Source: Chloroflexota bacterium
GTDB lineage: Bacteria > Chloroflexota > Anaerolineae > DUEN01
DNA length: 64,000 nucleotides
Reading direction: 5' to 3'
Assembly: GCA_013152435.1 (NCBI GenBank)
Contig: JAADGJ010000061.1
Span: 5,034-69,033, forward strand
Part shown: piece after piece, positions 1-64,000 of the stretch
Numbering within the stretch: the first letter of the stretch is position 1
How the letters are laid out: every line of letters starts with the position of its first letter
The notes under the pieces: model-generated
Told to the model about the DNA's origin: nothing
Seen by the model: the letters and a program-made list of their open reading frames with translations, nothing else
Database searches by the model: none
Program-made: the position numbers and the translations under genes

Positions 1-1302
1 GATGATTCGCTGCACGGCCTCCTCCACGGACATGTCGCCGGACTGTATGAGCCCTGTGTAGCGGTTGAAGATGTCCATGATCTCGCCGCCGGCGAGCGTC
101 TGATAGGGGTGGCCGGTCACTGCGTAGTTCTCCAGGGCATCCAGGTAGTATTCGGCGTGGTCCGGAGCGGGATCGGACTCGATCCAGCTTTGGTAGGCCG
201 CCTTGCGGGCTGGGCTGCCTCGTCCGGACTCTCCCCACATGAACTCCATCCCCTCTACCGAGAGGTACTCGCGCATGTAGGTCCAGGCGACGTCCGGATG
301 CTCGCAATCGCGTGTGATCCCGTAGCCGCTGCCGAACGATCCCGTCCTTCGGACCTTCGGGCCCTTGGGCCAGGGGGCCACATCCCACTCGAATGAGGCG
401 AGCTCATGCAGCTGGGGCGTGCCCCAGGAAGCGAGCGCGAACATGGCGGCCACTCCGGCGACCCAGATCCCGGCTGGGACAGCCTGGGATTCGGCCGGGG
501 TGGGGGCCACTTTGTGCACGTGGATCAGGTCCGTCCACCATTGCAGAGCCTCGATGGACTCCGGCATATCGAGCAGGATCTTGGTGTCGTCGTCGTTAAA
601 CGAGCGTCCCTCCCAGGGCCCCAGGATGGCTTCGCTCTGCTCGTTGCCGAGCCCTACGATGGTGCCGTAATAGCCGCCCCATCCCCACTGGCCCTCCTTC
701 GTGAGCTTCTTGGCGTTCTCCAGGAGGTCATCCATCGTCCATGTCTCGTCGGGGTAGGGCAGGCCCGCCTCATCGAAGAGGTCCTTGTTATAGCCCAGGA
801 TGATGGGGCCGTGGTCATAGGGGATCTCGTACTGTTCGCCTTTAAATCTGTACAGCCTCAGGGCCTCCTCCCAGATCCCCTCGACGTTGAATTCCTCATC
901 CGAGTCCACGTAGTTCTGCACGCTGACGAGGATGCCTTCGAAGTTCCAGGGGAAAGCGTAGCGTCCGTGCACGTAGATGATGTCCGGCAGCGTGCCCGCG
1001 GCGGCCCAGGTGGGAACGATCGTGTTGTGCTCGCTCCAGGTGTTGTTGGTCACCTTGATCTGGATATCCGGATGTCGCTCCATGAACATGTTGTCGAACT
1101 TCTTCTGGTGTTCGAGGAACACGATGTCCCAGGCGTGGGCCGTGGTTAAGACCGTTACCTCCGGTGCTTCGGTGGGCTTTTCCTCCTTCCCCGTGGGAGC
1201 TGGAGCGCCCGCGGGTGGCGCACATGCGGCCAATGCCGCTCCGCCGACAAGCCCTGCTGCAAATCCCAGGAATTCCCGTCGCGTCATACGTTTCGCAGTC
1301 AT
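1..1302 (-). CDS. ABC transporter extracellular sugar/solute-binding protein (family 1 SBP), 3' end outside window
   Basis: By-eye translation of the reverse strand from the ATG at 1302..1300 (RBS GAAGGAGA upstream) gives MTAKRMTRREFLGFAAGLVGGAALAACA... (Tat-like RR motif plus lipobox). The frame stays open to position 1 and the protein looks like a periplasmic sugar-binding protein. It is missing from the ORF track because no stop lies inside the window. Confidence 0.6.
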   Translation of the reverse strand, partial: MTAKRMTRREFLGFAAGLVGGAALAACAPPAGAPAPTGKEEKPTEAPEVTVLTTAHAWDIVFLEHQKKFDNMFMERHPDIQIKVTNNTWSEHNTIVPTWAAAGTLPDIIYVHGRYAFPWNFEGILVSVQNYVDSDEEFNVEGIWEEALRLYRFKGEQYEIPYDHGPIILGYNKDLFDEAGLPYPDETWTMDDLLENAKKLTKEGQWGWGGYYGTIVGLGNEQSEAILGPWEGRSFNDDDTKILLDMPESIEALQWWTDLIHVHKVAPTPAESQAVPAGIWVAGVAAMFALASWGTPQLHELASFEWDVAPWPKGPKVRRTGSFGSGYGITRDCEHPDVAWTYMREYLSVEGMEFMWGESGRGSPARKAAYQSWIESDPAPDHAEYYLDALENYAVTGHPYQTLAGGEIMDIFNRYTGLIQSGDMSVEEAVQRII

Positions 1303-1823
1303 GTGCCGTCTCCTTCTTCCTTCCGATACGTGTATCGGCTTGTGTGCTGTGGGAATCGCGCCGCCGATATTCACCCGTGCTGCGAGAGAATGCAACGCTG
1401 TCTCCTGGACCGATGGATAACTATATCCTATCACCCCCTTCCCCACGGTTTTCCCCCGGCGGATCTGAACGGAGTGAAGCGACCTTGATGGATATTGCGA
1501 TGTCCTTCGCGTCGGTGCGTTCCGGGAGGTCTGATGTACGCGGCGAGTACGATGGGTCGCGACGAGGAACGTTGTGGTACCGGTATCACACGTCTCGCTG
1601 TAGTAAATTATAAACGACGCCTGGTACGGGTGTCAATACCCTATCCCTTGAATTTTGCGCAAAAACGGGCCGTTTCCGCGCGGGGAGAGCGCCGTATGGG
1701 GCTGATGGAGGACGCTCACGTGGGAGGAGGAAGGGACGGGGAAGGCGCCGCTCTGTCCCTGCGGGAGGAGGTCGGCCTCCCGCTGCGAGGTGGCCGAGGA
1801 AACCCGGCGCGAATGTCGGATGT

Positions 1824-1852
1824 TTGACAAGGTATATGCCCTGTGCTAGTAT
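1824..1852 (+). promoter_or_regulatory. sigma70-like promoter (TTGACA-17 nt-TAGTAT) ahead of peptide ABC operon 1
   Basis: Near-consensus -35 TTGACA at 1824-1829, a 17-nt spacer, and TAGTAT at 1847-1852. A ~240-nt leader follows before the ATG at 2099. Confidence 0.4.
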
Positions 1853-2098
1853 AGACCAGATTATGAGAATTGGGCGACCCTGTGCTTTCGAACTGTGGAG
1901 ACCGGATATTGGGCCGTGACGACGCTCGCGGTGGGTCGCCTGTTCATTTTCGCTAGATCCGCCGGGATGCAAACGGCCGGTTCACCTCTGGCCGGAGCGA
2001 ATTCCAAGCCTGTGTTTTTCTACCCGTGATCGCGGTAAGATAGCGCGTGGTCGCTATTTGTTTGCTATGATCTCTACCTCTTTCATCAGGAGGACCGT

Positions 2099-3082
2099 AT
2101 GGGCACGTTGCTTGAGGTGAAGAACCTGCGCACCCAGTTCTTCACCCAGGATGGCATTGTTCACGCCGTGAACGGCATCTCGTACACGCTGGACGAGGGG
2201 GAGACCCTGGCCATCGTGGGTGAGAGCGGATGTGGGAAGAGCGTCGGTGTCATGTCCCTGATCCGGCTGATCCCACAGCCTCCCGGCAAGATCGTCGATG
2301 GCGAGGTGTGGTTTGACGGGCAGGACTTGCTCAAGATCGACGAGGAGGAGCTTCGGCAGGTGCGGGGGAACCGGATCGCCATGATCTTCCAGGATCCGAT
2401 GACCTCGCTGAACCCCGTGCTAACCATCGGACAGCAGGTCGGCGAGGCGTTGCAGCTTCATCTGGGAATGAACAAGCAACAGGCCCGTCAACGGTCCATT
2501 GAGTTGTTGGAGATGGTCGGCATCCCGGATGCGGCCGATCGCATCGATGATTATCCTCACCAGTTCTCCGGCGGCATGCGTCAGCGTGTGATGATCGCCA
2601 TGGGGCTCTCCTGCAACCCGCAGATCCTCATCGCGGACGAGCCCACCACGGCCCTGGACGTCACGATCCAGGCGCAGATCATCGATCTGGTCAAGCGCTT
2701 GAAACGCGAGGTCGGCATGGCGATCATCTGGATCACCCACGACCTGGGGGTGGTCGCCGGCCTGGCCGAGCGCGTGATCGTCATGTACGCGGGGTATATC
2801 GTGGAAGAGGCCGCGGTGAACGACTTGTACGCTGATCCGCGGCATCCTTATACGTTGGGGCTGTTGCGCTCGATCCCCCGCCTGGATAAGGGGCGGCAGG
2901 CGAAATTGCAGCCCATCGAGGGGTTACCCCCTGACCTTCTGGACCCACCGAAGGGATGCCCATTCGCACCGCGTTGCTCATACCGCATCGATCGGTGTAA
3001 TGAAGAGAACCCAGCGCTGGAGACGGTGGCGCGTGGTCACCGCGTGGCATGTTGGGTGGACGTAAAGGGGGCGCGGAACTGA
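2099..3082 (+). CDS. peptide ABC transporter ATP-binding protein (DppD/OppD-like)
   Basis: Walker [12 protein letters not shown] signature LSGGMRQR, C-terminal oligopeptide-ABC extension with CPFAPRC motif. RBS AGGAGG upstream. Confidence 0.9.
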
Positions 3083-4086
3083 TGGCAGAAACGAGTCAAA
3101 TCGGTCGGAACGGGGATATCTTGTTGCGGGTCGAAGGCCTGAAGATGCACTTCCCCATCACCCAGGGGATCATCTTGCAGCGCCAGGTGGGGAGCATCAA
3201 GGCCGTTGATGGCATCGATTTCTATATCCGGCGCGGCGAGACATTGGGGCTGGTGGGCGAGTCCGGCTGTGGGAAGTCGACCACCGGCCGGGCGATCCTG
3301 CAGCTATATCGCCCTACCGCGGGGCACGTCTATTTCGATGGAGAGGACCTCACCTTGATGAAGGGGGAGCGGCTGCGTCAGCAGCGTCGGAAGATGCAGA
3401 TGATCTTCCAGGACCCCTATGCCTCGCTCAACCCCCGCATGACGGTAGGGAACATTATCGGCGAGCCGCTCGAGGTGCATAACATCGCCCGGGGCAAGGA
3501 GAAGCGGGACCGGGTGATGGAGCTGCTGCAGGTGGTTGGCCTCAATCCTTATTTCATCAACCGTTATCCCCACGAGTTCTCCGGCGGCCAGCGTCAGCGC
3601 ATCGGGATCGCCCGGGCGCTGGCGGTGAATCCGGACTTCATCGTGTGCGATGAGCCCATCTCGGCTCTGGACGTCTCCATTCAGGCCCAGATCATCAACC
3701 TGCTGGAGGACCTGCAGGCGCAGTTCGGCCTCACCTATCTCTTCATCGCGCACGACCTGTCCGTGGTGCGGCATATCTCCAACCGGGTGGCCGTGATGTA
3801 TCTGGGCAAGATCGTCGAGATGACCGACCGGGATACGCTGTACAAGAATCCGTTGCATCCCTATACGCAGGCGTTGCTGTCCGCTGTGCCCATCCCGGAT
3901 CCCCAGATCGAGGCCAAGCGTCAACGCATCATCCTGGAGGGGGACGTGCCGAGCCCGGCGAATCCGCCCAAGGGCTGCAACTTCTGCACTCGATGCCCGA
4001 AGGTGATGGACATCTGCTGGGAAGAGGAGCCTCCTTTCCGGGATCTCGGCGATGAGCACTTCGTGGCCTGTTTCCTGTACGAGTGA
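3082..4086 (+). CDS. peptide ABC transporter ATP-binding protein (DppF/OppF-like)
   Basis: Walker [10 protein letters not shown], signature FSGGQRQR, C-terminal CNFCTRCP motif. I preferred the ATG at 3082 (RBS AAAGGGGG) over the overlapping upstream start at 3049. Confidence 0.85.
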
Positions 4087-4321
4087 GTTCTCCCTGAAGG
4101 CGCAAGCTTCTGCGATGTGAGGATTGGCCGAGGGCGTCCCCGATAGTCGCCTGTCTCCTGCCCCATGTGGTTGGCGATGGCGCCCGCGGTTGGGGAAGGG
4201 AGGTGATATGGCGCTCGCTTTACGACGATCGTGTTGTCAGCATCGCCGGCTGATCGTGAAAGGGCGAGTTTGCGCCTGTCGATGAAGCAGCTGTGCAGAT
4301 CCAATGAACTAGGAGGGGAGT

Positions 4322-6340
4322 ATGTTGCGCAAGAAGTGGTTTGTCATAATGGCCGTTCTCGTGATCTCGAGCATGGTCCTCACGGCCTGTCCCTCCGGCA
4401 CTCCTGAGAAGGAGGTCGTGGAGGTCGTCAAGACCGTTGAGGTGACCAAGGTGGTCGAGAAAGAGGTCATCAAGGAGGTCGTGGTTACGCCGACGCCCGC
4501 TCCGGTGACCTTCGAGTCCCCCGACCCGAACACCATGGTCGTGGCTACCATCGGCGATCCGGAGACCCTGGACCCCGCTTTGAACTACGAGACCGCGGGC
4601 GCCAACATCATCCAGAACGTCTACGAGACCCTGGTTTACTACAACAAGGATGATGCGACCTCCTTCGTGCCCCAGCTGGCGACCGACTGGACGATCTCGG
4701 ATGATGGCTTGACCTACACCTTCACCATCCGCAAGGGGGTCAAGTTCCACAATGGCGCCGATCTGACGCCCGAGGATGTGGCCTACTCCTTCCAGCGTGG
4801 GTTGCTGCAGGGCGGTCCGGATTCGCCGCAGTGGCTGCTCACGGAGCCGTTCCTGGGTGTGGGCATTTACGACATCGCCGACCTGATCGACCCCGAGCTG
4901 GAGGGTGATCCCGAGGGCTTGCAGGCGACAGACCCCGACAAGCTGATGGAGGTCTGCCAGCAGGTGAAGGACGCCATCGTCGCGGACGAGGAGAACTGGA
5001 CGGTCACCTTCCATCTGGCACAGCCGTGGGGGCCCTTCCTGGCCACCATCGCCCAGGGCTGGGGCAGCATCATGGACAAGGACTGGGTGATCGAGAACGG
5101 TGGCTGGGATGGTGACTGCGCGACCTGGGCGAAGTACTACGGTGTGACCTCGGAGAACGATCCCTTCACCAGCATCATGAACGGCACGGGGCCCTACAAG
5201 CTGGAGCGCTGGACGCCGGGTGAGGAGATCGTCCTGGTTCGCAACGAGAACTACTGGCGAACCCCCGAGGTGGGCCCGGCCTGGGAGGGTGGCCCCGTCG
5301 GACCGGCCGCGATCGAGCGGATCGTGATCAAGTCCGTCAGCGAGTGGGGTACCCGCTTCGCCATGCTCCAGGCGGGCGATGCCGACACCGCGTACGTGCC
5401 GCGGCAGAACGTCTCCCAGGTGGATCCCCTGGTGGGTGAGATCTGCGAATATCAGGAAGACGGCTCCTTCAACTGCCAGCCTTCCGATAACCCGGATGCG
5501 CCGCTGCGGCTGTACAAGGGCATGCCTGGGGTGAGCCGCACGGATGCCTTCTTCGTCTTCAACATCAACGTCGAGGGCGGCAATCCCTTCATCGGCAGCG
5601 GCCAGCTGGACGGCAACGGCATTCCGCCCGACTTCTTCAGCGATATCCATGTCCGACGCGCCTTCAACTACTGCTTCGACTGGGAGGCCTTCATCGAAGA
5701 GGCTCTGAACGGCGAGGCGGTGCAGAACGTGGGCGTGTTGATCCCCGGCATGCTGGGGTACGACCCCAACGGGCCCAAGTACACCTACGATCCTGAGAAG
5801 TGCGCTGAGGAGTTCAAGCAGGCCTGGGACGGCCAGGTGTGGGAGAAGGGCTTCCGTCTGCAGATCGCCTACAACACCGGCAACGTCACGCGGCAGACCG
5901 TGGCCGCGATCCTGCAGGCCACCCTGGCGGACGTGAACGACAAGTTCCAGGTGGAGATCGTCGGGCTGCCGTGGCCGACCTTCCTGCGGCAGATCCGTGG
6001 CGGGCGGCTGCCCATCTTCGTCAGCGGCTGGCTGGAGGACATCCACGATCCGCACAACTGGGCGCAGCCCTTCACCGTCGGCACGTATGCTCGCCGCCAG
6101 AACATGCCTGAGGAGCTGCTGGACAAGTTCACGGAGCTGGTGAACGCGGGCGTCTCGGAGACCGATCCGGCGAAGCGAGCGGAGATCTACAAGAAGCTCT
6201 CTGAGCTGGACTACGAGTACGCCCCGGCGATCCGCCTGGCCGTGGCCACTGGCCGCCGCTACGAGCAGCGCTGGGTGCAGGGATGGTACTACAACCCCAT
6301 CTATCCCGGTACCTACTACTACGCGCTCTCTGAGAAGTAA
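4322..6340 (+). CDS. ABC transporter substrate-binding lipoprotein, family 5 (peptide/nickel, OppA/DppA-like)
   Basis: Lipoprotein signal MLRKKWFVIMAVLVISSMVLTAC. A KEVV-rich tandem repeat linker is followed by a typical family-5 SBP core. RBS AGGAGGGGAG. Confidence 0.85.
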   Translation: MLRKKWFVIMAVLVISSMVLTACPSGTPEKEVVEVVKTVEVTKVVEKEVIKEVVVTPTPAPVTFESPDPNTMVVATIGDPETLDPALNYETAGANIIQNVYETLVYYNKDDATSFVPQLATDWTISDDGLTYTFTIRKGVKFHNGADLTPEDVAYSFQRGLLQGGPDSPQWLLTEPFLGVGIYDIADLIDPELEGDPEGLQATDPDKLMEVCQQVKDAIVADEENWTVTFHLAQPWGPFLATIAQGWGSIMDKDWVIENGGWDGDCATWAKYYGVTSENDPFTSIMNGTGPYKLERWTPGEEIVLVRNENYWRTPEVGPAWEGGPVGPAAIERIVIKSVSEWGTRFAMLQAGDADTAYVPRQNVSQVDPLVGEICEYQEDGSFNCQPSDNPDAPLRLYKGMPGVSRTDAFFVFNINVEGGNPFIGSGQLDGNGIPPDFFSDIHVRRAFNYCFDWEAFIEEALNGEAVQNVGVLIPGMLGYDPNGPKYTYDPEKCAEEFKQAWDGQVWEKGFRLQIAYNTGNVTRQTVAAILQATLADVNDKFQVEIVGLPWPTFLRQIRGGRLPIFVSGWLEDIHDPHNWAQPFTVGTYARRQNMPEELLDKFTELVNAGVSETDPAKRAEIYKKLSELDYEYAPAIRLAVATGRRYEQRWVQGWYYNPIYPGTYYYALSEK

Positions 6341-6365
6341 ATCGGTCTGGAATGGGGGATGTAGC

Positions 6366-6403
6366 GGGGGAGGGCCTAGCCCTCCCCCGTTGCCTTGTTT
6401 TCT
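6366..6403 (+). terminator. GC-rich hairpin plus U-tract between the SBP and permease genes (likely attenuator/partial terminator)
   Basis: GGGGGAGGGCCTAGCCCTCCCCC stem-loop followed by GTTGCCTTGTTTTCT. Confidence 0.4.
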
Positions 6404-6634
6404 GGTGTGTTGCCGTGGGACCTCTTGGGGACTCTGTTAGGAAACCTGAGCATGTGAGATCCGAGGTGGCAGTTCCCATGCTGTCGCAGGTGGAGCGTGG
6501 TAGCTCCTCCCGCTTGGAGGGCGTGTTTGAGAGATGCCATTGATCTTGAGTCTTCAGACACACCCTGAGGCAACGCGATGGATCCCGCGCCCCATTCCCA
6601 GACATGTTCCTGATTTGCGTAGGAGGATGGGGGT

Positions 6635-7699
6635 ATGACGAAATATGTGATTCGAAGGCTCTTGATGGTGCCCGTGATCCTCATGGGCGTGACGATGCTG
6701 ATCTTTGGTGTGTTGCAGTTTCTGAGCCCGGCTGAACGTTCCGCCTTGTATGTGCGCGATATTCCCAAGAACGAGCGCGCTTTGGAGGGGATTATCCGCC
6801 GCTATGGGCTGGATAAGCCCATCTACGTTCAGTACTGGCGTTGGTTGGTGGGGCAGCGCGATCCGGTGACGGGCGAGATTGTGGGAGGGATTTTGCGGGG
6901 CGACTTGGGCTACTCGCGTACCTCCTCCCAGCCCGTGGCGGATCTGATCAAACACCGGTTCCCCGCGACATTGGAGCTGGCGTTATGGAGCATTATCCCG
7001 ATCATCGGCGGGGGGGTGTGGCTGGGCGTGATCGCTGCCGTCAACCATAACAAATGGATCGATCAGGTGGCCCGCGTGTTCAGCATCGTGGGGTATTCCT
7101 TCCCCACCTTCGTGTTCGGGCTGTTGGTCCTCATGATCTTCTACGCCCATCTGCAGTGGTTCCCTCCCGGGCGTATCTCCGACTGGGCCAATCAGGTGAT
7201 CAACTCGCCCGAGTTTAAGAATTACACGCAATTGATCACGATCGACGCGCTGTTGAATTTGCGTTTCGATGTTTTCCTGGATGCCATGCGGCATCTCCTC
7301 CTTCCCGTGATCACGTTGGCCTATCTCTCCTGGGCTTTGCTGCTGCGCGTGACCCGCTCCTCCATGCTGGAGTCGCTGCGCCAGGATTACATCACGACGG
7401 CCCGGTCCAAGGGACTGCGCGAGCGGGAGGTGATCCGGCGACACGCGCTGCCTAACGCCCTGATCCCCGTGGCGACCATCGGGGGGTTGACCGTGGTGGG
7501 ACTGCTGAACGGCGTCGTGATCACGGAGACGGTGTTCAATTATCCGGGGATCGGCTCGGCGGCCGCCCGGGCCGCGCTGCAGCTCGATGTGGTGACGATC
7601 CTGGCGTTTACGCTATTTAACGGCTTCATCCTGGTCCTCGCCAATCTGGTGGTGGACATCTTGTACGCTTACATTGACCCGCGAGTGCGGTTGGAATAA
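6635..7699 (+). CDS. peptide ABC transporter permease (DppB/OppB-like)
   Basis: Multi-TM protein with the BPD-transporter EAA-like region. RBS GGAGGATGGGGG. Confidence 0.85.
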   Translation: MTKYVIRRLLMVPVILMGVTMLIFGVLQFLSPAERSALYVRDIPKNERALEGIIRRYGLDKPIYVQYWRWLVGQRDPVTGEIVGGILRGDLGYSRTSSQPVADLIKHRFPATLELALWSIIPIIGGGVWLGVIAAVNHNKWIDQVARVFSIVGYSFPTFVFGLLVLMIFYAHLQWFPPGRISDWANQVINSPEFKNYTQLITIDALLNLRFDVFLDAMRHLLLPVITLAYLSWALLLRVTRSSMLESLRQDYITTARSKGLREREVIRRHALPNALIPVATIGGLTVVGLLNGVVITETVFNYPGIGSAAARAALQLDVVTILAFTLFNGFILVLANLVVDILYAYIDPRVRLE

Positions 7700-7720
7700 A
7701 GTAAGGTTGAGGAGTACGCT

Positions 7721-8764
7721 ATGGCTACTGCCACAAAGCCTGTGCAGACGAATGCGATGTCGCAAGCTTTGGCTGAACGCGAGATGGGGCGCTTGGAACG
7801 TTGGCTGGGAACGGAAAATTATCGGGTTCTCAAGGCGCTGGTCACCAATCCCCTCTCCGTAACCGGGTTGGTCCTGCTCGCCTTCTTCGTCTTCATCGCG
7901 GTGGCTGCACCCGTATTGGCTCCGCCGGCCGGCCGGGATCCCTACCGGATCCCGCGCGATGGCTATAGCCCCGACCCCAAGCCGCCGGGCACCGAATGGC
8001 GTCGGCGCGAGCCGCCCCTGCCCTTCTGGTGGAAGCCGATCATGAAGACCGATCGTTGGGTCCACCTGCTGGGGACGGCCAGCGGGCAGTGGGATATCTA
8101 CTACGGTGTGGTGTGGGGAACCCGCACCGCCTTTCGGGTCGGCCTGATCATCACGCTATCCGTGATGACCATTGGGATCCTGATCGGCTCCGTCTCCGCG
8201 TATTACGGGGGATTAGTCGATACGATCCTAATGCGCATCACCGATATCTTCCTGGCCTTTCCCTTCCTGGTGGCCGCGCTGACGCTTTCGGCCATCCTGA
8301 CGCCCATCGTCGGAAAGGGGATCCTTCCCGCCACGATCGCTCTGATCGCCTTTGGCTGGATGGGGTACGCGCGCCTCATTCGGGGGGATATCCTGTCCGT
8401 CAAACAGCGCGATTTCGTGATGGCCGCTCGGGTGATCGGGGTGAAGGATCACAAGATCCTGATCCGCCACATCATTCCCAACGCCATCTTCCCCACCCTG
8501 GTGGTCGCCTCCATGGACATGGGGACGTACGTCCTGAGCTTCGCGGCGCTCAGTTTCCTGGGAATCGGCGCGGAGTTCGGTTACGCGGACTGGGGACAGC
8601 TCCTCTCCTTCGCCCGGGACTGGATCACCCAGCTGGCCACGTATTGGTATATCGTCGTCTTCCCCGGGACGGCCCTCGTCCTCTTCGTCCTCTCCTGGAA
8701 TCTGGTGGGGGACGCGGTGCGGGATATCTTCGACCCGCGCATGCGGGGCCGGGGCGGAGCGTAG
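7721..8764 (+). CDS. peptide ABC transporter permease (DppC/OppC-like)
   Basis: Multi-TM permease with a long N-terminal periplasmic segment. Adjacent to and co-oriented with the DppB-like gene. Confidence 0.85.
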   Translation: MATATKPVQTNAMSQALAEREMGRLERWLGTENYRVLKALVTNPLSVTGLVLLAFFVFIAVAAPVLAPPAGRDPYRIPRDGYSPDPKPPGTEWRRREPPLPFWWKPIMKTDRWVHLLGTASGQWDIYYGVVWGTRTAFRVGLIITLSVMTIGILIGSVSAYYGGLVDTILMRITDIFLAFPFLVAALTLSAILTPIVGKGILPATIALIAFGWMGYARLIRGDILSVKQRDFVMAARVIGVKDHKILIRHIIPNAIFPTLVVASMDMGTYVLSFAALSFLGIGAEFGYADWGQLLSFARDWITQLATYWYIVVFPGTALVLFVLSWNLVGDAVRDIFDPRMRGRGGA

Positions 8765-8804
8765 GCGACGGGGTATGTGACGCCCGATCGGATTTGAGCC
8801 TTCC

Positions 8805-10505
8805 GTGTTTCCTATTCAAGCGTTCTCATCGATCTTTCAGAGACGCCGTGCCACCCTCGGGTGGTATGGCGTCTTTCTCGTGCTGGCCGGCTTGTGGCTC
8901 CTGGCCTCTTCCTGTTCCCGCTCTCAACCCCCGGTCCCGACCGCCGGACCGCCTCCGCCCGCCCCTGTGGCGACGTGGACGCCCACCCCGTTGCCTCCCA
9001 CCCCCACGCCGACGGCGACCCCAGGGCGACGGAACATCACGGTGGGATTGTCCCTGTCCGCCGCGACCCTGGACCCGCTTTTGTTGCCCTGGGACGATCC
9101 GGCGGCCCGGTTTCTGGTGGATGCCCTGTTCGATCGGCTGATGCCGCCCGACGCGGCCGATGGACGCCTGACGTCGGGGATCGTGCAGGCCTGGCGCGTG
9201 TCGGAGGACGGGCGCGCCATCACCCTCACGGTGCGTTCCGGTGTGGCCTGGCATGACGGCCGTCCGGTCACGGCCGAGGATGTAGCGTTTACCATCCGGG
9301 CGGCCCTGGACCCGGATCGGGACAGCCCCTACTTTGTGCGGCTCATGCCCGTTCGCTCGGTTGAGGTGGCTGGGGAGGCCACGGTGGTCGTGCGGCTGGA
9401 CGAGCCCTCCTGTCCCACGCTGACGGCCCTGGGCGATCTCCCGGTGGTGCCGGCGCATCGCTTGCGAGAGGGGGCATGGGAGGCGTTTGGGCGTGTCCCC
9501 GTCGGCAGCGGCCCGTTGCGCTTCGTCGAATGGCAGGGGGACGGCGCGTTCACCCTCTCGGCCGCGGAGGGCCATTGGCGGGCCCGGCCGCGGATCGCCA
9601 CCTGGTACGTGCGGCTGCTCTCCGCCGGGGAGATGGCGGGCGCGTGGGAGGCTGGCGAGCTGGATATCGCGATCCTGCCCCGCGCGTTGGCGCTGGACCC
9701 GCCATCCGATTGGCCTATCCGATGGGCGCCGGGACTGGAGTATGTGGGCGTCTTCTTCAACCAGGAGCGATTGGGGCTCTCCGATGCTCGCGTGCGTCGG
9801 GCGCTGTCCATGGCCCTCGATCGCTCACGGCTGAATCAACTCGTCCTGGGCGGTCGCGGGCTTCCGTTGGCCGCGCCCTGGCTGCCCTCGACCTGGGCCA
9901 TTCAACCCGCGCCGACGCCGCCGCCATTCGACCCGGAGCGGGCGGGGGGATTGCTGGACGCGGCCGGCTGGCGGGATGAGGACGGGGACGGATGGCGGGA
10001 GAGGGGGGATGAGCCTCTGCTGGTCCGCGTCAAGACGAACGGCGAGAACCCGGTCCGGCGTGATCTGGCCATGCTGGTGGCGGCGGCCTACCGCTCCGTT
10101 GGCGTGCCCGCCGAGGTGGAGATCGTGCCTTACTTCAGCCTGATCGACGCGCTGTTCCGACACGATTACGATGTGGCCGTCTTCAGCTGGCCCATCGATC
10201 TGGACCCGGATCCGTCGCGCTACTGGCGCTCCGATCAGACTGAGCCGCGCCGTGGCTTCAACCTGACCGGGTGGCGGGATGATCGCACCGATGTTCTGTT
10301 GCGGGAGGGGTATGCGGCCCGGGCGTGCGCGTTCGACGAGCGCCGGGAGGCTTATCACGCGCTGGCCGTGCATCTGGCGGAGCAGCGGCCCGTGGATGTC
10401 CTGTTTGCGCTGCCCGCAGGCGTCGTCGTCCGGCCGGGGCTTCAGGGCGTAACGGTCAGTCCCTTCGCCGGCGTGGGGGCATCGTTTCCGGACTGGCGGT
10501 GGTGA
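8805..10505 (+). CDS. second ABC substrate-binding lipoprotein, family 5
   Basis: Signal/lipobox LLASSCS, a Pro/Thr-rich linker, then an SBP family-5-like body. Its position at the end of the operon is unusual. Confidence 0.7.
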   Translation: MFPIQAFSSIFQRRRATLGWYGVFLVLAGLWLLASSCSRSQPPVPTAGPPPPAPVATWTPTPLPPTPTPTATPGRRNITVGLSLSAATLDPLLLPWDDPAARFLVDALFDRLMPPDAADGRLTSGIVQAWRVSEDGRAITLTVRSGVAWHDGRPVTAEDVAFTIRAALDPDRDSPYFVRLMPVRSVEVAGEATVVVRLDEPSCPTLTALGDLPVVPAHRLREGAWEAFGRVPVGSGPLRFVEWQGDGAFTLSAAEGHWRARPRIATWYVRLLSAGEMAGAWEAGELDIAILPRALALDPPSDWPIRWAPGLEYVGVFFNQERLGLSDARVRRALSMALDRSRLNQLVLGGRGLPLAAPWLPSTWAIQPAPTPPPFDPERAGGLLDAAGWRDEDGDGWRERGDEPLLVRVKTNGENPVRRDLAMLVAAAYRSVGVPAEVEIVPYFSLIDALFRHDYDVAVFSWPIDLDPDPSRYWRSDQTEPRRGFNLTGWRDDRTDVLLREGYAARACAFDERREAYHALAVHLAEQRPVDVLFALPAGVVVRPGLQGVTVSPFAGVGASFPDWRW

Positions 10506-10684
10506 TTGGATATGGAGCCCCGGTTTCTCCGGGAGGCCGGAGCGCTGGATACCGGGCGTGTTGATTTGCCTCATTCGACTCTTCGGGTACAATGGCGGCA
10601 ATCCCGGGGTGCCACTCTGTGTCGGATAATAGATCACTGCGTTCCGACGAGAGGATCAGGTTGCCCTGATAAGGAGAACGAGGC

Positions 10685-11734
10685 TTGACGCGAGAAGAGG
10701 TTCGGCTGACCGCGATGGCAGCCTGCGCCGGCTGAGCGAGCAAGCTGGCCCCAGAGGCCCTGGCGCAGGTCCTGCGTCCACTTCAAAACCTATTCCCGCC
10801 CGAGGCGCATCCCGAGGTGTTGGTCGGCCTGGGCGCGGTGGATGACGCCGCGGTCTATCGTCTGAACGATCGGCAGGCCATCATCAGCACCACCGATTTC
10901 TTCACGCCCGTGGTGGATGATCCCTATGATTATGGGGCGATCGCCGCGGCCAATGCCATGAGCGATGTGTACGCCATGGGGGGCGATGTCCTCTTCGCCT
11001 TGAACATCGCCGCTTTTCCCGCGGATATGGATCCGGATGTGATCGCTCGGATCCTGCGCGGTGGGGCGGACAAAGTGATGGAGGCGGGAGGGGTGATCGC
11101 CGGAGGGCACACGATCCAGGATCAGGAGCCCAAGTATGGCCTGGCGGTCGTGGGCATGGTGCACCCGGATCGGATCTTCACCAAGGGGGGCGCCCGGCCG
11201 GGCGATACGCTGTTCCTCACCAAACCGCTGGGGACCGGCGCGATCAGCACGGCCCTCAAGCGCGGGCTCGCGCGGGCCGATCACGTGAGCGCTATGGTCG
11301 AGAGCATGAAGCGGCTGAATCGCGTCGCGGCCATGGTTGCCCGGGAGGTCGGCGTTCGGGCGGCCACGGACATCACCGGCTTTGGACTGCTGGGACATGC
11401 CAGCGAGATGGTCCAGGCGAGCGGCGTGGGATTCCGCTTCCGGATGGGCGCGATCCCGCTCTTGCCCGGGGCGGCCGAGTACGCCGCCGAGTGGATCTTC
11501 CCGGGGGGCTCGCACAACAATAAGTCCTTCTACCGTTCCCTGGTGCGCTTCGGCGAGGAGATTCCCGAGGAGCGACAGATGCTTTTGTGGGATGCTCAGA
11601 CCTCGGGCGGGCTGTTGGTCGCCGTCCCGCCCGGCCGGAGTGAGGATTTCCGAACCCTATGTGCGGATCGTGGACAATCGGTTTGGGAGATCGGCGAGGT
11701 GATCGAGGGGACGGGGATTGAGGTAGTCGCCTGA
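10685..11734 (+). CDS. selD: selenide, water dikinase (selenophosphate synthetase) SelD with an in-frame UGA = selenocysteine at residue 17
   Basis: The ORF track starts at 10817, but the upstream in-frame sequence (TTG 10685 with RBS AAGGAG 8 nt upstream) reads LTREEVRLTAMAACAG-U-ASKLAPEALAQVL... This aligns gap-free with the E. coli SelD N-terminus [24 protein letters not shown]. The UGA at 10733-10735 sits exactly at Cys17, and the Lys20 equivalent is conserved. The downstream sequence is a typical SelD/AIR-synthase-related fold (GGHTIQDQEPKYGLAVVG, LFLTKPLGTG). Confidence 0.75.
10733..10735 (+). other. UGA selenocysteine recoding codon inside selD
   Basis: In-frame TGA flanked by conserved SelD active-site residues. 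A GC-rich region 10744-10770 could fold into the required bacterial SECIS hairpin, but I could not fold it reliably by eye. Confidence 0.65.
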
Positions 11735-11756
11735 GGGAGATCGAGGGCCTGAAAGA

Positions 11757-11794
11757 AGAAAACGGAGGGGACGGCCGTCCCCTCCGTTTTTTCC
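11757..11794 (+). terminator. rho-independent terminator of selD
   Basis: GAAAACGGAGGGGACGGCCGTCCCCTCCGTTTTTTCC: a perfect GC hairpin followed by T6. Confidence 0.65.
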
Positions 11795-12062
11795 TTAGAG
11801 CGTGTTTGAGAAATGCCATTGCTTCTACTATGGGGAGGCTCGGAGGGGCGGAGCCCCTCCGGAAAAAGCTTTTCTTTCGCCTTCGACCTGCCTGGCCTCG
11901 GCCTGGGTCCTCCGGAAAGGGCGGAGAAAGGCAGGTGCAGGCCGGAAAAGTGGATTTCCTGTGGAGGGGAGGTCCCCTCCACACCTCCCCCTGTGGAGCT
12001 GATCGCCGAGGAAGCCCCTCAGACACCTTACCGGCAAATTTTCAGAGAGCGTCTGAAGATCA
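11795..12062 (-). repeat. copy A of the dispersed multi-hairpin (MITE-like) intergenic repeat family
   Basis: About 85-90% identical, in reverse orientation, to 49229-49436 when aligned by eye. Contains palindromes GTGGAGGGGAGGTCCCCTCCAC and CGGAGGGGCGGAGCCCCTCCGG and ends carrying GAGCGTGTNTGA motifs. The ORFs predicted here (e.g. 11373..12026) are rejected. Confidence 0.6.
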
Positions 12063-12143
12063 CTAAGTAGAGGGGCACGGCCGCCGCCGTGCCCCTCTTG
12101 CGTTTGTGGTCTGGAGATATTAGATCCCGTCCGATGGCATGCC

Positions 12144-14486
12144 TCACTCGCCGGCCGGCGCTGCAGCCGGAGCGGGGGAGCTGAGGATCTCCGCCTCCCG
12201 CTTGGAGGTGGAGATGGCCCACCACAGCACGGCCAGCAGGGCCACGATGACGATGATGGTAAAGACGCTCAATCCCTTGTACTGGACGATGATGGGGGCG
12301 ATGATGACGCTGACCAGGTTCACCACCTTGATCATGGGGTTCAGCGCCGGCCCCGCCGTGTCCTTCAGCGGGTCGCCGACGGTGTCGCCCACCACGCTGG
12401 CCTTGTGGCGCTCGGATCCCTTGCCGGTGTTGGCCTCCAGGTTGCGGGGCTCGTCCTCGATGGTCTTCTTGGCATTGTCCCAGGCGCCACCCGCGTTGGC
12501 CATGAAGACGGCCAGCAGCTGGCCGGACAGGATGATGCCCGCCAGGAAGCCGCCCAGCGCCTCCACCTGCAGGAGCAGCCCGACCACGATCGGGGTCACC
12601 ACGGCGATGGTGGCCAAGGAGACCAGCTCCTTCTGCGCCGCAACGGTGGAGATCTCCACGGCCCGGGCATAGTCCGGCTTCACCGTGCCTTCCAGGATGC
12701 CGGGGATGCGGAACTGTCGCCGGACCTCTTCCACCATCTGCCCGGCCGCGCGGCTCACCGCCCTGATGGCCAGCGAGGAGAATAGCCATGGGATCGCGCC
12801 GCCGATGAGCAGCCCGACGAAGACCACCGGCTCGGACACCCGGATGCCGTTGATCAGCGCCTGCGGATCGATCTTGGCCACGTCGGTGATGTAGGAGCCG
12901 AACAGGGAGACGGCGGCGATGACGGCTGAGCCGATGGCGATGCCCTTGGTGATGGCCTTGGTAGTGTTGCCCACCGCGTCCAGGTCGGTCATGATCTTGC
13001 GGGCGTCCTCATCCATGCCGGCCATCTCGCCGATGCCGTTGGCATTGTCGGCGATGGGACCGAAGGAGTCCATGGCCACGTTATTCCCGGTCAGGGTCAG
13101 CATGCCGATGCCGGTCATAGCCACGCCGTAGAGGACGAAGGCCGTCCGGGCGATGGTGTCAGACGGGACCTTACCCGCCTCCACGAACTGCTGGACCGGG
13201 ACGCCGGCGTAGATCAGGATGGCCGCCCCGATGGTGAGGGCGATGACCAGGATGGCCCACACGGTGGATTCGTATCCCACGCCCAGGCCGGCGAGGATGG
13301 TCGTGGCAGGCCCGCCGTTGGTGGCCTTGCGGATCTCCTGTACAGGCGCCTTCTCGGTACCCGTGAAATAGTCGGTCAGACGGTCAATGAGGATGGCCAG
13401 GAAGACGCCCGCCGTCGTGGAGAGGAAGGGACGCCACCAGCCGCCGGGCACGCCCTCCATGTAGACGATGGCGACGATGCCGAACAGCACAATCGAGATG
13501 GCCGCCGAGGTGAGGTATCCTCGGAAGATGGCCGCCATCGCGTCGCCGCTCTTTTCCGGTCCACCCTTCACTCGATACGTGCCGATGATAGAGGCCAGCA
13601 CGCCGATGCCGCGCACCAGGAGCGGATACAGGATCCACTCGATGTGGCCGGTGATCGCCGTGAGCGCCAAGCCCAGGATCAGGGCCGAGACGATGGTCAC
13701 CTCGTAGGACTCGAAGATGTCCGCCGCCATACCGGCGCAGTCTCCCACGTTGTCCCCTACCAGGTCGGCAACCACGGCCGCGTTCCTAGGGTCATCCTCG
13801 GGGATATCCTGCTCGACCTTACCCACCAGATCGGCGCCGACGTCCGCCGCCTTGGTGTAGATGCCACCACCCACTCGCATGAAGAGCGCCAACAGCGTGC
13901 CGCCGAAGCCGAAGCCCAGAAGTGCGTCCGGCGCAGCCTTGCCGAAGATCATGAAGATCACGGTGCCGCCGAACAGGCCCAGGCCGTCGGTCAACATGCC
14001 CGTGATGGTGCCCGCACGATAGGCGATGCGCAGCGCGTCGCCGAAGCTGTGGCGAGCGGCCGCCGCCACGCGCACGTTGCCCTGCACCGCCATGCGCATG
14101 CCGATCTGCCCCACTGCCAGGGAGAATCCCGCACCCATCATGAAGGCGATGGCGCGCCCGAGCCCTACCAGTAGACGGACAGTGTTTTCACTTCGCCCTG
14201 CGAACCGTTCCATGGCCTCCGCGGTGGGGGGGACGATATACACGCTCAGGAACAGCGCCACCGTGAGGAGCCCGATGAACGGCAGGATCGTGCGGAGCTG
14301 ACGGGTCAGGTACGCGTCGGCTCCTTGGCGGATCGCCTCCCAGACCTCCTGCATCTCCGCCGTGCCTTTGTCCTCTTGCATGATCTGTCTGCGTAGGAAG
14401 ATGGCGTAGAGGAGGCCCAGGATTGCGATGCCCAGTACCGCCCAGACAGCAATTGTCTCCAGGGGAGTCAAACCCATTGTGCCCAT
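12144..14486 (-). CDS. hppA: K+-stimulated / H+-translocating pyrophosphatase (membrane-bound V-type PPase)
   Basis: 780-aa polytopic protein with hallmark H+-PPase motifs (GGG(I/L)YTKAADVGADL, DNVGDCAGM, EYYT-like regions). RBS GGAGG. Confidence 0.9.
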   Translation of the reverse strand: MGTMGLTPLETIAVWAVLGIAILGLLYAIFLRRQIMQEDKGTAEMQEVWEAIRQGADAYLTRQLRTILPFIGLLTVALFLSVYIVPPTAEAMERFAGRSENTVRLLVGLGRAIAFMMGAGFSLAVGQIGMRMAVQGNVRVAAAARHSFGDALRIAYRAGTITGMLTDGLGLFGGTVIFMIFGKAAPDALLGFGFGGTLLALFMRVGGGIYTKAADVGADLVGKVEQDIPEDDPRNAAVVADLVGDNVGDCAGMAADIFESYEVTIVSALILGLALTAITGHIEWILYPLLVRGIGVLASIIGTYRVKGGPEKSGDAMAAIFRGYLTSAAISIVLFGIVAIVYMEGVPGGWWRPFLSTTAGVFLAILIDRLTDYFTGTEKAPVQEIRKATNGGPATTILAGLGVGYESTVWAILVIALTIGAAILIYAGVPVQQFVEAGKVPSDTIARTAFVLYGVAMTGIGMLTLTGNNVAMDSFGPIADNANGIGEMAGMDEDARKIMTDLDAVGNTTKAITKGIAIGSAVIAAVSLFGSYITDVAKIDPQALINGIRVSEPVVFVGLLIGGAIPWLFSSLAIRAVSRAAGQMVEEVRRQFRIPGILEGTVKPDYARAVEISTVAAQKELVSLATIAVVTPIVVGLLLQVEALGGFLAGIILSGQLLAVFMANAGGAWDNAKKTIEDEPRNLEANTGKGSERHKASVVGDTVGDPLKDTAGPALNPMIKVVNLVSVIIAPIIVQYKGLSVFTIIVIVALLAVLWWAISTSKREAEILSSPAPAAAPAGE

Positions 14487-14818
14487 GATCGATCCCTCTT
14501 ACCTCCATTCCTCAGAATATAGCCGGGCTTGCAATCGCCCGGCTGATGATCTCTATATCCAAACCCAGCAGCATCCCTGGCTTGGATCGCTCGATTGGAC
14601 GGCCTCTAGCGCCTTGGCGGTGCTTATGTATATATCATCGCGGTACAGGCAAGCTGCTTATCATTGCTGGATTTTACTTGGCGGACTTGGGGAAGTCAAG
14701 AATTTAGATCATAGGCCGTGCGCCCAATTCGGGGTCGTTCATATAAAATGGGGGCTCTCCTGAAAGGCGGCCCTGTAAGGGTTTCGGAGGCCTCCGGATG
14801 GGTTTCGGAAGGAAAAAT

Positions 14819-14847
14819 GGTTGCTTCTTCGCATGGGGTATGATAGA
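14819..14847 (+). promoter_or_regulatory. candidate promoter TTGCTT-17-TAGAAT upstream of rsfS
   Basis: Sequence match only. Confidence 0.3.
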
Positions 14848-14919
14848 ATGAAACCGGCATGGTGCCCTGGCGGGAGGCTGGGGCATAGCTGTGAATTGCC
14901 GTGATGATCATTCCAGGAT

Positions 14920-15282
14920 TTGAGCGGGAGGTGTGATCTGGAGTCAGCGGAACTGGCGCATGCCATTGTCAACCTGGTGGAAGAGCATCAGGCAGAGGAC
15001 ATCGTGATGCTCGACCTCCGCACGGTGTCCATCCTTGCTGACTATTTCGTGATCTGCTCTTCGGAGTCGGAGCGACAGTCCCGGGCGATCATGGAGGCGG
15101 TGGATGAAGGCCTGGGACATTTGGGGAAGGCCCCGCTAGGTGTGGAAGGGTCGGCCAGCGCTGGCTGGATCCTGATGGATTACGGGGATGTCGTGCTCCA
15201 TATCTTCTCCGCCGAGAAGCGGGCGTTCTATCGGCTGGAGGAGTTCTGGCAGCAGGCGCCCGTGGTGGTGAAGGTCCAGTAG
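14920..15282 (+). CDS. rsfS: ribosome silencing factor RsfS (Iojap family)
   Basis: LAHAIVNLVEEHQAEDIVMLDLRTVSILADYFVICSSESERQSRAI is a typical Iojap/RsfS core. The start is uncertain: the in-frame TTG at 14920 has a GGGAGG RBS overlapping it. Confidence 0.7.
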   Translation: MSGRCDLESAELAHAIVNLVEEHQAEDIVMLDLRTVSILADYFVICSSESERQSRAIMEAVDEGLGHLGKAPLGVEGSASAGWILMDYGDVVLHIFSAEKRAFYRLEEFWQQAPVVVKVQ

Positions 15283-15314
15283 CATGGCTGCTTCCCGATC
15301 AGAATGAGAAAATC

Positions 15315-15342
15315 AAGAGCCCGGGATGTCCCGGGCTCTTGT
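15315..15342. terminator. bidirectional hairpin between convergent rsfS and ndk
   Basis: CAAGAGCCCGGGATGTCCCGGGCTCTTG, a perfect 12-13 bp palindrome. Confidence 0.45.
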
Positions 15343-15403
15343 CGTATCGTGATGGCGGGGTATAACCGGTGGCTGCTGACACATCGCTCTTACCGGCCCG
15401 AGT

Positions 15404-15853
15404 TCACTCGAAGATCCATGTGTCCAGGGCCCGATCGTAGCTGGCCAGTTCCTCCGGCTGGAACCACAGCGCGATCTCCGCCTGGGCCGTCTCCGGCCCG
15501 TCCGATCCGTGTACCAGGTTGCGTCCGATCTCCAGCGCGTAGTCGGCGCGAATGGTGCCCGGCGCGGCGTTGGCCGGGTTCGTGGCCCCCATGGTAGCCC
15601 GTGTGATCTCGATGGCGTTGTTCCCCTCCAGCACCATGGCCACTACCGGCGCCGATGTGATGTAGCGAATCAGTCCCTCGAAGAACGGCTTCCCCTCGTG
15701 GACGGCGTAGTGTTTGCGGGCCAGTTCCTCGCTGACCTGGACCAGCTTCAGCCCCACGATCTTCAGGCCACGGCGTTCGAGCCGCTCGATGATGGTCCCC
15801 ACCAGGCCTCGTTGGACCCCATCCGGCTTGATGAGCACTAAGGTGCGTTCCAC
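15404..15853 (-). CDS. ndk: nucleoside diphosphate kinase
   Basis: [19 protein letters not shown]...[20 protein letters not shown], a canonical Ndk with the active-site His in NxxHGSD. Confidence 0.9.
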
Positions 15854-15884
15854 GTTGTCCGCCTCCTTATCCCTTGGTCTTGCG

Positions 15885-16050
15885 AGAGTGTGTCTGGGAG
15901 CGTATCCGAAAATTTACCGGTAAGGTGTCTGAGGATCTCCCTCAGCTACCAGCCCCACAGGGAGAAGTGAGGAAGGGACCTTCCCTTCGGGGGAAAGCCC
16001 CTCTGGGCCTCCCCATGGCGGGAGCAACGGGATCTCTCAGACACGCTCCG
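15885..16050 (+). repeat. copy B (shorter) of the dispersed multi-hairpin repeat family
   Basis: Shares GAAAATTTACCGGTAAGGTGTCTGAGG with copy A and TCTCCCTCAGCTACCAGCCCCACAGGG with copy D. Inverted termini GAGTGTGTCTGGGAG and CTCTCAGACACGCTC. Confidence 0.5.
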
Positions 16051-16240
16051 AGTGCATAGCGGCCGGAATTATGCACCGCTCAGGGCGAAAAGTCAAAGCG
16101 CCCGGGGACGGACGCAGGGCTTTTTCAAAGTCAGTGATGGAAATCGGGGGAGGAAGAAAGCCTTTCTTGTGGCCACGGGTCGGCCGGTCTAGGCCTCGCT
16201 TCCCCTGGCCCGGCAGCGTGGTGAACGGGCGCGCGAGGGA

Positions 16241-17314
16241 TCAGCCGAGGTGATGGATCTCCCGGATCTCGTGGAGCAACTCGTCGATCGGCCGCTCCGG
16301 ATGTGGGGAAGGCCCCAGTGGGTCGCTGACGGGGGCCTGAACGTCCTGCAACAGGCGCAGCGTCGTCAGCACGCCATGGGCCAGCACATCCAGGTGGTAG
16401 CCGCCCTCCAGCACGAAGACCAGCCGCCCCTGGCACCACATCTCGGCCAGCTCAAGCAGGCGTCGGATGAGGGAGGCATATCCGGTGATGGAGAGCAGCA
16501 TCCCGGCCAGCGGATCGGCCCAGTGGGCGTCGTAGCCGGCCGATCCCAGGATGAGCTGCGGCCGATAGCGCTCCACGATGGGGACCAGGACCTCGTCGAA
16601 GGCCCGGCGATATCCCTCGTCGCCGACCCGGTAGGGGAGCGGGACGTTGACCGTATATCCCTCGCCAGGGCCCTCTCCGATCTCCCCCCGGCTGCCGGTG
16701 CCGGGGTAGAAGGGATACTGATGCGTGGAAAAGTACAGGACGCCTGGGTCCTGATAGAACACCTCCTGGGTGCCGTTCCCGTGATGCACGTCGAAGTCGA
16801 CGATGAGGATGCGGTCGAGCTGGTGTTCGGTCTGGGCGAAGCGGGCGGCGACGGCGACGTTGTTGAAGAGGCAGAATCCCATGCCCTGCTTGGGGCGAGC
16901 GTGGTGGCCGGGCGGTCGGATCAGCGCGAATCCGTTGCGCGCCCGGCCGGAGAGCACGGCCTCGGTGAGGTTCACGGCACCCCCGGCCGCGGTCAGCGCG
17001 GCCTCATACGAGAACGGCCGCACGTACGTGTCCATGTCCAGGTACCCACCGCCCTGATCGGCGCGCCGCTTGACCCGCTGGATGTACTCCTCGCTGTGGA
17101 CCCGGGCGAGCCGCTCCGGAGTGATGGAGGTGGCTTCCACGGACCGGAGCTGCTCCAGGATTCCCTCCTTTTGCAATAGCTGGCTCACGGCGACGATCCG
17201 CTTATGGCTCTCCGGGTGATTGGCCAGGTCGTGCTCCGCTTCCTGCGGGTTATATGTGTAGGCCGTGACGCTTGGGGGGGCCGAGTTCTGTTGAAGGCGT
17301 CCGTTGTCGCTCAT
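16241..17314 (-). CDS. histone deacetylase-family protein (acetoin utilisation AcuC / acetylpolyamine amidohydrolase-like)
   Basis: HDAC signature regions (PPGHHA, DFDVHHGNGTQ, GGGY-like). Start reassigned to the ATG at 17314 (MSDNGRLQ..., RBS AGGAG). The 463-aa ORF in the track runs into the SUI1 gene. Confidence 0.8.
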   Translation of the reverse strand: MSDNGRLQQNSAPPSVTAYTYNPQEAEHDLANHPESHKRIVAVSQLLQKEGILEQLRSVEATSITPERLARVHSEEYIQRVKRRADQGGGYLDMDTYVRPFSYEAALTAAGGAVNLTEAVLSGRARNGFALIRPPGHHARPKQGMGFCLFNNVAVAARFAQTEHQLDRILIVDFDVHHGNGTQEVFYQDPGVLYFSTHQYPFYPGTGSRGEIGEGPGEGYTVNVPLPYRVGDEGYRRAFDEVLVPIVERYRPQLILGSAGYDAHWADPLAGMLLSITGYASLIRRLLELAEMWCQGRLVFVLEGGYHLDVLAHGVLTTLRLLQDVQAPVSDPLGPSPHPERPIDELLHEIREIHHLG

Positions 17315-17334
17315 GAAGGGCTCCTGAGATGGGT

Positions 17335-17694
17335 TTATCCGCCGACGAACTTCACCGTATATCCCCGCTTCCGCAGGATCTGGGCGACGCGTTCCCGGTG
17401 GTCTCCCTGTACTTCGATGACGCCGCTTTTGACGGTGCCACCCGCGCCGCACTCCCGACGCAGGGCCTTCCCCAGCGCCGCCAGCTCGGCCGGGGCGAGC
17501 TGAAGCCCGGAGACGGTGGTCACAACCTTGCCGCGGCGGCGCTTGCGGTCCAGGGCGATGCGCGCCACCTGCCGGCCTGGCGGCGGCGATTCGGGTGGAC
17601 ATGTGCAGGGGGATTGCCCGCACGTGGGGCAAGGAGGCTCGGGTTCCGGGTCGGTGGAATACACCACGCGACGGTCAGATCGGCGAGATTTCAT
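17335..17694 (-). CDS. translation initiation factor SUI1/YciH family protein
   Basis: The C-terminal KRRRGKVVTTVSGL...GAGGTVKSGVIEVQGDHRERVAQILRKRGY matches the SUI1 fold. The N-terminal part is Cys/Pro-rich. Confidence 0.7.
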   Translation of the reverse strand: MKSRRSDRRVVYSTDPEPEPPCPTCGQSPCTCPPESPPPGRQVARIALDRKRRRGKVVTTVSGLQLAPAELAALGKALRRECGAGGTVKSGVIEVQGDHRERVAQILRKRGYTVKFVGG

Positions 17695-17757
17695 CGTTTC
17701 TCCGGTCCATACGCGCTCGTAGTTGCGGCGCCTGTGGAGAAGGGGCCGGGCGGCCGG

Positions 17758-18501
17758 TCAGGTGACCAGCCCGGGCCAGACGTCAGGATGCTCCGCCAGG
17801 GCACGCCGCTGCGCTTCCAGCAGCTGTCGAATCCCTTCCTCGGCCAGGTCGAGTAACCGGTCCAGGGTGGCACGAGCGAAGGGCGGCCCTTCCGCCGTGC
17901 CCTGCACCTCGACGAATTCGCCCGCGCCCGTCATTACCACGTTGCAGTCCACCTCCGCCCGGGAGTCCTCCTCGTAGCACAGGTCCAGCAGGGGGACGCC
18001 GTCGACGATGCCCACGCTGACCGCGGCGACGGGCGTCTGAAAGACCTCTTCGTTGATGGCCCCTTCGGCGATCAACCGGCTGAGCGCCAGGGCCACGGCC
18101 ACCCAGCCGCCCGTGATGCTGGCCGTGCGCGTGCCGCCGTCCGCCTGCAGCACGTCGCAGTCCACCACCAGGGTGCGCTCGCCCAGCGCTTCCAGGTTGA
18201 CCGCGGCGCGCAGGGAGCGGCCGATCAGGCGCCGGATCTCCTGGGAACGGCCGGAGGGGCCGCGTTGCTCGCGCGGCGTGCGGGTGTGCGTCGAGCGGGG
18301 GAGCAGGGCATATTCGGCGGTCACCCACCCTCGCCCTTGGTCCGCGAGCCAGGCGGGCACTCCCTCCTGCACGGAGACGTTGCACAGCACCCGGGTGCCT
18401 CCGCACGTGATCAGGACGGAGCCCTCCGGATAGGTGATGTAGTCCAGCGTGAAGCTTGTTGGGCGTAGATCCTCTGGCGCCCGGCCATCGGGACGCGACA
18501 T
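17758..18501 (-). CDS. rph: ribonuclease PH
   Basis: Canonical RNase PH sequence ([12 protein letters not shown]..., [20 protein letters not shown]). Confidence 0.9.
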
Positions 18502-18519
18502 GGATTCCTCCCGAGTGGA

Positions 18520-18909
18520 TCAGGTGGACAGTGGATAGGCGATGGCCGTCATCAGGGCCATGTTGGTCTGGGTCGTGTCCAGCCGGCTGTACTGGACGAC
18601 CACCGGGACGTCGCTGCGCACCCGGATGGCATAGGGCACGCCGATGGGGATCTCCACGCCGCCGATCTGCTCCGGCTGGTCCAGGCGCAGGTGGCGGGTG
18701 CGTTCGGCCGGTATGGTCACCTCCACGTCCTTGATCGGCGGTCGGTCCTCGAAGTAGAAGTCCAGATGTAGATGGGCATCCTTCGGGCCGGTGTTCAGCA
18801 CGCAGATGGCCTCATGTCCGAAGTAAGGGCCCTCCCCGATCGGCTCGGGCAGGTAGGCGTCCGGGATCAGCCATCGAGTGGCGCCCTCGTGTCCGTTCTC
18901 ATTCGGCAT
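18520..18909 (-). CDS. small conserved beta-rich hypothetical protein (possibly ASRT/TM1070-like family)
   Basis: 128 aa starting from the ATG at 18909 (RBS GGGAGGAGG). It overlaps the stop of the upstream gene by 11 nt, suggesting coupled translation. The family assignment is from memory only and is weak. Confidence 0.35.
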   Translation of the reverse strand: MPNENGHEGATRWLIPDAYLPEPIGEGPYFGHEAICVLNTGPKDAHLHLDFYFEDRPPIKDVEVTIPAERTRHLRLDQPEQIGGVEIPIGVPYAIRVRSDVPVVVQYSRLDTTQTNMALMTAIAYPLST

Positions 18910-20041
18910 CGTCGAACCTCCTCCCATCGTATCGGGTGTAGCGCTCCACCGCCCACATGAAGCAGCGCAGGCGATCGAAGGTGGTGCCGGCCGCGATGCT
19001 CCCTGCCGTCGTGACCACCAGGCCGCCCTCGCGTCCCACGGCATCGAAGTCCCGCCGTACCTCCGCGATGATCGCCTCATATGGCGCGTTGCGCAGGGTC
19101 ATGGGGGCGACCTGCCCGTGGATGCAGGTGTGCGGCATGTGCCGACGGATGTCGATGGCCTTTACCGTGGGGCCGAAGTTCACCGCCGAGAAGTTGAACC
19201 GGGCCAGGATGGGCAGCAGGTGATCCATGGCGCTGTCGGAGTGCTGATATCGCCAGTCATCCGGATCCGGCGCCAGCTGATCGAAGACGTACTGCAGCAC
19301 CGGCGCGCAGAAGCGCTCGTAGAGGTCGGGGGAGAGCAGCGCGCAGTTATCGTCCAGGAAGCTGTAACCGCGCGGGGTAACCCCGAGGGCGTCGGCCATG
19401 ATGTGGGCGTATTCGACCAGCTTCTGGGCCAGCAGCTCGTGGAAGCGCTGCATTTCGGCCGGATGGTCGATGAGGAAGTACAGGTAGCGTTCCGTGCCGC
19501 ACACCGAGGTGCCGATGGTGGCCGGGCCGCGGCTGCTCATTGGGCGGGGCGGCTTCCCGGCCTCCGGTGGCAGCGCATTGGGGAAATCGGGCATACCGTC
19601 CTGGAAGATGAAGTCGGCCATGTCCATGCGTTCCACCTGATCCATGATCCGGACCAGGTCCTCGATGGTATGGACGGAGGGCTCCAGCCAGGGTGTGCCC
19701 CCCTCCGTTAGTTCCTGATAGGAGCCGAAGACCTCCTCGATGCGTTTGGGCGGAGGCCAGGCGATGGCTTCCGGGAATGGCCGGATGCCGATCTCCCGCT
19801 GACATCGATCGTTGCAACGGCGGTTCATCTCCAGCCGGTAGTCGATGTCCTTGTAGTACCGCACCGTCGAGGGAACCTTCATCTCGTCCAGGAGCCAGTG
19901 GTCATCCACCGGCAGGAGGATAGCAGCCCGGGGCTTGTCGGTTGAGAAGCAGTCCCCCGAGCTGGCCGCGTTCTCCTCCCAGAACCGTTCCAGGTCCAGT
20001 TCGAAGCGTCTCTCAGGCTGATTCCTCTCGGTTACACGCAT
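18899..20041 (-). CDS. uroporphyrinogen decarboxylase (URO-D)-family protein, likely a methyltransferase/decarboxylase-like enzyme
   Basis: C-terminal NFGPTVKAIDIRRHMP...CIHGQVAPMTL...GGLVVTTAGSIAAGT is typical of URO-D/MtaA-like TIM-barrel proteins. RBS GAGGT. Confidence 0.5.
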   Translation of the reverse strand: MRVTERNQPERRFELDLERFWEENAASSGDCFSTDKPRAAILLPVDDHWLLDEMKVPSTVRYYKDIDYRLEMNRRCNDRCQREIGIRPFPEAIAWPPPKRIEEVFGSYQELTEGGTPWLEPSVHTIEDLVRIMDQVERMDMADFIFQDGMPDFPNALPPEAGKPPRPMSSRGPATIGTSVCGTERYLYFLIDHPAEMQRFHELLAQKLVEYAHIMADALGVTPRGYSFLDDNCALLSPDLYERFCAPVLQYVFDQLAPDPDDWRYQHSDSAMDHLLPILARFNFSAVNFGPTVKAIDIRRHMPHTCIHGQVAPMTLRNAPYEAIIAEVRRDFDAVGREGGLVVTTAGSIAAGTTFDRLRCFMWAVERYTRYDGRRFDDAE

Positions 20042-20135
20042 GATCTCTTGGATACCTCACGGTAAGTGTAAAGCTTCGGGATACAAGGGATGGAGGATTC
20101 CGTCGAATAGTTGGCGATCGCGAACGGTCATGATG

Positions 20136-22115
20136 CTACCTCTGGCCGGGCCGGAGCCGGTGGAGGAGGCCGGAGATTGAGGTGCGCTCCACTCTGCGGC
20201 GTAAGGCAGGCACAACAGGATTTTGAGGATCCGCCTCCTCCAGCATCTGCACCCAGGCCTCCGCACCTTCTCGCTGGTTTTCTGCCAAGAGGATCTCTAT
20301 TTGCGCGTGGCATAGTGCTACGAACTCGCTGATGTGAAGTTGTTCTCTCTTCATTACCGGATCGATCAAGCTCTGTGCCTCTTCCACTTTCCCCTCGCGC
20401 GCCAGAGAGACCGCGAGGTTGCAGCGCCCAATGGCATAATCGGGGTTGCGCTCGACGATCTGTCGAGTCAAAGCGTGTGCCTTTTCCACCTCGCCGCGGG
20501 ACATGTAGACCACCGCCAGGTTTTGCAGGAAAGATGGATGATCCGGCATCAGCTTCAGGCCCTTTTGAAGCGCTTCCTCGGCTTCATCCAGGCGGTTTTC
20601 TCGGAGGGCCACCGCGGCCTTCTCCATCAATTTCTCGGCCTTGAGTGGTAACCGCGAAGATGGCTCAAAGGTGATCTCCCAGCCGAACAAGAGAATCTCC
20701 CGCTGTTCACCTCTTTGCCAGATTTGTATAGTTTGATCGCGTGGCAGGAGGCCTTGGTTGGCACAGTGCTGAGCCGCTCGGAGGCGCTGCTCGTCCGTCC
20801 CCCAGCGTCCCAGAGCGAAATCACGCAGGGCAATCTGCAGGTCCGGGTGCTCAGTGACCGCAGTAATATGATAGATCAGCTCTCGTGTCTCTGCGTCGCC
20901 GCGCTCCAGAAGGATCGGTGCCAAAGAGATGAACTGAGGATATCGCTTCAGGAAACGGGTGAATGCCTGACGGAGGTGTCGTTCGGTGGCCCGTGAGGAA
21001 GAAGGAACCGCTGCAAGGTCTTTCAACCAAGTCTGGGGAAGCCACTCCAGCATCGTGAAAGGCCACGCTCCTTGTCGCTCCCCTGGCGGAAGACGTAAAT
21101 CCTCTAGGTTTTCCTGTGCCTTGTCCAGCCCGGGGAAGAGCTTGAGTGCTTGGCCCCACCAGTTTCGAGCCTGCTTCTCATGACCCAGACGGGCCGCCGC
21201 CACTGCCGCGTAGTGATACGCAAGGCCCATAATCGGGAGGTCTGGGATCCCGTCAGACTCCTTCGCCTGGCGGAACGCATCAAGAATGGCCTGGTCCATT
21301 CGGGCCCAAGAAAGGCCTTCTAGTTTCTTGATCAGTACATTGCCAGTGGCGTGGATGCTTTTCAAGCGGTCCCCGATCTCTTGGGCTTCCTTTTGGCGTC
21401 CGACCAGCACCAACGCTCGAAGAAGATTGCTGAGCGCGTTCACATCGTCCGGATCTCGCTCACAAACGTCTTGCTCGATTTCGATAGCTTCATCAATGCG
21501 TCCCTGGAAGATGTAACCCAGAGCTAGATTGTTCAGAGGAGCGACGAAGTGAGGAACAGATGCTTGTATCCTCCGCACGAGGCGCTCAAGCTCTGTGATT
21601 TTTTGTTGTTGCAGGGCGATCTGGGCTTGCTCATGCAACGTCAGGATTTCAAGAGCGCTCTCGGATGGGATCCCAAGCCTCTCCACCTCCTCCGCGAGGA
21701 GAGATTTCGTCAGATCGACCGCCTCTTGTACCCTGGGAGCAAGGGGATGGTGCGGCCATCTCCGGATAAACTCTTGCCCCTCCTGGAACGCCAACGCGAG
21801 GAACCCGTTATTCCCGTAAGCTAATGCCAGATTGTATCGGTGCTCAGGCACCGTGGGCTCCAGGTCTACCAGACGCAGAGCAATGGGAATTGCTTCTTGA
21901 TGGTGCCCGCTTTCTATGAGAGAGGCTAGTTGCAGGCTCAAGACACCCGGATCATTCGGATATCGTCTCGCAAGCTTTGCCGACGCCTCAGATGCCCGCT
22001 TGAAGTCCCCTTCCAGGATCCACGCCTCGATGCGCTCGATCTCCCGCGCCGGTGCTTCTCTCCGGCGTGGCGAGGCCCGCTTTCCAGGTTTTCTCTTCTT
22101 CCTTCGCTTTGCCAT
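20136..22115 (-). CDS. TPR-repeat protein with a strongly basic N-terminus
   Basis: N-terminus MAKRRKKRKPGKRASPRRRE followed by ~12 TPR-like helical repeats. RBS AGGAGG. Confidence 0.6.
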   Translation of the reverse strand: MAKRRKKRKPGKRASPRRREAPAREIERIEAWILEGDFKRASEASAKLARRYPNDPGVLSLQLASLIESGHHQEAIPIALRLVDLEPTVPEHRYNLALAYGNNGFLALAFQEGQEFIRRWPHHPLAPRVQEAVDLTKSLLAEEVERLGIPSESALEILTLHEQAQIALQQQKITELERLVRRIQASVPHFVAPLNNLALGYIFQGRIDEAIEIEQDVCERDPDDVNALSNLLRALVLVGRQKEAQEIGDRLKSIHATGNVLIKKLEGLSWARMDQAILDAFRQAKESDGIPDLPIMGLAYHYAAVAAARLGHEKQARNWWGQALKLFPGLDKAQENLEDLRLPPGERQGAWPFTMLEWLPQTWLKDLAAVPSSSRATERHLRQAFTRFLKRYPQFISLAPILLERGDAETRELIYHITAVTEHPDLQIALRDFALGRWGTDEQRLRAAQHCANQGLLPRDQTIQIWQRGEQREILLFGWEITFEPSSRLPLKAEKLMEKAAVALRENRLDEAEEALQKGLKLMPDHPSFLQNLAVVYMSRGEVEKAHALTRQIVERNPDYAIGRCNLAVSLAREGKVEEAQSLIDPVMKREQLHISEFVALCHAQIEILLAENQREGAEAWVQMLEEADPQNPVVPALRRRVERTSISGLLHRLRPGQR

Positions 22116-22176
22116 AATGTTGAGTTGCTCCTCCTTCCGCCGCTGTGAACAGGTAGCGCTGGAATTGTCTGCCGCC

Positions 22177-22961
<785 letters not shown>

Positions 22962-22965
<4 letters not shown>

Positions 22966-24722
22966 GGTAGCAACGCCTCCAGGAAAGCGATCTCCGCCGC
23001 CCGCGTCCAGGTGCGGCCGCCGTCCTCCAGGTGTCTGGCGACCTCCGGCAGCTTTTCACCCAGCTCGCTCAATGGCGTCAACGGGAAATCCAGGATCTGC
23101 GGATACACCACGATCTTCCCTGGGAACCGGCCCTCAGCCACGGCCCGTAGCCCTTCCTTTACGGCGCGCAGCCCCGCCACCGCGGCCACGGAGCCGTTAG
23201 GGCTGAGCTGGCCGTTGGCCGCCTTCTCCATGACCCGGCGCATGTCGGCGATGGTGGACCCGCTGGACCCGATGTAGCGCACGCCGCGCTGGATGATGGC
23301 GTTGACGTCCAGGTGGGCCAGCGTGCCCCGCGGCAGCCCCGCGAACAGGTTCACGACGGCCCCATCCGCCGCGAGCGCCGTCAGGGCTGTCAATCCCTCC
23401 GCCGACGCGGCGCAGATGATCACATCATCAAAGCCGTGCCCTTCCGTGAGGGCGTCCATCTCCTCGGCGAAGGCTTCCGGCGTGAAGTTCCCCTGAGAGC
23501 GGGTGAACAGCTTCACGCCCTGACGCTGCGCCAGGTTCTTGAATTTGGCGGCCAGCTCCTGGATCCGAGGCGAGCGCAGATTGGTGGCGACGACGATGGA
23601 TGGCCGCTCGGGAAGCTGGATCGCCCGCTGGACGTGCATGTGCCCCATGGGGCCCGCGGCTCCCACGAAGAGCGCACAGCCGCCCGGCTTCAGCTCGGAG
23701 CGGATGGGCTGGTATGAGGCGGCGATGTCCGGCCCCGGCGATCCCACGAAGGTCGTGTGATCGTAGTGCAGGCGGCCCACATCCAAGGCCACCGGCCGCT
23801 CGATGGGCGCTGGGGAGACGATGTTCAGGATGCCGCCGTGGGCCAGATGGCGACTGGCCGCCTCGATGACCTCCGGCGCGATGGGCCCCAGGATGACGAT
23901 ATCGTCGAACCCGGCGTCCCCGGTGTGCTCTCGGGCTCGCTCGTACTCCTCCGGTGACAGCCCGTCCAGCGTGACCACTTCGATGCCCAGGGCCTCCGCC
24001 CGGGCCGTCAGCTCGTCGCGCAGGGCGGCCGGCACGTCGCTCAGCACGATCCGGGCGGGGTGCGCATCCGCGTCCAGGCCGCGGCTGATCGTATAAGTCG
24101 GCCCGTCTACCCCACCGCCCAGGAACCAGGCGATGCCATCCGGCTTCAGCCCCGTGCGGTATTCGATCACATACGCGGCCTCCACACAAGCCCACGGCTC
24201 CGTCAAGGCGGCCTCGCTATAGCCGAGCGATTCCGGCATCGGCAGCAGGTAGCAGCCCTCATCCCCGTGCAGGATCTCCTCGCCCACCAGCGCGTATTGC
24301 GAATAGCCCCCCTGGAGGCGGTACCCATAAGCCATCCCCCGGCCCTTGTAGTAGATGTCCGCCTGCACGGCGAAGCGATCACCGATATGGTATTGATCGC
24401 GCAGGTGCTCGCCCACGCCGACCACGGTCAGCGCGACCTCATGGCCCATCACGACCGGCTGTTTCTCCAGGTCACGGCCGACGAGGCGAGGGTGGCTGCC
24501 CCCCTGGCGGATGATCTTGATGTCGGAGAAGCAGATGCCCACCGCGTCGTGGCGGACCAGCAATTGGTCTGGCCCGGGTTGAGGGACCGGGGCCTGGATC
24601 GGCTGCCCGTCCCGCCCCAGCCGTTCGAAGCCCGCGCCGTAGAGGGGCCACAGCCACTGCCGCCCGGGGATCGGCCCCTGTCCCGAGCGGTAGTGCTCCC
24701 ATTTGCCTTGCTTTGCCATCAT
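22962..24722 (-). CDS. two-domain medium-chain (Zn-dependent alcohol dehydrogenase-like) dehydrogenase, 586 aa
   Basis: N-terminal GroES-like plus Rossmann MDR core (GICFSDIKI..., GHEVALTVVGVG). A second nucleotide-binding-like region (FVGAAGPMGHMH) is fused at the C-terminus. Confidence 0.6.
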
Positions 24723-24765
24723 TCCCTCATCCTTCGTCTTCCGTCTCTCGCCCTTCGGCTGTCGT

Positions 24766-25776
24766 CTATTCCTCGAATGTCCAGGTCAGCCCGCCCTCCG
24801 GCACGAATTGACGCAAGTACTGGGCCGATTCCTTCAGCTCACGCAGCAGCCGCTCCTCCGTCACCGTGGAGCCGGGGATGATCTCCGCGATCAGGAAGTG
24901 CTGTTCCACCGGCTGCATGATCCCGCTCAGCCGGTTCTCCGACCAGTGGCGATGTCCCCACTCCATGGCCTCCAGCACCTTCTGGATCTCGATGTGGCCC
25001 CGCTCGTTGTACTCCTCGGTGAACGGCCAGTGATGGCTGCCGTCCGGCGTCGTCTGTTGCAGGTGGATGACCTCGCTCACCGGCGCCAGAGCTCGAAGCC
25101 AGGCGGTGTAATCCAGATCATCTCCAGTGGCGCCGTAGTGCATACCCGCCTGGTGCCCCACGTCGATGGTCAGGTAGAGGGGGACGCGCGGGGTCGAAAG
25201 GGGGGCTCCGTTCACCGCCTCCAGGTATTGGAACGCCTGCTCGATGGTCCACGGCACCTCGCTAGGGATATACATCTGCTCGTTGTAGAGCGCTGTCAGG
25301 CCCTTTTGCGCGGCGATCTCGCACAGCCCCTGGAACGTGTCGTATAGCCGTTCCAGCGCCTCCTGGGTGCGGGCGGAATCGGAGAGGACCTCGACGGATA
25401 GGGCGTCCCAATGGCCGCCCAGCCGGGTGGCTCCCAGCGCCAGCGTGATGTCCATGGCCTGCACGATCCACTCCCGCATGCGGGCGCGCACGGAGGGATC
25501 GCTGTGGGAGAGGCCGTGGAAGCGGTGGGTGGCCACGCCCGTGTAATAGTCGCAGATCGTGACGCCGTAGCGTTCGGCTGCTCGTCGCGCGGCCTCTGCG
25601 GCTCGTAACTGGTACGCGCGATCGCCGCTGAAGAAGGGATCGATCACGTCGCCGCAGAACTCCAGGTATGGATATCCGAGTTCCGCCGTCAGGCGCAGCC
25701 AGTTCTCCGGCTCCTCCCACCGCCGGGTGAGGAAGGCGCCGTTGATGCCGATGTCAAGTTTGACCGTGCGTGTCAT
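24766..25776 (-). CDS. sugar phosphate isomerase/epimerase (xylose-isomerase-like TIM barrel)
   Basis: Start reassigned to the ATG at 25776 (MTRTVKLDIGINGAF..., RBS AGGAGGG). TIM-barrel family features. Confidence 0.6.
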   Translation of the reverse strand: MTRTVKLDIGINGAFLTRRWEEPENWLRLTAELGYPYLEFCGDVIDPFFSGDRAYQLRAAEAARRAAERYGVTICDYYTGVATHRFHGLSHSDPSVRARMREWIVQAMDITLALGATRLGGHWDALSVEVLSDSARTQEALERLYDTFQGLCEIAAQKGLTALYNEQMYIPSEVPWTIEQAFQYLEAVNGAPLSTPRVPLYLTIDVGHQAGMHYGATGDDLDYTAWLRALAPVSEVIHLQQTTPDGSHHWPFTEEYNERGHIEIQKVLEAMEWGHRHWSENRLSGIMQPVEQHFLIAEIIPGSTVTEERLLRELKESAQYLRQFVPEGGLTWTFEE

Positions 25777-25798
25777 GAGAGCCTGTTCCCTCCTGTGG

Positions 25799-26578
25799 TC
25801 ACTGCAGGCCCAGCACTCGGCGGCGCAGCGCCTCGTCCGGGCGGGTGTGGATGCGTGCGGCCTGCTCCTCGGTGAGGAAGTGAGGGCCGCCCAGGGCATA
25901 CGTGCCCGCTAACACGCGGGCCGTCTTGACCGCCATCGCCGTGACGTTCAGCACCTCCTGGGGGCTCTTTCCCAACGCGATGAGCCCGTGGTTTTGCATC
26001 AGGATGACCTTCGGAGGCTCCCCCCATCGATCCAGATAGGCTCGGATCTCGTCCCGAACGCGGCGCGCCAGCGGCACGCCGGGATCGACGTAGGGCACGA
26101 AGACCGGCGCGGGGCCGCATACCACGATCTCGTCGGGAAAGAGCCGCCCCGCGTACGCGGCCACCGCCGCCTGGGAGCACAGGATCGCGTTCACAGCGGT
26201 GGGGTGGGTGTGTCCCACCCACGATGCGCCTCCCTCGGTCAGCGCCAGCGCGTGCAGGACCGTCTCCACTGAGGGATGGCGAGGTGCCTTCGGATCGACC
26301 TTGGCGGCGGTCAGCCCGGCTTTCACGGCGGCATCGGAGATGTCCTCGGCCTCCAGCAGCGCCAGCGCCCGCTCGAAGGAGACCTCCACCACGCCCGTCT
26401 CGTCCAGCGTTCGTAGCTCCGCGCCGCTGGCCTTCACGAAGAACGTCTCCCCGTCGATCCGGGCAGATGTGTTCCCCTCGCCCAGGATGGCGTAGTCCAT
26501 CTCGGGCCGGCCCAATTCCCTGGACATCCAGATCAACTGGGAGAGGATCTCTTGTTTATGTTGTTCGTTCTCGCTCAT
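25799..26578 (-). CDS. class II aldolase/adducin-family protein (rhamnulose-1-phosphate / fuculose-phosphate aldolase-like)
   Basis: Start reassigned to the ATG at 26578 (MSENEQHKQEIL...). Motifs GEGNTSARIDG and HTHPTAVNAI are typical of class II aldolases. Confidence 0.65.
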   Translation of the reverse strand: MSENEQHKQEILSQLIWMSRELGRPEMDYAILGEGNTSARIDGETFFVKASGAELRTLDETGVVEVSFERALALLEAEDISDAAVKAGLTAAKVDPKAPRHPSVETVLHALALTEGGASWVGHTHPTAVNAILCSQAAVAAYAGRLFPDEIVVCGPAPVFVPYVDPGVPLARRVRDEIRAYLDRWGEPPKVILMQNHGLIALGKSPQEVLNVTAMAVKTARVLAGTYALGGPHFLTEEQAARIHTRPDEALRRRVLGLQ

Positions 26579-26588
26579 ATCGAATGCC

Positions 26589-27839
26589 TCACGCGCCGGG
26601 GTAGCCGCCGGAGGAGCCTTCGCCCGTGCCGCGCTCGCGAGCGATCTTCTCCTCGTAGCCGGAGGCGCGATGGGCGGCGATGGGATCCGGCTCCAGCCCC
26701 ATCTCCACGCGCACCTGGGCCAGCAGCGGGCGCACGTCGGTCTCGTAGGCCTGAGCCAGGATCTCATGCGCGCCCAGGACGTCGCCCTCCATCTGGGCCT
26801 GGGCCAGCGCCTCCCGATCGACCAGCAGCGCCTTGGCATAGGCCGTCTGCACGTTCATCACGGACAGGATCATGGCCTCGATCTTGGATTCGATGTTGTG
26901 CGACTGGTCGATCATGTAGGCCACATTGCGGGCGCACTCGGACACGGTGGGATCGGGGTCCTGCTCGGCCGCGATCAGCTCGTTGAAGATGAGGAACAGC
27001 TCGAAGGGGTTGACGGTGCCGACGATCAGGTCGTCGTCGGCGTACTTGCGGGCGTTGAAGTGGAACCCGCCCAGCCGGCCCTCGTCCAGCAGCAACGCCA
27101 CGATGTGTTCGACGTTGGTCCCCTGGGGGTGATGGCCGGTGTCGACCAGGACCTGCGCCTGGGGGCCGAGCTTCAGGGCCATCATGTAGGAGGTGCCCCA
27201 GTCGGGCAGGTCGGTGTGGTAGAAGGCGGGCTCGAAGAACTTGTACTCGATCAGCATGCGCATATCGGGCGGCATCGCCGCGTACACCTCCGCCAGGGCC
27301 TCCTCCATGCGGTCCTTCCGGGCCCGGAAGGAGTCCTGTCCGGCGTAGTTGGTGCCGTCGGCGAACCAGAGGCTGATGATCTCGGACCCCACGGCCTTGG
27401 CGATCTCGACGCATTCCAGCATGTGGGCGACGGCCTGCTTGCGCACGTCGGGATCCGGGTTGCAGATGGAGCCGAGTTTGTAGATGTCGTCCTGGAAGAC
27501 GTTGGGGTTCACTGCTCCGATCTTGACCCCCAGGGAGTCGGCATAGGAGATGACCTGGCCCCAGTCGTCCACCTTATCCCAGGGGATGTGGACGGCCACG
27601 GTGGGGCAGATGCCCGTCAGCCGATGGACGTGGGCGGCGTCCTCCAGCTTCTCCCACAGGTTGCGGGCCGCGCCTGGCCACGGGAACACCTTGAAGCGTG
27701 TGCCGGAGTTGCCATATCCCCACGAGGGGGTCTCCACACGCTGCGCCTTCAGGGCCGCCTTCACGGCCTCTACGTCAACGCCGCGATCTGCCAGTTGTTC
27801 GGCCAGGAGAGGATAGGCCTTCAGGTAGTCTGTGGACAT
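26589..27839 (-). CDS. rhaA: L-rhamnose isomerase (actinobacterial/Bacillus-type, TIM barrel)
   Basis: [14 protein letters not shown] motif and xylose-isomerase-like TIM-barrel architecture. First gene of the minus-strand sugar operon. RBS GGAGG. Confidence 0.55.
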
Positions 27840-28265
27840 GGGAATCCTCCATCTGGGCTGGATGGGCTGACTTGCCTCGGAAGTGTCGGCTGCGCGTCAC
27901 TGGGGGGCGTGATCGATGGCGACCTTGAGCAGGCCGGACCTGCGGTCTCCCGACCTGGAAGCCGTGGGCGAGGGCTTGTAGCGGCGATGGCGGTGTTGTC
28001 CCAAAGCGCGTGCCAGGTTTCCGATGGCATGAGCACGTCTCGATCGAGTGGATAGGGGCCAAGGAACTCAGGTGATGGGTCGACGGGAAGCGATCACTAC
28101 CCCTCCCCCCGGTCGCGCCCATTATAGCGGGGCCGCTATGGCGAGTCAAGCGATGATTCACCTCGGCCATGTGGTCATCCTAGCCTTTTGACTCCTCTCA
28201 GCGGATGGTCGAGAGCCACTGGTGACTCCCGGCGGCCACAATACGGTGATCTCTGCAGGAGGGAC

Positions 28266-29954
28266 ATGATGCGCATTGGTTTCCCGGTGAAGGTATTGGG
28301 GCAGGCCGGGCTGAAGTCCCACGATACCCGACGATGGCAGAACGCGCCCCATCTCAGCGTCAGCCTGGCGTACCTGCGGGATATCCTGAAGTATCTGGAG
28401 CGATCGGGCTTGCGCATGTACCGCATGGCCGCCGATCTGGCGCCCTATCTGGCCCATCCGGACCTGCCTGAGTTCGCCCATCAGATCGATGCGTGTGTGG
28501 AGGAATTGGCCTTCGTGGGGGAGATGGCCTCCGCGTTGGGAGTGCGGCTGTCCTTTCACCCGGGCGCCCACGTGGTGCTGAACGCCTCCGACGAAGCCGT
28601 GGCCCGGCGCTCCCTTCGCCATGTGACCGGCCTGGCCCGCATCCTGGATGCCATGGGGCAGGGCCCCGAGGCGGTCATCGTCGTGCATGTGGGGGGACGC
28701 TACGAAGATCGGGAGGCCGCCATAGCGCGCTGGGTGAGCCGATACCTCCGTCTGCCCTCGTTCGTGCGCGATCGCCTGGCGCTGGAGAACGACGACGCGC
28801 TCTTTTCGTTGTTGGACGTGTACCGCATCCATCAGCGCTGCGGCGTGCGCGTGGTGTTCGACTCCCTGCACCATCTGGTGCACAACCCGGATCGCATCCC
28901 TTTGGATGAGGCCCTGGAGATGGCATTGAGTACATGGCCGGATCATGTGCGGCCCAAAGTGCACTTCTCCTCGCCTCGGACGGAGGTGCGCCAGATCCGG
29001 ACCAAGGCAGGGGTTCGGCTGCAGCCGCCGTCCTGGACGCAGCATGCCGATTATGTGAACCCCTTTGAGTTCATCCACTTCCTGCAAGTGGCGGAGGGGA
29101 AGCGATCCTTCGATGTGATGCTGGAGGCCCGGGCGCGTGACCTGGCGGCGCTGCGCCTGCAGGCGGATCTGGCCCGTTACGCCCCGGAGTTGGCGGCTTC
29201 GCTCATGCCCTCCGCCGCCCGCGCAGCGGAGCCCGCCGAGCCGTATGCGCCGTGGCCGGAGGGGCAGGATGATGATCCCCGCGTGCTGGTGGCGGTGATG
29301 AACAACCTGCGTGATTTCGCCCTGGCCCGAGACGCGGGCTGGTATCGGATCCCGCTGGCGCGAGCCCCTCGTCTGGTGGCGGCGGACTACCTGGCGTTCT
29401 ATCAGACGCGGGTCTTCGGGGAGGAGGCCTGGGCGGTTCATTATTATGCGCCGACCCGGAGCTATCGCATTGTGACCCGCGCGGAGCTTCTGCCGGAGGA
29501 GATCGATCATCCGCGGGCGAAGGACCGTTATTACAAGCTGGAGATCGGCCCCCTGCAGCGTTTGCCGCATCCGATCCCCAGTCGGCGTCTTCGGCGGATC
29601 ACCTTTATCCCGACCACGCTATCACGCCTGTTGCACGCGGAGGAGATCAACGATCTGTGGATGGGCAATCCGATTCAGGAGCGACTGTGGGCGGAGCTGA
29701 AAGCGCAGGGGATCCTGGCCGAACGAGAGTATCCGTTAGAGGAGGGGAGGGCGTCCTATCGGGCGCCGCTCGCCGTGCCGTGTCGCACGGGGGGCGTGGT
29801 TGTAACGGCACGGGATATCCTGGGGGAGCCGTTGCCCGCGGGCTGGACCTGCCTGCGCGTCTCGTTGGATGACGATCTGGACAGGTGGCTCCGGAGCCTT
29901 CGGCGGGAGATCTCGGAGCGGGGAGGTGTGAGGGAAGCTGCGGATGACGGGTGA
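28266..29954 (+). CDS. uvsE: UV DNA damage endonuclease (UvsE/UVDE) fused to a ~250-aa C-terminal domain of unknown function
   Basis: The N-terminal ~310 aa match UVDE (MRIGFPVKVLG..SHDTRRWQNAPHLSVSLAYLRDILKYL, HPG, HVGG, ENDD). Start at ATGATG 28266 with an AGGAGGG RBS. The C-terminal region (WYRIPL...YLAFYQT...YRIVTRAELLPEE...YYKLEIGPL) is not recognised. Confidence 0.7.
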   Translation: MMRIGFPVKVLGQAGLKSHDTRRWQNAPHLSVSLAYLRDILKYLERSGLRMYRMAADLAPYLAHPDLPEFAHQIDACVEELAFVGEMASALGVRLSFHPGAHVVLNASDEAVARRSLRHVTGLARILDAMGQGPEAVIVVHVGGRYEDREAAIARWVSRYLRLPSFVRDRLALENDDALFSLLDVYRIHQRCGVRVVFDSLHHLVHNPDRIPLDEALEMALSTWPDHVRPKVHFSSPRTEVRQIRTKAGVRLQPPSWTQHADYVNPFEFIHFLQVAEGKRSFDVMLEARARDLAALRLQADLARYAPELAASLMPSAARAAEPAEPYAPWPEGQDDDPRVLVAVMNNLRDFALARDAGWYRIPLARAPRLVAADYLAFYQTRVFGEEAWAVHYYAPTRSYRIVTRAELLPEEIDHPRAKDRYYKLEIGPLQRLPHPIPSRRLRRITFIPTTLSRLLHAEEINDLWMGNPIQERLWAELKAQGILAEREYPLEEGRASYRAPLAVPCRTGGVVVTARDILGEPLPAGWTCLRVSLDDDLDRWLRSLRREISERGGVREAADDG

Positions 29955-29961
29955 TCGGGAC

Positions 29962-30420
29962 TCACGAGCCTGGTGAGGTCGAGTCCCGAGCCGGACGCGG
30001 CCGATGGCTCCTTCCTCGCCAGAACGCGATCAGCAGCGCGATGGAGACGCCGAGGATCGCCCAGATCCAGCGCGGCCATCGGGGCTGGGCCGTGATGACG
30101 ATGGGACCGTGGCGCGTGGTCACCCCCGTGGCCTCCACGTCCTCGAGCTCGTAGTAATACGTGCGCCCCGCGATCACGTTGGTGTCCGTGTAAACGTAGT
30201 GCCCGCCAGCGAGGGGATCCGAGGAGGCCGGGATCAGATCCTGATTGATCTTCTCGAAGGGGCCGTCTGGCGATTCCGCGCGGTACAAATTAAACCCTAC
30301 GGTGTCCACCTCGGTTTCAGTGGTCCACTCCACGATCACGGGGGCTCCCTGACTGGTGCAGCTGGATAGGATGACGCCGACCAGCGCCAGGCCAAGGAGT
30401 GTCCACCGCATTCCTCTCAT
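29962..30420 (-). CDS. small membrane-anchored lipoprotein, hypothetical
   Basis: Start at the ATG at 30420 (MRGMRWTLLGLALVGVILSSC lipobox). A beta-rich ectodomain and a C-terminal TM helix followed by a basic tail. Confidence 0.45.
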   Translation of the reverse strand: MRGMRWTLLGLALVGVILSSCTSQGAPVIVEWTTETEVDTVGFNLYRAESPDGPFEKINQDLIPASSDPLAGGHYVYTDTNVIAGRTYYYELEDVEATGVTTRHGPIVITAQPRWPRWIWAILGVSIALLIAFWRGRSHRPRPARDSTSPGS

Positions 30421-30627
30421 GTCCGTGTTCCTCCACGAGGGCTGTGCGAGCACCTTTCCTTCAGTGCAAAGCGATGCCGCCATGCCGGCAGTCCTGCTTG
30501 CAGCGTACCATGATTGTCCCGGTTAGGCAATCCCCCTGCAGTATGCAGAGTAGGAGCCGTCGGAAGCGGATTCTGCCCGATCATTTGCCATCATGGCGGC
30601 TCTGCATTACAATAGTGCCGGTTTCGG

Positions 30628-30650
30628 AAATAGAAACGGGAATTCTATTT
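30628..30650. promoter_or_regulatory. perfect 8-bp inverted repeat AAATAGAA-N7-TTCTATTT, candidate IclR operator
   Basis: Lies in the divergent intergenic region upstream of the IclR gene and peptide locus 2. IclR regulators bind palindromes of this size. Confidence 0.3.
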
Positions 30651-30916
30651 TCGCAGCTCATTACCTCGCAGGCCGGGACATCCGTCCTGGCCACATGGTT
30701 GATTTCTCTCCCCAAAGGCGTGGCGAACAAGTGAATGAAGAGGATCCTGCGGTCCTGCAGGAGGCGTGCGGATAGGGTGCCCCTGGAGGGCGGGTGTTAT
30801 CCTCGCGTGTAAGGGGCTTCGGGGGTTGTAGGCGCTTGCCGGAGAGCCGGGCGGTGCTCCGGCGGGGCAACCTCCTGAGCCACCGGGTGAAAACGATCCT
30901 ATGGTGTGATAGGGCT

Positions 30917-31714
30917 ATGCCGGAATCGTCCGTTTCTCATCTTAAGACGTTAGATCGGGCTCTTCAAGTTCTCTCCCTCTTCAGCGTGGAACAGCCGGAG
31001 TGGGACTACACGTGCATGGCCGAGACCCTGGGCCTGCACAAGAGCATCGTCTATCGAATCCTCACCACGTTCGAGCGGTACGGATATGTGATGCGCCAGC
31101 CGGCCAGCGGACGATTCCGTCTTGGATTCCGCTTCGTGGAGTTGGGCAACCTGGTTTTGTCCAACATCGACCTGCGTACGATCGCCCATCCCTTCATGGA
31201 GGACCTGGTGCGCGCCGTGCGTGAGACGGCCTTCCTGACCGTCGTGAGCGGCCATGAGAGCGTATGCATCGATCGAGCGGAGAGCCCGCACCTGCTCCGG
31301 CTGACCATGGAGATCGGTGGACGATATCCCCTGTACGCCGGCGCGTCGAATCGGTTGCTCATGGCCTACCTGCCGGAGGAGGAGATCGAGGCGATCATCG
31401 CCAAGGGGCTGAAGGCTTACACGCCGAACACACTGGTCGATCCCGATGCGCTACGCGCTTCCCTGGCCGAGATCCGGCGTCAGGGATATGCGTTGAGCTC
31501 CTCGGAGTTGACGCCGGGGATGTCCGCCCTCTCGGTGCCGCTCAGGAACAGCAATCACGAGGTCGTGGCCGCGCTCAGCCTGGCCGGCCCCAGCGAGCGG
31601 TTCGGCGATGATCGCTGGCCGGAGATGCTGACCCGGCTCCAGGCCACCGCGGAGGCGATCTCACAGCGGCTGCTGGCCTGGCGGGTGCCGCAGTCCGGCC
31701 GGGCCGGGCTCTGA
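30917..31714 (+). CDS. IclR-family transcriptional regulator
   Basis: N-terminal wHTH (LDRALQVLSLF...TLGLHKSIVYRILTTFERYGYV) plus an IclR effector domain. Start reassigned to the ATG at 30917. Confidence 0.8.
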   Translation: MPESSVSHLKTLDRALQVLSLFSVEQPEWDYTCMAETLGLHKSIVYRILTTFERYGYVMRQPASGRFRLGFRFVELGNLVLSNIDLRTIAHPFMEDLVRAVRETAFLTVVSGHESVCIDRAESPHLLRLTMEIGGRYPLYAGASNRLLMAYLPEEEIEAIIAKGLKAYTPNTLVDPDALRASLAEIRRQGYALSSSELTPGMSALSVPLRNSNHEVVAALSLAGPSERFGDDRWPEMLTRLQATAEAISQRLLAWRVPQSGRAGL

Positions 31715-31867
31715 TCGAGGCGGGCGTCTCCCGTTGTGATGGCATTCAGAGATGGGTTTGTTTCGCCTTCCCCAACCAGTTCGCTGGAGAGGAGGTGGTG
31801 TCTTGCAGAGAGATCGCGTGGTCGTCGTATCCGCTTCATACAATCATCACCGAGAGGAGGTCTGAAC

Positions 31868-33541
31868 ATGAGAGACTCTCGTCAGTGGCTGGTCCTGCCC
31901 AGCTTGATCGTCGTGTTGGCGTTGTTGCTGGCAGCCTGTGCCCCCTCCACGCCAGCTCCGGCGGAGGCCCCCGCGGCTGAGGAGGCGACTCAGCCGGCCG
32001 AGGAGGCACCCGCGGCCGAGGAACCCCAGGAAGTGGTCTTCACGTATGTAGAGGGCCAGGTCGTCAGCACCATCGACCCGGCCAAGCACGTGGATGAGTC
32101 CTCCCTCCACGCGGTCATCAACCTGTACGATCCGCTCGTGCGCCCGAAGCTGGAGGAGAACTCCATGGAGCCAGGGCCGTGGGTGGCGGAGAGCTGGACC
32201 GTCTCCGATGATGGTCTGACCTACACCTTCAAGATCCGCCAGGGGATCAAGTTCCATGATGGCAGCGAGCTCACCGCGGAGGACGTGCAGTTCTCCATGG
32301 AGCGGATGCTGGCGCTGAAGAAGGGCTTCTCCTGGCTGTGGAACGGCGTCCTGGAGCCGGGCAGCATCGAGGTGCCGGACGACTACACCGTCGTCTTCCA
32401 TCTGAAGCAGCCTTACGCCCCCTTCCTGGCCACGCTGATCCAGCTCTTCATCGTCAACAAGGATCTGGTGATGGCCAACCTGCAGCCGGGCGACTTCGGC
32501 GAGATGCAGGATTATGGCCAGGCGTTCCTGGAGGAGAACGAGGCCGGGTCCGGCCCGTACGTGAAGGAGGCCTGGGAGCGCGGTTCGAAGTTCGTCTTCC
32601 GGCGATTCCCCGACTACTGGAAGGGATGGGAGCCCGGCCAGATCGATAAGGTGAACTACCTGATCGTCACGGAGGAGGCGACCAAGAAGACCCTGCTCCA
32701 GTCGGGTGAGGCCGACATGGTCGACCAGTGGATGACCGTGGAGAGCTACGAGGAGCTGGCCAAGAACCCGGACATCACCGTCCAGGTCGATCCCAGCGTG
32801 CAGCTCTTCCATCTGCCCATGAACACCCAGAAGGCGCCCACGGATAACATCCACCTGCGCAAGGCCATCGCCTACGCGTTCGACTACGAGACGGCCGTCA
32901 AGGAGATCATCCCCGGCTCCGTGCAGGCGGCAGGTCCGGTGCCCGTGCGGGCCTGGGGCCATGCGGATGACGTGTTCGTCTACTACCAGGACATGGAGGA
33001 GGCCAAGAAGCACTTCGAGGCGTCCGGGTTCAAGCCGGGCGAGGTGGAGCTGGATTACTGGTTCCCGGCTTCGGTGCCCATGGAGCGCAAGATCGGCCTC
33101 CTGCTGGCGTCCAACCTGCAGGAACTGGGCATCAAGCTCAACATCAACCCCGTGCAGTGGGCGAACATCACCGAGGCCGCGACCAGCGTGGAGACCTCGC
33201 CTCACCTGACCGGCATCTTCGACACGCTGAAGTACCCCCATCCGGATAGCCATACCTACGGTATGTATCACCCGTCGTGCTGGGGGAGCTATCGCTGTCT
33301 GTCCTGGTACGACAACCCGGAGGTGACGGCGCTTCTGGAGAAGGCGCGAGCCACGGTCGATCCTGAGGAGCAGATCGAGCTCTACAAGGAAGCGCAGCGC
33401 AAGATCGTCATGGACGCGCCCAGCATCTACATCGCCAACCCGGCCCATCGCATCGCCTATCGCAACCGCGTGAAGGGCTATACGTACGTGGGCCTGCTGG
33501 GCTGGGATCTGTCGTTCTACACGCTACGTATCGAGGACTGA
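31868..33541 (+). CDS. ABC transporter substrate-binding lipoprotein, family 5 (peptide)
   Basis: Start at the ATG at 31868 (RBS GAGAGGAGG). Signal/lipobox LALLLAAC followed by an Ala/Pro/Glu-rich linker. Paralogous to the 4322 SBP (shared WTVSDDGLTYTFKIRQGIKFHDG block). Confidence 0.85.
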   Translation: MRDSRQWLVLPSLIVVLALLLAACAPSTPAPAEAPAAEEATQPAEEAPAAEEPQEVVFTYVEGQVVSTIDPAKHVDESSLHAVINLYDPLVRPKLEENSMEPGPWVAESWTVSDDGLTYTFKIRQGIKFHDGSELTAEDVQFSMERMLALKKGFSWLWNGVLEPGSIEVPDDYTVVFHLKQPYAPFLATLIQLFIVNKDLVMANLQPGDFGEMQDYGQAFLEENEAGSGPYVKEAWERGSKFVFRRFPDYWKGWEPGQIDKVNYLIVTEEATKKTLLQSGEADMVDQWMTVESYEELAKNPDITVQVDPSVQLFHLPMNTQKAPTDNIHLRKAIAYAFDYETAVKEIIPGSVQAAGPVPVRAWGHADDVFVYYQDMEEAKKHFEASGFKPGEVELDYWFPASVPMERKIGLLLASNLQELGIKLNINPVQWANITEAATSVETSPHLTGIFDTLKYPHPDSHTYGMYHPSCWGSYRCLSWYDNPEVTALLEKARATVDPEEQIELYKEAQRKIVMDAPSIYIANPAHRIAYRNRVKGYTYVGLLGWDLSFYTLRIED

Positions 33542-33559
33542 CGTCTGAGATGTGGCGCT

Positions 33560-33590
33560 GGTGGGGGCAGGGCATCGCTTTGCCCCCACC
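33560..33590 (+). promoter_or_regulatory. GC-rich stem-loop between the SBP and permease genes (no U-tract; likely mRNA stabiliser/attenuator)
   Basis: GGTGGGGGCA-loop-TGCCCCCACC, a perfect 10-bp stem. Confidence 0.3.
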
Positions 33591-33610
33591 GGCCCGTTGG
33601 GGTATGGCCC

Positions 33611-34618
33611 ATGTACTACGAGTACCTGATTCGACGCTTGCTGCAGATGATCCCCGTCCTGTTGGGGATCTCGATCCTGATCTTCATCCTCTCTCGGGTG
33701 GTCCCCGGCGATCCAGTGCGTTTGGCGCTGGGGCCGGAGGCTACGCAGGAGCAGATCGAGGCGTATCGCAAAGAATTGGGGTTGGATCAGCCGATCCATA
33801 TCCAGTACCTGAACTACCTGCGTGGCCTGACCCACGGTCAGCTCGGCCGATCGTTGCGCACAAATCGTGATGTTATCAAGGATATTCGAGATTTCTTTCC
33901 GGCGACCTTCGAGCTGACCACGGTGGCCATGGTCTTCGCCGTGCTGGTGGGCATACCGCTGGGCATCACCTCCGCATTGCACAAGGACGCCTGGCAGGAT
34001 CAGGGGACCCGGGTGCTGGCGTTATCCGGTGTGGCGCTGCCCCGCTTCTGGTTGGGCATCCTGTTGCAGCTGGTGTTCGCCTATTGGCTGGGGATCTTGC
34101 CCACCATCGGGCGGGCCAGCCAACCGCCCCAACACATCACCGGGTTGTATCTGCTGGATAGCCTGTTGACCGGGGATGCCCGCGCGTTCTGGGACAGCCT
34201 CAGGCATATCGCGCTGCCCGCCTTCACCCTCTCGCTGGCCACGCTGGCCCAGATCATGCGGCTCACCCGCGCCTCGATGATCGAGCAGATGCGGATGGAG
34301 TATATCCAGGCCTCTCGCGCCTATGGACTGCCTGAGAACCTCATCGTTTATAAGTACATGTTGAAGAACGCGTTCACCTCCACGCTGACCATCATCGGGT
34401 TGACATATGGGTTCCTCCTGGGGAACGCCTTTCTGGTGGAGTTCGTGTTCGCGTGGCCGGGCATGGCCCGGTACGGCGCGCAGGCGGTCATTTACAAGGA
34501 TTTCAACGCGGTGGTGGCGGTGACGACCGTGGTCGGTATCGCTTATCTCCTCGTGAATTTCGTGGTGGATCTGCTCTACGGGTTCCTGGATCCACGCATC
34601 CGTTTGGGAGCGCGCTAG
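33611..34618 (+). CDS. peptide ABC transporter permease (DppB-like)
   Basis: Multi-TM BPD-transporter permease, paralogous to 6635..7699. Confidence 0.85.
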   Translation: MYYEYLIRRLLQMIPVLLGISILIFILSRVVPGDPVRLALGPEATQEQIEAYRKELGLDQPIHIQYLNYLRGLTHGQLGRSLRTNRDVIKDIRDFFPATFELTTVAMVFAVLVGIPLGITSALHKDAWQDQGTRVLALSGVALPRFWLGILLQLVFAYWLGILPTIGRASQPPQHITGLYLLDSLLTGDARAFWDSLRHIALPAFTLSLATLAQIMRLTRASMIEQMRMEYIQASRAYGLPENLIVYKYMLKNAFTSTLTIIGLTYGFLLGNAFLVEFVFAWPGMARYGAQAVIYKDFNAVVAVTTVVGIAYLLVNFVVDLLYGFLDPRIRLGAR

Positions 34619-35551
34619 ATGAGCACAGATCAAGGTGGCACGAACGCTTTGGCGGCCTCGGTGGGCGATCCCATGAGGTTGCAGGCGGGACGCCGGGAGG
34701 AGTGGCGGCGCGCCTGGTATCGGATGCGCCGGAGCGCGGTCTCCCTGGTCGGCCTGGGGATCGTGTTGACTGTGATCCTGGCCGCCATCTTCGCCCCGTA
34801 CATCACCCCGTACCCCGAGGATGCGGGGAACGCGGTTCACTTCGCCAACGCTCATGAGCCGCCCAGCATGAAGCACCTCTTCGGCACCGATGAGATCGGC
34901 CGTGACGTGCTGACGCGCGTGGTCTTCGGCGCCCGGATCTCCCTGGTGTTGGGGATCGTGGTGCTCTCCATCGCCATCGGGATCGGCGTCCCGCTGGGGC
35001 TGATCGCCGGGTATTGGGGCGGCCGGGTGAGCACGATCATCATGCGAACGACCGACATCTTCCTGGCCATCCCGCCTCTGGTGCTGGCATTGGCCGTGAG
35101 CGCGGCGCTGACGCCCAACCTGACCACTTCCATGGTCGCCATCGCCTTTGGCTGGTGGCCGTGGTTCACCCGGCTGGTGTACGGCGAGGTGCTGTCGGTC
35201 AAGGAGGAGCTGTTCGTCGAGGCCGCGTACTCTCTGGGCGCCGGCCGTTTGCGCATCGCGTTCAAGGAGATCCTCCCGAACGTGCTCTCCCCGATCCTGG
35301 TCAAAGGGACCCTGGATATGGGATTCGTGATCCTGATCGGCGCCAGCCTCTCGTTCCTCGGGTTGGGGGCCCAGCCGCCCTCACCGGCCTGGGGGACGTC
35401 CATCGCCGAGGGGCGTGTGTATCTGCCCGGAGCCTGGTGGGCGGCCACCTTCCCCGGACTGGCCATCTTCGTCACCGTCCTCGGCTTCAACCTGCTGGGG
35501 GACGGGCTGCGGGACATCTTCGATGTGGAAGTCGAGCGCTGGGGGGTGTGA
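34619..35551 (+). CDS. peptide ABC transporter permease (DppC-like)
   Basis: Multi-TM permease, paralogous to 7721..8764. Its stop overlaps the next start (ATGA). Confidence 0.85.
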   Translation: MSTDQGGTNALAASVGDPMRLQAGRREEWRRAWYRMRRSAVSLVGLGIVLTVILAAIFAPYITPYPEDAGNAVHFANAHEPPSMKHLFGTDEIGRDVLTRVVFGARISLVLGIVVLSIAIGIGVPLGLIAGYWGGRVSTIIMRTTDIFLAIPPLVLALAVSAALTPNLTTSMVAIAFGWWPWFTRLVYGEVLSVKEELFVEAAYSLGAGRLRIAFKEILPNVLSPILVKGTLDMGFVILIGASLSFLGLGAQPPSPAWGTSIAEGRVYLPGAWWAATFPGLAIFVTVLGFNLLGDGLRDIFDVEVERWGV

Positions 35552-36582
35552 TGGCCGAGTTCCTGTTGGACGTGCGCGATCTTCACGTCGAGTTCGGCGG
35601 ATACGAGGGCCTGGCTCGCGTCATCGATGGGGTCAGCCTGTATGTGCGCCGGGGGGAGACGGTTGGCCTGGTGGGGGAGACGGGATGCGGCAAGTCGGTG
35701 ACGGCCCGGGCGGTGATGGGGCTGTTGCCCGGCACCGCTCGCATCACGCAGGGGGAGATCCTCTTCAAGGGGCAGAACCTGCTGGACCTGGACCCGCAGG
35801 CGATGCAGACCCAGGTGCGCGGCCGCGGCATTTCCATGATCTTCCAGGACCCCATGAGCTCGTTGAACCCGGTGTTCACCATCGGCGAGCAGTTGAGCGA
35901 TGTGATCCGCTGGCAGGGCGTCTCTCGGGTGGGGTTGCTCCACTACCTGCGCCGTTCGCTGGACCGCGAGGAGCGCAGACGGATCGAGGATCGGGTGGTG
36001 GAGATGCTGGACAAGGTGCGTATCCCCACGCCGCGGGAGATGTTGAACCGGTATCCGGTGCAGCTATCGGGCGGGATGCGGCAGCGGGTGTTGATCGCCC
36101 TGGCCCTGATCAATCGCCCGGAGCTGGTCATCGCCGATGAGCCTGGGACCGCGTTAGACGTCTCCATCCAGGATCAGATCCTGGCCCTGATCCGGGATCT
36201 GGTCGCCAGCGAGGGGATCTCCGTCCTCTACATCACCCACGATCTGGGCGTGGCCCGGTCTCTGTGCGATCGGATCTACGTGATGTACGCGGGCCAGGTG
36301 GCGGAGACGGCGCCGGCCGAATCCCTGTTTCGCGAGCAGTATCACCCCTACACGCGGGGCCTGCTCGATTCGATCCCCCGGCTGACCGGCCGATTGGGGG
36401 AGGGGATCGAGGGGCGCATCCCGGATTATCGCTCGCCGTTGCGGGGGTGCCGCTTCTACGACCGTTGCCCGCGCCGCATGCCTCACTGCCAGGACGTGCG
36501 GCCGGAGCCCATCGAGATGGCGCCGGAGCATTTCGTGGCCTGCCACCTGTATTCCGATGACTCAGCAGGGGGTGCGTCGTGA
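35551..36582 (+). CDS. peptide ABC transporter ATP-binding protein (DppD-like)
   Basis: Start reassigned to the ATG at 35551 (MAEFLLDVRDLHVEF...). Walker A GETGCGKS, signature LSGGMRQR. Confidence 0.85.
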   Translation: MAEFLLDVRDLHVEFGGYEGLARVIDGVSLYVRRGETVGLVGETGCGKSVTARAVMGLLPGTARITQGEILFKGQNLLDLDPQAMQTQVRGRGISMIFQDPMSSLNPVFTIGEQLSDVIRWQGVSRVGLLHYLRRSLDREERRRIEDRVVEMLDKVRIPTPREMLNRYPVQLSGGMRQRVLIALALINRPELVIADEPGTALDVSIQDQILALIRDLVASEGISVLYITHDLGVARSLCDRIYVMYAGQVAETAPAESLFREQYHPYTRGLLDSIPRLTGRLGEGIEGRIPDYRSPLRGCRFYDRCPRRMPHCQDVRPEPIEMAPEHFVACHLYSDDSAGGAS

Positions 36583-37589
36583 GCCAGCCTGAGAACGGAT
36601 ATCTGCTGGCGGCGCGAGGGCTGACCAAACACTTTCCGATCTATCGCGGCATCGTCCTGCAGCGGCAGGTCGGGGCCGTCCGGGCCGTGGACCAGGTGGA
36701 CCTCACCATCATGCCCGGCGAGACGCTGGCGTTGGTGGGGGAATCCGGGTCGGGCAAGACCACCATCGGCAAGCTGTTGATCCGGGTCCTGCGTCCTACG
36801 GCCGGGGAGATCTGGTTCGGCGGACAGGATATCGCCCATCTGGACGACGCGGCGTTGCGGCCCGTCCGTCGTCGGATGCAGATGGTGTATCAGGACCCTA
36901 CCTCCTCCTTGAACCCGCGTCGCCGTGTGAAGGACATCATTGAGGATCCGTTGGTGATCCATAAGATCGGCGACGCGGCCCAGCGGGCCAGCCGGGTGGA
37001 GGAGCTGCTTCACCTGGTGGAGCTGCCGGTGGAGTTCGCCTATCGCTATCCCAACGCGCTCAGCGGCGGCCAGAAACAGCGGGTGGGGATCGCCCGGGCG
37101 CTTGCCCTCAATCCGGCCTTCATCGTCCTGGATGAGCCCACATCGGCTCTGGACGTGTCCGTGCAGGCCAAGATCATCGCCCTGCTCAAGCGGTTGCAGG
37201 CGGAGTTAGGGCTGACGTACCTCTTCATCACCCACGATTTGCGGGTGGTGCGGAACCTGGCCACCCGGGTGGGGGTGATGTACCTGGGGCGCATCGTGGA
37301 ACAGGCGCCCACGGAGATCCTGTACGCCAACCCGGCGCACCCCTACACGCGAGCGCTGCTGTCCGCCATCCCGGCGCTGGACGAGGAGGAGCTGGCCGCG
37401 ATCCCCCAGAAGGTCCCTTTGCAGGGCGAGATCCCCAGCGCTGCCCATGTGCCTCCCGGATGCGCCTTTCACCCGCGCTGTCCGGCCCGCTTCGCCCCGT
37501 GCGATCGCGTGGTCCCGCGGGAGAGCGTGGTGGCAGAGGGACATCTCGTGCGCTGCCATCTGTACGACCCCGAGTATGCGCCCGCGTAG
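36579..37589 (+). CDS. peptide ABC transporter ATP-binding protein (DppF-like)
   Basis: Walker A GESGSGKTT, signature LSGGQKQR. GTG start overlapping the previous stop (GTGA). Confidence 0.85.
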   Translation: MSQPENGYLLAARGLTKHFPIYRGIVLQRQVGAVRAVDQVDLTIMPGETLALVGESGSGKTTIGKLLIRVLRPTAGEIWFGGQDIAHLDDAALRPVRRRMQMVYQDPTSSLNPRRRVKDIIEDPLVIHKIGDAAQRASRVEELLHLVELPVEFAYRYPNALSGGQKQRVGIARALALNPAFIVLDEPTSALDVSVQAKIIALLKRLQAELGLTYLFITHDLRVVRNLATRVGVMYLGRIVEQAPTEILYANPAHPYTRALLSAIPALDEEELAAIPQKVPLQGEIPSAAHVPPGCAFHPRCPARFAPCDRVVPRESVVAEGHLVRCHLYDPEYAPA

Positions 37590-37778
37590 CAGCGGGCTGG
37601 GCCCGGGCAGGCCAGAGGCTGTAGCGGAGGCGAGCTGACGAGTCGTCCCCCCGGGCCTTCCCAGGGAAGCGGTCAAAGGCGCCCGTGACGGTCTTTGCCA
37701 CACGTCGCGCTCAGGTGTGGCGCTGCCACCGGCGGAGCGCCTCTACTTAATGTGCTCTGTTTCGGAGGTTGAGCTGTC

Positions 37779-38834
37779 ATGACGTTGATCGACGCCGATG
37801 TCATTCAGGATGCCGTGGTCCGGATGTTGCAGGTGAATATGGGGCTGCGAGCGGGGGAGCGGCTGCTGGTCGTCAGCGATTATCCCAATGAGATGCAGTG
37901 GTGTTCGGCGGATCCGTCGCTGTTGGAAAGCATCTGCCGACGGACGCTGCTGGGGCGGGCTGTGGCGGATATCGCCCGGGATCGCTTTCCCGACTCCTCC
38001 GTGACCTTCCTGGCCTTTCCCTCCACCGGCCAGAGCGGTAAGGAGCCGCCGCCGGATGTGGCGGCGGCCATGCGCCAGGCGCAAGTCGTCATCGCGATCA
38101 CGTCTTTCTCCCTCTCCCACACGGATGCCCGGGAAGGGGCGTGTCGGGCGGGCGCTCGCGTGGCCTCCATGCCGCGCTTCTTGCCGGAGATGTTCGAGCC
38201 GGGCGGGCCGATGGATGTGGATTACATGGCCGTGGAGCGGCGCACCCAGGCCATCGCCCGGGCCATCACCGGGGCGGAGGAGGTACGCGTCACGTCCCCG
38301 GACGGGACGGATATCCGCTTCAGCGTGGCCGACCGGCCGGGACAGGTGGATGCGGGCATTTACGATCGCCCTGGCGCGTGGGGGAATCTCCCGGCCGGGG
38401 AGGCGTACTGCACGCCGGTGGAGGGCTCCGGGCGAGGGCGGATCGTGGTCGTCCCGGGGTGGCACGCTCGCCTGGAGGAGCTCATGACGCTACATATCGA
38501 GAACGGCGAGCTGGTGGCCATCGACGGCGGCGGCCGCGTGGGAGAGGACCTGCGCGATCTGCTGCGCCCGGGCGATCCGTCGTCGCCCTATCGGGAGCGC
38601 CGGAACCTGGGCGAGTTCGGCGTTGGCACAAACCCGAACGCCCGGCGTGTGGATATCACTTTAGAGGCGGAGAAGATCATGGGGACGGTGCATCTGGCGC
38701 TGGGGGATAACTCGCACATGGGCGGACGGGTGAGCGCGGACTTCCACCAGGATTTCGTGGTCCCCAGGGCCAGCTTCTGGCTGGACGGCCGTCCGGTGAT
38801 GGAGAATGGTCAGCTGTTGATCGAGGAGGCGTAA
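37779..38834 (+). CDS. M29-like (aminopeptidase T/AmpS/NicX-fold) family protein, paralogue 1
   Basis: N-terminal pattern ...GLRAGERLLVVSD... and its length (351 aa) fit the aminopeptidase-T-like fold. Assignment is by motif recall, not by search. Confidence 0.45.
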   Translation: MTLIDADVIQDAVVRMLQVNMGLRAGERLLVVSDYPNEMQWCSADPSLLESICRRTLLGRAVADIARDRFPDSSVTFLAFPSTGQSGKEPPPDVAAAMRQAQVVIAITSFSLSHTDAREGACRAGARVASMPRFLPEMFEPGGPMDVDYMAVERRTQAIARAITGAEEVRVTSPDGTDIRFSVADRPGQVDAGIYDRPGAWGNLPAGEAYCTPVEGSGRGRIVVVPGWHARLEELMTLHIENGELVAIDGGGRVGEDLRDLLRPGDPSSPYRERRNLGEFGVGTNPNARRVDITLEAEKIMGTVHLALGDNSHMGGRVSADFHQDFVVPRASFWLDGRPVMENGQLLIEEA

Positions 38835-38839
38835 CGCGT

Positions 38840-39904
38840 ATGGAACTCGCGATTGGCACGGAACCCACCCCGACGTACCTGTCGTTTGAGCTAGCTCGCG
38901 GCGCTCGTCGGCTGATCGAGGACGTGATGCTGGTGAAGCCGGGCGAGAACGTGGTGATCACCGTGGACACCTCCAGTGATTGGCGGGTAGCCGAGGCCAC
39001 GGCCAGGGCCGCGTTCGCGGCGGGCGCCAGCCCGGTCGTCGTCTGGTACGAGGGGCGCCCGGACGCGGTCATGGAGCCCCCGCCTCCGGTGGCGGGAGCC
39101 ATCGCCCGCGCCGATGTGTGGATCGAGTACGCCGTAGCGTACATCCTGCACACGGAGGCGTACAAGGCCGCGTTGGCGAACGGATGTCGCTACATCTGCC
39201 TGACCGGCATGGATGTGGACATGATGGTCCGCACCATCGCCAATGTGGATTATCCCAAGATGATCGAGCTCAGCCACGTGTTGGGCGCGGCCATCGCCCA
39301 GGCGGACGAGATCCGGGTCACCAGCCCGGCGGGCACGGATCTGGTGGCGCGCATGGGCGGACGCAAGATCCGCTACTCCGGCAAGCTGGCGGATACGCCC
39401 GGCGAGCCCATCATGCTGGGCGGACAGATCTCCTGGTGCCCGCTGGAGGAGACCATCAACGGCACGCTGGTGTTCGATGGTGCCCTCTGGCCTCCCAAGG
39501 AGATCGGCCTGCTTCGTCAGCCCGTGCGCCTGACGGTGGAACAGGGGCGTGTGACCCGGGTGGAGGGGGGACCCGAGGCGAAGGTGCTGGAGCGCTGGTT
39601 CGCCTCCTTTGACAATCCGAACATCTATCGCATCGCGCACTACTCGCTGGGGTTCAACCCCGGCGTGACCCGGCCCACGGGGCGCATCGTCGAGGATGAG
39701 CGGGTGTTCGGCTGCATCGAGTTTGGCATCGGCAGCCAGGGGAAGCAGATCGGCGGCCCGGGCTGGGATGCCGGGGGACACACCGATGGCATCGTGCTCA
39801 ACCCGTCCATCTACCTGGACGGCGAGCCGCTGGAGGAGGAAGGGGTGTACGTCCGACCGGACGTCGTGGCCGCCTGTCGCGCGTTGGGCGTGCCAGGGTA
39901 CTGA
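38840..39904 (+). CDS. M29-like (aminopeptidase T/AmpS/NicX-fold) family protein, paralogue 2
   Basis: LVKPGENVVITVD...AAFAAGASPVVVWYEGRPD resembles the M29 N-terminal region. Tandem paralogue of the previous gene. Confidence 0.45.
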   Translation: MELAIGTEPTPTYLSFELARGARRLIEDVMLVKPGENVVITVDTSSDWRVAEATARAAFAAGASPVVVWYEGRPDAVMEPPPPVAGAIARADVWIEYAVAYILHTEAYKAALANGCRYICLTGMDVDMMVRTIANVDYPKMIELSHVLGAAIAQADEIRVTSPAGTDLVARMGGRKIRYSGKLADTPGEPIMLGGQISWCPLEETINGTLVFDGALWPPKEIGLLRQPVRLTVEQGRVTRVEGGPEAKVLERWFASFDNPNIYRIAHYSLGFNPGVTRPTGRIVEDERVFGCIEFGIGSQGKQIGGPGWDAGGHTDGIVLNPSIYLDGEPLEEEGVYVRPDVVAACRALGVPGY

Positions 39905-39913
39905 GTTTGGGGA

Positions 39914-41032
39914 ATGGTGATTATGGGGACCGCAAACAGACTGTACGAGCAGCCACTCACCATGGAGGTCGCCCGCATGGCCGCTTTCGGCGGCGCGGTG
40001 TTGGGCGGCGGTGGCGGCGGTGACATCGAGAATGGGCTTCAGCTGGCGCAACTGGCGCTGGAGATGGGACAGCCGCGCGTCCTGCCGGCGGATTCGCTGG
40101 CGAACGACGTGCTCGTCGTGACCGTCTCCGCGGTGGGGGCCCCGGCCGCGTCGGAGCAGTTCATCAAGCCGATCGATTACGTGGACGCCTTGAACCTCTT
40201 GCAGGAGCACATGGACAAGCCGGTGGGCGGGCTCATTACGAATGAAAACGGCGGCATGGCCACCGTCAACGGCTGGCTGCAATCGGCGCTTTCAGGCCTG
40301 CCCGTGGTGGATTGCCCGTGCAACGGCCGCGCACATCCCACCGGGCTGATGGGGGCGATGGGGCTGGACGAGCTTCCGAACTATGTCTCTCGCCAGGCGG
40401 CGGTGGGTGGTAACCCTCATGCCGGTCGTCGGGTGCGGCTGTATGTGGAGGGCGATCTACGTCGCGCGGCGCGATTGGTGCGCCAGGCCGCGGTGGAGGC
40501 GGGCGGCCTGGTAGGGGTGGCCCGCAATCCGGTCACCATGGCGTATGCGCGGGAGCATGGCGCGCCGGGAGCGCTGGCCCGGGCAGTGGAGGTCGGCCAG
40601 GCCCTGTTGGCGGCGTCCGATCCGGAGGCCGCGGCGCAGGCGGTGGCGGAGACGTTGGGCGGGCGGATCGTCGCTCGCGCCCGGGTTGCCCGGGTGGACC
40701 TGGTCACCCGAGGGGGGTTCGATGTCGGGACCGTGTACCTGGAGGACGATCTGCAGCTGACCTTCTGGAACGAGTACATGACCCTGGACCGCCGGGGGGA
40801 GCGATTGGGGACCTTCCCCGATCTCATCGCCACGCTGGCGGCTGACGAATCCCGGCCGTTGTCCTCGGCGGAGGTGAAGGAGGGGCAGGAGATCTTCGTG
40901 TTGCACGTCCCGCGCTCCCGTCTGCGGTTGGGGTCGGGGATGAGGCGGCCCAACCTGCTGCGGGCGGCGGAGGAGGCGGTCGGCCGACCGCTGGTCTCGT
41001 TCGTGTTCCCCGAGGAGAACTCTGAGCGCTGA
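39914..41032 (+). CDS. DUF917-like protein (glycine-rich GGGGGG loop)
   Basis: AFGGAVLGGGGGGD motif and size (~370 aa) typical of DUF917. Recalled, not searched. Confidence 0.4.
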   Translation: MVIMGTANRLYEQPLTMEVARMAAFGGAVLGGGGGGDIENGLQLAQLALEMGQPRVLPADSLANDVLVVTVSAVGAPAASEQFIKPIDYVDALNLLQEHMDKPVGGLITNENGGMATVNGWLQSALSGLPVVDCPCNGRAHPTGLMGAMGLDELPNYVSRQAAVGGNPHAGRRVRLYVEGDLRRAARLVRQAAVEAGGLVGVARNPVTMAYAREHGAPGALARAVEVGQALLAASDPEAAAQAVAETLGGRIVARARVARVDLVTRGGFDVGTVYLEDDLQLTFWNEYMTLDRRGERLGTFPDLIATLAADESRPLSSAEVKEGQEIFVLHVPRSRLRLGSGMRRPNLLRAAEEAVGRPLVSFVFPEENSER

Positions 41033-41156
41033 TTGGATCAGAAGCACCTGATCGGGAATCCCAGGACGAACCGGCTTCCATTTCCAGTAGGGACGCCGGA
41101 GGATTTCCTGGAATGGTATCGGAGGCAGTTCGCGGAATCAGGTTGAGGGGGGATCT

Positions 41157-42098
41157 GTGACGCTCAAGCAGGCTATAGAAGCGTATGAGCTGTTGGACAG
41201 CGCGCTTGTGGACGGCGATCATGTGGCGGCCCTATTGCATAACCGAGGGCTGACGGTGGAGACGTTCACCGTGGAGGGCGATAGGGGGCGCACGGACTTC
41301 GTTCGGGCCGTCCTGTACGGGGAGCGGGGAAAGCGGACCGGCGGAGATGCCCCCACATTGGGCATCATCGGCCGGTTGGGTGGCATCGGCGCCCGGCCGA
41401 CGGCTCTGGGGCTGGTGTCGGACGCGGATGGGGCGATCACGGCCATCACCTGCGCGCTGAAGCTGGCCGATCTGTGCCGCGCGGGCGATCGCTTGCCGGG
41501 CGACGTGGTCATTGCCACCCACATCTGCCCGCACGCTCCGACGGAGCCGCACGAGCCGGTGCCGTTCATGGGCTCACCGGTGGATATCGCCACCATGAAC
41601 CGGCACGAGGTCGCCGATGAGATGGACGCCATCCTGTGCATTGACACCACCCGGGGGAATTGGGTCATCAATCAGCGCGGCTTCGCTATCTCCCCCACGG
41701 TGATGCAGGGATGGATCCTGAAGGTGAGCGCCGATCTGCTGCGCATCATGTCCTACGTCACCGGGCGACCTCCGGTGGTCTTCCCGCTGAGCATGCAGGA
41801 CATCACCCCCTATGGCAACGGTGTGGATCATCTGAACAGCATCCTGCAGCCGGCGACGGCGACGGACGCTCCGGTGGTGGGCGTGGCGCTGACGGCGGAG
41901 ATACCGGTACCGGGGTGTGCGACGGGTGCCAGCCAGATCGTTGATATCGAGGCCGCCGCCCGGTTCTGCGTGGAGGTGGCCAAGGCGTTCACGCGCGGGG
42001 AGTGCCAGTTCTACGATCCGGACGAGTTCCGACGCCTGGTCGCCCTTTACGGCGAGATGCGCCATCTGCAGACCATGGGGCGCGAGGATGCGGCGTGA
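41157..42098 (+). CDS. DUF1177-like protein
   Basis: ~313 aa. Its position between DUF917-like and AroM-like genes matches a recurrent DUF917/DUF1177/AroM neighbourhood. GTG start with a GAGGGGGG RBS. Confidence 0.35.
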   Translation: MTLKQAIEAYELLDSALVDGDHVAALLHNRGLTVETFTVEGDRGRTDFVRAVLYGERGKRTGGDAPTLGIIGRLGGIGARPTALGLVSDADGAITAITCALKLADLCRAGDRLPGDVVIATHICPHAPTEPHEPVPFMGSPVDIATMNRHEVADEMDAILCIDTTRGNWVINQRGFAISPTVMQGWILKVSADLLRIMSYVTGRPPVVFPLSMQDITPYGNGVDHLNSILQPATATDAPVVGVALTAEIPVPGCATGASQIVDIEAAARFCVEVAKAFTRGECQFYDPDEFRRLVALYGEMRHLQTMGREDAA

Positions 42099-42769
42099 TG
42101 GCAAGGCCTTCTGTGTTGGGGCTCCTCACCATCGGGCAATCGCCCCGGGATGACGTGTTGCCGCAGGTCCTCCCGCATCTGCCGTCGGATGTGCGTATCA
42201 TCCAGGCGGGCGCGCTGGACGATCTGACGGACGAGGAGATCGCCGCTCTGGCGCCCGGCCCGGGCGATTACGTCCTCACGTCGCGGCTGCGGGACGGCCG
42301 CGCGGTGACGATGGCGCGGGAGAGGATCCTGCCGCTGATGCAGGCGCGCATCGAGGCGTTGGAGGCCCAGGGCGCCAATCCGATCTTCATCCTTTGCACG
42401 GGTGAGTTCCCGCCGTTTCGCTCTCGAGCGCTGCTGGTGGAGCCGGAGAAGATGCTGCCGGCTGTCGTGCGCGGCCTGACGGTGCGTCGGCTGGGCGTGA
42501 TCGCACCGCTGCCCGAGCAGCTTGATGCCATGCAGGAGAAGTGGCGTCCGGTATGCGCCGATCTGGCGGTGGCGGCCGGATCGCCCTATGGCCCTAAGGA
42601 ACGGGTCGTCGAGGCCGCGCTGTCCCTGCGAGGGCGGACGGTGGATCTCGTCGTGATGGATTGCATCGGCTATACGGAGGCGCATCGGGCCCTGGTGCGG
42701 GAGCAGGTCGACCGGCCGGTGATGCTGGCGTCGGCCGCGGCCGCACGCGTGGTGGGGGCGCTGCTTTGA
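42098..42769 (+). CDS. AroM-family protein
   Basis: Start reassigned to the ATG at 42098, overlapping the upstream stop (TGATG). LGLLTIGQSPRDDVLP and DCIGYT motifs resemble AroM. Confidence 0.45.
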   Translation: MARPSVLGLLTIGQSPRDDVLPQVLPHLPSDVRIIQAGALDDLTDEEIAALAPGPGDYVLTSRLRDGRAVTMARERILPLMQARIEALEAQGANPIFILCTGEFPPFRSRALLVEPEKMLPAVVRGLTVRRLGVIAPLPEQLDAMQEKWRPVCADLAVAAGSPYGPKERVVEAALSLRGRTVDLVVMDCIGYTEAHRALVREQVDRPVMLASAAAARVVGALL

Positions 42770-42904
42770 GAAGCCTCCAAGAGACGCAAACGGGGAGGCT
42801 CTTTCCTCCCTCATGAGGGGCTTCGGCCAGCATGAAACGTTTCCAGTGCCATTCGCATCTTCGTGGTGAATGAGTCAACGCACTCTCAACCCTCTGGGTG
42901 GTGG

Positions 42905-42943
42905 ATCAGGAGCCGGGGTCTTTGGAGGACTCCGGCTCCTGAT
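42905..42943. promoter_or_regulatory. perfect 12-bp inverted repeat ATCAGGAGCCGG-N15-CCGGCTCCTGAT (hairpin or protein-binding site) downstream of the AroM-like gene
   Basis: Seen directly in the sequence. No U-tract follows it. Confidence 0.3.
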
Positions 42944-43322
42944 TCGCGTGATGCCGCTTCCATCTGTTCGTCTCGGATAGGCTTCTGATCCGACATAAAT
43001 CGGTTGGGTCGATGCAGATGTTACCCGAGATAGGATCGCATCTTCGGGCATAAACCGACAGGAAGTTGTGCCTCGCGTCGCTCCACGGCCGGATGCTCAA
43101 TGACGGCCCTCATCCCCCAGGCCCCCTTCTCCCGGGTTCGAGAGAAGGGGGCTCAACGGTAGAACACCTATGTTGCTTTTAAGCCTCCGGCCTGCGAATG
43201 TGCCGGAAAGCTATCACCACCCAGGGCTGGATGATCAACTGCGTGGGATAAACGTAAGGCCGTCCCCGACGACGCTGCCGATATTCGCTTGTGAAGGCAC
43301 TTGATCAACCAGAGAAAGCAAC

Positions 43323-43351
43323 CTGACAAGAAGGGCATTCCGTGATATCAT
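43323..43351 (+). promoter_or_regulatory. sigma70-like promoter CTGACA-17-TATCAT upstream of the SARP-family regulator gene
   Basis: Followed by a ~220-nt leader containing two strong GC hairpins. Confidence 0.35.
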
Positions 43352-43574
43352 GGGGCTGCCTCCGGTAGGTGGGGTTGAGCACCACGAACCTACCGAGGTG
43401 GCCGCGCCCCGTCAAGTGGGCGCGGCTCGATTTATGACCAGGTCTCGATTCAGTGACCCTGCTCACAACAAGCGTTAAGGATCGAGCAAACCGAAGCACT
43501 TTGGCCGTCAGCCGATCAGACTGTATGATCCGAGATCGCCTCACGAGCCAGGTGGATGTTGGGGAGATAACACT

Positions 43575-46500
43575 GTGCCGAATATTCGCATTCAGGCCTT
43601 GGGCGCTTTCAGTATGTGGCGAGACAGTATCGCGGTTCCCGATGAAGCCTGGCCTACATCAAAGAGCAAGCAGCTCTTCAAAATCTTACTCACCGAGCGG
43701 GGTCATCTTGTTTCGGCAGACCGGCTCATTGAGTATCTCTGGCCCGATCTGCCGCTTAAAAAAGCCCGGAACAATCTATGGGTAACGGTAAGTCAAGCGC
43801 GGCGTGTGTTGCAGCCTGATTTGCCGCCACGGACTCGCTCTGCTTATATCATCAAGCGCGATGAAGGTTATCTGTTTGATCCCCACAGCGACCACTGGCT
43901 GGACGTGGACGCTTTCAGCGATTACCTTCAGACGGCACAACAGGCAGCAGACCCGACCATCCGTATTGAAGCCCTGGAAAAAGCGCGGCACCTTTACCAG
44001 GGCGATTTCCTTGAGGATGACCCCTACGCAGAATGGGCGCTGGCCCCCCGCGATCGGTTACGAGAACAGTATCTAAACCTGCTGGCCGATTTGGCCGAAA
44101 CCTATGCGCAGCAAGAGCAATACCGCCAGGCTATTGGATTGTGTCGCCAAAGTCTCGCCCTCGAAAACAGCCGCGAATCCACCTATCGCCAATTGATGCT
44201 ATACCTCTATTGCACTGGTGAACAACCCGCCGCCCTGCAACTGTACGATGAGGTATGCCAGGTAATGCGGGAGGAAATCGGTGTTGAACCGGCCCCGGAA
44301 ACGAGCAACCTCTTTCACCAGATTCAACGGCGTCAGGTAGTCGGGGTGGACGAAAAGAAGGTCTACCCGCGCTCGGCATCGACGCACATCAGCACTCATT
44401 CGTTGAGGCAAACACCATTTGTAGGCCGCGCCCGGGAATACGGCCAATTGACCGCCATGGTCAACCAGGCCAACCAGGGCAACGGCTGTGTTGTCTTTGT
44501 CGGTGGTGAGCCGGGCATCGGTAAAAGCCGCCTGATGCGGGAGACGGCTATGTTCGCCGGCAAAGAGGGCTTTACCACGCTCTTTGTCCATAGTTACCAG
44601 GTAGAACAGGCCATGCTTTACCAACCCCTGGTAGACCTGGTCCGACATATCAACGAGACATGGCCGGAGCAAATTGCCGGCCTCCCCACCGTATGGCTCA
44701 GGGAAATCGCTGCACTGGTACCGGAAATTGCCGGCACCGCCACAGGTCAGGCCATTGTCCCCGCCAAAACAGACGAAAACCAGCAGGGACGGCTCTTTCA
44801 AGCCATCGTGCATTTGTTGTCGGCCATCGCCGGAGAAAATGGCCTTATGCTCAACGTGGATGACATCCACTGGGCCGATACAGCGACGCTCCAATTTCTC
44901 CACTATCTGGCCCGGCGTGTGTCTGGCGAACGGATATTGCTGGCCTGTACCTACCGCCACGAGGAAGTGACGGCCGATGAACACCTGGCCGCGCTCATTC
45001 ATCATCTCCAACGCGAGCCGCACGTGACCTTCATCTCCTTAAACCGCCTGTCAAGCACAGACATTGATGAACTGCTGGGCGCTCTGGAAACCGTGCCCAC
45101 TACCTGGAGTGAATGGCTCTATAGCGAAACAAGTGGCAACCCATTCTTTCTTGTTTCTATCCTTCAATTGTTGCAGGAACAGGGGGATTTGGGGAAAACC
45201 GCGCCGGCTGACATTCTCTCGACAGAGATCACCTTACCGGAGGCCATTCAGGAGTCGGTGCGGGGACGCTTGCGACAGGCAACGCAGTTGGAGCAACAGG
45301 TGCTGGGCTGGATGGCTGTTTTTGGTCGCAATTTCAGTTTTGCCACGCTGCAAGCCATCACCGGCCAGAGCCAGTTGGATCTGCTGAAGGTGGTAGAGAG
45401 CCTGCTGCAGCGGCAATTGTGGCAGGAAACGGCAGATGGTTACGACTTTAGCCACCACAAAATTCGCGAAGTGGTCTACCACGACCTGAGCGGGGCGCGT
45501 CGAGTTGTGTACCATGGCCAAATTGCAGAGATGCTGGCGCAATCGGCTGAGGACCGCCCGGCACTCTTGGCCCATCATTTTGAACGGGCCGGGAACACGG
45601 GACAGGCCCTGGCCTATTGGTTGCGGGCGGGCGAGAAGGCCCTCGACGCCTACGCCCTGCAACAGGCTGTTCGTCACTATGAGCGGGCCTTGGCCTTAGC
45701 GGAAGGGGCAGCCGACGAGATGGATGCCTACGAAGGGCTGGGCCGGGCCTTCATGTTGCTGGATGAGGTGGCTCAGGCTACGACCGTGTTGCAGCAAGGC
45801 ATCCAACTGGCGGAAGCGCAAGAAGATGACAGCCGTTATGCTCGCCTGTTGTTTGCGCGGGCCCAGCTTGCCAACCGGCAGCACAAAGTTACCACCAACT
45901 ACGTGCGCGCCGCGTTGTCTGCCGCCGAGCGAGCGGGCGATCTGGCTCTGGTCGCTCAAAATCTGCTGCTGCTTACTGAAATCTATGAAGGCCAGGGGGT
46001 TCTTGACAATGCCCTGGCCACCATTACCCGGGCCCAAACCATCAGCGACGAGTTGGGCGATGTCCACCTGGCAGCCCGTATCCGCAATGAGATTGGCTTT
46101 GTCCACACCCAGCGTGGCGAGTTCGCCGAGGCCATCGATATCGTAAAGCAGGCTCTAGAACCGTTAGCCCAGCTCGAAGACCGGATGTCACTGGCCTATT
46201 CCTGGAATCTGTTGGGACGCGCCTACGGCGGGTATGGTGACTACCAGCAAGCCATCGAGTCCTTTCAGCGCAGCCGGGTGGAAGCAGGAGCGGTCGGCGA
46301 CGGCTACCTCATTGTCCAGACACCCAATATGTTGGGCTGGCTGTACCGTGAATTGTGTGCCTTTGAACAGGCCCTGCAATTTGACCAGGAGGGGGTTGCC
46401 GTGGCCCAGGAGTGGGCTAAGGAGCCGCCGGAAGTTAGCGCCCGGCTCAATGTCTGTCTGGATGTGCTACACCTGGGCGAACCGGACCGGGCCTTGGGGA

Positions 46501-47003
46501 TGTTGGCCCAAATTCAGGAGCGGATCGACGCCGGGGTGTTTGGTTTCCACGCCTGGCGCTGGCGGCTGCGCATACTCCACGCGCGGGGGTTGTGTTTGCT
46601 GGCCATAAACCAACCCGCTGCTGTGCTCTCGCTGGTGGAGGAGGGTTTGACGCTAGCGGAGTCGGCCACGGTGCGCAAGTATGTTGCCCTCTACCATGGG
46701 TTAACAGGTTTGGCTCTGGCCAGGTTAGAGCGAACGGCCGACGCCATCAGCGAACTAGAAACCGCTGTGCAGTTGGCCGATGCCATCCACTATCAACCCC
46801 TTTGCTGGCAAGGTCGCGCCCATTTGGCGGCCTTGTATATCGATGTTGAGCGTCCTCAAGACGCCAAAACAAGCTTAACCGTTGCCCATCAAATCATTCG
46901 GCACATCGCCGATCACCTCACCGATGAAATCCTCCGAAATACCTTCTTAAATGCTGTGCCGGTGCAAGCAATTATCCGGCAACATGATAACTTAATATCT
47001 TGA
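43575..47003 (+). CDS. AfsR/SARP-family regulator: N-terminal wHTH + BTAD, central NB-ARC/AAA ATPase, C-terminal TPR array (STAND NTPase)
   Basis: The N-terminal 250 aa match the SARP DNA-binding/BTAD pattern (ALGAFSMWRD..., LLTERGHLVSADRLIEYLWPD, LYQGDFLEDDPYAEWA). Walker A VVFVGGEPGIGKSRL. Then a long TPR-like repeat region. GTG start with a GGGGAG RBS. GC is clearly lower than in the flanking genes. Confidence 0.8.
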   Translation: MPNIRIQALGAFSMWRDSIAVPDEAWPTSKSKQLFKILLTERGHLVSADRLIEYLWPDLPLKKARNNLWVTVSQARRVLQPDLPPRTRSAYIIKRDEGYLFDPHSDHWLDVDAFSDYLQTAQQAADPTIRIEALEKARHLYQGDFLEDDPYAEWALAPRDRLREQYLNLLADLAETYAQQEQYRQAIGLCRQSLALENSRESTYRQLMLYLYCTGEQPAALQLYDEVCQVMREEIGVEPAPETSNLFHQIQRRQVVGVDEKKVYPRSASTHISTHSLRQTPFVGRAREYGQLTAMVNQANQGNGCVVFVGGEPGIGKSRLMRETAMFAGKEGFTTLFVHSYQVEQAMLYQPLVDLVRHINETWPEQIAGLPTVWLREIAALVPEIAGTATGQAIVPAKTDENQQGRLFQAIVHLLSAIAGENGLMLNVDDIHWADTATLQFLHYLARRVSGERILLACTYRHEEVTADEHLAALIHHLQREPHVTFISLNRLSSTDIDELLGALETVPTTWSEWLYSETSGNPFFLVSILQLLQEQGDLGKTAPADILSTEITLPEAIQESVRGRLRQATQLEQQVLGWMAVFGRNFSFATLQAITGQSQLDLLKVVESLLQRQLWQETADGYDFSHHKIREVVYHDLSGARRVVYHGQIAEMLAQSAEDRPALLAHHFERAGNTGQALAYWLRAGEKALDAYALQQAVRHYERALALAEGAADEMDAYEGLGRAFMLLDEVAQATTVLQQGIQLAEAQEDDSRYARLLFARAQLANRQHKVTTNYVRAALSAAERAGDLALVAQNLLLLTEIYEGQGVLDNALATITRAQTISDELGDVHLAARIRNEIGFVHTQRGEFAEAIDIVKQALEPLAQLEDRMSLAYSWNLLGRAYGGYGDYQQAIESFQRSRVEAGAVGDGYLIVQTPNMLGWLYRELCAFEQALQFDQEGVAVAQEWAKEPPEVSARLNVCLDVLHLGEPDRALGMLAQIQERIDAGVFGFHAWRWRLRILHARGLCLLAINQPAAVLSLVEEGLTLAESATVRKYVALYHGLTGLALARLERTADAISELETAVQLADAIHYQPLCWQGRAHLAALYIDVERPQDAKTSLTVAHQIIRHIADHLTDEILRNTFLNAVPVQAIIRQHDNLIS

Positions 47004-47164
47004 TTGCCGTTTTATTTATCCCCCGCTTGATAAATCCTATTTAGTCCCCATTAAGTCGCGTCTTCTATAATTGGGTCAAGTTCAATCAAACGCAGGGCAT
47101 CTTCTCAGGAATCCCGAGATCGAGAAGATTACTCAACCATTCAACCATCAAACTGGAGAAGGAG

Positions 47165-47818
47165 ATGGCTGTGACGAATATCAAACAATCTGCCGAGAAT
47201 GCGGCATTAACCCTAAATCATGTTGCGCTCGCCAAGCACAAAGGAGTAAATGCACCTCATCCGCTCGTAACCCAAATCCGTTTTGCTCGCAGTGAATTTG
47301 CTCGCTGTTTAGATGGGCTCTCTGATAAAGACGCTCGCCATCGCATTATGCCCATGAACTGCATAAGTTGGATGGTTGGCCATCTGGCAGCCCAAGAGCA
47401 ATACTATTTTGTGTTTTTCCCCCAGGGTGAAGTGCCACACCCCCAATTGAATAAACTGGTCGGCTTCGGCCATCCCGCGTCGACGCCGCCCCTGGCCGAG
47501 ATGTGGCAAATCTGGCACGACATCACCCGAGCCGCGGATGCTTTCCTGGATGCGCTAACCACGGAACAATTGTTGATGCATCTGGAGCAGGAGATTGACG
47601 GATTTGAAGGCTCCTTATTCGGGACGGCCAGCAAGAAGGTTTTGGCACAAAGTAGTGTCCGCTCAAGTGAAAGCGTGGGCACCAGGATGCTTCGCACGAT
47701 CTATCATTACTTTTTTCACACGGGCGAAGCCCATGCCATTCGCCAGCAATTAGGACACCCGGATTTGCCGTATTTTGTAGGAGATATGGAGGCGGCTGTT
47801 TACCAGGGTCATCCCTGA
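47165..47818 (+). CDS. DinB/YfiT-like (DinB_2) family protein
   Basis: Four-helix-bundle DinB-type motifs (MVGHLAAQEQYY, HTGEAHAIRQQLG). RBS AAGGAG. Lower-GC codon usage like the SARP gene. Confidence 0.45.
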   Translation: MAVTNIKQSAENAALTLNHVALAKHKGVNAPHPLVTQIRFARSEFARCLDGLSDKDARHRIMPMNCISWMVGHLAAQEQYYFVFFPQGEVPHPQLNKLVGFGHPASTPPLAEMWQIWHDITRAADAFLDALTTEQLLMHLEQEIDGFEGSLFGTASKKVLAQSSVRSSESVGTRMLRTIYHYFFHTGEAHAIRQQLGHPDLPYFVGDMEAAVYQGHP

Positions 47819-47835
47819 TCCTATCACAGCCAAGA

Positions 47836-48215
47836 TGTCTAAGGGGTCTCCCTCAATCACCAACTCCACAGGGGATGGTGGTGGAGGGGATCGCCCCTCC
47901 ACGGAAAACCCCACTTTTCCTGCCTGCACCTGCCTTTCTCGGTCCTTTCCGAAGGGCCCAGGCCGAGGCCAGGCAGGTTGAAGGCAGAAGAAGGGCTTTT
48001 TCCGGGGGGGCGGTAGCCCCTCCGAAGAAGCCTATTTTCAGCCCCTCACCTGCCCCGTGGGGCCGGAGGCCACCGGCCAAAGCCCCAACCAGGCAGGGAA
48101 AAGGCGAGAGAAAGCGTTTTTCTGCGGAGGGGCTTCCCCTCGGAGGGGCTTCCCCTCCGCACCTCCCCTTTCGGGTGTGACCGCCCGTGGAGGGGAAAAG
48201 CGACAGGCGGGGGCC
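47836..48215 (+). repeat. copy C (longest) of the dispersed multi-hairpin repeat family
   Basis: Same orientation as copy D. Contains GGTGGAGGGGATCGCCCCTCCAC and a tandem duplication GGAGGGGCTTCCCCTC x2 (48126-48157). The overlapping ORFs 47875..48180 and 48046..48375 are rejected. Confidence 0.55.
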
Positions 48216-48420
48216 TCGCCCACGCTGTTCCGTTGATGCGAATAGGGCGCCCCACCGGGTCGCCCTTATCCGAAACGAATGGCGCGGCCCATGTTTCTTT
48301 CACCACGCGAAGATCAATAACTGAAAGAGGAGCGAAAATGTCGGTGATACACATCAAAGGATCTGTCAAACGCATAGGATGAGATCAATCGTCGCATTGG
48401 CTTTCGCAAGGAGATGAGAG

Positions 48421-48660
48421 ATGATCAGATGGAGCGACGTCCGAGGGAGGCAGGAGCACTACAGGGAACTGGTACGCGAGGCAGAGGAGTATCGTCTCGC
48501 GCAGCAGGCCATAAACGGATCGGGAGGATATGACTCTCCTCTTCGTGCCGCGTTCGTATCGTTGAGATCTCTATTGGGAAAAACCATTTGGCAACGCAAT
48601 GCATACCTTCGACAGGTAACCAAGGCTATGCACGCTGCCTGGTTCTCACTCAAACTCTAG
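48421..48660 (+). CDS. small hypothetical protein (79 aa)
   Basis: AAGGAG RBS 7 nt upstream of the ATG. Sits in the low-GC stretch and has no recognisable family. Confidence 0.3.
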   Translation: MIRWSDVRGRQEHYRELVREAEEYRLAQQAINGSGGYDSPLRAAFVSLRSLLGKTIWQRNAYLRQVTKAMHAAWFSLKL

Positions 48661-48912
48661 CTATCGGACACTTTTGAGTGGGCGATGGCCCCTGTCCTCT
48701 GATATGCTGATTGCCAAACCCATCAGCGTCAGAGGGACAGGATGGCCATCATCCACCTACATCGTGCCGTATTGGACGGGGTCCGACGGCTTCGACCCAA
48801 CGAGCGCGTGACACGGGTACGAAACATGGGCTGGTGAATGGCAAGGATCTTCATGGCCCGCAGTATGCATCTGAGCCATATCGCTCGAGGGCTCCCGGGT
48901 CCCAGCCAGAAG

Positions 48913-49104
48913 CTAGCGGTTGTCCCGCCTACTCCACAATGCGCACGTCCACGCCAACAATGCCCCCTCATGAGCAGCAACCCATTGCCCTATCCCGTAG
49001 GGTGTGCTCTCACCAAGAAGAATCCCAAGAGCAATCAAGACCAGAATGAGCTCCCAGGCATGCCGTTTCCCTCGCACTTGCCGGGGATCCGGAACCCCTT
49101 TCAA
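48913..49104 (-). pseudogene. N-terminal fragment (~63 aa) of an ISAs1-family transposase (DDE_Tnp_1-associated domain): an IS remnant
   Basis: VPDPRQVRGKRHAWELILVLIALGILLGESTPYGIGQWVAAHEGAL matches the ISAs1/H-repeat transposase N-terminal pattern PDxRQ..K.H.L.DIL.L.I.A...G......I..F...H. The ORF stops after 63 aa and no DDE core follows. Confidence 0.45.
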
Positions 49105-49186
49105 CGCTTCTACAAGCGTGTTCTATTCATGTAGAACCATCGGCCCGCTCCTCCTTCAATGTGTTCTTTTCCAAGGGCGTGTCTGA

Positions 49187-49436
49187 AGATTGACCAGCTA
49201 GGTGCCTGAGGGTCTCCCTCAGCTACCAGCTCCACAGGGGGAGGTGTGGAGGGGAAACCCCCTCCACGGAAATCTCACTTCTCCGGCTTGCACCTGCCTT
49301 TCTCGGCCCTTTCCGAAGGATCCAGGCCGAGGCCGGGCAGGTCGAAGGCAGAAGATGGACTTTTTCCGGAGGGGCTCCGCCCCTCCGGGCCTCCCCACAG
49401 CAGAAGCAATGGCATTTCTCAGACGCGCTCTAAAAG
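49187..49436 (+). repeat. copy D of the dispersed multi-hairpin repeat family
   Basis: Termini GGCGTGTCTGAAG ... TCTCAGACGCGCTC are inverted. Palindromes GTGGAGGGGAAACCCCCTCCAC (49245-49266) and CCGGAGGGGCTCCGCCCCTCCGG. About 85-90% identical to the reverse complement of copy A. Confidence 0.6.
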
Positions 49437-49588
49437 GAATTTACCGGCGGTTCTTCCCTCTATCACCTCGCGACTCTGAAAAGGCCCTGGGGCGCGTGGG
49501 GCCTCGCGCTGGCGCTCCTGACCCGCTATGCTATAATCCCTGTAGTTTGTCATCATCGATGCGCGGCCGCGAGTAGGAGGGGAAGGGG

Positions 49589-50917
49589 ATGAACGTCACG
49601 GAACTCAAGCAGTTGCTGGCTGATGAGCTCAATCAGCGCCGAGAGGAGGGATGCGACGTCTCCGACTGGGAGCCGCGCGTGGCGGCACTGGATGCGGAGA
49701 CGGTGCCCGACCTTCTGGCATTGTACGATGAGCTGATGAAGTTGGTGCCGCGACGGGATTTCCCGTACGAGGAGCCGTCGGATCTGCCGACCATCCGGTC
49801 TCTGCGGCCGTCGGGGCCGCGCCATATCCCGGCGACCCCGGATAAGGCCCGATTGCAGGATCGTATCCTAGGCGCGTACCTCGGCCGTTGCGCGGGCTGC
49901 AACCTGGGCAAGCCGGTTGAGGGGTGGTCTCGCGAGAAGATCCGTCGCTATCTGGAGATCGCCGGGGAGTATCCGCTTCGCTCCTATTTCCCCGTGATCG
50001 ACCCGTTCCCGGAAGGGTTGGAGCTGCACGAGAATTATCGGGAGACGGCGCGAGGACGTATCCGCTGGATGGCTCGAGACGACGACATCGATTACACGAT
50101 CCTGGGGCTGCACTGTCTGGAGACCTACGGATTGGACTTCACGACGGAGAATGTGGGGGAGACCTGGCTGCAGCTGCTGCCTTACCATCAGGTATATACG
50201 GCGGAGCGGGTGGCGTATCGCAATCTGGTGGAGGGGTATGATCCACCCCTATCGGCCACGCGCTACAACCCTTACCGGGAGTGGATCGGCGCTCAGATCC
50301 GCGCCGACGGCTTTGGCTACGCGGCGCCGGGGCTCCCTGAGGTCGCCGCCGAGTTCGCCTATCGGGACGCCGCGCTCAGCCATGTGAAGAACGGCATCTA
50401 CGGCGAGATGTGGGTGGCCGCCATGCTGGCGGCGGCGTTGGTCGCACCCGGCCACACGATGGAGGATATCCTGCATGTGATCGAGGTGGGCCTGAGTGAG
50501 ATACCGGCGAACAGCCGGGTGGCGGAGGCCATCCGGGATGTGATGCGCTGGCGCGAGGAGACGGATGACTGGGAGGAGGCGTGGGAGCGCATCCACCGCA
50601 AGTACGGCCATTACCATGGCGTGCATACCATCAACAATGCCGCCCTGGTCACCCTGGGCCTGGTGTACGGCGCGGGGGACTTTGAAAGGACGATCTGCAT
50701 CGCGGTGATGGGGGGATGGGACACCGATTGTAACGGGGCCACGGCCGGTTCCGTGATCGGCGCCATGATCGGAGCGGACGCGCTGCCGTATAAGTGGGTG
50801 GGGCCGCTGAACAACACGGTGCGCAGCATGGTCGCCGGCTACGATTTCTCCCGCATCACGGATCTGGCCGGGCGTTCGCTGGCCATCGCCGAGGAGGTAT
50901 GGAATCGCTGGAGGTGA
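49589..50917 (+). CDS. ADP-ribosylglycohydrolase-family protein (DraG/ARH-like) with a ~100-aa N-terminal extension
   Basis: Hallmark GGWDTDCNGATAGSVIGAMIGA (second metal-binding motif) and GAYLGRCAG... (first motif, non-canonical: it lacks the usual Asp). RBS AGGAGGGGAAGGGG. Confidence 0.7.
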   Translation: MNVTELKQLLADELNQRREEGCDVSDWEPRVAALDAETVPDLLALYDELMKLVPRRDFPYEEPSDLPTIRSLRPSGPRHIPATPDKARLQDRILGAYLGRCAGCNLGKPVEGWSREKIRRYLEIAGEYPLRSYFPVIDPFPEGLELHENYRETARGRIRWMARDDDIDYTILGLHCLETYGLDFTTENVGETWLQLLPYHQVYTAERVAYRNLVEGYDPPLSATRYNPYREWIGAQIRADGFGYAAPGLPEVAAEFAYRDAALSHVKNGIYGEMWVAAMLAAALVAPGHTMEDILHVIEVGLSEIPANSRVAEAIRDVMRWREETDDWEEAWERIHRKYGHYHGVHTINNAALVTLGLVYGAGDFERTICIAVMGGWDTDCNGATAGSVIGAMIGADALPYKWVGPLNNTVRSMVAGYDFSRITDLAGRSLAIAEEVWNRWR

Positions 50918-50975
50918 TCGGTGTGAGGTGGGGCCGCTCCGCTCGCGGCCGATGTGGACATGTAGGAGGGAGCGT

Positions 50976-51293
50976 GTGAAGATCTGTTTCCTGTACTATG
51001 AGGATTGCCCTTCCCATGAGCAGGCGTTGGCCCGTCTGCGGCAGGTGATGGCGGAGGAGGGCGTTCAGGAGGAGATCGAGATCATCAAGGTGGAGACGGA
51101 GGAACAGGCGCAGGCGTTGCAGTTTATCGGATCACCGACGATACGGGTGGACGGGAGGGATATCGACCCGCCGCCGCCCGATGCATACTACGCGTTGACC
51201 TGTCGGGCTTATCGGTTGGAGGATGGGCGGATCTCCCCGTTGCCGTCAACGGAGATGATCCGCAGGGCTTTGCGCTCCGCGGCGGATCGTTGA
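50976..51293 (+). CDS. small thioredoxin-fold-like protein, hypothetical
   Basis: GTG start at 50976 with a TAGGAGGGA RBS 6 nt upstream (VKICFLYYEDCPSHEQ...). Beta-alpha-beta pattern; family not identified. Confidence 0.35.
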   Translation: MKICFLYYEDCPSHEQALARLRQVMAEEGVQEEIEIIKVETEEQAQALQFIGSPTIRVDGRDIDPPPPDAYYALTCRAYRLEDGRISPLPSTEMIRRALRSAADR

Positions 51294-51374
51294 GCGTGCA
51301 CGGATGAGGCGGAGTGATGAGGTCGTGTACGAGACGAATCTTTGAGGCTAGGAAGCAAGAAAGGGAGGAGAACG

Positions 51375-51896
51375 ATGGCTGCTTTGAAAATCGGTGATAA
51401 GGCGATCCCCTTCGTCGATGATCAGCAGCATGCGCTGTCGGATTATGCCGACAAGGCCGCGGTGGCCGTGATCTTTAGCTGCAATCACTGCCCGTATGTG
51501 CGCGCTTGGGAGGATCGGATGATCCAGATCCAGGCGGATTATGCGGACAAGGGTGTGCAGCTCATTGCCATCAACGCCAATGACGCGACGAAGTATCCGG
51601 ACGACAGCTTCCCGAAGATGAAGGAGCGGGCTCAGGAGAAGGGATTCAACTTCCCGTATCTGTACGATGAGACGCAGGAGGTCGCGCGAGCGTACGGGGC
51701 CGAGCGGACGCCGGAGGTGTTCCTGTTCGATGGGGAAGGTATCCTGCGGTATCACGGCGCGATCGATGACAACTACGAGGACCCCAGCGCGGTGCAACAT
51801 CACTACCTGCGAGATGCGTTGGATGCCGTGCTGGCGGGGCAGGATCCCCCGGTGGCGGAGACGCCGCCCGTGGGCTGCACGATCAAGTGGAAGTAG
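51375..51896 (+). CDS. thioredoxin-family protein (redoxin/TlpA-like, CxxC = CNHC)
   Basis: Start reassigned to the ATG at 51375 (RBS GGGAGGAG). FSCNHCPYV active site in a thioredoxin fold. Confidence 0.7.
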   Translation: MAALKIGDKAIPFVDDQQHALSDYADKAAVAVIFSCNHCPYVRAWEDRMIQIQADYADKGVQLIAINANDATKYPDDSFPKMKERAQEKGFNFPYLYDETQEVARAYGAERTPEVFLFDGEGILRYHGAIDDNYEDPSAVQHHYLRDALDAVLAGQDPPVAETPPVGCTIKWK

Positions 51897-51960
51897 AGCC
51901 CTACGGGCAGGCCGACTTGGGCCCGCACAGGTCCCGTTGGTGAGGAGTCGAATAACGAGA

Positions 51961-51998
51961 CAGGGACGGAGCTTGCTCTGTCCCTGCCTCGCTTTTTG
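51961..51998 (+). terminator. rho-independent terminator after the redoxin gene
   Basis: CAGGGACGGA-GCTTGC-TCTGTCCCTG hairpin followed by CCTCGCTTTTTGTT. Confidence 0.55.
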
Positions 51999-52057
51999 TT
52001 GAGGAAGGGGCCGGGGCGTAACGGGGGGCGTCAGGCTCCCGGTGGGCCGGGGCGAGT

Positions 52058-52086
52058 TTGCACGAGAGCACGGCCTTTGTTATACT
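52058..52086 (+). promoter_or_regulatory. atp operon promoter P1 (TTGCAC-17-TATACT)
   Basis: Sequence match with 17-nt spacing. Confidence 0.4.
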
Positions 52087-52235
52087 CCGCCCGAACATCG
52101 GATCATATGATGAGATCTGGTTGCCGGGTGGGTGGGCCGGATAAAGGCCACAAGGCTTCAACGGTATCACGCTTACGCGCGGCGCCACCTTTGCGAGTTT
52201 GTTTTGCGAGTTTGTATGTTTTCATGGGGTAGAGT

Positions 52236-52264
52236 TTGCCCTGTAAGTTCTGTTCTGCTATAAT
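52236..52264 (+). promoter_or_regulatory. atp operon promoter P2 (TTGCCC-17-TATAAT)
   Basis: Consensus -10 TATAAT with 17-nt spacing. About 55 nt upstream of the first atp-operon ORF. Confidence 0.4.
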
Positions 52265-52318
52265 CCCGGGGTGTGCCGAGAGGATCATGAGAATCTCCGT
52301 TCCTGCAGCGTGGCGTGA

Positions 52319-52573
52319 ATGGGCACGGGCATAATGATCCAAAGGCATCCTCTTCTTTTTCGTTTTCTCTATCTGACCGTAGTCGTTCTGGTCTTCACTG
52401 CGGTCCCTTTAGCTGTTGGCGTCTGGGCGGATCGTCGATTGGAGACGGAGCCGTGGCTCACCCTGGCGGGGGTGTTGGTCGGTGTGACCATCGCCACGGT
52501 GGGGATCTGGCGGATCATTCGGCGTACATACATAAGGCTGGCGCAGCCGTCGGCTCGCAAAGGTAAACAGTGA
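52319..52573 (+). CDS. small 2-TM protein at the head of the atp operon (AtpI/AtpZ-like)
   Basis: Two predicted TM helices. Its position upstream of atpB mirrors atpI/atpZ. The start is uncertain (alternative ATG at 52334). Confidence 0.4.
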   Translation: MGTGIMIQRHPLLFRFLYLTVVVLVFTAVPLAVGVWADRRLETEPWLTLAGVLVGVTIATVGIWRIIRRTYIRLAQPSARKGKQ

Positions 52574-52582
52574 GGAGGCAGT

Positions 52583-53533
52583 GTGCACAACGTCGTTAGC
52601 GCCCTGAGACGGTTCTTTACCCCTCGAACCACGGCGATTGTTGTGGGAACGCTCGTTCTGATCATTGGCAGCCGCATCCTGTTTCCGGTGCCGTTGCCCA
52701 CGATTCAACTCCCCGCTGAGCACATCCCTGGGTTCACGATCTTTGGATTCCCCGTGACCAACACGTTGCTGGCCACCCTGCTGGCGGACATCACGCTGTT
52801 GGCCATCGTGATAGCCGTGAACCGCCAGATGAAGTTGGTCCCCTCGGGGCTGCAGAACCTGGTGGAGTGGTTCATTGAGTCCTTCTACAACATGGTCGAG
52901 GAGATCGCGGGGGACAATGCGCGCCGTTTCTTCCCCCTCTTTATGACGATCCTCTCGTTCCTGCTCATCGCGAACTGGTGGGAGCTGGCCCCCGGGTTTG
53001 ACAGCATCGGCATCATCGAGCCGGCGCATAAGGAGGGGATGCGCGCCTATGCGATCAAGGATCTGGGGCCTATCGCCATCCTGACCCCGGAGGAGTCGGA
53101 GCACGGGTACGTGCTCGTCTCCTTCCTGCGGGTGGCGGCCTCAGACCTGAATCTGCCGCTGGCGCTGGCGCTGATCGTGATGGTGTATGTCCAGGTGGTC
53201 GGCATTCAGGCGCTGGGGCTCTCCTATTTCCGTAAATTCTTTAACTTCAGCGGCTTCATCGAGGCATTCGTGGGGATCCTGGAGTTGATCAGCGAGTTCG
53301 CCAAGATCATCTCCTTCAGCTTCCGACTTTTCGGCAATATCTTCGCGGGGCAGGTCTTGCTATTCGTGATCCCGTTCCTGATCCCGATGTTGGCCGTGTT
53401 GCCCTTCTACGGGCTGGAGCTTTTCGTCGGGTTCATGCAGGCCTTCGTGTTCGCCATCCTGCTCGTCGTCTTCGCCTCCATGGCTGTGGTTCCCCATGAT
53501 GGCCACGAAGAGCACCAGGAAGCTTCTCATTGA
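52583..53533 (+). CDS. atpB: F0F1 ATP synthase subunit a
   Basis: Conserved FRLFGNIFAGQVL (essential Arg) and C-terminal helices. Contains a ~50-aa insertion (IIEPAHKEGMRAYAIKDLGPIAILTPEESEHG...) relative to typical a subunits. Confidence 0.85.
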   Translation: MHNVVSALRRFFTPRTTAIVVGTLVLIIGSRILFPVPLPTIQLPAEHIPGFTIFGFPVTNTLLATLLADITLLAIVIAVNRQMKLVPSGLQNLVEWFIESFYNMVEEIAGDNARRFFPLFMTILSFLLIANWWELAPGFDSIGIIEPAHKEGMRAYAIKDLGPIAILTPEESEHGYVLVSFLRVAASDLNLPLALALIVMVYVQVVGIQALGLSYFRKFFNFSGFIEAFVGILELISEFAKIISFSFRLFGNIFAGQVLLFVIPFLIPMLAVLPFYGLELFVGFMQAFVFAILLVVFASMAVVPHDGHEEHQEASH

Positions 53534-53557
53534 ACTTTGGTATAGATACATTCGTGA

Positions 53558-53815
<258 letters not shown>

Positions 53816-53878
53816 ACGAGATGGGCATTTGCTGCGCGCCGCCGTGTGCAGCATGACGTAAGGTGGAGGAGGTCGCGA

Positions 53879-54373
53879 GTGGAGAAGTTAGGCATCAATC
53901 TCAATTACCTGATTGCCCAGATCGTCAACTTCGGGATCATGCTGTTCCTGCTAAAGCAGTTCCTGTATCAGCCCGTGCTCAACATGCTGGAGACCCGCAA
54001 GGAGCGGATTCGGGAGAGCCTGGCCGAGGCGGATCGGGTGAGGCAGGAGGCCGCGGCGGAACGGGAGCGCTATCAGCAGGAGCTGGAGGCAGCCCGGCGT
54101 GAGAGCCAGGAGGCTATCCAGAAGGCCATGCAGGCCAGCGAGCGCCTGCGGGAGGAGATCCTGCAGCAGGCCCGCCAGGAGGCGGAGGAGATCCGGGCGC
54201 GAGCACGGGAGGAGGCGGAGCGTGAGCGTGAGCGGATCCTGGAGCAGGCCCGGGAGCAGGTCGCTGAGCTGGTGATCCTGGCTACCGAGAGGTTGATCAG
54301 CCAGACGGTGGATGAGCAGGCCCAGCGCAAGCTGGTCCACGAGTTCTTGAATGAGCTTGAGGTCGCATCGTGA
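53879..54373 (+). CDS. atpF: F0F1 ATP synthase subunit b
   Basis: GTG start at 53879 (RBS GGAGGAGG). One N-terminal TM helix followed by a long charged coiled coil rich in E/R/A/Q. Confidence 0.8.
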   Translation: MEKLGINLNYLIAQIVNFGIMLFLLKQFLYQPVLNMLETRKERIRESLAEADRVRQEAAAERERYQQELEAARRESQEAIQKAMQASERLREEILQQARQEAEEIRARAREEAERERERILEQAREQVAELVILATERLISQTVDEQAQRKLVHEFLNELEVAS

Positions 54374-54909
54374 GCAGCGCAACGATGGAGCGGACGGAGA
54401 TCGCCCGCAAGTACGCGCAGGCCGCCTATGAATCCGCGTTGAGCTCCTGGCTGCGTCGGCTCAGCGCGGTCAGGCAGGCCCTGACGACGCATCCGGACGT
54501 GCGCGAGAAGCTCAACTCCAGCGCGTCCTTCACGGAGCGTCGGAAGGCGCTGGACGAGATCCTGCCCGACGATGTCGGAGAGGATGTGCGGAACTTCCTG
54601 TATGTGCTTCTGAAGGACGGGCGGATCGACCTGTTGGACGAGGTGATCATCGAGTTCGAGCACATGGCCCGGAGGGGGCCGGAGGCCCGGATCGCCCGCG
54701 TCATCAGTGCCGTCCCGCTCACGGAGGAGGAGAAGGAACAGCTGCGGGAGCGGCTGATCAAGCGGTTCGGCGGCGATCTGGAGTTCGACTTCCGCGTGGA
54801 TCCTCAGATCCTGGGCGGGGTGATCGTGAAAGTGGGCGATGAAGTGATCGACGGCAGCCTGGCCAGCAAGTTGGCTGCTATGCGAGCGCAGCTGACCCGC
54901 GCGCTCTAG
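54370..54909 (+). CDS. atpH: F0F1 ATP synthase subunit delta (OSCP)
   Basis: 179 aa with an OSCP-like sequence. Its position is between atpF and atpA. Confidence 0.8.
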   Translation: MSSATMERTEIARKYAQAAYESALSSWLRRLSAVRQALTTHPDVREKLNSSASFTERRKALDEILPDDVGEDVRNFLYVLLKDGRIDLLDEVIIEFEHMARRGPEARIARVISAVPLTEEEKEQLRERLIKRFGGDLEFDFRVDPQILGGVIVKVGDEVIDGSLASKLAAMRAQLTRAL

Positions 54910-54941
54910 GCGACCTGGCTGCTCGGGCGGAGGAGGTGTAG

Positions 54942-56468
54942 ATGGCGATCCGGCTGGAAGATTTCACGGAACAGATCAAGCGTCAGATCGAGACTTTCGA
55001 GGCGCCGGTAGAGACGGTCGATGTCGGATACGTGCTGGACGTGGGGGATGGGATTGCGCGCGCCTCGGGGCTGGCCGGCGTGATGGCCAGCGAGTTGGTG
55101 GAGTTCCCTCCGACGGCCACCCGGCCTCATAGTGTGACGGGGATGGTCCTCAACCTGGAGGCCGAGCAGGTGGGTATCGTCATCATGGGAGACTACATCG
55201 GCATCGAGGAGGGGGACGAGGTGCGCTCCACGGGGCGCATCGCCTCGGTGCCCGTCGGCGAGGCCCTGTTGGGGCGCGTGGTGAACGCGTTGGGTGAACC
55301 CATCGATGGGAAGGGACCCATCGAAGCTCGGGAGTACCGCCCCATCGAGCGGATCGCCCCGGGCGTTATCTACCGGGCGAACGTGGATACGCCGGTCCAG
55401 ACGGGGATCAAGGCCATCGACGCCATGATCCCGATCGGTCGCGGCCAGCGTGAGCTGATCATCGGGGACCGGCAGACCGGGAAGACGGCCATCGCCATCG
55501 ATACCATCATCAATCAGAAGGGGCAGGACCTGTTCTGCATCTACGTCGCCATCGGCCAGAAGCGGGCCAGCGTGGCGCAGGTCGTGGCCACACTGGAGCG
55601 GTACGGCGCGATGGAGTACACCACGGTCGTGGTGGCCTCGGCCTCGGATCCGGCCGCGCTGCAATACATCGCCCCGTATGCCGGCTGTGCCATCGGGGAA
55701 TACTTCATGGAGCAGGGACAGGATGCGCTGGTCGTCTACGACGATCTGACCAAGCACGCCTGGGCCTATCGGCAGATCTCGCTTCTGTTGCGCCGTCCCC
55801 CGGGCCGTGAGGCATACCCGGGCGACATCTTCTACTTGCACTCCCGTCTCCTGGAGCGGGCGGCGCGCATGCACCCCAAGTATGGTGGCGGCTCCCTCAC
55901 CGCTCTGCCCATCATCGAGACCCAGGCGGGCGATGTGTCGGCCTACATCCCCACCAACGTGATCTCCATCACCGATGGGCAGATCTACCTGGAGCCGGAC
56001 CTGTTCTACGCCGGTCAGCGGCCCGCTTTGAACGTCGGTATCTCGGTCTCGCGCGTCGGCGGTGATGCCCAGACGAAGGCGATGAAGCAGGTCGCCGGGC
56101 GGATGCGACTGGAGCTCGCCCAGTATCGGGAGCTGGCCGCCTTCGCCCTGTTCAGCTCCGATTTGGACCCGGCCACCCGCCGCCAGCTGGAGCGAGGCCA
56201 GCGGCTCAGCGAGATCCTCAAGCAGCCTCAGTACGAGCCGATGTCGCTCGACCACGAGGTGATGATCATCTTCGCCGCCGTCAATAACTACCTGGACGAT
56301 GTGCCCATCGAGAAGATCCGGGACTGGGAGAGCGCGTTCCACAAGTTCATGGATACCCAGCATCCCGAGATCGGGCGGGCCATCATGCGGGACAAGGAGC
56401 TGACCGAGGATACCATCACCCTGCTGCGGGCGGCCATCGAGGAGTTCAAGGCGACGGTCCAGATTTAA
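54942..56468 (+). CDS. atpA: F0F1 ATP synthase subunit alpha
   Basis: Walker A GDRQTGKT and the full alpha signature. 508 aa. Confidence 0.95.
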
Positions 56469-56572
56469 GGCGGTTCGTCGGGACGTCTAAAGGGGTGCGA
56501 CGCTGCGGCCGGGGATGGGCGGAGCCGGCCAGGCAACGGTGTGAGATGTGCAGGTGAGCGAGGGAGAGGATC

Positions 56573-57487
56573 GTGGCAAGTCTGCGTGAGATTCGGCGCC
56601 GCATACGGGGGATCCGGAACGTCTCCCAGGTAACCCGGGCGATGCAGATGGTCGCCGCGTCCAAGATGCGGCGTGCCCAGGCCCAGGTGTTGGGGACCCG
56701 CCCCTACTCCGATCGGGCCTGGCAGATCTTGAAGCATCTGGCGGCGCAGCAGGTGGCCGCGGGCACCCTGCATCCGCTTCTGGAGGTGCGGGATTCGATC
56801 AATGCCGTGGCCCTGGTGTTGATCACGGCGGATAAAGGGCTGTGCGGCGCCTACAACGCGAACATGTTGCGCGTGGCCTCCCGCTTTATCCTGGATGCGG
56901 AGCAGCCGGTGCAGGTGATCGCCGTGGGCAGACGGGGGGCGTCCTTCATGGCGCGTCACCGCCAGAACCTGTTGGCCGAGTTCAGCGATCTTCCGCCGCA
57001 GCCCGGCATCTTGGATATCACCCCCATCGCCCGCACGGTCATCGAAGTCTTCCTCAAGGGCGATGTGGACGAGGTCTATTTGGGGTATACGCAGTTCGTC
57101 AATACGCTCGTACAGCGGCCTGTGATCCGGCGGCTTCTGCCGCTGCCCACGTCGCGTGCGCATCGCCGGATCGGCGTGGCCAGTACCGTGGTGCAGGAGG
57201 AGGAACCCCCGGAGAGGGTGGGGGAATACATCTACGAGCCGGACCCGCAGAGCATTTTGGACATCGTCCTGCCACGGTTCACGGAGATCCAGATCTATCA
57301 GGCGGTGCTGGAGGCGCTGGCCAGCGAGCACTCGGCTCGCATGGTGGCGATGCGTTCGGCGACGGAGAACGCGAATGAATTGCTCGCCTCGCTGACGCTG
57401 AGCTACAACCGAGCGCGTCAGGACGCGATCACCCGGGAGATGCTGGACATCGCGGGTGGCGTGGAGGCGATGGGACGGAAGCGATAG
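56573..57487 (+). CDS. atpG: F0F1 ATP synthase subunit gamma
   Basis: MASLREIRRRI...VTRAMQMVAASKMRRAQ N-terminal helix and a conserved C-terminal helix. Confidence 0.9.
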   Translation: MASLREIRRRIRGIRNVSQVTRAMQMVAASKMRRAQAQVLGTRPYSDRAWQILKHLAAQQVAAGTLHPLLEVRDSINAVALVLITADKGLCGAYNANMLRVASRFILDAEQPVQVIAVGRRGASFMARHRQNLLAEFSDLPPQPGILDITPIARTVIEVFLKGDVDEVYLGYTQFVNTLVQRPVIRRLLPLPTSRAHRRIGVASTVVQEEEPPERVGEYIYEPDPQSILDIVLPRFTEIQIYQAVLEALASEHSARMVAMRSATENANELLASLTLSYNRARQDAITREMLDIAGGVEAMGRKR

Positions 57488-57505
57488 CCGTCGATCAGGC
57501 CTTAG

Positions 57506-58960
<1,455 letters not shown>

Positions 58961-58978
58961 CCGGGTCAGGGGACGTGT

Positions 58979-59431
58979 ATGGCTACCTTGCATTGTGAGG
59001 TCGTGACTGCTGAGCGCGTCGTCTACTCCGGGGAGGCGGATATGGTCATCGCGCCCGGCGTGGAGGGCGAGATGGGGATCCTGCCGAACCACGCGCCGTT
59101 GATGACGGCGCTCACCTATGGCGAGCTGGTCATCCGCAAGGAGGGCGAGGAGGATGTCCTGATCGCCATCGGCGGCGGTTTCATGGAGGTGAACGGGAAT
59201 CGGGTGACCATTCTGGCCGACTCGGCCGAGCGGGCGGAGGAGATCGACATCTCCCGCGCGGAGGCGGCGCGTCGTCGGGCGGAGGAGCGGCTGCGGCAGC
59301 GTCACCAGGAGAATATCGACTTCGCCCGGGCGGAGGCCGCCTTGCGGCGCTCGCTGGTTCGATTGCGTGTCGCCGAGAAGGTCCGCCGTCGCCGGGAGCG
59401 ATCCACCTCGCCGCCGGGGGCACAACACTAG
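58979..59431 (+). CDS. atpC: F0F1 ATP synthase subunit epsilon
   Basis: N-terminal beta-sandwich plus a C-terminal helical hairpin with an Arg/Glu-rich tail. Confidence 0.85.
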   Translation: MATLHCEVVTAERVVYSGEADMVIAPGVEGEMGILPNHAPLMTALTYGELVIRKEGEEDVLIAIGGGFMEVNGNRVTILADSAERAEEIDISRAEAARRRAEERLRQRHQENIDFARAEAALRRSLVRLRVAEKVRRRRERSTSPPGAQH

Positions 59432-59490
59432 GGCTGGAGACGTATCGCCTCGGGCTCTTGCAACTATCCTGCGTTAAAGAGTGAACCGGT

Positions 59491-60495
59491 ATGTTTGAAA
59501 AGCTCATCGGCATTGATCTGGGGACGGTGAACGTCCTGGTATACGTTCAGGGCCGTGGCATCATCATGCAGGAGCCGTCTGTTGTCGCGATCTCCACGCG
59601 GGACAATAAGATCGTAGCGGTCGGGCATGAGGCTCGTGATATGTTGGGGCGGTCTCCGGACTCCATCGAGGTGGCTCGTCCCCTGCGCAACGGCGTGGTG
59701 GCGGACTACGTGGTCACCGAGGCCATGCTGCGGTATTTCATCCGCAAGGTGTGCGGCCGTAACCCGCTGTTCAAGCCGCGCGTGATGGTGAGCACGCCCA
59801 AGGGGGTCACCAGCGTGGAGGCCAGGGCCGTGCGGGATGCGGCCCTGGAGGCGGGCGCGCGTGAGGCGCACCTGATCCCGGAGCCGCTGGCGGCCGCGTT
59901 TGGGGCCGGGCTGCCCATCGGCACGCCCACCGGCAACATGGTCGTCGATGTCGGCGGGGGCACGACCGAGGCGGCCGTGGTATCCATGTATGACATCGTG
60001 GTGTGGAGTTCGGTGCGCGTGGGCGGCAACCGCATCGATGAGGCGATCCAGACCTACATCCGCAAGAAGTACAATCTGATGATCGGCGAGCAGACGGCCG
60101 AGGAGATCAAGATCAAGATCGGCAGCGCCCTGCCCATCGACCCCGATCTCTCCCTGGAGGTCAAGGGACGAGACCAGGTGTCGGGTTTGCCCAAGACCAT
60201 CGGGATCACGGCCGGAGAGGTGACGGAGGCCATCGCCGAGCCGTTGAACGCGATCGTGAGCACGGTGCGGGCGACGCTGGAGAAGACGCCGCCGGAGTTG
60301 GCGGCCGACATCATCGATCGTGGCATGGTGTTGACGGGGGGCAGCGCTCAGCTGCGGTACCTCGATCAGTTGCTGACGCAGGAGACGGGCGTGCCGTGTT
60401 ACATCGCGGAGAATCCGATGGCCTGCGTGGCGTTGGGGGCCGGCCGGGCGCTGGAGAATTACGATTTGATGCGGCGTAGCCTGCCGCAGGTGTGA
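59491..60495 (+). CDS. mreB: rod shape-determining protein MreB
   Basis: Actin-like ATPase motifs ([28 protein letters not shown]). Confidence 0.9.
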
Positions 60496-60527
60496 TGAGG
60501 CCGGATCGCCCTGCAGGAGCGTGATCG

Positions 60528-60563
60528 GAGAGCGGGGATTTCCTCCCCCGCTCTCTTTTCTTT
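60528..60563. terminator. bidirectional rho-independent terminator between convergent mreB and the kinase gene
   Basis: GAGAGCGGGGGATTTCCTCCCCCGCTCTC hairpin followed by TTTTCTTT. Confidence 0.6.
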
Positions 60564-60575
60564 AACCCTTGTGCA

Positions 60576-63500
60576 TCATTCACCGCGTGTGACGACCACC
60601 GGGATGCGGGTGGTCTGATCGGGCTGTTCCAGCACGATCTCCGTCTCCAGGACGTCGTTCGCGGGCAGCGCCTCCTCCCGGATCGCCAGCTCGACCCGAG
60701 CTCCCCTCCCTCGCTTCACGACCAGCCGATCCCGGTTGACGCGCAGCCACTCCGCCTGTGGATGAACCGTCACGGAGATCGGCGCGTAGCCCGTGTTCTT
60801 CAGCCGCAGGATAGGCGGTGTTTCTCCCAATGTCCATGTCAGCCGGCTGGATCCTACCACCAGCTGCCCGCTGAGCTGGATCTTGATGCGGATGTCCACC
60901 TGCTCCTGTCCCGCGTTGCTGATGACTTCCAGGGCCCCCTCGATGACGTTCTCCCCTTCGCGCAGGCCCTCCGGCGTGGCCCTCACCGTGATGGGTTGTT
61001 GGCCGCCGGTGGGGATCTGGAAGGTGTCGGGCTCCACCGTCAGCCAGGGGACGGAGGCCCGGATCGTGCCCGAGAGCTCGCCTACCCCGCGATTGAACAG
61101 GCTGAGGATGTCCTCCACCGGGACGTAGTTCGCGCTGGTGCCCAGGTCCAGCAGCGGGGGCGTCACCCACAGCTGAGGACGTGCGATGGCCACGGCGCCC
61201 TGGACGGTTCGCTCGCCCGCGTTGCTCTCGATGATCAGGGCCATCTGCGCCTCGTCCTGATCCGCGGGGACGGCCAGCCCGTAAGCATACAGGTGCACCT
61301 GGGACGTCTCACCCGGCGGGGTGGTCCCCTGGGGCATCGTCACCTCCAGCCAGAGCGCCTCGCTGGAGAGGGACCAGGCCAGCGGGGCTGTGCCCGGGTT
61401 GCTGATATACAGGGTCAGCTCTCCGACCCCCTCCCGGGGGATCACACCGAAGTTCAGGAACTCCGGCTCTACCTGCATCTCGGGTTTGTACACCAGGAGC
61501 GAGATCGGGACGTCTCGCGCCCCGGCGTTGCTCTCGATGTGGATGCCCGGGGCCGCCTGCCAGTCTCCGCCCTGCAGCATCTCCTCGGTGCGTGCCTCGA
61601 CGACGACGCGCGCGGATTTCCCCGGCGCGCACTCGATCTCGGTGGGCTCCAGGTGGAGCCAGGGGAGGAGCGCCTTCAGGTTGGCCCTTAGTGGGATCGT
61701 GCCCTGGTTGGATATCCGCAGGCTGCCGCGGCGCACCTCGCCCCACTCCGCTTCGCCCAGATCCAGGGAGATCGGTTTGACCTGCAGCACGGGGGCCAGG
61801 ATCTCCACGGAGGTGGCCAGGATCTTGCGCCCGGCGTTGCTCTCGATGACCAGCGCCTCACCCAGGGCGGTGACCCCGGCTGGGAGCCCCTCCAGATGGG
61901 CGTGTACGCGAATGGATTGCGACTCGCCGGGCGCGCAGGAGAAGCGTTCCGGCGATACGTCGATCCAGTCGCAGCGGGACAGCAGGCGTCCCTCCAGCGG
62001 CGCCGTGCCCGAGTTCGTGATGGTGAGGGTGATCTCCGCCTCCGATCCTCGCTCCCGCGCACCCCACGCCAGCTTCTCTGGCGCGAGGACCATTTCCGGC
62101 TCGGCCCAGCGCCAGCGCACGGAGAGCCGGGCCTGCCCATAGTCGCTGTCCACCACCAGCACGTCGGCGGCCTCCTCGACGCCCGGCGGGGCCAGATCCC
62201 CATGGAACCTCACGTGGATCTTTTGCCCTTCCTCCGCGCCGATTTGAAACTGGCGAGGGGTGACCGAGAGCCAGGTGACCGTGCTCCTCACCGCCCCCTG
62301 GATCTCGCCGCCCCCCTGATTGGCGATCACGATCTCGGCCTGGGCTTCCTGCCCGTGTCGGACCTGCCCGAAGTCGATCGATGTCGGCTGGACGGCCAGA
62401 GAGGGCACGATCAGGCTGGCCAGGGCCGGGATCCAGGTCGCTCCCCGGTTCGTGATGATGCGCAGCGCCCGGGGGGCGCGCTCCCCTTCCAATGGGAGCT
62501 GTTTGCCGTGGGCCACGACGATCACACGCGCCTCCTCGCCGGGCCGACAGCTGAAGCGGGCGTCTCGCACCTCCAGCCAGGGCAACGTGCTTTCCACCTC
62601 GCCCACGAGCACGCCCTGTCCCGTGTTCCGGATGCGCAAAGCTGTGCGTTTGGCCACGCGGCGGGTCAGCCCGCCGAAGGTGAACCGCTGTGGGCGGACG
62701 ATGAACTCCGGATCGGGCGGCGTGGCCTTGATCTCCGCCAGCCAGCGGGCGAAGAGAACCTGGCGTCCCAGCGCGTCCTCCATCTCTCCCCGGTCGAGTA
62801 GCTCTTCCGCCCTCTCCAGGGCGGCCTGGATCTGCTGCGCGATGTGATCCTGCTCGCCCTCCGCCAGCCGGGCGATCTCACGTTGCAGCTGGTCCAGGGT
62901 TTGCCCCCCGTAGAACCGTCGCACGGCGCGCAGCCAATCGCTTCGGGCCTGCTCCGCCAGATGGGATCGCAGGTCGGCCCAGGGATCCAGGGTCGGGTGC
63001 GCGACGATGGCGCTCGCGGCTGGCCGGGTTGGCGCGGCGAAGGAGGAGGGCTCGATGGGCTCCTGCGGGGCTTCCTCCTTTGGACGGGACGGGACGCCGG
63101 GCGCCGCCTTCGCCAGGGCGCGTCGCATGGCCTGGGCGGAGGGGAAGCGACGTTCGGGCGCGCGTTGGCGCGCCCGGCGGATGATCTGGGCCAGGGCCGG
63201 TGGCAATTCGTTCAGCCGGATGGGCGGCTGATTGGGAGCCTGTCGGGTGAGCATGTGGTAGAGCAGGCCGCCCAGCGCATAGAGATCGCTGCGGGCGTCG
63301 GCCTCCCATCGCTCTCGTTGCTCCGGCGCGGCGTACCCTGGGCTGCCGCGATAGCGTGGAGGGCCCTGGTCCCATGGGGTGAACCACGCGCTCAGCCCGA
63401 AGTCGATCAGCTTGACCCGGCCCTCCGTGGTGATCATCACATGCCTGGGGTTCAGGTCGCCGAAGATGAGCGGTGGCGTCTGGCCGTGGAGGAAGGCCAG

Positions 63501-64000
63501 CGCGTCGCAGATTTGCAGCGCCCAGGCCACCGCGGTAAGTTCGTCGATCTCCATTCGGGGATCCGCGATCAGGCGTCGCAGGCTGTGCCCGCGTACCCAC
63601 TCCATGACCAGGTACGAGCGGCCGGCCTGGATGAACATGTCCTGGATGCGGGCCAGACGTGGATGGCGCACCTGGGCCCAGCGGGCCGCCTCCGCGTGGA
63701 ACGATCGCTGCGCCTCGTCGCGCTCGAAGTCGTCGGGCAGGCGGCGCGGATGGAACTCCTTGATCACGCAGCGCCTTCCCAGAGCCTGATCACGCGCCAG
63801 ATAGACGGCGGTGGCATGCCCGCGCTTCAGCCGTTTTTCGATGGTGTAGCGCCCTTGCAGGGTCGTCGGCGCGCCGAAAAGCTCCTCAAAGGAGAGGGGA
63901 TCCGTGAGGCGAGAGCCGCATTGTGGGCAGCGCTGGGCGCCCGGGCGGACGGGCGCGCCGCAGCGTGGGCATCGCGTTTGCAGCGGGAGCCCACAGGATA
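60576..64000 (-). CDS. Ser/Thr protein kinase with an N-terminal zinc ribbon and a C-terminal array of >=8 Ig-like (ASH/PapD-like) beta-sandwich repeats; 5' end outside window
   Basis: The in-frame upstream translation continues past the track's GTG start (63767): ...CPRCGAPVRPGAQRCPQCGSRLTDP...LQGRYTIEKRLKRGHATAVYLARDQALGRRCVIKEF (Zn-ribbon, G-loop, VIK). Kinase subdomains HRDLKPxN-like (FGDLNPRHV), DFG, APE. The C-terminal ~700 aa are tandem ~85-aa repeats with the pattern L.FG......L.I.N.G..PL.G...S...WL.V.P..F.C.PGE. Confidence 0.8.
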   Translation of the reverse strand, partial: SCGLPLQTRCPRCGAPVRPGAQRCPQCGSRLTDPLSFEELFGAPTTLQGRYTIEKRLKRGHATAVYLARDQALGRRCVIKEFHPRRLPDDFERDEAQRSFHAEAARWAQVRHPRLARIQDMFIQAGRSYLVMEWVRGHSLRRLIADPRMEIDELTAVAWALQICDALAFLHGQTPPLIFGDLNPRHVMITTEGRVKLIDFGLSAWFTPWDQGPPRYRGSPGYAAPEQRERWEADARSDLYALGGLLYHMLTRQAPNQPPIRLNELPPALAQIIRRARQRAPERRFPSAQAMRRALAKAAPGVPSRPKEEAPQEPIEPSSFAAPTRPAASAIVAHPTLDPWADLRSHLAEQARSDWLRAVRRFYGGQTLDQLQREIARLAEGEQDHIAQQIQAALERAEELLDRGEMEDALGRQVLFARWLAEIKATPPDPEFIVRPQRFTFGGLTRRVAKRTALRIRNTGQGVLVGEVESTLPWLEVRDARFSCRPGEEARVIVVAHGKQLPLEGERAPRALRIITNRGATWIPALASLIVPSLAVQPTSIDFGQVRHGQEAQAEIVIANQGGGEIQGAVRSTVTWLSVTPRQFQIGAEEGQKIHVRFHGDLAPPGVEEAADVLVVDSDYGQARLSVRWRWAEPEMVLAPEKLAWGARERGSEAEITLTITNSGTAPLEGRLLSRCDWIDVSPERFSCAPGESQSIRVHAHLEGLPAGVTALGEALVIESNAGRKILATSVEILAPVLQVKPISLDLGEAEWGEVRRGSLRISNQGTIPLRANLKALLPWLHLEPTEIECAPGKSARVVVEARTEEMLQGGDWQAAPGIHIESNAGARDVPISLLVYKPEMQVEPEFLNFGVIPREGVGELTLYISNPGTAPLAWSLSSEALWLEVTMPQGTTPPGETSQVHLYAYGLAVPADQDEAQMALIIESNAGERTVQGAVAIARPQLWVTPPLLDLGTSANYVPVEDILSLFNRGVGELSGTIRASVPWLTVEPDTFQIPTGGQQPITVRATPEGLREGENVIEGALEVISNAGQEQVDIRIKIQLSGQLVVGSSRLTWTLGETPPILRLKNTGYAPISVTVHPQAEWLRVNRDRLVVKRGRGARVELAIREEALPANDVLETEIVLEQPDQTTRIPVVVTRGE

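What the first reader, a model, noticed from the sequence alone, without database searches (positions are those of the whole stretch)
10685..11734. selD carries an in-frame UGA at the Cys17 position: a selenocysteine-containing selenophosphate synthetase that the ORF track truncated
Translating upstream of the annotated start (10817) in the same frame gives LTREEVRLTAMAACAG-[TGA]-ASKLAPEALAQVLRPLQNLFPPEAHPEVLVGLGAVDDAAVY. This aligns gap-free with E. coli SelD residues 7-50 ([24 protein letters not shown]...DDAAVY). The TGA (10733-10735) sits exactly where the catalytic Cys17 is, and Lys20 is conserved. A TTG at 10685 preceded by AAGGAG gives Sec at residue 17. Sec-for-Cys SelD is known in some bacteria. 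It implies the organism has selA, selB and selC and probably other selenoproteins. It also means automated annotation of this genome will mis-start or split selD.
Basis: partly seen in the sequence, partly recalled or inferred. Interest (0 to 1): 0.75.

Follow-up and report, generated by a model that had tools for sequence, protein, structure and literature searches.

The report
Selenocysteine-containing SelD gene, truncated by annotation
The selenophosphate synthetase gene (selD) here carries an in-frame UGA that almost certainly encodes selenocysteine at the catalytic position, a well-known feature of this enzyme that gene callers routinely cut off, so the finding is correct but ordinary.

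Summary
TGA at 10733-10735 is in frame with the called ORF 10817-11734, and TTG 10685 follows AAGGAG. The 349-codon reading frame is a full-length SelD (TIGR00476, 385 bits). Codon 17 aligns with E. coli Cys17 and Lys20 with Lys20.

The TGA is not an error. A second assembly, 98.6-99.1% identical, has the same sequence. 79 of 80 related species-level loci, mostly Chloroflexota/Anaerolineae MAGs, carry TGA at this codon and one carries TGC. The peptide is conserved on both sides of the TGA.

A hairpin at 10762-10778 (7 bp, loop GUC, -8.6 kcal/mol, 33 nt after UGA) meets all four criteria of the published bacterial SECIS model. It is conserved and shows strong synonymous-site constraint. A weaker hairpin at 10747-10759 lies at the E. 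coli-like 11-nt spacing.

UGA is otherwise the normal stop: 26 of 36 supported ORFs end in it, including selD itself.

No selA, selB or tRNA-Sec lies in the window or about 11 kb of flanks, so that prediction is untested. One relative has tRNA-Sec and SelB adjacent.

Sec-containing SelD is the second most widespread bacterial selenoprotein, and its misannotation is documented. This is a new member of a known kind, of low interest. The only mildly new point is the tandem-hairpin layout downstream of the UGA.

The parts
10566..10593 (+). promoter-like site TTGCCT-16-TACAAT upstream of selD (weak, consensus match only)
10671..10676 (+). Shine-Dalgarno AAGGAG, 8 nt before the TTG start
   Evidence: read directly
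10685..11734 (+). full-length selD coding sequence: 349 codons plus stop, with TTG start, Sec at codon 17 and a TGA stop
   Evidence: The start is homologous to the ATG/GTG of MTREEIRLT in relatives.
10733..10735 (+). in-frame TGA, the predicted selenocysteine codon (residue 17, equivalent to E. coli Cys17)
10742..10744 (+). AAG codon for Lys20, invariant in all 81 sequences
10747..10759 (+). hairpin HP1, GGCC-CCAGA-GGCC, starting 11 nt after the UGA. It is weak in the window (4 bp, -5.3 kcal/mol). It is conserved as a structure among relatives, though the pairing register varies.
10762..10778 (+). hairpin HP2, GGCGCAG-GUC-CUGCGUC, the best SECIS candidate: 7 bp, apical loop 10769-10771, 33 nt between the UGA and the loop
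10817..11734 (+). truncated ORF (GTG start, 305 aa) as produced by stop-to-stop ORF calling and as stored in public protein sets
11759..11790 (.). G+C-rich 14-bp hairpin flanked by A and T runs, lying between the convergent selD and H+-PPase genes. It looks like a bidirectional intrinsic terminator.

Best explanation
Window 10685-11734 encodes a complete selenophosphate synthetase (SelD) whose catalytic N-terminal loop residue 17 is selenocysteine, encoded by UGA.

Inferred mechanism: SelB carrying Sec-tRNA(Sec) binds a stem-loop inside the coding sequence just downstream of the UGA. The most likely site is the 7-bp hairpin with the G-GUC-C apex at 10762-10778. The small hairpin at 10747-10759 may act as a spacer or helper. 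SelB then delivers Sec when the UGA reaches the A site, so translation continues to the true stop at 11732.

Shown here: the reading frame, family membership, alignment of the UGA to Cys17, clade-wide conservation of the UGA and of the peptide on both sides of it, and structure and synonymous-site constraint downstream.

Inferred, not shown: actual Sec insertion, SelB binding, and the presence of selA, selB and selC in this genome.
For: - **Family.** SelD HMMs score far above their cut-offs: TIGR00476 385 bits against 125, and NF002098 363 bits against 299. The TIGR00476 profile begins at residue 7, upstream of the TGA.
- **Catalytic position.** Alignment to E. coli SelD 3U0O puts the UGA on Cys17 and Lys20 on Lys20.
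- **Conservation of the codon.** 79 of 80 related loci have TGA at this codon, and L053 has TGC.
- **Conservation around the codon.** All 81 sequences have an upstream in-frame start and conserved residues on both sides.
- **Independent assembly.** GCA_054014295.1 differs at 81 positions over 6.9 kb, yet is identical across the TTG-to-TGA-to-hairpin stretch.
- **HP2 stability.** HP2 folds at -8.6 kcal/mol with z = -3.57, and 0 of 200 shuffles fold as well.
- **Fit to the bSECIS model.** HP2 meets the four criteria of PMC13188914 Fig. 2 (loop 3-9 nt, stem 4-16 bp, G in the first two loop positions, spacing 16-37 nt, MFE at or below -7.5). A strict version is met by 62 of 75 relatives, 58 of them at the same position.
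- **Pair counts.** Helix 2 is 88% paired, and 5 of its 7 pairs show changes on both sides.
- **Synonymous constraint.** Ala 31-33 is GCG in 66 of 69 sequences against a 31% background. Arg 43-45 is CGY in 64 of 66 against 53%. Leu 40-42 is YTG in 67 of 70 against 64%.
- **Recoding test.** Against synonymous recoding, mean z is -2.11 for HP2 and -1.74 for HP1. Seven control segments of the same genes give about 0.
- **UGA is otherwise a stop.** 26 of 36 Pfam-supported ORFs in the window end in TGA, including selD itself.
- **Machinery next to a relative's gene.** Locus L058 has tRNA-SeC and SelB next to its TGA-selD.
- **Literature.** SelD is among the two most widespread bacterial selenoproteins (PMC1794560, PMC13188914).
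Against: - No tRNA-Sec, selA or selB was found in the 64-kb window.
- None was found in about 8 kb to the left and 3 kb to the right of the window, read from the near-identical assembly.
- No Rfam family matches the region.
- Folding of the 50-68 nt after the UGA is not more stable than shuffles in this G+C-rich sequence (z = +0.1 and +0.27).
- The window's own z against synonymous recoding is only -0.88.
- RNAalifold on a fixed alignment returned almost nothing.
- HP2 lies 26 nt from the UGA, not the 11 nt of the E. coli minimal SECIS.
- There is no experimental evidence.
Confidence: 0.9

Rival explanations
1. The TGA is a genuine stop. The functional product is an N-terminally truncated SelD starting at GTG 10817 or nearby, or the gene is a pseudogene.
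For: This is what ORF calling and the public protein sets report. No Sec machinery is visible in the window.
Against: The 16 codons upstream of the TGA are open, have a start codon and a Shine-Dalgarno sequence, and are conserved in all 81 sequences, including the invariant RLT...G-[UGA]-A..K motif. The SelD profile starts upstream of the TGA. A product starting at 10817 would lack the loop carrying Cys/Sec17 and Lys20; from established knowledge of E. coli SelD, both residues are required for activity. The TGA is retained in 79 of 80 species, which is not how pseudogenes behave.
Confidence: 0.03
2. The UGA is read through without selenocysteine, for example by near-cognate Trp or Cys insertion promoted by the downstream hairpins. 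This would resemble the SECIS-independent read-through proposed for hymenopteran SPS1-UGA.
For: Downstream stem-loops can enhance read-through independently of Sec (discussed in bioRxiv 10.1101/014928). Sec machinery was not seen in the sequence available.
Against: The position is the catalytic Cys/Sec site, and its only non-UGA counterpart in the set is Cys. HP2 fits the SelB-type SECIS model, including the G-GU-N-C apex. A relative has SelB and tRNA-SeC beside its TGA-selD.
Confidence: 0.04
3. The TGA is a sequencing or assembly error, or the organism has reassigned UGA genome-wide.
For: None beyond the bare presence of an in-frame stop.
Against: The sequence is identical in an independent assembly that differs elsewhere. 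The TGA is conserved in 79 other species. TGA terminates 26 of 36 supported ORFs in the window, including selD.
Confidence: 0.01
4. Sec is inserted, but the SelB-binding element is HP1 (10747-10759, 11 nt after the UGA) rather than HP2. HP2 would then be an accessory structure.
For: HP1 sits at the spacing of the E. coli minimal SECIS. It is present in 72 of 80 loci and shows compensatory changes that alter amino acids, for example Gly/Ala to Asp/Val. Loci lacking HP2 keep a strong HP1 with G-rich loops. The SECIS listed for Acetomicrobium mobile SelD in BSepDB lies at the HP1 position (PMC13326102).
Against: In the window HP1 is only 4 bp at -5.3 kcal/mol. [quoted passage not shown] HP2 passes all four. 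Eight loci lack HP1 but have a strong HP2.
Confidence: 0.25

Closest known systems
Sec-containing bacterial SelD (described for Haemophilus influenzae, Aquifex aeolicus, many Deltaproteobacteria and Clostridia; PMC1794560, PMC13188914)
   Same: The same enzyme family, with the same N-terminal loop position encoded by UGA and a coding-region stem-loop immediately downstream. It shows the same annotation failure. A. aeolicus SelD (PDB 2YYE/2ZOD) aligns over residues 4-347, with SSGCAAK against CAG[U]ASK.
   Different: The lineage differs: Chloroflexota/Anaerolineae-type MAGs. In most members of this clade two hairpins follow the UGA, and the one that best fits the SECIS consensus lies 26 nt downstream.
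E. coli SelD (Cys17 form, PDB 3U0O)
   Same: The alignment is full length, residues 2-344 against 2-339, with E = 1.6e-79. Lys20 and the DDAAVY, DFF.P and GGH motifs are conserved.
   Different: E. coli has Cys where this gene has UGA. E. coli lacks 3 residues near position 38.
E. coli fdhF SECIS (from established knowledge: a minimal 17-nt stem-loop with a GGUC apex, 11 nt after the UGA)
   Same: HP2's apex GCAG-GUC-CUGC closely resembles the fdhF apex UGCA-GGUC-UGCA. It carries the conserved G and U in the loop, and it lies inside the coding sequence.
   Different: HP2 starts 26 nt after the UGA, not 11. It has no bulged U. The UGA itself is not in a lower stem. A separate small hairpin occupies the 11-nt position.
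Acetomicrobium mobile SelD entry in BSepDB (PMC13326102)
   Same: The peptide context is the same (RLTEL...SGUAAKLGP), and the sequence after the UGA (UGAGCAGCCAAAUUGGGUCCGGCGGACC) is homologous to the HP1 region here.
   Different: The part of that entry quoted in the paper shows only the HP1-position hairpin. The following codons (LNKLL) do not form an HP2.

Membership tests
SelD / selenophosphate synthetase (TIGR00476, NF002098; Pfam AIRS + AIRS_C) | Whole-protein HMM score above the curated cut-off | tested here: met
   TIGR00476 scores 385.3 bits against a cut-off of 125. NF002098 scores 363 bits against 299.
SelD / selenophosphate synthetase (TIGR00476, NF002098; Pfam AIRS + AIRS_C) | AIRS (PF00586) plus AIRS_C (PF02769) domain architecture | tested here: met
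   The precomputed domains of the 99-100% identical truncated product are PF00586 and PF02769.
SelD / selenophosphate synthetase (TIGR00476, NF002098; Pfam AIRS + AIRS_C) | N-terminal glycine-rich loop with Cys/Sec at the E. coli 17 position and Lys at the 20 position | tested here: met
   The motif G16-[UGA]17-A-S-K20 aligns to E. coli G16-C17-G-C-K20. It is invariant across all 81 sequences.
SelD / selenophosphate synthetase (TIGR00476, NF002098; Pfam AIRS + AIRS_C) | ATP-dependent synthesis of selenophosphate from selenide | not testable with these tools
   This needs an enzyme assay.
Bacterial selenoprotein gene (UGA recoded as Sec) | In-frame UGA aligned with Cys in homologues | tested here: met
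   E. coli has Cys17 at this position. Locus L053 has TGC at the same codon.
Bacterial selenoprotein gene (UGA recoded as Sec) | UGA conserved among orthologues, with coding conservation on both sides | tested here: met
   79 of 80 loci have TGA. The flanking residues are conserved and an upstream start codon is present in 81 of 81 sequences.
Bacterial selenoprotein gene (UGA recoded as Sec) | selA, selB and tRNA-Sec present in the same genome | not testable with these tools
   They are absent from the 64-kb window and from about 11 kb of flanks in the near-identical assembly. The rest of the genome could not be reached. In relative L058, tRNA-SeC and SelB lie beside selD.
Bacterial selenoprotein gene (UGA recoded as Sec) | Selenium actually incorporated into the protein | not testable with these tools
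   This needs 75Se labelling or mass spectrometry.
Bacterial SECIS consensus model (bSECISearch; criteria as given in PMC13188914 Fig. 2) | Apical loop of 3-9 nt on an upper stem of 4-16 bp | tested here: met
   HP2 has a 3-nt loop (GUC) and a 7-bp stem.
Bacterial SECIS consensus model (bSECISearch; criteria as given in PMC13188914 Fig. 2) | G in the first two loop positions (pattern N1-G-[G/U]-N-N2, with N1 and N2 paired) | tested here: met
   G68-G69-U70-C71-C72 fits the pattern, with G68 paired to C72.
Bacterial SECIS consensus model (bSECISearch; criteria as given in PMC13188914 Fig. 2) | 16-37 nt between the UGA and the apical loop | tested here: met
   The spacing is 33 nt.
Bacterial SECIS consensus model (bSECISearch; criteria as given in PMC13188914 Fig. 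2) | Minimum free energy at or below -7.5 kcal/mol | tested here: met
   HP2 alone folds at -8.6 kcal/mol.
E. coli fdhF-type minimal SECIS | SelB-binding minihelix placed 11 nt after the UGA, with a bulged U | tested here: not met
   HP2 starts 26 nt after the UGA and has no bulge. HP1 has the 11-nt spacing but lacks a G/U apex in the window.
Rfam SECIS families | Covariance-model match | tested here: not met
   There was no match at the gathering threshold over the window. At E up to 10 over 10600-10900, only two chance matches to unrelated families appeared.

The most novel reading that the evidence does not exclude
In this Chloroflexota-centred SelD clade the selenocysteine insertion signal is a tandem of two hairpins. 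One is an ancestral small hairpin at the classical 11-nt spacing, shared with SelD genes of other phyla. The other is a clade-specific second hairpin, 26 nt downstream, that carries the G-GUN-C apex. Both would be under selection and each could partly substitute for the other: loci that lost one keep a strong copy of the other. That would be a bipartite or redundant bacterial SECIS architecture, not the single stem-loop of the textbook model.
Probability: 0.3. Interest if true: 0.4.

Novelty: new member of a known kind. Interest (0 to 1): 0.2.

Why it matters
**Annotation.** The correct product is 349 aa with Sec17, not the 305-aa truncation held in public protein sets. All 120 nearest database homologues are truncated in the same way, so the error covers this whole clade.

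**Biology.** The gene marks the organism as a likely selenocysteine decoder. Other UGA-containing genes elsewhere in its genome may therefore also be split or shortened.

**Field.** None of this changes current understanding. SelD is already recognised as the second most widespread bacterial selenoprotein and as frequently misannotated (PMC1794560, PMC13188914, PMC13326102).

Tried and rejected
- **Single-sequence folding of the 50-68 nt after the UGA.** It is no more stable than dinucleotide shuffles (z = +0.10 and +0.27). This is uninformative in 66% G+C DNA, so I used comparative tests instead.
- **RNAalifold on a fixed 38-sequence alignment.** It gave 3 pairs and -0.1 kcal/mol. I set it aside because HP1 changes register between lineages. 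Explicit pair counts and per-sequence hairpin searches were used instead.
- **Rfam.** No match at the gathering threshold over the window. A permissive scan of 10600-10900 gave only two chance matches.
- **tRNA scan of the window.** No tRNA genes.
- **Pfam scan of 45 window ORFs.** No SelA, SelB, YbbB, YedE/YedF or FdhA.
- **Scan for other in-frame TGA genes in the window.** Only off-frame noise and ordinary gene junctions appeared. The two thioredoxin-fold ORFs at 50928-51896 have Cys, not UGA.
- **Reaching the rest of the genome.**
  - The exact-product look-up of the identical JGI entry P0122 failed.
  - Flanks from assembly GCA_054014295.1 added about 8 kb on the left and 3 kb on the right, with no selenium genes.
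- **Cluster look-up for a taxon name.** It gave no names.

Full report
**1. The observation**

AAGGAG lies at 10671-10676 and TTG at 10685. Sixteen sense codons follow (LTREEVRLTAMAACAG), then TGA at 10733-10735. The frame continues as ASKLAPEALAQVLRPL... to TGA at 11732-11734. Mechanical ORF listing reports only 10817-11734 (GTG start, 305 aa).

**2. What the frame encodes**

With the TGA read as a sense codon, the 349-residue product is a full-length selenophosphate synthetase.
- TIGR00476 scores 385 bits against a cut-off of 125, with profile position 1 at residue 7, upstream of the TGA.
- NF002098 scores 363 bits against a cut-off of 299.
- Against solved structures, it aligns to E. coli SelD (3U0O) over residues 2-344 against 2-339 (E = 1.6e-79).
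- Codon 17 falls on Cys17 and Lys20 on Lys20.
- It also aligns to Aquifex aeolicus SelD over residues 4-347.

**3. The TGA is real and conserved**

- Assembly GCA_054014295.1 is 98.6-99.1% identical, with 81 mismatches over 6.9 kb. It is identical across the whole TTG-to-TGA-to-hairpin stretch.
- A scan of one genome per bacterial species returned 80 related loci. Most are Chloroflexota/Anaerolineae MAGs, and they include Candidatus Amarolinea and Candidatus Roseilinea.
- 79 of those loci carry TGA at the homologous codon. One, L053 (labelled Dehalococcoidia), carries TGC.
- All 81 sequences (80 loci plus the window) have an in-frame start 12-30 codons upstream with no intervening stop.
- All 81 also share the invariant motif L-T-x5-G-[UGA/C]-A-x-K.
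- UGA is not reassigned. TGA terminates 26 of 36 Pfam-supported ORFs in the window, including selD itself.

**4. The annotation consequence is real**

All 120 best hits in the 5.8-billion-protein collection are N-terminally truncated. They begin either at the codon for residue 21 (M[AD]PEAL...) or further downstream. This includes entries that NCBI and JGI name SelD. The product identical to the window's (P0122) and its 99% relative (P0001) are both the 305-aa form.

**5. The insertion signal**

Two hairpins follow the UGA.

*HP2 (window 10762-10778)*
- Its sequence is GGCGCAG-GUC-CUGCGUC: 7 bp with a GUC loop.
- It folds at -8.6 kcal/mol with z = -3.57, and 0 of 200 shuffles fold as well.
- It satisfies all four constraints of the published bacterial SECIS model (PMC13188914, Fig. 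2):
  - a loop of 3-9 nt on a stem of 4-16 bp;
  - G in the first two loop positions (pattern N1-G-[G/U]-N-N2);
  - 16-37 nt from the UGA, here 33;
  - MFE at or below -7.5 kcal/mol.
- A strict, uninterrupted-stem version of the model is met by 62 of 75 relatives, 58 of them at this same position.
- On a 38-sequence alignment the helix is 88% paired, and 5 of its 7 pairs show changes on both sides. Examples at pair 36-40 are CAG/CUG, CAA/UUG and CAC/GUG.

*Synonymous sites in the stem are constrained well beyond the codon usage of the same genes*

| Codon (nt after UGA start) | Observed | Background | p |
|---|---|---|---|
| Ala 31-33 as GCG | 66/69 | 31% | 5e-30 |
| Arg 43-45 as CGC/CGU | 64/66 | 53% | 1e-15 |
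| Leu 40-42 as YUG | 67/70 | 64% | 3e-10 |

The loci are related, so the p-values overstate independence.

*Recoding test*

Each gene was recoded synonymously using its own codon usage.
- The native 36-nt segment is more stable, with mean z = -1.85, and 83% of genes fall below -1.
- Seven control segments elsewhere in the same genes give -0.28 to +0.14.
- Taken separately, HP1 gives -1.74 and HP2 gives -2.11, with controls at about 0.
- The window's own value is only -0.88, so the support is comparative and does not rest on the window alone.

*HP1 (window 10747-10759)*
- Its sequence is GGCC-CCAGA-GGCC, starting 11 nt after the UGA.
- It is weak here: 4 bp, -5.3 kcal/mol, and no G early in the loop.
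- Among relatives it is present in 72 of 80 loci, in shifting registers.
- It shows compensatory changes that alter the protein, for example GGC..GCC (Gly..Ala) to GAC..GUC (Asp..Val).
- Every locus has at least one of the two hairpins.
- Loci lacking HP2 (L065, L066, L070) keep a strong HP1 with G-rich loops.
- Eight loci have no HP1 of at least 4 bp, and those keep a strong HP2.
- The SECIS that BSepDB quotes for Acetomicrobium mobile SelD lies at the HP1 position.
- I therefore take HP2 as the likely SelB site in this window (about 0.6), with HP1 as the rival or as a helper.

**6. What could not be shown**

- No tRNA genes were found in the window, and no Rfam match.
- Pfam found no SelA, SelB, YbbB or FdhA among 45 window ORFs.
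- Here selD sits between an Opp-type ABC transporter operon and a convergent H+-pyrophosphatase gene. A promoter-like site lies at 10566-10593 and a terminator hairpin at 11759-11790.
- Flanks read from the near-identical assembly add about 8 kb on the left and 3 kb on the right, with no selenium genes.
- In relatives, recurrent selD neighbours are a class V aminotransferase (18 loci), a TusA/YedF-like protein (13 loci) and a YedE-like transporter (12 loci).
- L058 has tRNA-SeC and SelB directly beside its TGA-selD.
- So the machinery travels with this type of gene elsewhere, but its presence in this genome is an inference.

**7. Comparison with what is known**

- Zhang et al. 2006 (PMC1794560) report FdhA and SelD as the most widespread bacterial selenoproteins, and already list selenoproteins in Chloroflexi.
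[quoted passage not shown] - Mariotti et al. recovered the bacterial SECIS of Sec-containing SelD genes by RNA structure prediction (bioRxiv 10.1101/014928).

The finding is therefore a correct identification of a known kind of gene in a lineage where databases hold only truncated forms.

**8. Verdict**

- Novelty: a new member of a known kind.
- Interest: 0.2.
- The only point that goes slightly beyond the textbook is the tandem-hairpin arrangement and its complementary loss pattern. It is worth a reporter experiment but is not surprising to a specialist.

Noticed in passing
L001-L080, codons 4-16 after the Sec-UGA; window 10747-10778: Two hairpins follow the UGA. Every locus has at least one. 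Loci that lack HP2 keep a strong HP1 with a G-rich loop, and loci that lack HP1 keep a strong HP2.
   Followed up: partly
window 10736-10738 and the homologous codon in 75 loci: The Ala codon immediately after the UGA is GCG in 59 of 75 genes, against 31% GCG elsewhere in the same genes. No pairing partner was identified for this constrained synonymous site.
   Followed up: no
L058: 6696-8444 (-), 9807-9896 (-), and selD from about 10001: A MAG labelled Spirochaetaceae has SelB (GTP_EFTU plus SelB-wing_3) and tRNA-SeC directly upstream of its TGA-containing selD. It is the only one of the 80 loci with tRNA-Sec within 10 kb.
   Followed up: partly
flanks of selD in L001-L080 (e.g. L036 7968-9143, L025 90-689, L005 2980-4182): Recurrent neighbours of selD in relatives are a class V aminotransferase (cysteine desulfurase / Sec lyase type) in 18 loci, a TusA/YedF-like protein in 13 loci and a YedE-like Sulf_transp protein in 12 loci. 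None of these is next to selD in the window.
   Followed up: partly
L024, L042, L046, L049, L058, L063, L070, L072: SelD genes 56-60% identical to the window's, with the same TGA and hairpins, lie in MAGs labelled Acidobacteriota, Fermentibacteria, Spirochaetales, Chitinispirillaceae and Eisenbacteria. This could reflect horizontal transfer or binning and labelling errors.
   Followed up: no
window 43575-47003 (within the 44001-48000 composition bin): G+C content drops to 0.564 here, against 0.61-0.68 elsewhere. The region holds a 1142-aa BTAD / AAA_16 / TPR regulator and may have been acquired horizontally.
   Followed up: no
window 56465-59428 (-): This 987-aa ORF has no Pfam match and is a shadow of the ATP synthase gamma and beta genes on the + strand (56573-57487 and 57521-58960). 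The F-type ATP synthase operon spans about 52583-59400.
   Followed up: yes
window 8805-10505 (+): The longest ORF for the solute-binding protein upstream of selD is 566 aa from a GTG start. The near-identical NCBI assembly aa, so the true start is uncertain.
   Followed up: no
window 30794-42098: An IclR regulator is followed by a second Opp/Dpp-type ABC transporter. After that come an M29-like ORF, an S-Me-THD-like protein (39914-41032) and a DUF1177 protein (41157-42098). This is a compact cluster of unknown substrate.
   Followed up: no
window 50928-51896: Two thioredoxin-fold ORFs (DUF2703-like and AhpC/TSA-Redoxin) belong to families that have selenoprotein members elsewhere. Here both carry Cys (CPSH and CNHC) and have no in-frame TGA.
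   Followed up: yes

Follow-up and report, generated by a model that had tools for sequence, protein, structure and literature searches.

What are the GC-rich, multi-hairpin repeats that recur between the genes of this Chloroflexota contig, and should they be regarded as mobile DNA, as structured RNA or as the remains of coding sequence? In this study, we addressed this question by analysing a stretch of 64,000 nt (referred to here, at its full length, as the window) together with related genomes and metagenome loci. The repeats very probably form a MITE family, that is, a family of non-coding, ~257-bp, non-autonomous cut-and-paste DNA transposons, and members of the family are dispersed between the genes of one uncultured Chloroflexota lineage of the Anaerolineae type.

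A first-pass annotation had described four related copies (A to D) in the window, and alignments as well as a pattern search confirmed them at essentially the coordinates it gave. Copy A (11795-12046, minus strand) and copy D (49182-49433) are 85% identical over 252 nt in an ungapped alignment, C and D are 88% identical over 106 nt, and A and B are 80% identical over 98 nt. A family pattern with 23 specified bases, CCTCNNNNANCANCNCCACAGGGN{8,9}GGANGGGA, was derived from a block common to the four copies; it occurs at exactly four sites in the window, those of A to D, compared with 0.00 expected and with none in 100 dinucleotide-preserving shuffles. The boundaries needed some refinement, so that D now spans 49175-49430, B spans 15886-16048 and the part of C that belongs to the family spans 47824-48024. 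The count needed correction as well, as a fifth copy of 47 nt (copy E, 6519-6565) had been missed.

The five copies differ considerably in their state of preservation, with four of them crippled. Copy D, on the plus strand with the termini GGGCGTGTCTGAAGAT ... ATTTCTCAGACGCGCTC, is the sole full-length copy in the window in which both terminal repeats are intact; an ADP-ribosylglycohydrolase gene follows 158 nt downstream, and the copy is in sense orientation to it. Copy A (11798-12062, minus strand) is nearly full-length and covers model positions 4-257. Its 3' terminal repeat (11798-11814) is followed by TAA (11795-11797, tta on the plus strand); its 5' terminus is scrambled, with an oppositely oriented terminus-like AGAGCGTCTGAAGAT at ~12047-12061. 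This copy is located between the convergent genes for an AIRS-family protein (10817-11734, plus strand) and an H+/Na+-pyrophosphatase (12144-14486, minus strand), where it adjoins a bidirectional terminator hairpin (11759-11790). Copy B, read on the plus strand, has lost the central long hairpin by internal deletion and has terminal repeats at 15886-15900 (where a second terminus, 15898-15912, follows in tandem) and at 16034-16048. It follows a deacetylase-family gene and precedes ndk, the start codon of which is 31 nt away; both genes are on the minus strand, and the copy is probably part of the ndk 5' leader, in antisense orientation. Copy C (plus strand) begins directly after the stop codon of a DinB/MST-family gene and consists of the core alone (model positions 18-214) without terminal repeats. 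It is fused head-to-head with a diverged, inverted partial copy (48004-48175, minus strand; core model positions 62-214), past which other small repeats extend to ~48265; the segments 48008-48097, 48155-48203 and 48209-48265 are shared with the sister genome described below. Copy E (minus strand) is minimal and consists of two termini only, GGGCGTGTTTGAGAGATGCCATTGA ... TCTTCAGACACACCC, inside an oligopeptide-type ABC operon between the substrate-binding-protein and permease genes. Every copy is intergenic, as had been noted previously; however, the more specific placement at operon ends or between convergent genes applies to A only, since B is upstream of ndk, E is inside an operon, and C and D are in a region with few genes, together with an IS remnant.

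Ten near-full-length copies were used to build an HMM, which gave a consensus of ~257 nt; its ends are inverted repeats of 15-17 nt with the sequence GAGCGTGTCTGARAAT / ATTYCTCAGACACGCTC. The consensus opens with GAGCGTGTCTGAAAATTTACCGG-AAGGTGTCTGAGGG-TCTCCCTCAG; further inward follow CCACAGGGGGAGGT and, adjoining it, the segment GTGGAGGGGA..TCCCCTCCAC, then a long hairpin, CTGCACCTGCCTTTCTCGGCC...GGCCGAGGCCGGGCAGG, and lastly the segment CCGGAGGGGC...GCCCCTCCGG, to which the closing GCCTCCCCACAGCAGAAGCAATGGCATTTCTCAGACACGCTC is joined. An extra GTGTCTGA is situated 22 nt inward from the 5' end, and the segment between the two is deleted in one copy, L005. Three or four perfect GC hairpins make up the interior, and the GC palindromes quoted in the first-pass annotation are present. 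The same is true for the inverted termini it proposed, GAGCGTGTCTGA.../...TCAGACACGCTC, except that C has none and that the 5' terminus of A is the scrambled one mentioned above. Both termini are found in B, D and E and in the copies L003, L005, L009 and L014; they are diverged in the two copies at L150, and most of the remaining copies have one terminus. The derivatives range in size from 47 to ~345 nt. That the length varies through internal deletion had been suggested earlier, and B, E and L005 are derivatives of this kind, having lost the interior but kept the termini, which is the pattern expected if a transposase recognises the termini.

Nine copies with both ends readable were available for a comparison of their flanks, and perfect 3-bp direct repeats were found in five of these, while the other four agree at two of the three bases. 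The perfect repeats are CGA/CGA at copy B (15883-15885 and 16049-16051), TAA/TAA at L005, ATA/ATA at L009, TCA/TCA at L014 and TAA/TAA at the second L150 copy, the last of these on the assumption that a G-to-A change has affected its first terminal base. A single mismatch is seen at copy D (CAA at 49172-49174 and TAA at 49431-49433), at L003 (TAA/TGA), at copy E (GGA/TGA) and, under one reading of its 3' end, at the first L150 copy (TAA/CAA). As chance alone would give a perfect 3-bp match in only ~1/64 of cases per copy, the 3-bp target duplication indicated by these flanks is genuine. Its sequence is TAA or TNA in most cases, TAA(G) is also what usually follows a single end, and the preferred target looks like C-TNA-G.

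When the family pattern was used to scan 185,579 species-representative genomes, 15 matches in 14 loci were obtained, all in a single MAG, Chloroflexota bacterium Dive96_bin10.82. The pyrophosphatase contig of this MAG has 95.75% nucleotide identity to the window over 6 kb, and by this measure Dive96_bin10.82 is a sister genome of the window lineage. It carries an orthologous copy A, and its loci resemble the window within the repeat only, with unrelated flanks and diverse neighbouring genes. A preference of the element for binding-protein/permease spacers, which had been considered, was dropped because of this diversity. Copies A, B and E are also present in another MAG, GCA_054014295.1, which is ~99% identical to the window; in this strain, two more tandem copies are located 160-650 nt to the left of the window start, between a binding-protein gene and a permease gene. 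Judging by the names of close homologues of its pyrophosphatase, the lineage belongs with the Anaerolineae-type Chloroflexota. A search for further copies, as recommended in the first-pass annotation, gave at least 15 in the sister MAG and two beside the window, among them copies with defined ends and with the 3-bp duplications described above. In all, more than 20 unrelated loci have a copy, in one or the other orientation. Nothing belonging to the family was detected in viral contigs in two scans. A 42-nt insert with a poly-C run in the copy A of contig L001 was set aside as a probable assembly artefact.

We also looked for sites at which the element is missing. The convergent pyrophosphatase and AIRS genes are also paired in a relative with 87.8% nucleotide identity, where the 100-nt spacer between them contains the terminator only and no element; the divergence of this spacer is too great for a clean empty site to be recognised, and its lack of the element is supportive of an insertion polymorphism rather than decisive. 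A homologue search with the substrate-binding protein encoded beside copy E, made with an empty site in mind, returned no relative above 74% identity. With the gene downstream of D, the close strain's contig was found to break beside the element (it ends 78 nt past copy D), and the next relative is not syntenic.

In addition to the ~257-nt elements, the sister genome contains a second element family. Its termini are GGTAGTGTATCCAAAA... (GGTAGTGTATCC) and it is flanked by a duplication of ~8 bp, with GGCGGAGT on both sides in L013 and agreement at 7/8 bases in L015. Homology can be recognised between the interior of this second family and the hairpin core of the ~257-nt family.

The terminal repeat itself has a far wider distribution. 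A metagenome scan with GAGCGTGTCTGARAAWTKMC as the query gave at least 120 matches, and many of those listed are unrelated soil elements of 90-130 bp with the same terminus at both ends. Among the matches listed, perfect 3-bp duplications, all of them TNA, flank 13 of the 30 distinct short soil elements; none of the listed loci that share the terminus contains the interior of the family, and no autonomous partner of the family was seen among them. The soil contig L110 carries a complete 1545-bp IS, the left end of which is identical to the family terminus over 17 nt. Its product is a 432-aa transposase with the Pfam domains DUF772 and DDE_Tnp_1 and is assigned to the IS1182 family (NCBIfam NF033551, 397 bits versus a cutoff of 270); a deletion derivative of this element is present in L040. 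Similar ends are found in annotated IS1182-family elements on plasmids of cultured bacteria. The one on Alicyclobacillus acidoterrestris pDSM3922.1 has ctag followed by GAGCGTGTCCGAG at both ends, matching at 12/13 bases, and those of Dietzia and Bradyrhizobium have ctag followed by GAGCGTGGGTCAG and by GAGCTTGTCTGG, respectively. These matching ends indicate that the terminus is of the IS1182/IS5 type.

The likeness to the IS1182 family includes the terminal repeat type GAGCGTGTC(T/C)GAG..., which is common to both, and a palindromic, TA-centred insertion context, C-TA-G there and C-TNA-G here. However, IS1182-family elements are 1.4-1.6 kb long and encode a DDE transposase, whereas the elements described here encode nothing. 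Furthermore, CTAG is found on either side of the IS1182-family elements with this terminus, corresponding to a 2- or 4-bp duplication, in contrast to the 3 bp of the present family, which weakens an assignment to the matching IS1182 clade but not the assignment to the superfamily. The IS1182 family is heterogeneous according to the literature, and palindromes are the target of some of its members (PMC5678879); a member with a 4-bp repeat has been reported (PMC3196728). The window, ~100 kb of the sister MAG and the other related loci were searched with tblastn and with a three-sequence HMM of IS1182-like transposases, and no IS1182/IS5-like transposase was detected in any of them. As to the cognate transposase with matching ends that the first-pass annotation suggested looking for, such ends were seen on IS1182-family elements of other organisms, and no transposase of this type was found in the lineage DNA that was searched, which consisted of fragmentary MAG sequence. 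Members of the IS1031 group have a TNA target consensus and 'GAG' ends. A three-nucleotide insertion site is reported for this group of the IS5 family (PMC2516522), and the 3-nt TNA/TAA-type duplication of the present family agrees with this feature; the two are likened by duplication length, not by terminal-repeat sequence, and no IS1031-type transposase was seen here. Taken together, the termini and duplications would place the family in the IS5/IS1182 superfamily, with IS1182-like and IS5/IS1031-like as the candidate subgroups. The sole trace of a transposase in the window is a 63-aa N-terminal remnant of the ISAs1 type (48913-49104), located between C and D. It was rejected as the parent, as it is a fragment of 63 aa only and as ISAs1-family duplications are 8-10 bp long.

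According to the model that we favour, the elements would owe their transposition to a DDE transposase of the IS5/IS1182 superfamily acting in trans, a proposal that derives from the presence of the same terminal sequence on IS1182-family elements elsewhere. Such an enzyme would bind the terminal repeats and make a 3-nt staggered cut, and the GC-rich internal hairpins would be cargo and not a gene. Within this cargo, the stems may stay perfect and the loops may flip through DNA-level palindrome (template-switch) events, and copies that happen to reside in transcribed spacers, such as the ndk leader and the spacer of the ABC operon, could add stable RNA hairpins as a side effect.

Several other explanations have to be weighed against this model. 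If the repeats had been left behind by a segmental duplication or by the decay of a gene or operon, the 'motifs' they share would be former coding sequence, and mechanical ORFs of 77-128 aa do indeed cross the copies. However, there was no Pfam match in any of the six ORFs that overlap copies, 1-nt indels between copies break every common reading frame, and the similarity ends exactly at the terminal repeats, beyond which the flanks are unrelated. The copies are not pieces of a duplicated gene, and their presence in both orientations at so many unrelated loci also speaks against this explanation. The flanks, the indels and the Pfam nulls effectively refute this explanation, which we regard as having next to no probability. 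The element is without coding capacity, and the earlier statement that the repeats are not protein-coding in spite of the ORFs called in them was correct. The predicted fold, on the other hand, is very stable, at -146 to -152 kcal/mol with z-scores of -7.0 to -8.6 relative to shuffled sequence, and together with the probable position of copy B in the ndk 5' leader, where a promoter-like site precedes it, this could be taken to mean that the repeats are structured non-coding RNA genes or a cis-regulatory RNA motif conserved for its fold. Yet the reverse strand folds equally well, which is explained by DNA palindromes and provides no argument for an RNA gene. Compensatory change was seen in only 1 of 51 predicted pairs among 16 copies, which are too alike to be informative in this respect. 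A search of Rfam gave no match at gathering thresholds (the best relaxed match scored 22.5 bits against a threshold of 96.5), and tRNA/tmRNA scans gave none either. No promoter or canonical intrinsic terminator associated with the unit was predicted, whole hairpins are deleted in some copies, and the orientation relative to the neighbouring genes is inconsistent, being antisense for B and sense for D, with A between convergent genes. We consider an RNA function of this kind very unlikely, and the REP-like structured RNA that the first-pass annotation had offered as an option is not supported in view of the pair count, the Rfam result, the strand-equal folding and the inconsistent orientation. 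The idea that the hairpins are canonical intrinsic terminators was also rejected, as none is predicted inside any copy.

Another possibility would be REP/BIME-like palindromes that owe their dispersal to a RAYT (IS200/IS605-like HUH) transposase or to recombination and that act in operon spacers as mRNA-stabilising or attenuating hairpins. This would be consistent with an interior of perfect GC hairpins that folds far better than shuffled sequence, with the position of several copies in operon spacers by substrate-binding-protein genes or beside terminators, with diverged hairpin cores lacking recognisable termini in a more distant relative (L138/L139), and with the occurrence of the same core under quite different termini in the second element family. 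What repeats here, however, is the whole 257-nt element with its terminal inverted repeats and 3-bp duplications, and RAYT-type and other HUH elements make no such duplications. In addition, the minimal copy E retains the termini and loses the hairpins; the hairpins are without a GTAG or CGTC head, no canonical terminator is predicted in any copy, and no RAYT gene was seen in the small part of the genome examined. A spread of this type is therefore quite unlikely in our opinion. The interpretation as MITEs, which was the other option of the first-pass annotation, agrees with the terminal inverted repeats, the 3-bp duplications, the dispersal, the deletion derivatives, the absence from the same convergent gene pair in a related species and the IS1182-type terminus, and it is the one we adopt.

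The MITE family now looks old, inactive and decaying, and in this sense a fossil. The paralogous copies are 82.7-93.0% identical (mean 87.3%), no near-identical pair was seen among the copies compared, and it is this divergence together with the damage to the copies that gives the impression of age and inactivity. Between the sister genomes, the orthologous copy A is 90.4% identical (9.6% substitutions) with 31 nt deleted, the deletions affecting one hairpin arm and part of the 3' terminus, whereas the 6 kb around it differ by only 4.25%. The divergence between the sisters and that between paralogues suggest that an amplification burst took place not long before the split of the two genomes, and the proposed sequence of events would thus have the family amplify shortly before this point.

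With regard to known systems other than the IS families discussed above, the 3-nt TNA/TAA-type target duplication is also a feature of PIF/Harbinger-Tourist MITEs, for which the PIF target is CTTAG/TAA; these elements are, however, eukaryotic. Among bacterial elements, the Correia elements of Neisseria, ERIC, RUP and Nezha are likewise short, non-coding, TIR-bounded and intergenic, and they are often co-transcribed with their neighbours. Correia-type MITEs also occur as full-length and internally deleted forms. There is no sequence similarity between them and the present family. Correia elements duplicate TA and carry a functional promoter as well as IHF and RNase III sites, and in comparison with them, the interior of the present elements is unusually GC-rich, with its three or four perfect hairpins. 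REPs and BIMEs resemble the family in having GC-rich perfect hairpins in operon spacers, including those downstream of transporter binding-protein genes. REPs are 20-40 bp long, have a GTAG/CGTC head, lack a TIR and a duplication, and are tied to RAYT transposases (PMC3733652). The unit described here, in contrast, is 257 nt long with terminal repeats and target duplications and without the tetranucleotide head, and it is not a REP or BIME.

Searches of the literature turned up neither a report on MITEs in Chloroflexi nor any mention of the terminal sequence. The family is a new one, but of a well-known kind of element, the bacterial MITE, and leaves the current understanding of transposition unchanged. 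Its description adds a MITE to a phylum for which the searched literature describes none, and it links a MITE to a terminal-repeat type, GAGCGTGTCTGA, that is widespread in soil metagenomes and that belongs to IS1182/IS5-type transposons. There is also a practical consequence for annotation, as the elements give rise to spurious ORF calls (up to 128 aa) and interrupt MAG assemblies, and masking them is warranted in this lineage.

The same core is found in two families with different ends, GAGCGTGTCTGA with 3 bp and GGTAGTGTATCC with ~8 bp, and, in diverged form and without termini, in a more distant relative, which raises the idea that the multi-hairpin core, and not the termini, is the conserved unit, namely a host-useful or self-propagating module that was picked up repeatedly by unrelated transposase systems. 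We think this unlikely, though it deserves mention. If it were true, the core could be, for example, a structure that stabilises or attenuates mRNA, or a preferred insertion site of those IS1182-type elements that target palindromes, and the 'flip-flop' of its loops would mark active cruciform or hairpin processing. The shared core under two sets of termini and the flipped loops in any case provide a small case for the study of interior exchange and palindrome maintenance in MITEs. The loop of the third hairpin is TCC in some copies and GGA in others, or TTC and GAA, and that of the first hairpin is CC or GG, or GA or TC, so that the alternatives in each pair are reverse complements of each other. 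We take this flip-flop to be a product of template switching or cruciform processing at perfect DNA palindromes, by which the stems could stay perfect without selection on RNA.

A second MITE-like family was found in the sister genome, MAG Dive96_bin10.82, where its elements lie at L013:6700-6985, L010:~300 and ~6700-6980, L015:7180-7470 and L142:30-265. Their termini, GGTAGTGTATCCAAAA ... GATACACTACC, differ from those of the 257-nt family, and the flanking duplication is about 8 bp long; in the L013 element GGCGGAGT stands on both sides, and in the L015 element the duplication agrees at 7/8 bases. The interior of the second family shares homology with the 257-nt family's hairpin core (nhmmer E 1.6e-16). 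Diverged versions of this core, without recognisable terminal repeats, are also present in intergenic DNA (L138:9816-10194 and 12626-12673; L139:2097-2238) of a more distant relative, which is represented by a 999-kb JGI contig and whose pyrophosphatase gene shows 77% nucleotide identity.

Two further tandem copies of the 257-nt family are located 160-650 nt to the left of window position 1 in a 99% identical strain (L150:7250-7488 and 7506-7740), with an SBP_bac_1 gene on one side and its permease gene on the other. If a G-to-A change is assumed at the first base of its terminus, the second of these copies has a perfect TAA/TAA duplication.

Among the metagenome contigs listed (L016-L135, most of them from soil), GAGCGTGTCTGA(A/G)AA is a widespread terminal sequence, which delimits numerous unrelated elements of 90-130 bp that have TNA duplications. 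A group II intron reverse-transcriptase gene has inserted into one such element (L066), and IS110-family transposase genes adjoin two elements with the shared terminus (L055 and L134). At a recurrent human-gut locus (flank taactg) the terminal sequence is present without a duplication.

Within the window, copies C and D belong to a stretch of lower G+C content (43000-49000; 52-58% vs ~64% elsewhere), which also contains a DinB/MST-family gene, a gene for a 1142-aa BTAD/AAA/TPR regulator and an IS remnant, and which may represent an island that was acquired or is degenerating. The remnant, placed between copies C and D (48913-49104, minus strand), encodes a 63-aa N-terminal fragment of an ISAs1-type transposase (PF13808, E 5e-9), the remainder of the gene having been lost. 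Three more short repeats adjoin copy C (48008-48097, 48155-48203 and 48209-48265); these fall outside the 257-nt family and show 91-94% identity to sister-genome sequences (L013:3940-4029, L014:431-479 and L009:7669-7724). A palindrome-containing 62-nt repeat (6456-6517) directly adjoins the minimal copy E, and its counterpart at L012:7780-7841 (82% identity) is separated by 38 nt from a further member of the 257-nt family.

In the 99% identical MAG, copy A carries a 42-nt insert (L001:6085-6133) that terminates in some 28 consecutive C residues and probably reflects an assembly error within the hairpin. A contig of the 99% identical MAG (L143/L151) begins 78 nt past the end of copy D, its position 1 corresponding to window position 49509, which suggests that short-read assemblies of the Chloroflexota lineage studied here are broken by the repeats.

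Unconnected to the MITE family is a 306-309-nt periodicity of four units at 60910-61857, within a 1063-aa ORF (60576-63767, minus strand), the units of which presumably represent tandem protein domains.

Follow-up and report, generated by a model that had tools for sequence, protein, structure and literature searches.

The window analysed here is a 64,000-nt stretch of a Chloroflexota contig (JAADGJ010000061.1), and the gene under study lies on its plus strand at 28266/28269-29954. The gene is one uninterrupted ORF, in which a UV damage endonuclease (UVDE) core is followed by a linker and a 225-aa extension. The features of the gene and its immediate neighbours are as follows.

25802-27839, minus strand: class II aldolase (PF00596) and RhaA-like sugar isomerase (PF06134/PF01261), a sugar-catabolism pair divergent from the UVDE fusion gene
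28257-28262, plus strand: AGGAGG, a Shine-Dalgarno-like motif read from the sequence, ending 3 nt ahead of the ATG at 28266 and 6 nt ahead of that at 28269
28266-29195, plus strand: UVDE (UvdE/UvsE) TIM-barrel catalytic core, residues 1-310, matched by PF03851 and by PDB 2j6v and 3tc3, with the metal-ligand positions and the modified lysine kept
28566-28571, plus strand: position of the probing finger, here Ala101-His102, from a gap-free alignment of HPGAH with the HPGQY of 2j6v and 3tc3
29196-29276, plus strand: acidic linker, residues 311-337 (27 aa, pI 4.1), recognised by composition and by the lowest internal pLDDT
29277-29666, plus strand: PUA-like (ASCH/EVE/YTH-type) beta-barrel, residues 338-467, basic (pI 10.0), recognised by fold match and the most conserved part of the protein
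29667-29951, plus strand: degenerate DUF559/Vsr-fold domain, residues 468-562, with the fold retained and the motif residues gone
29965-30483, minus strand: unannotated convergent ORF of 173 aa, its end 7 nt from the stop of the fusion gene

The original prediction placed a UVDE and a C-terminal extension in a single ORF, and this proved correct: from the ATG at 28266 the frame encodes 562 aa with neither stop nor frameshift before the TGA at 29952-29954. The ORF listing gives a single plus-strand ORF (28188..29954) of 588 aa, counted from an upstream TTG at 28188. The true start is probably the second ATG, at 28269, because homologues have the N-terminus MRLGF and because of the position of the AGGAGG motif. 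The closest relative, Caldilineae bacterium J4 (L006), is syntenic with the window at 73-86% DNA identity and carries the same 562-aa ORF. The aldolase/isomerase pair is 84-86% identical between the two genomes, and the UVDE fusion gene only 73%.

No promoter-like site was found on the plus strand in the intergenic region ahead of the fusion gene. The sole sigma-70-like site in this 426-nt region (TTGACT-17-TATAAT, 11/12, at 28121-28149) is directed at the aldolase/isomerase pair, away from uvdE. As for SOS control, GAAC-N4-GTTC occurs 18 times in the window against 18.0 expected by chance, and not once upstream of the fusion gene. GC content and skew over the fusion gene are unremarkable; just past the 173-aa ORF (about 30250-31000) GC drops to about 0.57-0.58. 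That ORF found no match in a Pfam search, and hydrophobic segments noticed by eye near both of its ends suggest that its product may be a secreted or membrane-anchored protein.

The N-terminal half of the fusion is, as judged from its sequence, a nicking endonuclease of the UVDE family in which the catalytic positions are intact. Residues 30-300 match PF03851 (UvdE) with an E-value of 2.6e-44 and 152 bits, above the cutoff of 24, and score 118.7 against the stricter NCBIfam equivalog TIGR00629, just below its cutoff of 124.45. The core also matches a PHROG endonuclease family, as well as the solved UVDE structures of Thermus thermophilus (2j6v) and Sulfolobus acidocaldarius (3tc3) with E-values of 1e-31 to 1e-35. 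In an alignment of 68 fusions, H98, H141, E174, D199, H202, K231, H233, H260, D262 and E287 are invariant. We take H98, H141, E174, D199, H202, H233, H260 and E287 to be the metal-ligand positions of TthUVDE, and K231 to be the modified lysine; E174 aligns to the residue mutated in PDB 3c0q and K231 to that mutated in 3c0l/3bzj. By analogy with characterised UVDEs, the core is expected to nick 5' of UV photoproducts.

The extension, in contrast to the core, is recognisable mainly by fold. Residues 321-562 had no direct family match in Pfam, NCBIfam, PADLOC or PHROGs. The AlphaFold prediction for residues 333-562 (pLDDT 90.3, pTM 0.85) speaks for a folded extension, neither low-complexity nor disordered. 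In the model of the whole protein (pLDDT 89.9, pTM 0.89), which is consistent with a fixed arrangement of domains, the linker is the sole internal stretch of low confidence; mean pLDDT is 66 for residues 311-320, 47 for 321-330 and 71 for 331-340, with residues 319-324 below 50. Fold comparison of residues ~338-467 gave 8.6 for AF2351, 8.4 for PH1033 (EVE), 8.3 for YTHDC1, 8.2 for both the McrB N-domain and ZmASCH, 6.9 for THYN1 and 6.8 for AbaSI, and the top Foldseek matches of this module were all ASCH or YTH proteins. Residues ~468-555 gave 9.4 for the DUF559 structure 3hrl, 8.5 for I-Bth0305I and 6.9 for Vsr. According to the original prediction, the extension could be a recognition module of the PUA/EVE/ASCH type or else a second nuclease. 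Both folds are present, in tandem, so that the idea of one domain has to give way to two, and the idea of a working nuclease does not stand, as the motif residues are lost.

Residues 338-467 are thus, according to the predicted model, a PUA-like barrel recognisable from its fold alone. Searches of Pfam and NCBIfam assigned the module to EVE, ASCH or YTH neither for the window copy (at E <=1) nor for 171 relatives (at E <=0.01), and the family profile, compared with PDB sequences, matched no PUA-type chain; only the DUF559 tail found a match, to 3hrl (E 6.6e-5). The invariant aromatic and basic residues of the PUA-like domain, W359, Y360, R361, Y379, H415, Y422 and R444, are candidates only for a base pocket. 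The tail of the window protein matched neither PF04480 nor PF18741. In its motif the Asp is replaced by P501 and C-E-G-E by T514-A515-R516-D517 (the Glu being A515), and the 'RE..DYDL' segment, about 15-20 residues, is deleted.

Close homologues also carry the extension. A search with the full protein retrieved 75 fused clusters (470-627 aa, 45-77% identity), together with unfused UVDEs of about 320 aa. The extension is also very common as a stand-alone protein: residues 311-562 retrieved 1,277 clusters, the best 120 of which all stand alone, are 236-284 aa long (mostly 245-265) and show 49-67% identity. Organism-named members among these 120 belong to Chloroflexota/Anaerolineae, and some stand-alone relatives are annotated as DUF559 or 'very-short-patch-repair endonuclease'. 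When 60 stand-alone relatives were examined, PF04480 was detected in 44 and PF18741 in 34.

The PUA-like module defines a family of 993 representatives (50% clustering, E <=1e-3), in which it is nearly always N-terminal and usually followed by DUF559. Its further partners are DNA-related (DUF559, and RadC/JAB with HhH). Occasional architectures (P0299, P0320, P0366, P0274) combine it with DUF559, HhH and a RadC-like JAB domain, with DUF559 and HEAT repeats, with DUF559 and a SAM methyltransferase, or with DUF3800 replacing DUF559. There are also stand-alone proteins of about 150-170 aa consisting of the PUA-like domain and at most 24 residues past it (L048, L058, L061, L067, L076, L078, L081 and L084), mainly in Chloroflexales-type genomes (Viridilinea, Oscillochloridaceae, Chloroflexaceae). 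No uvdE was detected beside these PUA-only versions in the retrieved flanks, those upstream of L076, L078 and L084 being short. The module can evidently exist without a nuclease partner in cis.

We then surveyed the genomic context of the partner by scanning one-genome-per-species contigs with a profile of the PUA domain. At least 577 of 600 matched stretches were confirmed, and the best 80 were classified by reading frame and stop codons. These best 80 loci are all from Chloroflexota, save one 'Zixibacteria' MAG and one 'uncultured bacterium', and they fall into five arrangements.

11 of the best 80 loci: uvdE fused in frame to the partner
26 of the best 80 loci: uvdE immediately upstream of the partner, same strand, separate ORF
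9 of the best 80 loci: uvdE 0.4-2.6 kb upstream of the partner, same strand
1 of the best 80 loci: uvdE downstream of the partner, opposite strand
33 of the best 80 loci: no uvdE within the available flank (11 of them with <3 kb of upstream sequence)

Among the 69 assessable loci, uvdE is thus located upstream on the same strand (fused, abutting or within 2.6 kb) in 46, and no uvdE is nearby in 22. The uvdE stop and the partner start overlap by 4 nt (ATGA or GTGA) in at least 9 of 22 adjacent junctions, and most of the others lie within about 10 nt. Such junctions are the usual signature of translational coupling, and with a 4-nt overlap one event could fuse the two genes. The window gene therefore represents a conserved two-gene module in its fused state; the fusion is genuine and recurrent, and derives from a coupled gene pair.

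Several single loci deserve mention. The 'Zixibacteria' MAG (L068, MEWM01000110.1), the sole label from another phylum among the best 80 loci, shares the unusual tail motif state D-N-K-N with the 'uncultured bacterium' (L053), a pattern that could be due to horizontal transfer or a binning error. In L001 (4786-5571) and L002-L004 (about 5000-5800 or 1699-2499), which represent two lineages, a class II aldolase gene is inserted between uvdE and the partner. Synteny with the aldolase of the window was considered and rejected: the aldolases are only 22-23% identical and hence paralogues, and for this reason we regard the likeness in context as coincidental. In L011 (8651-9637), the PUA-domain ORF remains open for 329 codons further upstream, in a frame differing from that of the overlapping uvdE. 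In GC-rich DNA such an open frame has probably arisen by chance, although it could be a frameshifted fusion.

The nuclease motif of the partner has been eroded in the fused forms. The Asp of 'VDF' is kept in 115 of 120 stand-alone proteins and in 25 of 43 long fusions, and the Glu of 'cEGe' in 86 of 120 (plus 15 with Asp) and in merely 6 of 43, respectively. The 'RE..DYDL' segment, present in ~110 of the 120 stand-alone proteins, is deleted in 36 of the 43 long fusions, and the tail is wholly missing in 33 fused clusters (470-544 aa). When the loci are ordered by distance between the genes, the tail motif is intact in 7/9 loci with uvdE near the partner (0.4-2.6 kb), 14/23 with uvdE adjacent and 0/11 with uvdE fused. 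The PUA-like domain has the highest mean pairwise identity among the long fusions (0.72), ahead of UVDE (0.60), the linker (0.35) and the tail (0.34), and is by this measure the segment under the strongest constraint.

The UVDE side has changed as well. In the UVDE-DNA complex (PMC3553973), a 'probing finger' made up of Gln103 and Tyr104 (SacUVDE numbering) flips the lesion, as well as the two purines facing it, into pockets of UVDE itself, and mutation of the Tyr abolishes activity. The Gln-Tyr finger is absent from the window UVDE, which has Ala-His instead, albeit His102 might yet stack on a base. The finger Gln is found in both reference UVDEs (Thermus and Sulfolobus, 2/2, both QY), in 43 of 45 unfused Chloroflexota UVDEs by an alignment-based count (QY 38, QH 5), in 6/9 loci with uvdE 0.4-2.6 kb from the partner gene, in 9/23 loci with uvdE adjacent to it, and in 0/11 loci and 1/75 protein clusters with the two fused; in this comparison the 80 loci were picked for carrying the partner gene, and the two PDB references are the only UVDEs from partner-less genomes. 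Among adjacent loci that keep QY, the tail motif is intact in 8 of 9. Judged from these residues, degeneration in the fused lineages is two-way: UVDE has lost its Gln-Tyr finger, and the partner its nuclease motif or the entire domain.

In a neighbour-joining tree of the UVDE domain, calculated with the finger columns left out, the inferred ancestor was unfused and possessed the Gln. The tree implies that the Gln state changed about 8 times and the fusion state 6 times, with 81 fused sequences in one clade and 5 in a second, and contains four pure non-Gln clades made up solely of adjacent-gene lineages. As the independent events are few, the association between finger and fusion rests on a handful of them. 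We also considered a scheme in which the lesion is flipped into solvent, free for the reader domain, and dropped it because PMC3553973 places both dinucleotides in the UVDE pockets.

How, then, might the two proteins work together? The reading we prefer, to which we would give an even chance, is that UVDE and its partner act as one unit, with the PUA-like reader joining in substrate recognition. Nick-initiated (alternative) excision repair would be the process that UVDE and the partner jointly serve. The basic PUA-like domain would bind DNA and, by analogy with its structural relatives, probably capture an extruded base or lesion, and it may supply or alter the recognition of substrates for the active site of UVDE and so, in part, stand in for the lost finger. 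The Vsr-fold tail of the window protein, to judge from its motif, would serve as a scaffold devoid of catalysis; the tail of unfused relatives whose motif is intact may introduce a second cut. UVDE already accommodates both flipped dinucleotides in its pockets (PMC3553973), so that the need for a further reader is not obvious, and the 22 of 69 assessable loci without a nearby uvdE, together with the unlinked PUA-only versions of the Chloroflexales, also appear to count against a single unit. It is attractive to speculate further that UVDE in Chloroflexota is half of a two-part enzyme, in which a hitherto unrecognised family of PUA-like readers took over lesion or base probing from the finger, a proposal that we regard as possible but rather doubtful.

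Alternatively, the two genes may encode independent repair nucleases that share an operon. The partner would then be a Vsr-like nicking enzyme complete in itself, with a PUA-like domain that reads a target of its own (e.g., a modified or deaminated base), both enzymes would feed nicked DNA to the same resynthesis pathway, and the fusion would be a tether, the reader not acting on UVDE substrates. The DUF559 motif kept in stand-alone members, the assessable partner loci with no uvdE nearby, the other C-terminal additions to the PUA-like and DUF559 core, and the lesion pockets that UVDE has of its own (PMC3553973) are all in keeping with this idea. Nevertheless, it leaves unexplained why 11/11 fused loci have lost the nuclease motif and 33 fused clusters the tail, with the reader conserved better than any other segment, as well as the coincident loss of the UVDE finger; moreover, a reader deprived of its own nuclease needs UVDE for any effect. 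We thus consider independent nucleases an unlikely explanation, albeit one to be taken seriously. The module might instead act on RNA, as an ASCH-type ribonuclease, an ac4C amidohydrolase or a YTH-type reader of m6A-RNA, with the link to uvdE being regulatory or incidental. Its best Foldseek matches are indeed the ZmASCH ribonuclease and YTH m6A-RNA readers, and ASCH proteins are reported as RNases and erasers of tRNA ac4C; still, we find a role on RNA improbable.

Two further explanations concern the origin of the partner and of the fusion. A Type IV modification-dependent restriction nuclease, or a selfish element resembling a homing endonuclease, could have landed beside uvdE. However, the core family had no PADLOC match, searches of 2.9 million viral contigs and of 72,556 plasmids yielded no relatives, housekeeping genes surround the locus, the position beside uvdE and the translational coupling to it are conserved across Chloroflexota classes, and the nuclease decays where the reader persists. 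Such an origin is highly improbable. Lastly, since the two genes overlap by 4 nt in relatives, a single indel would fuse them, and the fusion could in principle be a frameshift introduced by sequencing or assembly. The chance of this is negligible: the 562-aa ORF recurs in the syntenic relative, fusions were found in 11 of the best 80 species-level genomes and in 75 clusters from independent assemblies, and the fused forms have in common a linker of their own (about 27 aa) as well as derived tail deletions.

In the literature, a screen published in 2019 (PMC6765204) mentioned briefly, in a single sentence, that fusions of PUA with Vsr nuclease domains can occur and left the proteins uncharacterised, and a census of EVE domains (PMC7641849) mentions neither UVDE nor Vsr. 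We found no paper linking UVDE/UvsE with PUA-like, EVE, ASCH, YTH or DUF559 proteins, and the module of UVDE and its partner has apparently not been described. Across much of the Chloroflexota, UVDE has a partner that is conserved, coupled to it in translation and fused to it repeatedly, and where it is fused, UVDE has lost residues thought essential to damage probing. Present annotation ('UvsE' for the fusion, 'DUF559' or 'very-short-patch-repair endonuclease' for the partner) hides the link between the two and puts the wrong label on a domain which in many cases is inactive. If the reader contributes recognition, the module would represent a new route to a damage-specific nuclease. The PUA-like fold, known otherwise as a reader of epigenetic and epitranscriptomic marks, would then also have a new task. 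If the reader has in fact taken over probing, we would be dealing with a modular excision-repair enzyme, a 'reader plus nicking nuclease' with a substrate range possibly unlike that of classical UVDE; a fold for reading modified bases would have been recruited to the recognition of DNA damage, and the fused forms would document how two nucleases became one by reciprocal subfunctionalisation.

In the textbook view, alternative excision repair is initiated by UVDE as a single protein, and we know of no accessory factor. The window protein shares the TIM-barrel family PF03851, the ligands and the modified lysine with UVDE/UvsE/Uve1 of T. thermophilus (2j6v), S. acidocaldarius (3tc3/4gle) and S. 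pombe (Uve1, which carries an N-terminal extension). It differs from the characterised UVDEs, which are about 300 aa and act alone, in the 225-aa C-terminal reader and pseudo-nuclease and in the Ala-His finger. Its tail has the same fold as the DUF559/Vsr-fold endonucleases (PF04480; 3hrl; E. coli Vsr 1cw0), and the stand-alone relatives match the DUF559 and MTES_1575 HMMs, whereas the window copy lacks the conserved Asp and Glu and any HMM match. A PUA-like barrel is likewise joined to a nuclease in the EVE-HNH protein VcaM4I, in McrB with its YTH-like N-domain, and in the SRA-like AbaSI and PvuRts1I, relatives that flip a base into a pocket. Unlike these, the module of the window is not EVE, ASCH or YTH by sequence and resides in a housekeeping rather than a defence context; the nuclease partner of its reader is the repair enzyme UVDE, and its Vsr-fold domain is degenerate.

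Follow-up and report, generated by a model that had tools for sequence, protein, structure and literature searches.

A dipeptide-type importer cluster with DUF917, DUF1177 and AroM proteins in a Chloroflexota bacterium: a candidate salvage operon for a peptidase-resistant peptide derivative

What kind of compound calls for a dipeptide-type importer coupled to five enzyme-like proteins? The question is raised by an eleven-gene cluster at positions 30917-42769 of the window, the 64,000-nucleotide stretch of Chloroflexota DNA that was analysed. Every gene lies on the + strand, in the order IclR regulator, substrate-binding protein (SBP), two permeases, two ATPases, two M29/NicX-fold paralogues (the aminopeptidase-like proteins), DUF917, DUF1177 and AroM. 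The eleven genes were found where the original prediction had placed them and co-oriented as it described, and HMM searches returned exactly the families that it named. Gaps between genes had been put at 0-120 nt, but three are larger, namely those between the second ATPase and the first M29-like gene (189 nt), IclR and SBP (153 nt), and DUF917 and DUF1177 (124 nt). The TGATG coupling described for DUF1177 and AroM is present, the AroM start overlapping the DUF1177 stop, and the same overlap occurs at the junction of permease 2 and ATPase 1.

A consensus scan located a sigma-70-like promoter, TTGCCA-17-TACAAT, with 10/12 matches (30585..30613, + strand). This predicted promoter would drive IclR and possibly the whole operon. 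Beside it lies a candidate IclR operator, the palindrome CGGAAATAGAA-N7-TTCTATTTTCG (30625..30653), an inverted repeat with 11-nt arms and one mismatch; it had been placed about 270 bp upstream of the IclR gene and lies 264-292 nt 5' of the IclR ATG. When that intergenic region is shuffled, such a palindrome arises by chance in 3.3% of cases. It is kept together with the -35/-10 pair in the corresponding locus of a related MAG (L087), where the flanking intergenic DNA is unalignable, and it is unique both within the window and within L087 (chance expectation, 0 matches). The IclR-family regulator, which may bind this palindrome, has 265 aa (30917..31714, + strand; Pfam HTH_IclR 2.2e-10, IclR_C 7e-47), its L087 orthologue has 263 aa, and it falls under every cut-off of the NCBIfam equivalogs.

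The importer genes follow, all on the + strand. The family-5 substrate-binding lipoprotein (557 aa, 31868..33541, SBP_bac_5 2.7e-84) carries a lipobox in its N-terminus, MRDSRQWLVLPSLIVVLALLLAAC, as read from the translation, and its closest solved structures are the dipeptide-binding proteins HbpA and DppA (E 4e-46 to 5e-44). A DppB/OppB-type permease (33611..34618; BPD_transp_1, BPD_transp_1_N) is followed, immediately 3' of its stop codon, by a DppC/OppC-type permease (34619..35551; BPD_transp_1, OppC_N). The start of the DppD/OppD-type ATPase (MAEFLLDV; 35551..36582) overlaps the stop of the latter as TGATG, and the DppF/OppF-type ATPase (36579..37589) has a GTGA overlap with the gene before it; both ATPases match ABC_tran and oligo_HPY. 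A second Dpp/Opp locus lies at 2099-10505 of the window.

Two tandem paralogues of aminopeptidase-T/NicX fold had been proposed next, and both do match the NicX structure 7cn3, although in the Pfam M29 search one had no match and the other, at 19.1 bits, missed the cut-off of 27. The A-type paralogue (37779..38834, + strand; 7cn3 E 6.5e-12) is a predicted dinuclear metallo-aminopeptidase-like enzyme; the B-type (38840..39904, + strand; 7cn3 E 6.8e-13) has a NicX-like His/His/Asp site, and the two share 25% identity. The A-type subfamily profile reaches NicX (5e-16), PepS (4e-11), AmpS (1e-6) and AmpT (3e-6). Residues E208, E279, H305, H323 and D325 are invariant in the A-type, and four of these five align with PepS E253, E319, H381 and D383; judged from alignment, all five M29 metal ligands (Glu/Glu/His/His/Asp) are retained. 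In the B-type, which has orthologues in Thermococci and Pyrococcus, residues line up with NicX H265, H318 and D320, and the M29 Glu/Glu/His ligand positions are occupied by Gln, His and Glu.

The DUF917 protein (39914..41032, + strand), whose Pfam family is now named S-Me-THD_N/C (2.9e-22 and 1e-26), contains the expected glycine loop as LGGGGGGD, with G31-G36 invariant in the family alignment. The original prediction credited none of the last three families with an established function, which does not hold for DUF917, since characterised members exist (NCBIfam NF058529, NF058532). The protein aligns with both models over their full length, scoring 287 bits where the first requires 440 and 264 bits where the second requires 450; by sequence, it is related to thiohydantoin desulfurases yet below their equivalog cut-offs. 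Its fold is unique, with no structural similarity to known hydantoinases. The extremely conserved DUF1177 protein (41157..42098, + strand; Pfam DUF1177 1.4e-131) has a predicted dinuclear-zinc exopeptidase/amidohydrolase fold (MH clan), and allantoate amidohydrolase and carbamoylase-family amidases are among its structural neighbours. No sequence-level homology to the neighbouring M20 enzymes was detected, the canonical His/Asp/Glu/Asp/His ligand set is not obviously retained, and the model has its lowest confidence exactly in the invariant loops. AroM (42098..42769, + strand; PF07302 252 bits, E 5.2e-75) exceeds the cut-off of NCBIfam PRK10481 (225.8 bits against 198) and is a predicted two-cysteine racemase/epimerase. 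Its C100 and C189 are invariant, the signature of such racemases, and at the second Cys motif its profile gives a weak match (E 0.0026) to hydantoin racemase 2eq5; some AroM homologues also bear PF01177 matches.

Whether these genes belong together was examined at 80 DUF1177 loci from more than ten phyla, 35 of them fully flanked (at least 6 kb on each side). A recurrent core, (PF01177 racemase)-DUF917-DUF1177-AroM-M29-like, emerges from the comparison. At least nine phylum-level groups have the enzyme set in one and the same local order, and it lies beside peptide transporters from Chloroflexi to Pyrococcus. Of the loci that could be assessed, 45/72 have AroM 3' of DUF1177 and 25/67 have DUF917 5' of DUF1177, and M29-like genes occur in 15 of the 35 fully flanked loci; all four clusters sampled with AroM as the starting point contained DUF1177 (4/4). 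A co-directional transporter lies within 7 kb in 21/35 fully flanked loci, so that the enzymes and transporters are co-conserved. The association, described beforehand as fixed, is frequent but not fixed, since seven of the 35 loci have no partner at all (DUF1177 in locus L082 exemplifies this state). The adjoining transporter also varies: Opp/Dpp ABC in 10/35, OPT in 10/35 and NCS1 in 2/35, and some DUF1177 loci pair with NCS1 permeases and Hydantoinase_B. IclR is outside the conserved unit (3/80 loci) and is replaced elsewhere by PucR (14 loci) or AsnC. Amide hydrolases and racemases (M20, Amidohydro_1/3, M24, CN_hydrolase, LarA, S66) are also common in the neighbourhood. Near-identical clusters occur in the related MAG and on a metagenome contig (L086), and Pyrococcus sp. 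NA2 has the full set (PF01177, DUF917, DUF1177, AroM, NicX/M29, OPT, NicX, AsnC and Opp-type ABC). Hosts are mostly thermophiles and organisms that ferment peptides or amino acids, among them Synergistota, Thermococci, Tissierellia and Acidaminobacter. The genes do form a coherent unit, as had been proposed, and its conservation across phyla takes in importers and peptidase-fold enzymes. In the literature searched, no description of its function was found, the sole and partial match being cyclodipeptide-oxidase clusters.

The module is a real, widespread pathway and probably a catabolic one, for which a peptide or modified amino-acid substrate appears the best reading. More specifically, the operon may serve the salvage of a small, dipeptide-sized derivative that resists ordinary peptidases because it is cyclised and/or contains D residues, a reading to which we give a probability of about 0.5. 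We infer the following order of steps. Uptake of the compound would fall to the Dpp-type ABC transporter with its lipoprotein SBP. AroM, a homologue of PLP-independent two-thiol racemases, would invert a C-alpha centre; most other genomes with the module have a second racemase, PF01177. The DUF917 protein, a relative of characterised enzymes that attack 5-substituted thiohydantoins at C2, would open or convert a cyclic amide or ureide ring, and DUF1177 and the two M29/NicX-fold metalloenzymes would hydrolyse the linear amide(s) to free amino acids. IclR would repress the operon via the palindrome by its promoter until the substrate or an intermediate appears.

A catabolic role for a peptide derivative is suggested by the gene content, the tight packing with start/stop overlaps, and the recurrence of the enzyme set in one local order across phylum-level groups. 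The peptide-derived substrate is indicated by interchangeable transporters that are mainly peptide importers and by an SBP nearest to DppA/HbpA. Amide hydrolysis is suggested by the DUF1177 fold, the A-type metal ligands and the amide hydrolases among the neighbours, epimerisation by the two invariant cysteines and racemase-superfamily similarity of AroM, and a ring-acting role of DUF917 by its homology to enzymes acting on hydantoin rings. The lifestyle of the hosts and the conserved promoter-operator island are also consistent with salvage. Several points count against it. Characterised DUF917 relatives are desulfurases and not ring-opening hydrolases; DUF1177 lacks M20 sequence homology and an obvious canonical ligand set, and its invariant loops are those modelled least confidently; and DUF1177 stands without a partner at 7/35 loci. 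DppA-type SBPs normally require free peptide termini, which cyclic substrates do not have. The NCS1 permeases and hydantoinase B at some loci point to non-peptide ureides.

This last observation leads to the alternative of a hydantoin or ureide utilisation analogue, in which the substrate is a 5-substituted hydantoin or a purine-, histidine- or creatinine-derived ureide, AroM and PF01177 racemise, DUF917 replaces hydantoinase and DUF1177 replaces the M20 N-carbamoyl-amino-acid amidohydrolase. Such a route is unlikely, although thiohydantoins are substrates of DUF917 relatives, the partner racemases belong to the hydantoin or allantoin type, and allantoate amidohydrolase and carbamoylase-family amidases are structural neighbours of DUF1177. 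PucR in 14 loci, and NCS1 permeases and Hydantoinase_B in several, fit it as well, and the same reading has been proposed for cyclodipeptide oxidase-associated clusters (PMC11055893). However, the dominant transporters are of peptide type (Opp/Dpp, OPT), with NCS1 in just 2/35 loci, and DUF917 is structurally unlike any known hydantoinase. A hydantoinase-carbamoylase route would leave nothing to do for M29-type aminopeptidase-like enzymes whose peptidase metal site is complete, and two distinct racemase-like proteins exceed the need of a substrate with one stereocentre.

Ordinary dipeptide nutrition, with a general Dpp importer, generic aminopeptidases and DUF917, DUF1177 and AroM as unrelated passengers, is quite improbable. 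Dpp/Opp loci are common (the window holds two), the SBP is DppA-like and DUF1177 is found alone at some loci, but the DUF917-DUF1177-AroM order and its overlapping start/stop codons are kept across bacteria and archaea, which is hard to explain for passengers without functional coupling, and the enzymes remain together as the transporter type switches. Very improbable is the biosynthesis or modification of a peptide-derived secondary metabolite or signal, such as a modified cyclodipeptide. The neighbourhoods of cyclodipeptide-oxidase homologues are enriched in DUF917, AroM, PF01177 racemases, Opp/OPT transporters and peptidases, and the authors of that study regard biosynthesis as possible (PMC11055893); SBP-dependent ABC systems, however, are importers, the window cluster and the common neighbours contain neither a synthetase (CDPS, NRPS, ATP-grasp) nor an oxidase, and IclR, PucR and AsnC regulators with hydrolase-rich content are typical of catabolic operons. 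Aerobic N-heterocyclic ring cleavage, in which one or both NicX-like proteins would be Fe(II) dioxygenases with a hydroxypyridine-like substrate, is scarcely credible, since, although 2,5-dihydroxypyridine 5,6-dioxygenase is the best solved homologue of both paralogues and the B-type retains the NicX His/His/Asp triad, module orthologues occur in the strict anaerobes Pyrococcus, Thermococci and Synergistota, other nic-pathway genes are absent from the window cluster, and the A-type ligand set is that of a peptidase and not of NicX.

The proposed salvage operon resembles several known systems in part. Non-CDPS cyclodipeptide-oxidase (CDO) clusters, which include Thermococcus, show the same enrichment of PF01177, DUF917, AroM, Opp/Dpp ABC, OPT and peptidases (PMC11055893). 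Neither the window cluster nor the set of genes that often flank DUF1177 includes a CDO or nitroreductase-like gene, and DUF1177 is not mentioned in PMC11055893 or its supplements. The ergothioneine catabolic cluster has a thiohydantoin desulfurase (NF058529, NF058532) of the same Pfam family, S-Me-THD, as the window DUF917, near which there is no ergothionase, thiourocanate hydratase or other ert-type gene. The window paralogues share fold and metal-site positions with NicX and the M29 aminopeptidases PepS, AmpS and AmpT; they differ in lying under the Pfam M29 cut-off, in a genomic context unrelated to nicotinate degradation, and in having orthologues also in strict anaerobes. In the Bacillus subtilis dpp operon, the D-aminopeptidase DppA is encoded with the DppBCDE dipeptide ABC transporter, so that there too a dipeptide-type ABC importer shares its transcript with a metallo-aminopeptidase reserved for peptides that ordinary ones spare; B. 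subtilis DppA belongs to family M55, unrelated to the window proteins, and the operon lacks racemase-like, DUF917 and DUF1177 components. Hyu operons comprise an NCS1 hydantoin permease, hydantoin racemase, hydantoinase and M20 N-carbamoyl-amino-acid amidohydrolase. No hyu enzyme family occurs in the window, where the importer is of peptide type, M29-like peptidases are added, the ring-acting candidate DUF917 has an unrelated, unique fold and DUF1177 is not detectably M20-homologous by sequence. The logic is nevertheless common to both, in that an importer is combined with three kinds of enzyme, namely one that acts on a ring, an amidohydrolase of dinuclear-zinc-exopeptidase fold and a PLP-independent racemase belonging to the Asp/Glu/hydantoin superfamily, and the likeness extends to the PF01177 racemases, NCS1 permeases and Hydantoinase_B found at some DUF1177 loci.

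The genes at 30917-42769 belong to a module that is real, widespread and probably catabolic, in which an enzyme core is the conserved part while the transporter and the regulator are interchangeable. All eleven co-oriented forward-strand reading frames lie where the original prediction had placed them, and its family labels agree almost exactly with the Pfam domain assignments. They encode an IclR regulator, the five components of a Dpp-type ABC importer, two M29/NicX-fold paralogues (A-type, 37779-38834; B-type, 38840-39904), a DUF917 protein (39914-41032), a DUF1177 protein (41157-42098) and an AroM-like protein (42098-42769). Tight packing holds for most junctions, but the proposed range of 0-120 nt is exceeded at three, namely between IclR and the substrate-binding protein (SBP; 153 nt), between the second ATPase and the A-type paralogue (189 nt), and between DUF917 and DUF1177 (124 nt). 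The stop codon TAG of the first permease is followed without a spacer by the ATG of the second, the second permease overlaps the first ATPase in TGATG, the two ATPases overlap in GTGA, and spacers of 5 nt and 9 nt separate the A-type from the B-type paralogue and the B-type paralogue from DUF917, respectively. The DUF1177 and AroM genes, said to be translationally coupled through TGATG, do overlap at their junction.

The window derives from the high-GC metagenome-assembled genome of a member of the Chloroflexi, and the genes flanking the cluster are unrelated to it. Upstream lie a divergent lipoprotein-like reading frame and a UvdE-like gene of 588 codons (28188-29954), whose UV-endonuclease domain was matched over residues 61-266 and is followed by a long C-terminal extension. 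Directly downstream, at 43575-47003, is a 1142-residue SARP/MalT-like regulator with BTAD, AAA_16 and TPR domains, to which no link was established. Further upstream, on the reverse strand at 22962-27839, there is a sugar-metabolism-like run comprising a zinc alcohol dehydrogenase, a xylose-isomerase-like TIM barrel, a class II aldolase and a RhaA-like isomerase. A recent arrival of the cluster by horizontal transfer was considered and rejected, as its GC content (0.62-0.68) matches that of the flanks and gives no compositional sign of such an event. A terminator scan returned 5 terminator-like sites against 5.2 expected from shuffled sequence, none of them directly downstream of AroM, and a search of the long leader and the intergenic gaps against Rfam found no riboswitch or other RNA.

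Conservation of the module was assessed by a pattern scan in which each GTDB species was represented by a single genome. The scan gave at least 548 loci with DUF1177, and the analysis covered the 80 best of them, a sample biased towards relatives of the window. Their hosts include Chloroflexota, Bacillota, Synergistota, Thermococci, Bathyarchaeia, deltaproteobacteria, Spirochaetota, Acetothermia, Aminicenantes and Actinomycetota, among others. Two approaches agree, namely tblastn searches with the proteins of the window and a separate, independent clustering of every reading frame in the loci; partners were counted only in loci with enough flanking DNA. AroM starts within 1.7 kb downstream of DUF1177 in 45 of 72 assessable loci, and DUF917 ends within 400 nt upstream of it in 25 of 67. 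Among the 35 fully flanked loci (at least 6 kb on both sides), neighbours were AroM in 23, DUF917 in 16, an M29-like protein in 15 and a PF01177 racemase in 12. An Opp-type ABC importer was present in 10 of these 35, a 10-TM protein identified as an OPT oligopeptide transporter in 10 and an NCS1 permease in 2, so that 21 carry at least one of the three transporter types. The association had been described as fixed; it is strong but not fixed, since 7 of the 35 loci have no partner at all.

The DUF1177-AroM pair recurs with AroM on the 3' side in at least nine phylum-level groups, at an estimated gap of -20 to +50 nt in most AroM-bearing loci. Sampling from the AroM side, with homologues picked only for long contigs, recovered DUF1177 in all four clusters. 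One of the four, a metagenome contig, has Opp ABC, NicX, NicX, PF01177, DUF917, DUF1177 and AroM, which is the window order with an extra racemase, and the cultured archaeon Pyrococcus sp. NA2 carries in one array PF01177, DUF917, DUF1177, AroM, NicX/M29, OPT, NicX, AsnC and an Opp-type ABC importer. Regulators vary by locus (IclR in 3/80, PucR in 14/80, AsnC in Thermococcales). A further 133 neighbours in the same orientation were assigned to Pfam families, among which amide hydrolases and a racemase predominate (Amidohydro_1/3, 7; M20, 5; M24, 4; LarA, 3; Hydantoinase_B, 2; CN_hydrolase, 2), to which the clustered reading frames add M20 in 9 loci and the LD-carboxypeptidase S66 in 4. No fusions between the DUF1177, DUF917 and AroM domains were found among the best 120 homologues of each.

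Two additional gene contexts were seen in these loci. A conserved protein of about 282 residues, absent from the window and without a Pfam or NCBIfam family, is inserted in or adjoins the module in 17 loci, mainly from Synergistota and Bacillota (e.g. L048:6155-7000 and L028:10954-11802), and in about ten loci, mostly Synergistota, it stands between DUF1177 and AroM. On one Bacillota-type contig (L085:10232-15718), the module is followed, after about 1.5 kb and one unannotated reading frame, by BREX defence genes (BrxA, BrxB, BrxC and a methyltransferase); this proximity is probably coincidental.

DUF1177 is matched by its Pfam profile PF06675 with 437.8 bits over positions 2-272 of 272, and 7992 of 8000 scored candidate homologues pass an E-value of 1e-5. 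Mean column identity among 20 diverse members is 83%, and the window protein is 73% identical to that of Pyrococcus sp. NA2. In comparison with the Thermococcales loci (L014-L016 and P0077), DUF1177 is 69-73% identical whereas DUF917, AroM and the M29-like proteins reach only 36-46%. DUF1177 evolves far more slowly than its operon partners, a striking constraint that merits structural study. With single sequences as queries, the PDB yielded no match to DUF1177 or DUF917 and nothing above noise for AroM, and profiles were needed. DUF1177 is predicted to have the catalytic-domain fold of the MH-clan dinuclear zinc exopeptidases and amidohydrolases (M20, M28, M42), and hhalign of DUF1177 against neighbouring M20 proteins gave nothing (probability 1.2%). 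Judged by secondary-structure position in the model, D89/D91, H122/C124, D163 and E248/C254 would occupy the usual ligand sites. Loops 77-88, 130-141, 214-223 and 249-257 are invariant and yet the least confident parts of the AF2 model, and may need a metal, cofactor or oligomer to take shape.

AroM passes both curated cut-offs, scoring 252.1 bits with PF07302 (cut-off 23.8) and 225.8 with the E. coli AroM equivalog PRK10481 of NCBIfam (cut-off 198). The TIGQSPR motif and the cysteines C100 (LCTGEFP) and C189 (DCIGY) are invariant in 20 orthologues. The AroM profile matches hydantoin racemase 2eq5 weakly at the second cysteine motif (E 0.0026) as well as allantoin and glutamate racemases, and several AroM homologues have overlapping PF01177 matches. 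From these sequence comparisons, the natural reading of AroM is a two-thiol racemase or epimerase, a view also reached from predicted structures (PMC11055893). DUF917 has both of its Pfam domains, PF06032 and PF20906 (S-Me-THD_N and S-Me-THD_C), together with the glycine-rich loop. It falls under the cut-offs of the thiohydantoin desulfurase equivalogs NF058529 (287 vs 440 bits) and NF058532 (264 vs 450 bits). As the DUF917 family now includes these characterised desulfurases, the original remark that all three families lack an established function no longer holds for it.

The two M29/NicX-fold paralogues are 25% identical and stand for two subfamilies, both found repeatedly across loci. Neither reaches the Pfam gathering score for M29 (PF02073), with no match for the A-type and 19.1 bits against 27 for the B-type, and their orthologues carry precomputed annotations as PF02073 and/or PF26233 (NicX). 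The A-type has invariant E208, E279, H305, H323 and D325, four of which align with PepS E253, E319, H381 and D383. The five metal ligands of M29, which after MEROPS are Glu253, Glu319, His348, His381 and Asp383 in PepS/AmpS numbering, are all kept in the A-type only; at the first three of these positions the B-type carries Gln, His and Glu instead. The A-type has the appearance of an active enzyme of the aminopeptidase kind. In the B-type, His/His/Asp aligns with the Fe(II) triad H265, H318 and D320 of NicX, where the A-type has Glu at the position of His265. An O2-dependent dioxygenase role is unlikely for the B-type family as a whole because orthologues occur in Pyrococcus and Thermococci.

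The IclR regulator combines an N-terminal HTH_IclR domain with a C-terminal IclR_C effector domain. Upstream of its gene is a sigma-70-like promoter, TTGCCA-17-TACAAT (30585-30613), and 12 nt past it begins the palindrome CGGAAATAGAA-N7-TTCTATTTTCG (30625-30653). When the intergenic region is shuffled, a palindrome of this quality arises in 3.3% of cases. Stronger evidence comes from comparison with a contig of a related metagenome-assembled genome (L087), which has the same eleven genes in identical order: when the regions upstream of IclR are aligned, the sole conserved island consists of the -35, the -10 and the palindrome, and the motif occurs once in the window sequence and once in L087, with none expected by chance. 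The promoter and operator are thus likely to be real, and IclR would presumably bind at the palindrome. In L087 only 25 nt separate the palindrome from the start codon of IclR; the window has an extra leader of about 265 nt (30654-30916), which contains a GC-rich hairpin (30838-30863) and has no Rfam match. Within the 124-nt gap between DUF917 and DUF1177, TTCCATTTCC and ATTTCCTGGAAT (in 41060-41120) bear a loose likeness to one half of the IclR palindrome and may be a weak internal site or chance.

What recurs in the module is a set of importers of the peptide type, one or two racemase-like proteins independent of PLP, a relative of hydantoin-ring enzymes, a protein of the zinc-exopeptidase/amidohydrolase fold and one or two aminopeptidase-fold metalloenzymes; its hosts are for the most part thermophiles and peptide fermenters. 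A pathway for a small amide resistant to normal peptidases, cyclic and/or with D residues, is the simplest one in which every part has a role, and we assign it a probability of roughly 0.5. The importer would take up such a compound, its stereochemistry would then be inverted, and stepwise hydrolysis would release amino acids. The original interpretation is largely supported, apart from the fixed association and the lack of a known function for DUF917.

A stricter reading, in which the substrate is a ureide or hydantoin, is doubtful. It draws on the PucR regulators, NCS1 permeases and Hydantoinase_B found in some loci; however, peptide importers dominate, and the A-type M29 paralogue has a peptidase-type metal site. 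Variant loci were found in two cultured organisms, Alicyclobacillus suci (L055) and Streptomyces sanglieri (L076), where DUF1177 stands beside an NCS1 permease; the A. suci locus also has two DUF917 copies and Hydantoinase_B genes, without AroM or M29-like genes. The context of these two loci favours ureide-type substrates.

By Pfam, all five transport proteins of the cluster fit a Dpp/Opp-type importer of the PepT family: a family-5 SBP (31868-33541; SBP_bac_5, E 2.7e-84), two BPD_transp_1 permeases, one with BPD_transp_1_N and the other with OppC_N, and two ABC_tran ATPases extended at the C-terminus by oligo_HPY. A signal peptide and an LAAC lipobox open the SBP sequence, a lipoprotein signal as expected for an importer of a monoderm organism. 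Its nearest solved structures are the dipeptide-binding proteins HbpA and DppA (E 4e-46 to 5e-44) and not OppA, which weakly favours a dipeptide-sized ligand. The SBP scores far under every NCBIfam equivalog cut-off, and family-5 SBPs bind nickel, opines, haem and sugars as well. A second Opp/Dpp-type ABC locus at 2099-10505, with two ATPases, an SBP (4322-6340), two permeases and a second SBP (8805-10505), has none of the module enzyme genes attached.

Ordinary dipeptide nutrition, with the remaining genes as unrelated passengers, is unlikely. The same genes might instead serve the biosynthesis or modification of a secondary metabolite, which is very improbable. Aerobic cleavage of an N-heterocyclic ring is scarcely credible: NicX-type dioxygenase chemistry was rejected as the main reading because the module is found in strict anaerobes, and the window cluster has none of the nic genes of aerobic nicotinate/hydroxypyridine degradation.

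A further reading is offered tentatively, as a speculation. The module could be the route, so far missing, by which 2,5-diketopiperazines and other cyclised and racemised peptides damaged by heat or age are catabolised. To our knowledge, diketopiperazines are not cleaved by peptidases. Two stereocentres would account for the two racemase-like proteins, which would correct them. DUF917 would be the first identified ring-opening enzyme for diketopiperazines (or for peptide cyclic imides or hydantoins), DUF1177 a new kind of Cys/His-containing amidohydrolase on a zinc-exopeptidase fold, and the M29-like enzymes would complete hydrolysis to amino acids. Such a route would also explain why the importers are of the peptide type, why there is a link to cyclodipeptide oxidase (CDO) homologues and why hyperthermophiles and peptide fermenters are enriched among the hosts. 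Microbial degradation of diketopiperazines has been described only at the level of strains and organisms (PMC3852281). Should cyclic dipeptides or racemised peptides prove to be the substrate, genes for this activity would have been identified, and it would be shown how peptide fermenters and hyperthermophiles make use of damaged peptides.

The module has been partly noticed before, through a different anchor gene. DUF917, AroM, PF01177 racemases, Opp/Dpp and OPT transporters and peptidases are enriched around non-CDPS CDOs, with their function left open (PMC11055893). No other paper in the searched literature discusses DUF917 and AroM together, and DUF1177 is not listed in the supplements of that study. 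The position of DUF1177 as the central and most conserved member, its fold, the two M29-like subfamilies and the reach over many phyla appear to be undescribed there (PMC11055893). No CDO-like gene was found in the window cluster or among the frequent DUF1177 neighbours. In the literature searched, DUF1177 is mentioned in a single, unrelated paper and PF06675 in none, and no functional studies of DUF1177, thiohydantoin desulfurase, OsrF or diketopiperazine hydrolases were found there. OsrF is a UniRef name given to some DUF917 homologues. DUF1177 is now placed in a defined, widely conserved module with a predicted fold.

Among known systems, the formal parallel is with hydantoin utilisation operons, which comprise a permease, a racemase, a hydantoinase and an M20 carbamoylase, although the module is built from different families. 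Hydantoinases (of the amidohydrolase superfamily or HyuA/B) and the M20 carbamoylase are absent from the window cluster and occur in a minority of the other DUF1177 loci. Hydantoinase-carbamoylase-racemase systems are used industrially to produce optically pure amino acids. Because the module resembles them, racemases and stereoselective amidases from its thermophilic hosts would have practical value. The module is a good target for enzyme discovery. With its importer, racemase and amide hydrolases, it is a system of a known type and not a new category, and it appears to be a counterpart, through non-orthologous proteins, of those industrially used systems.
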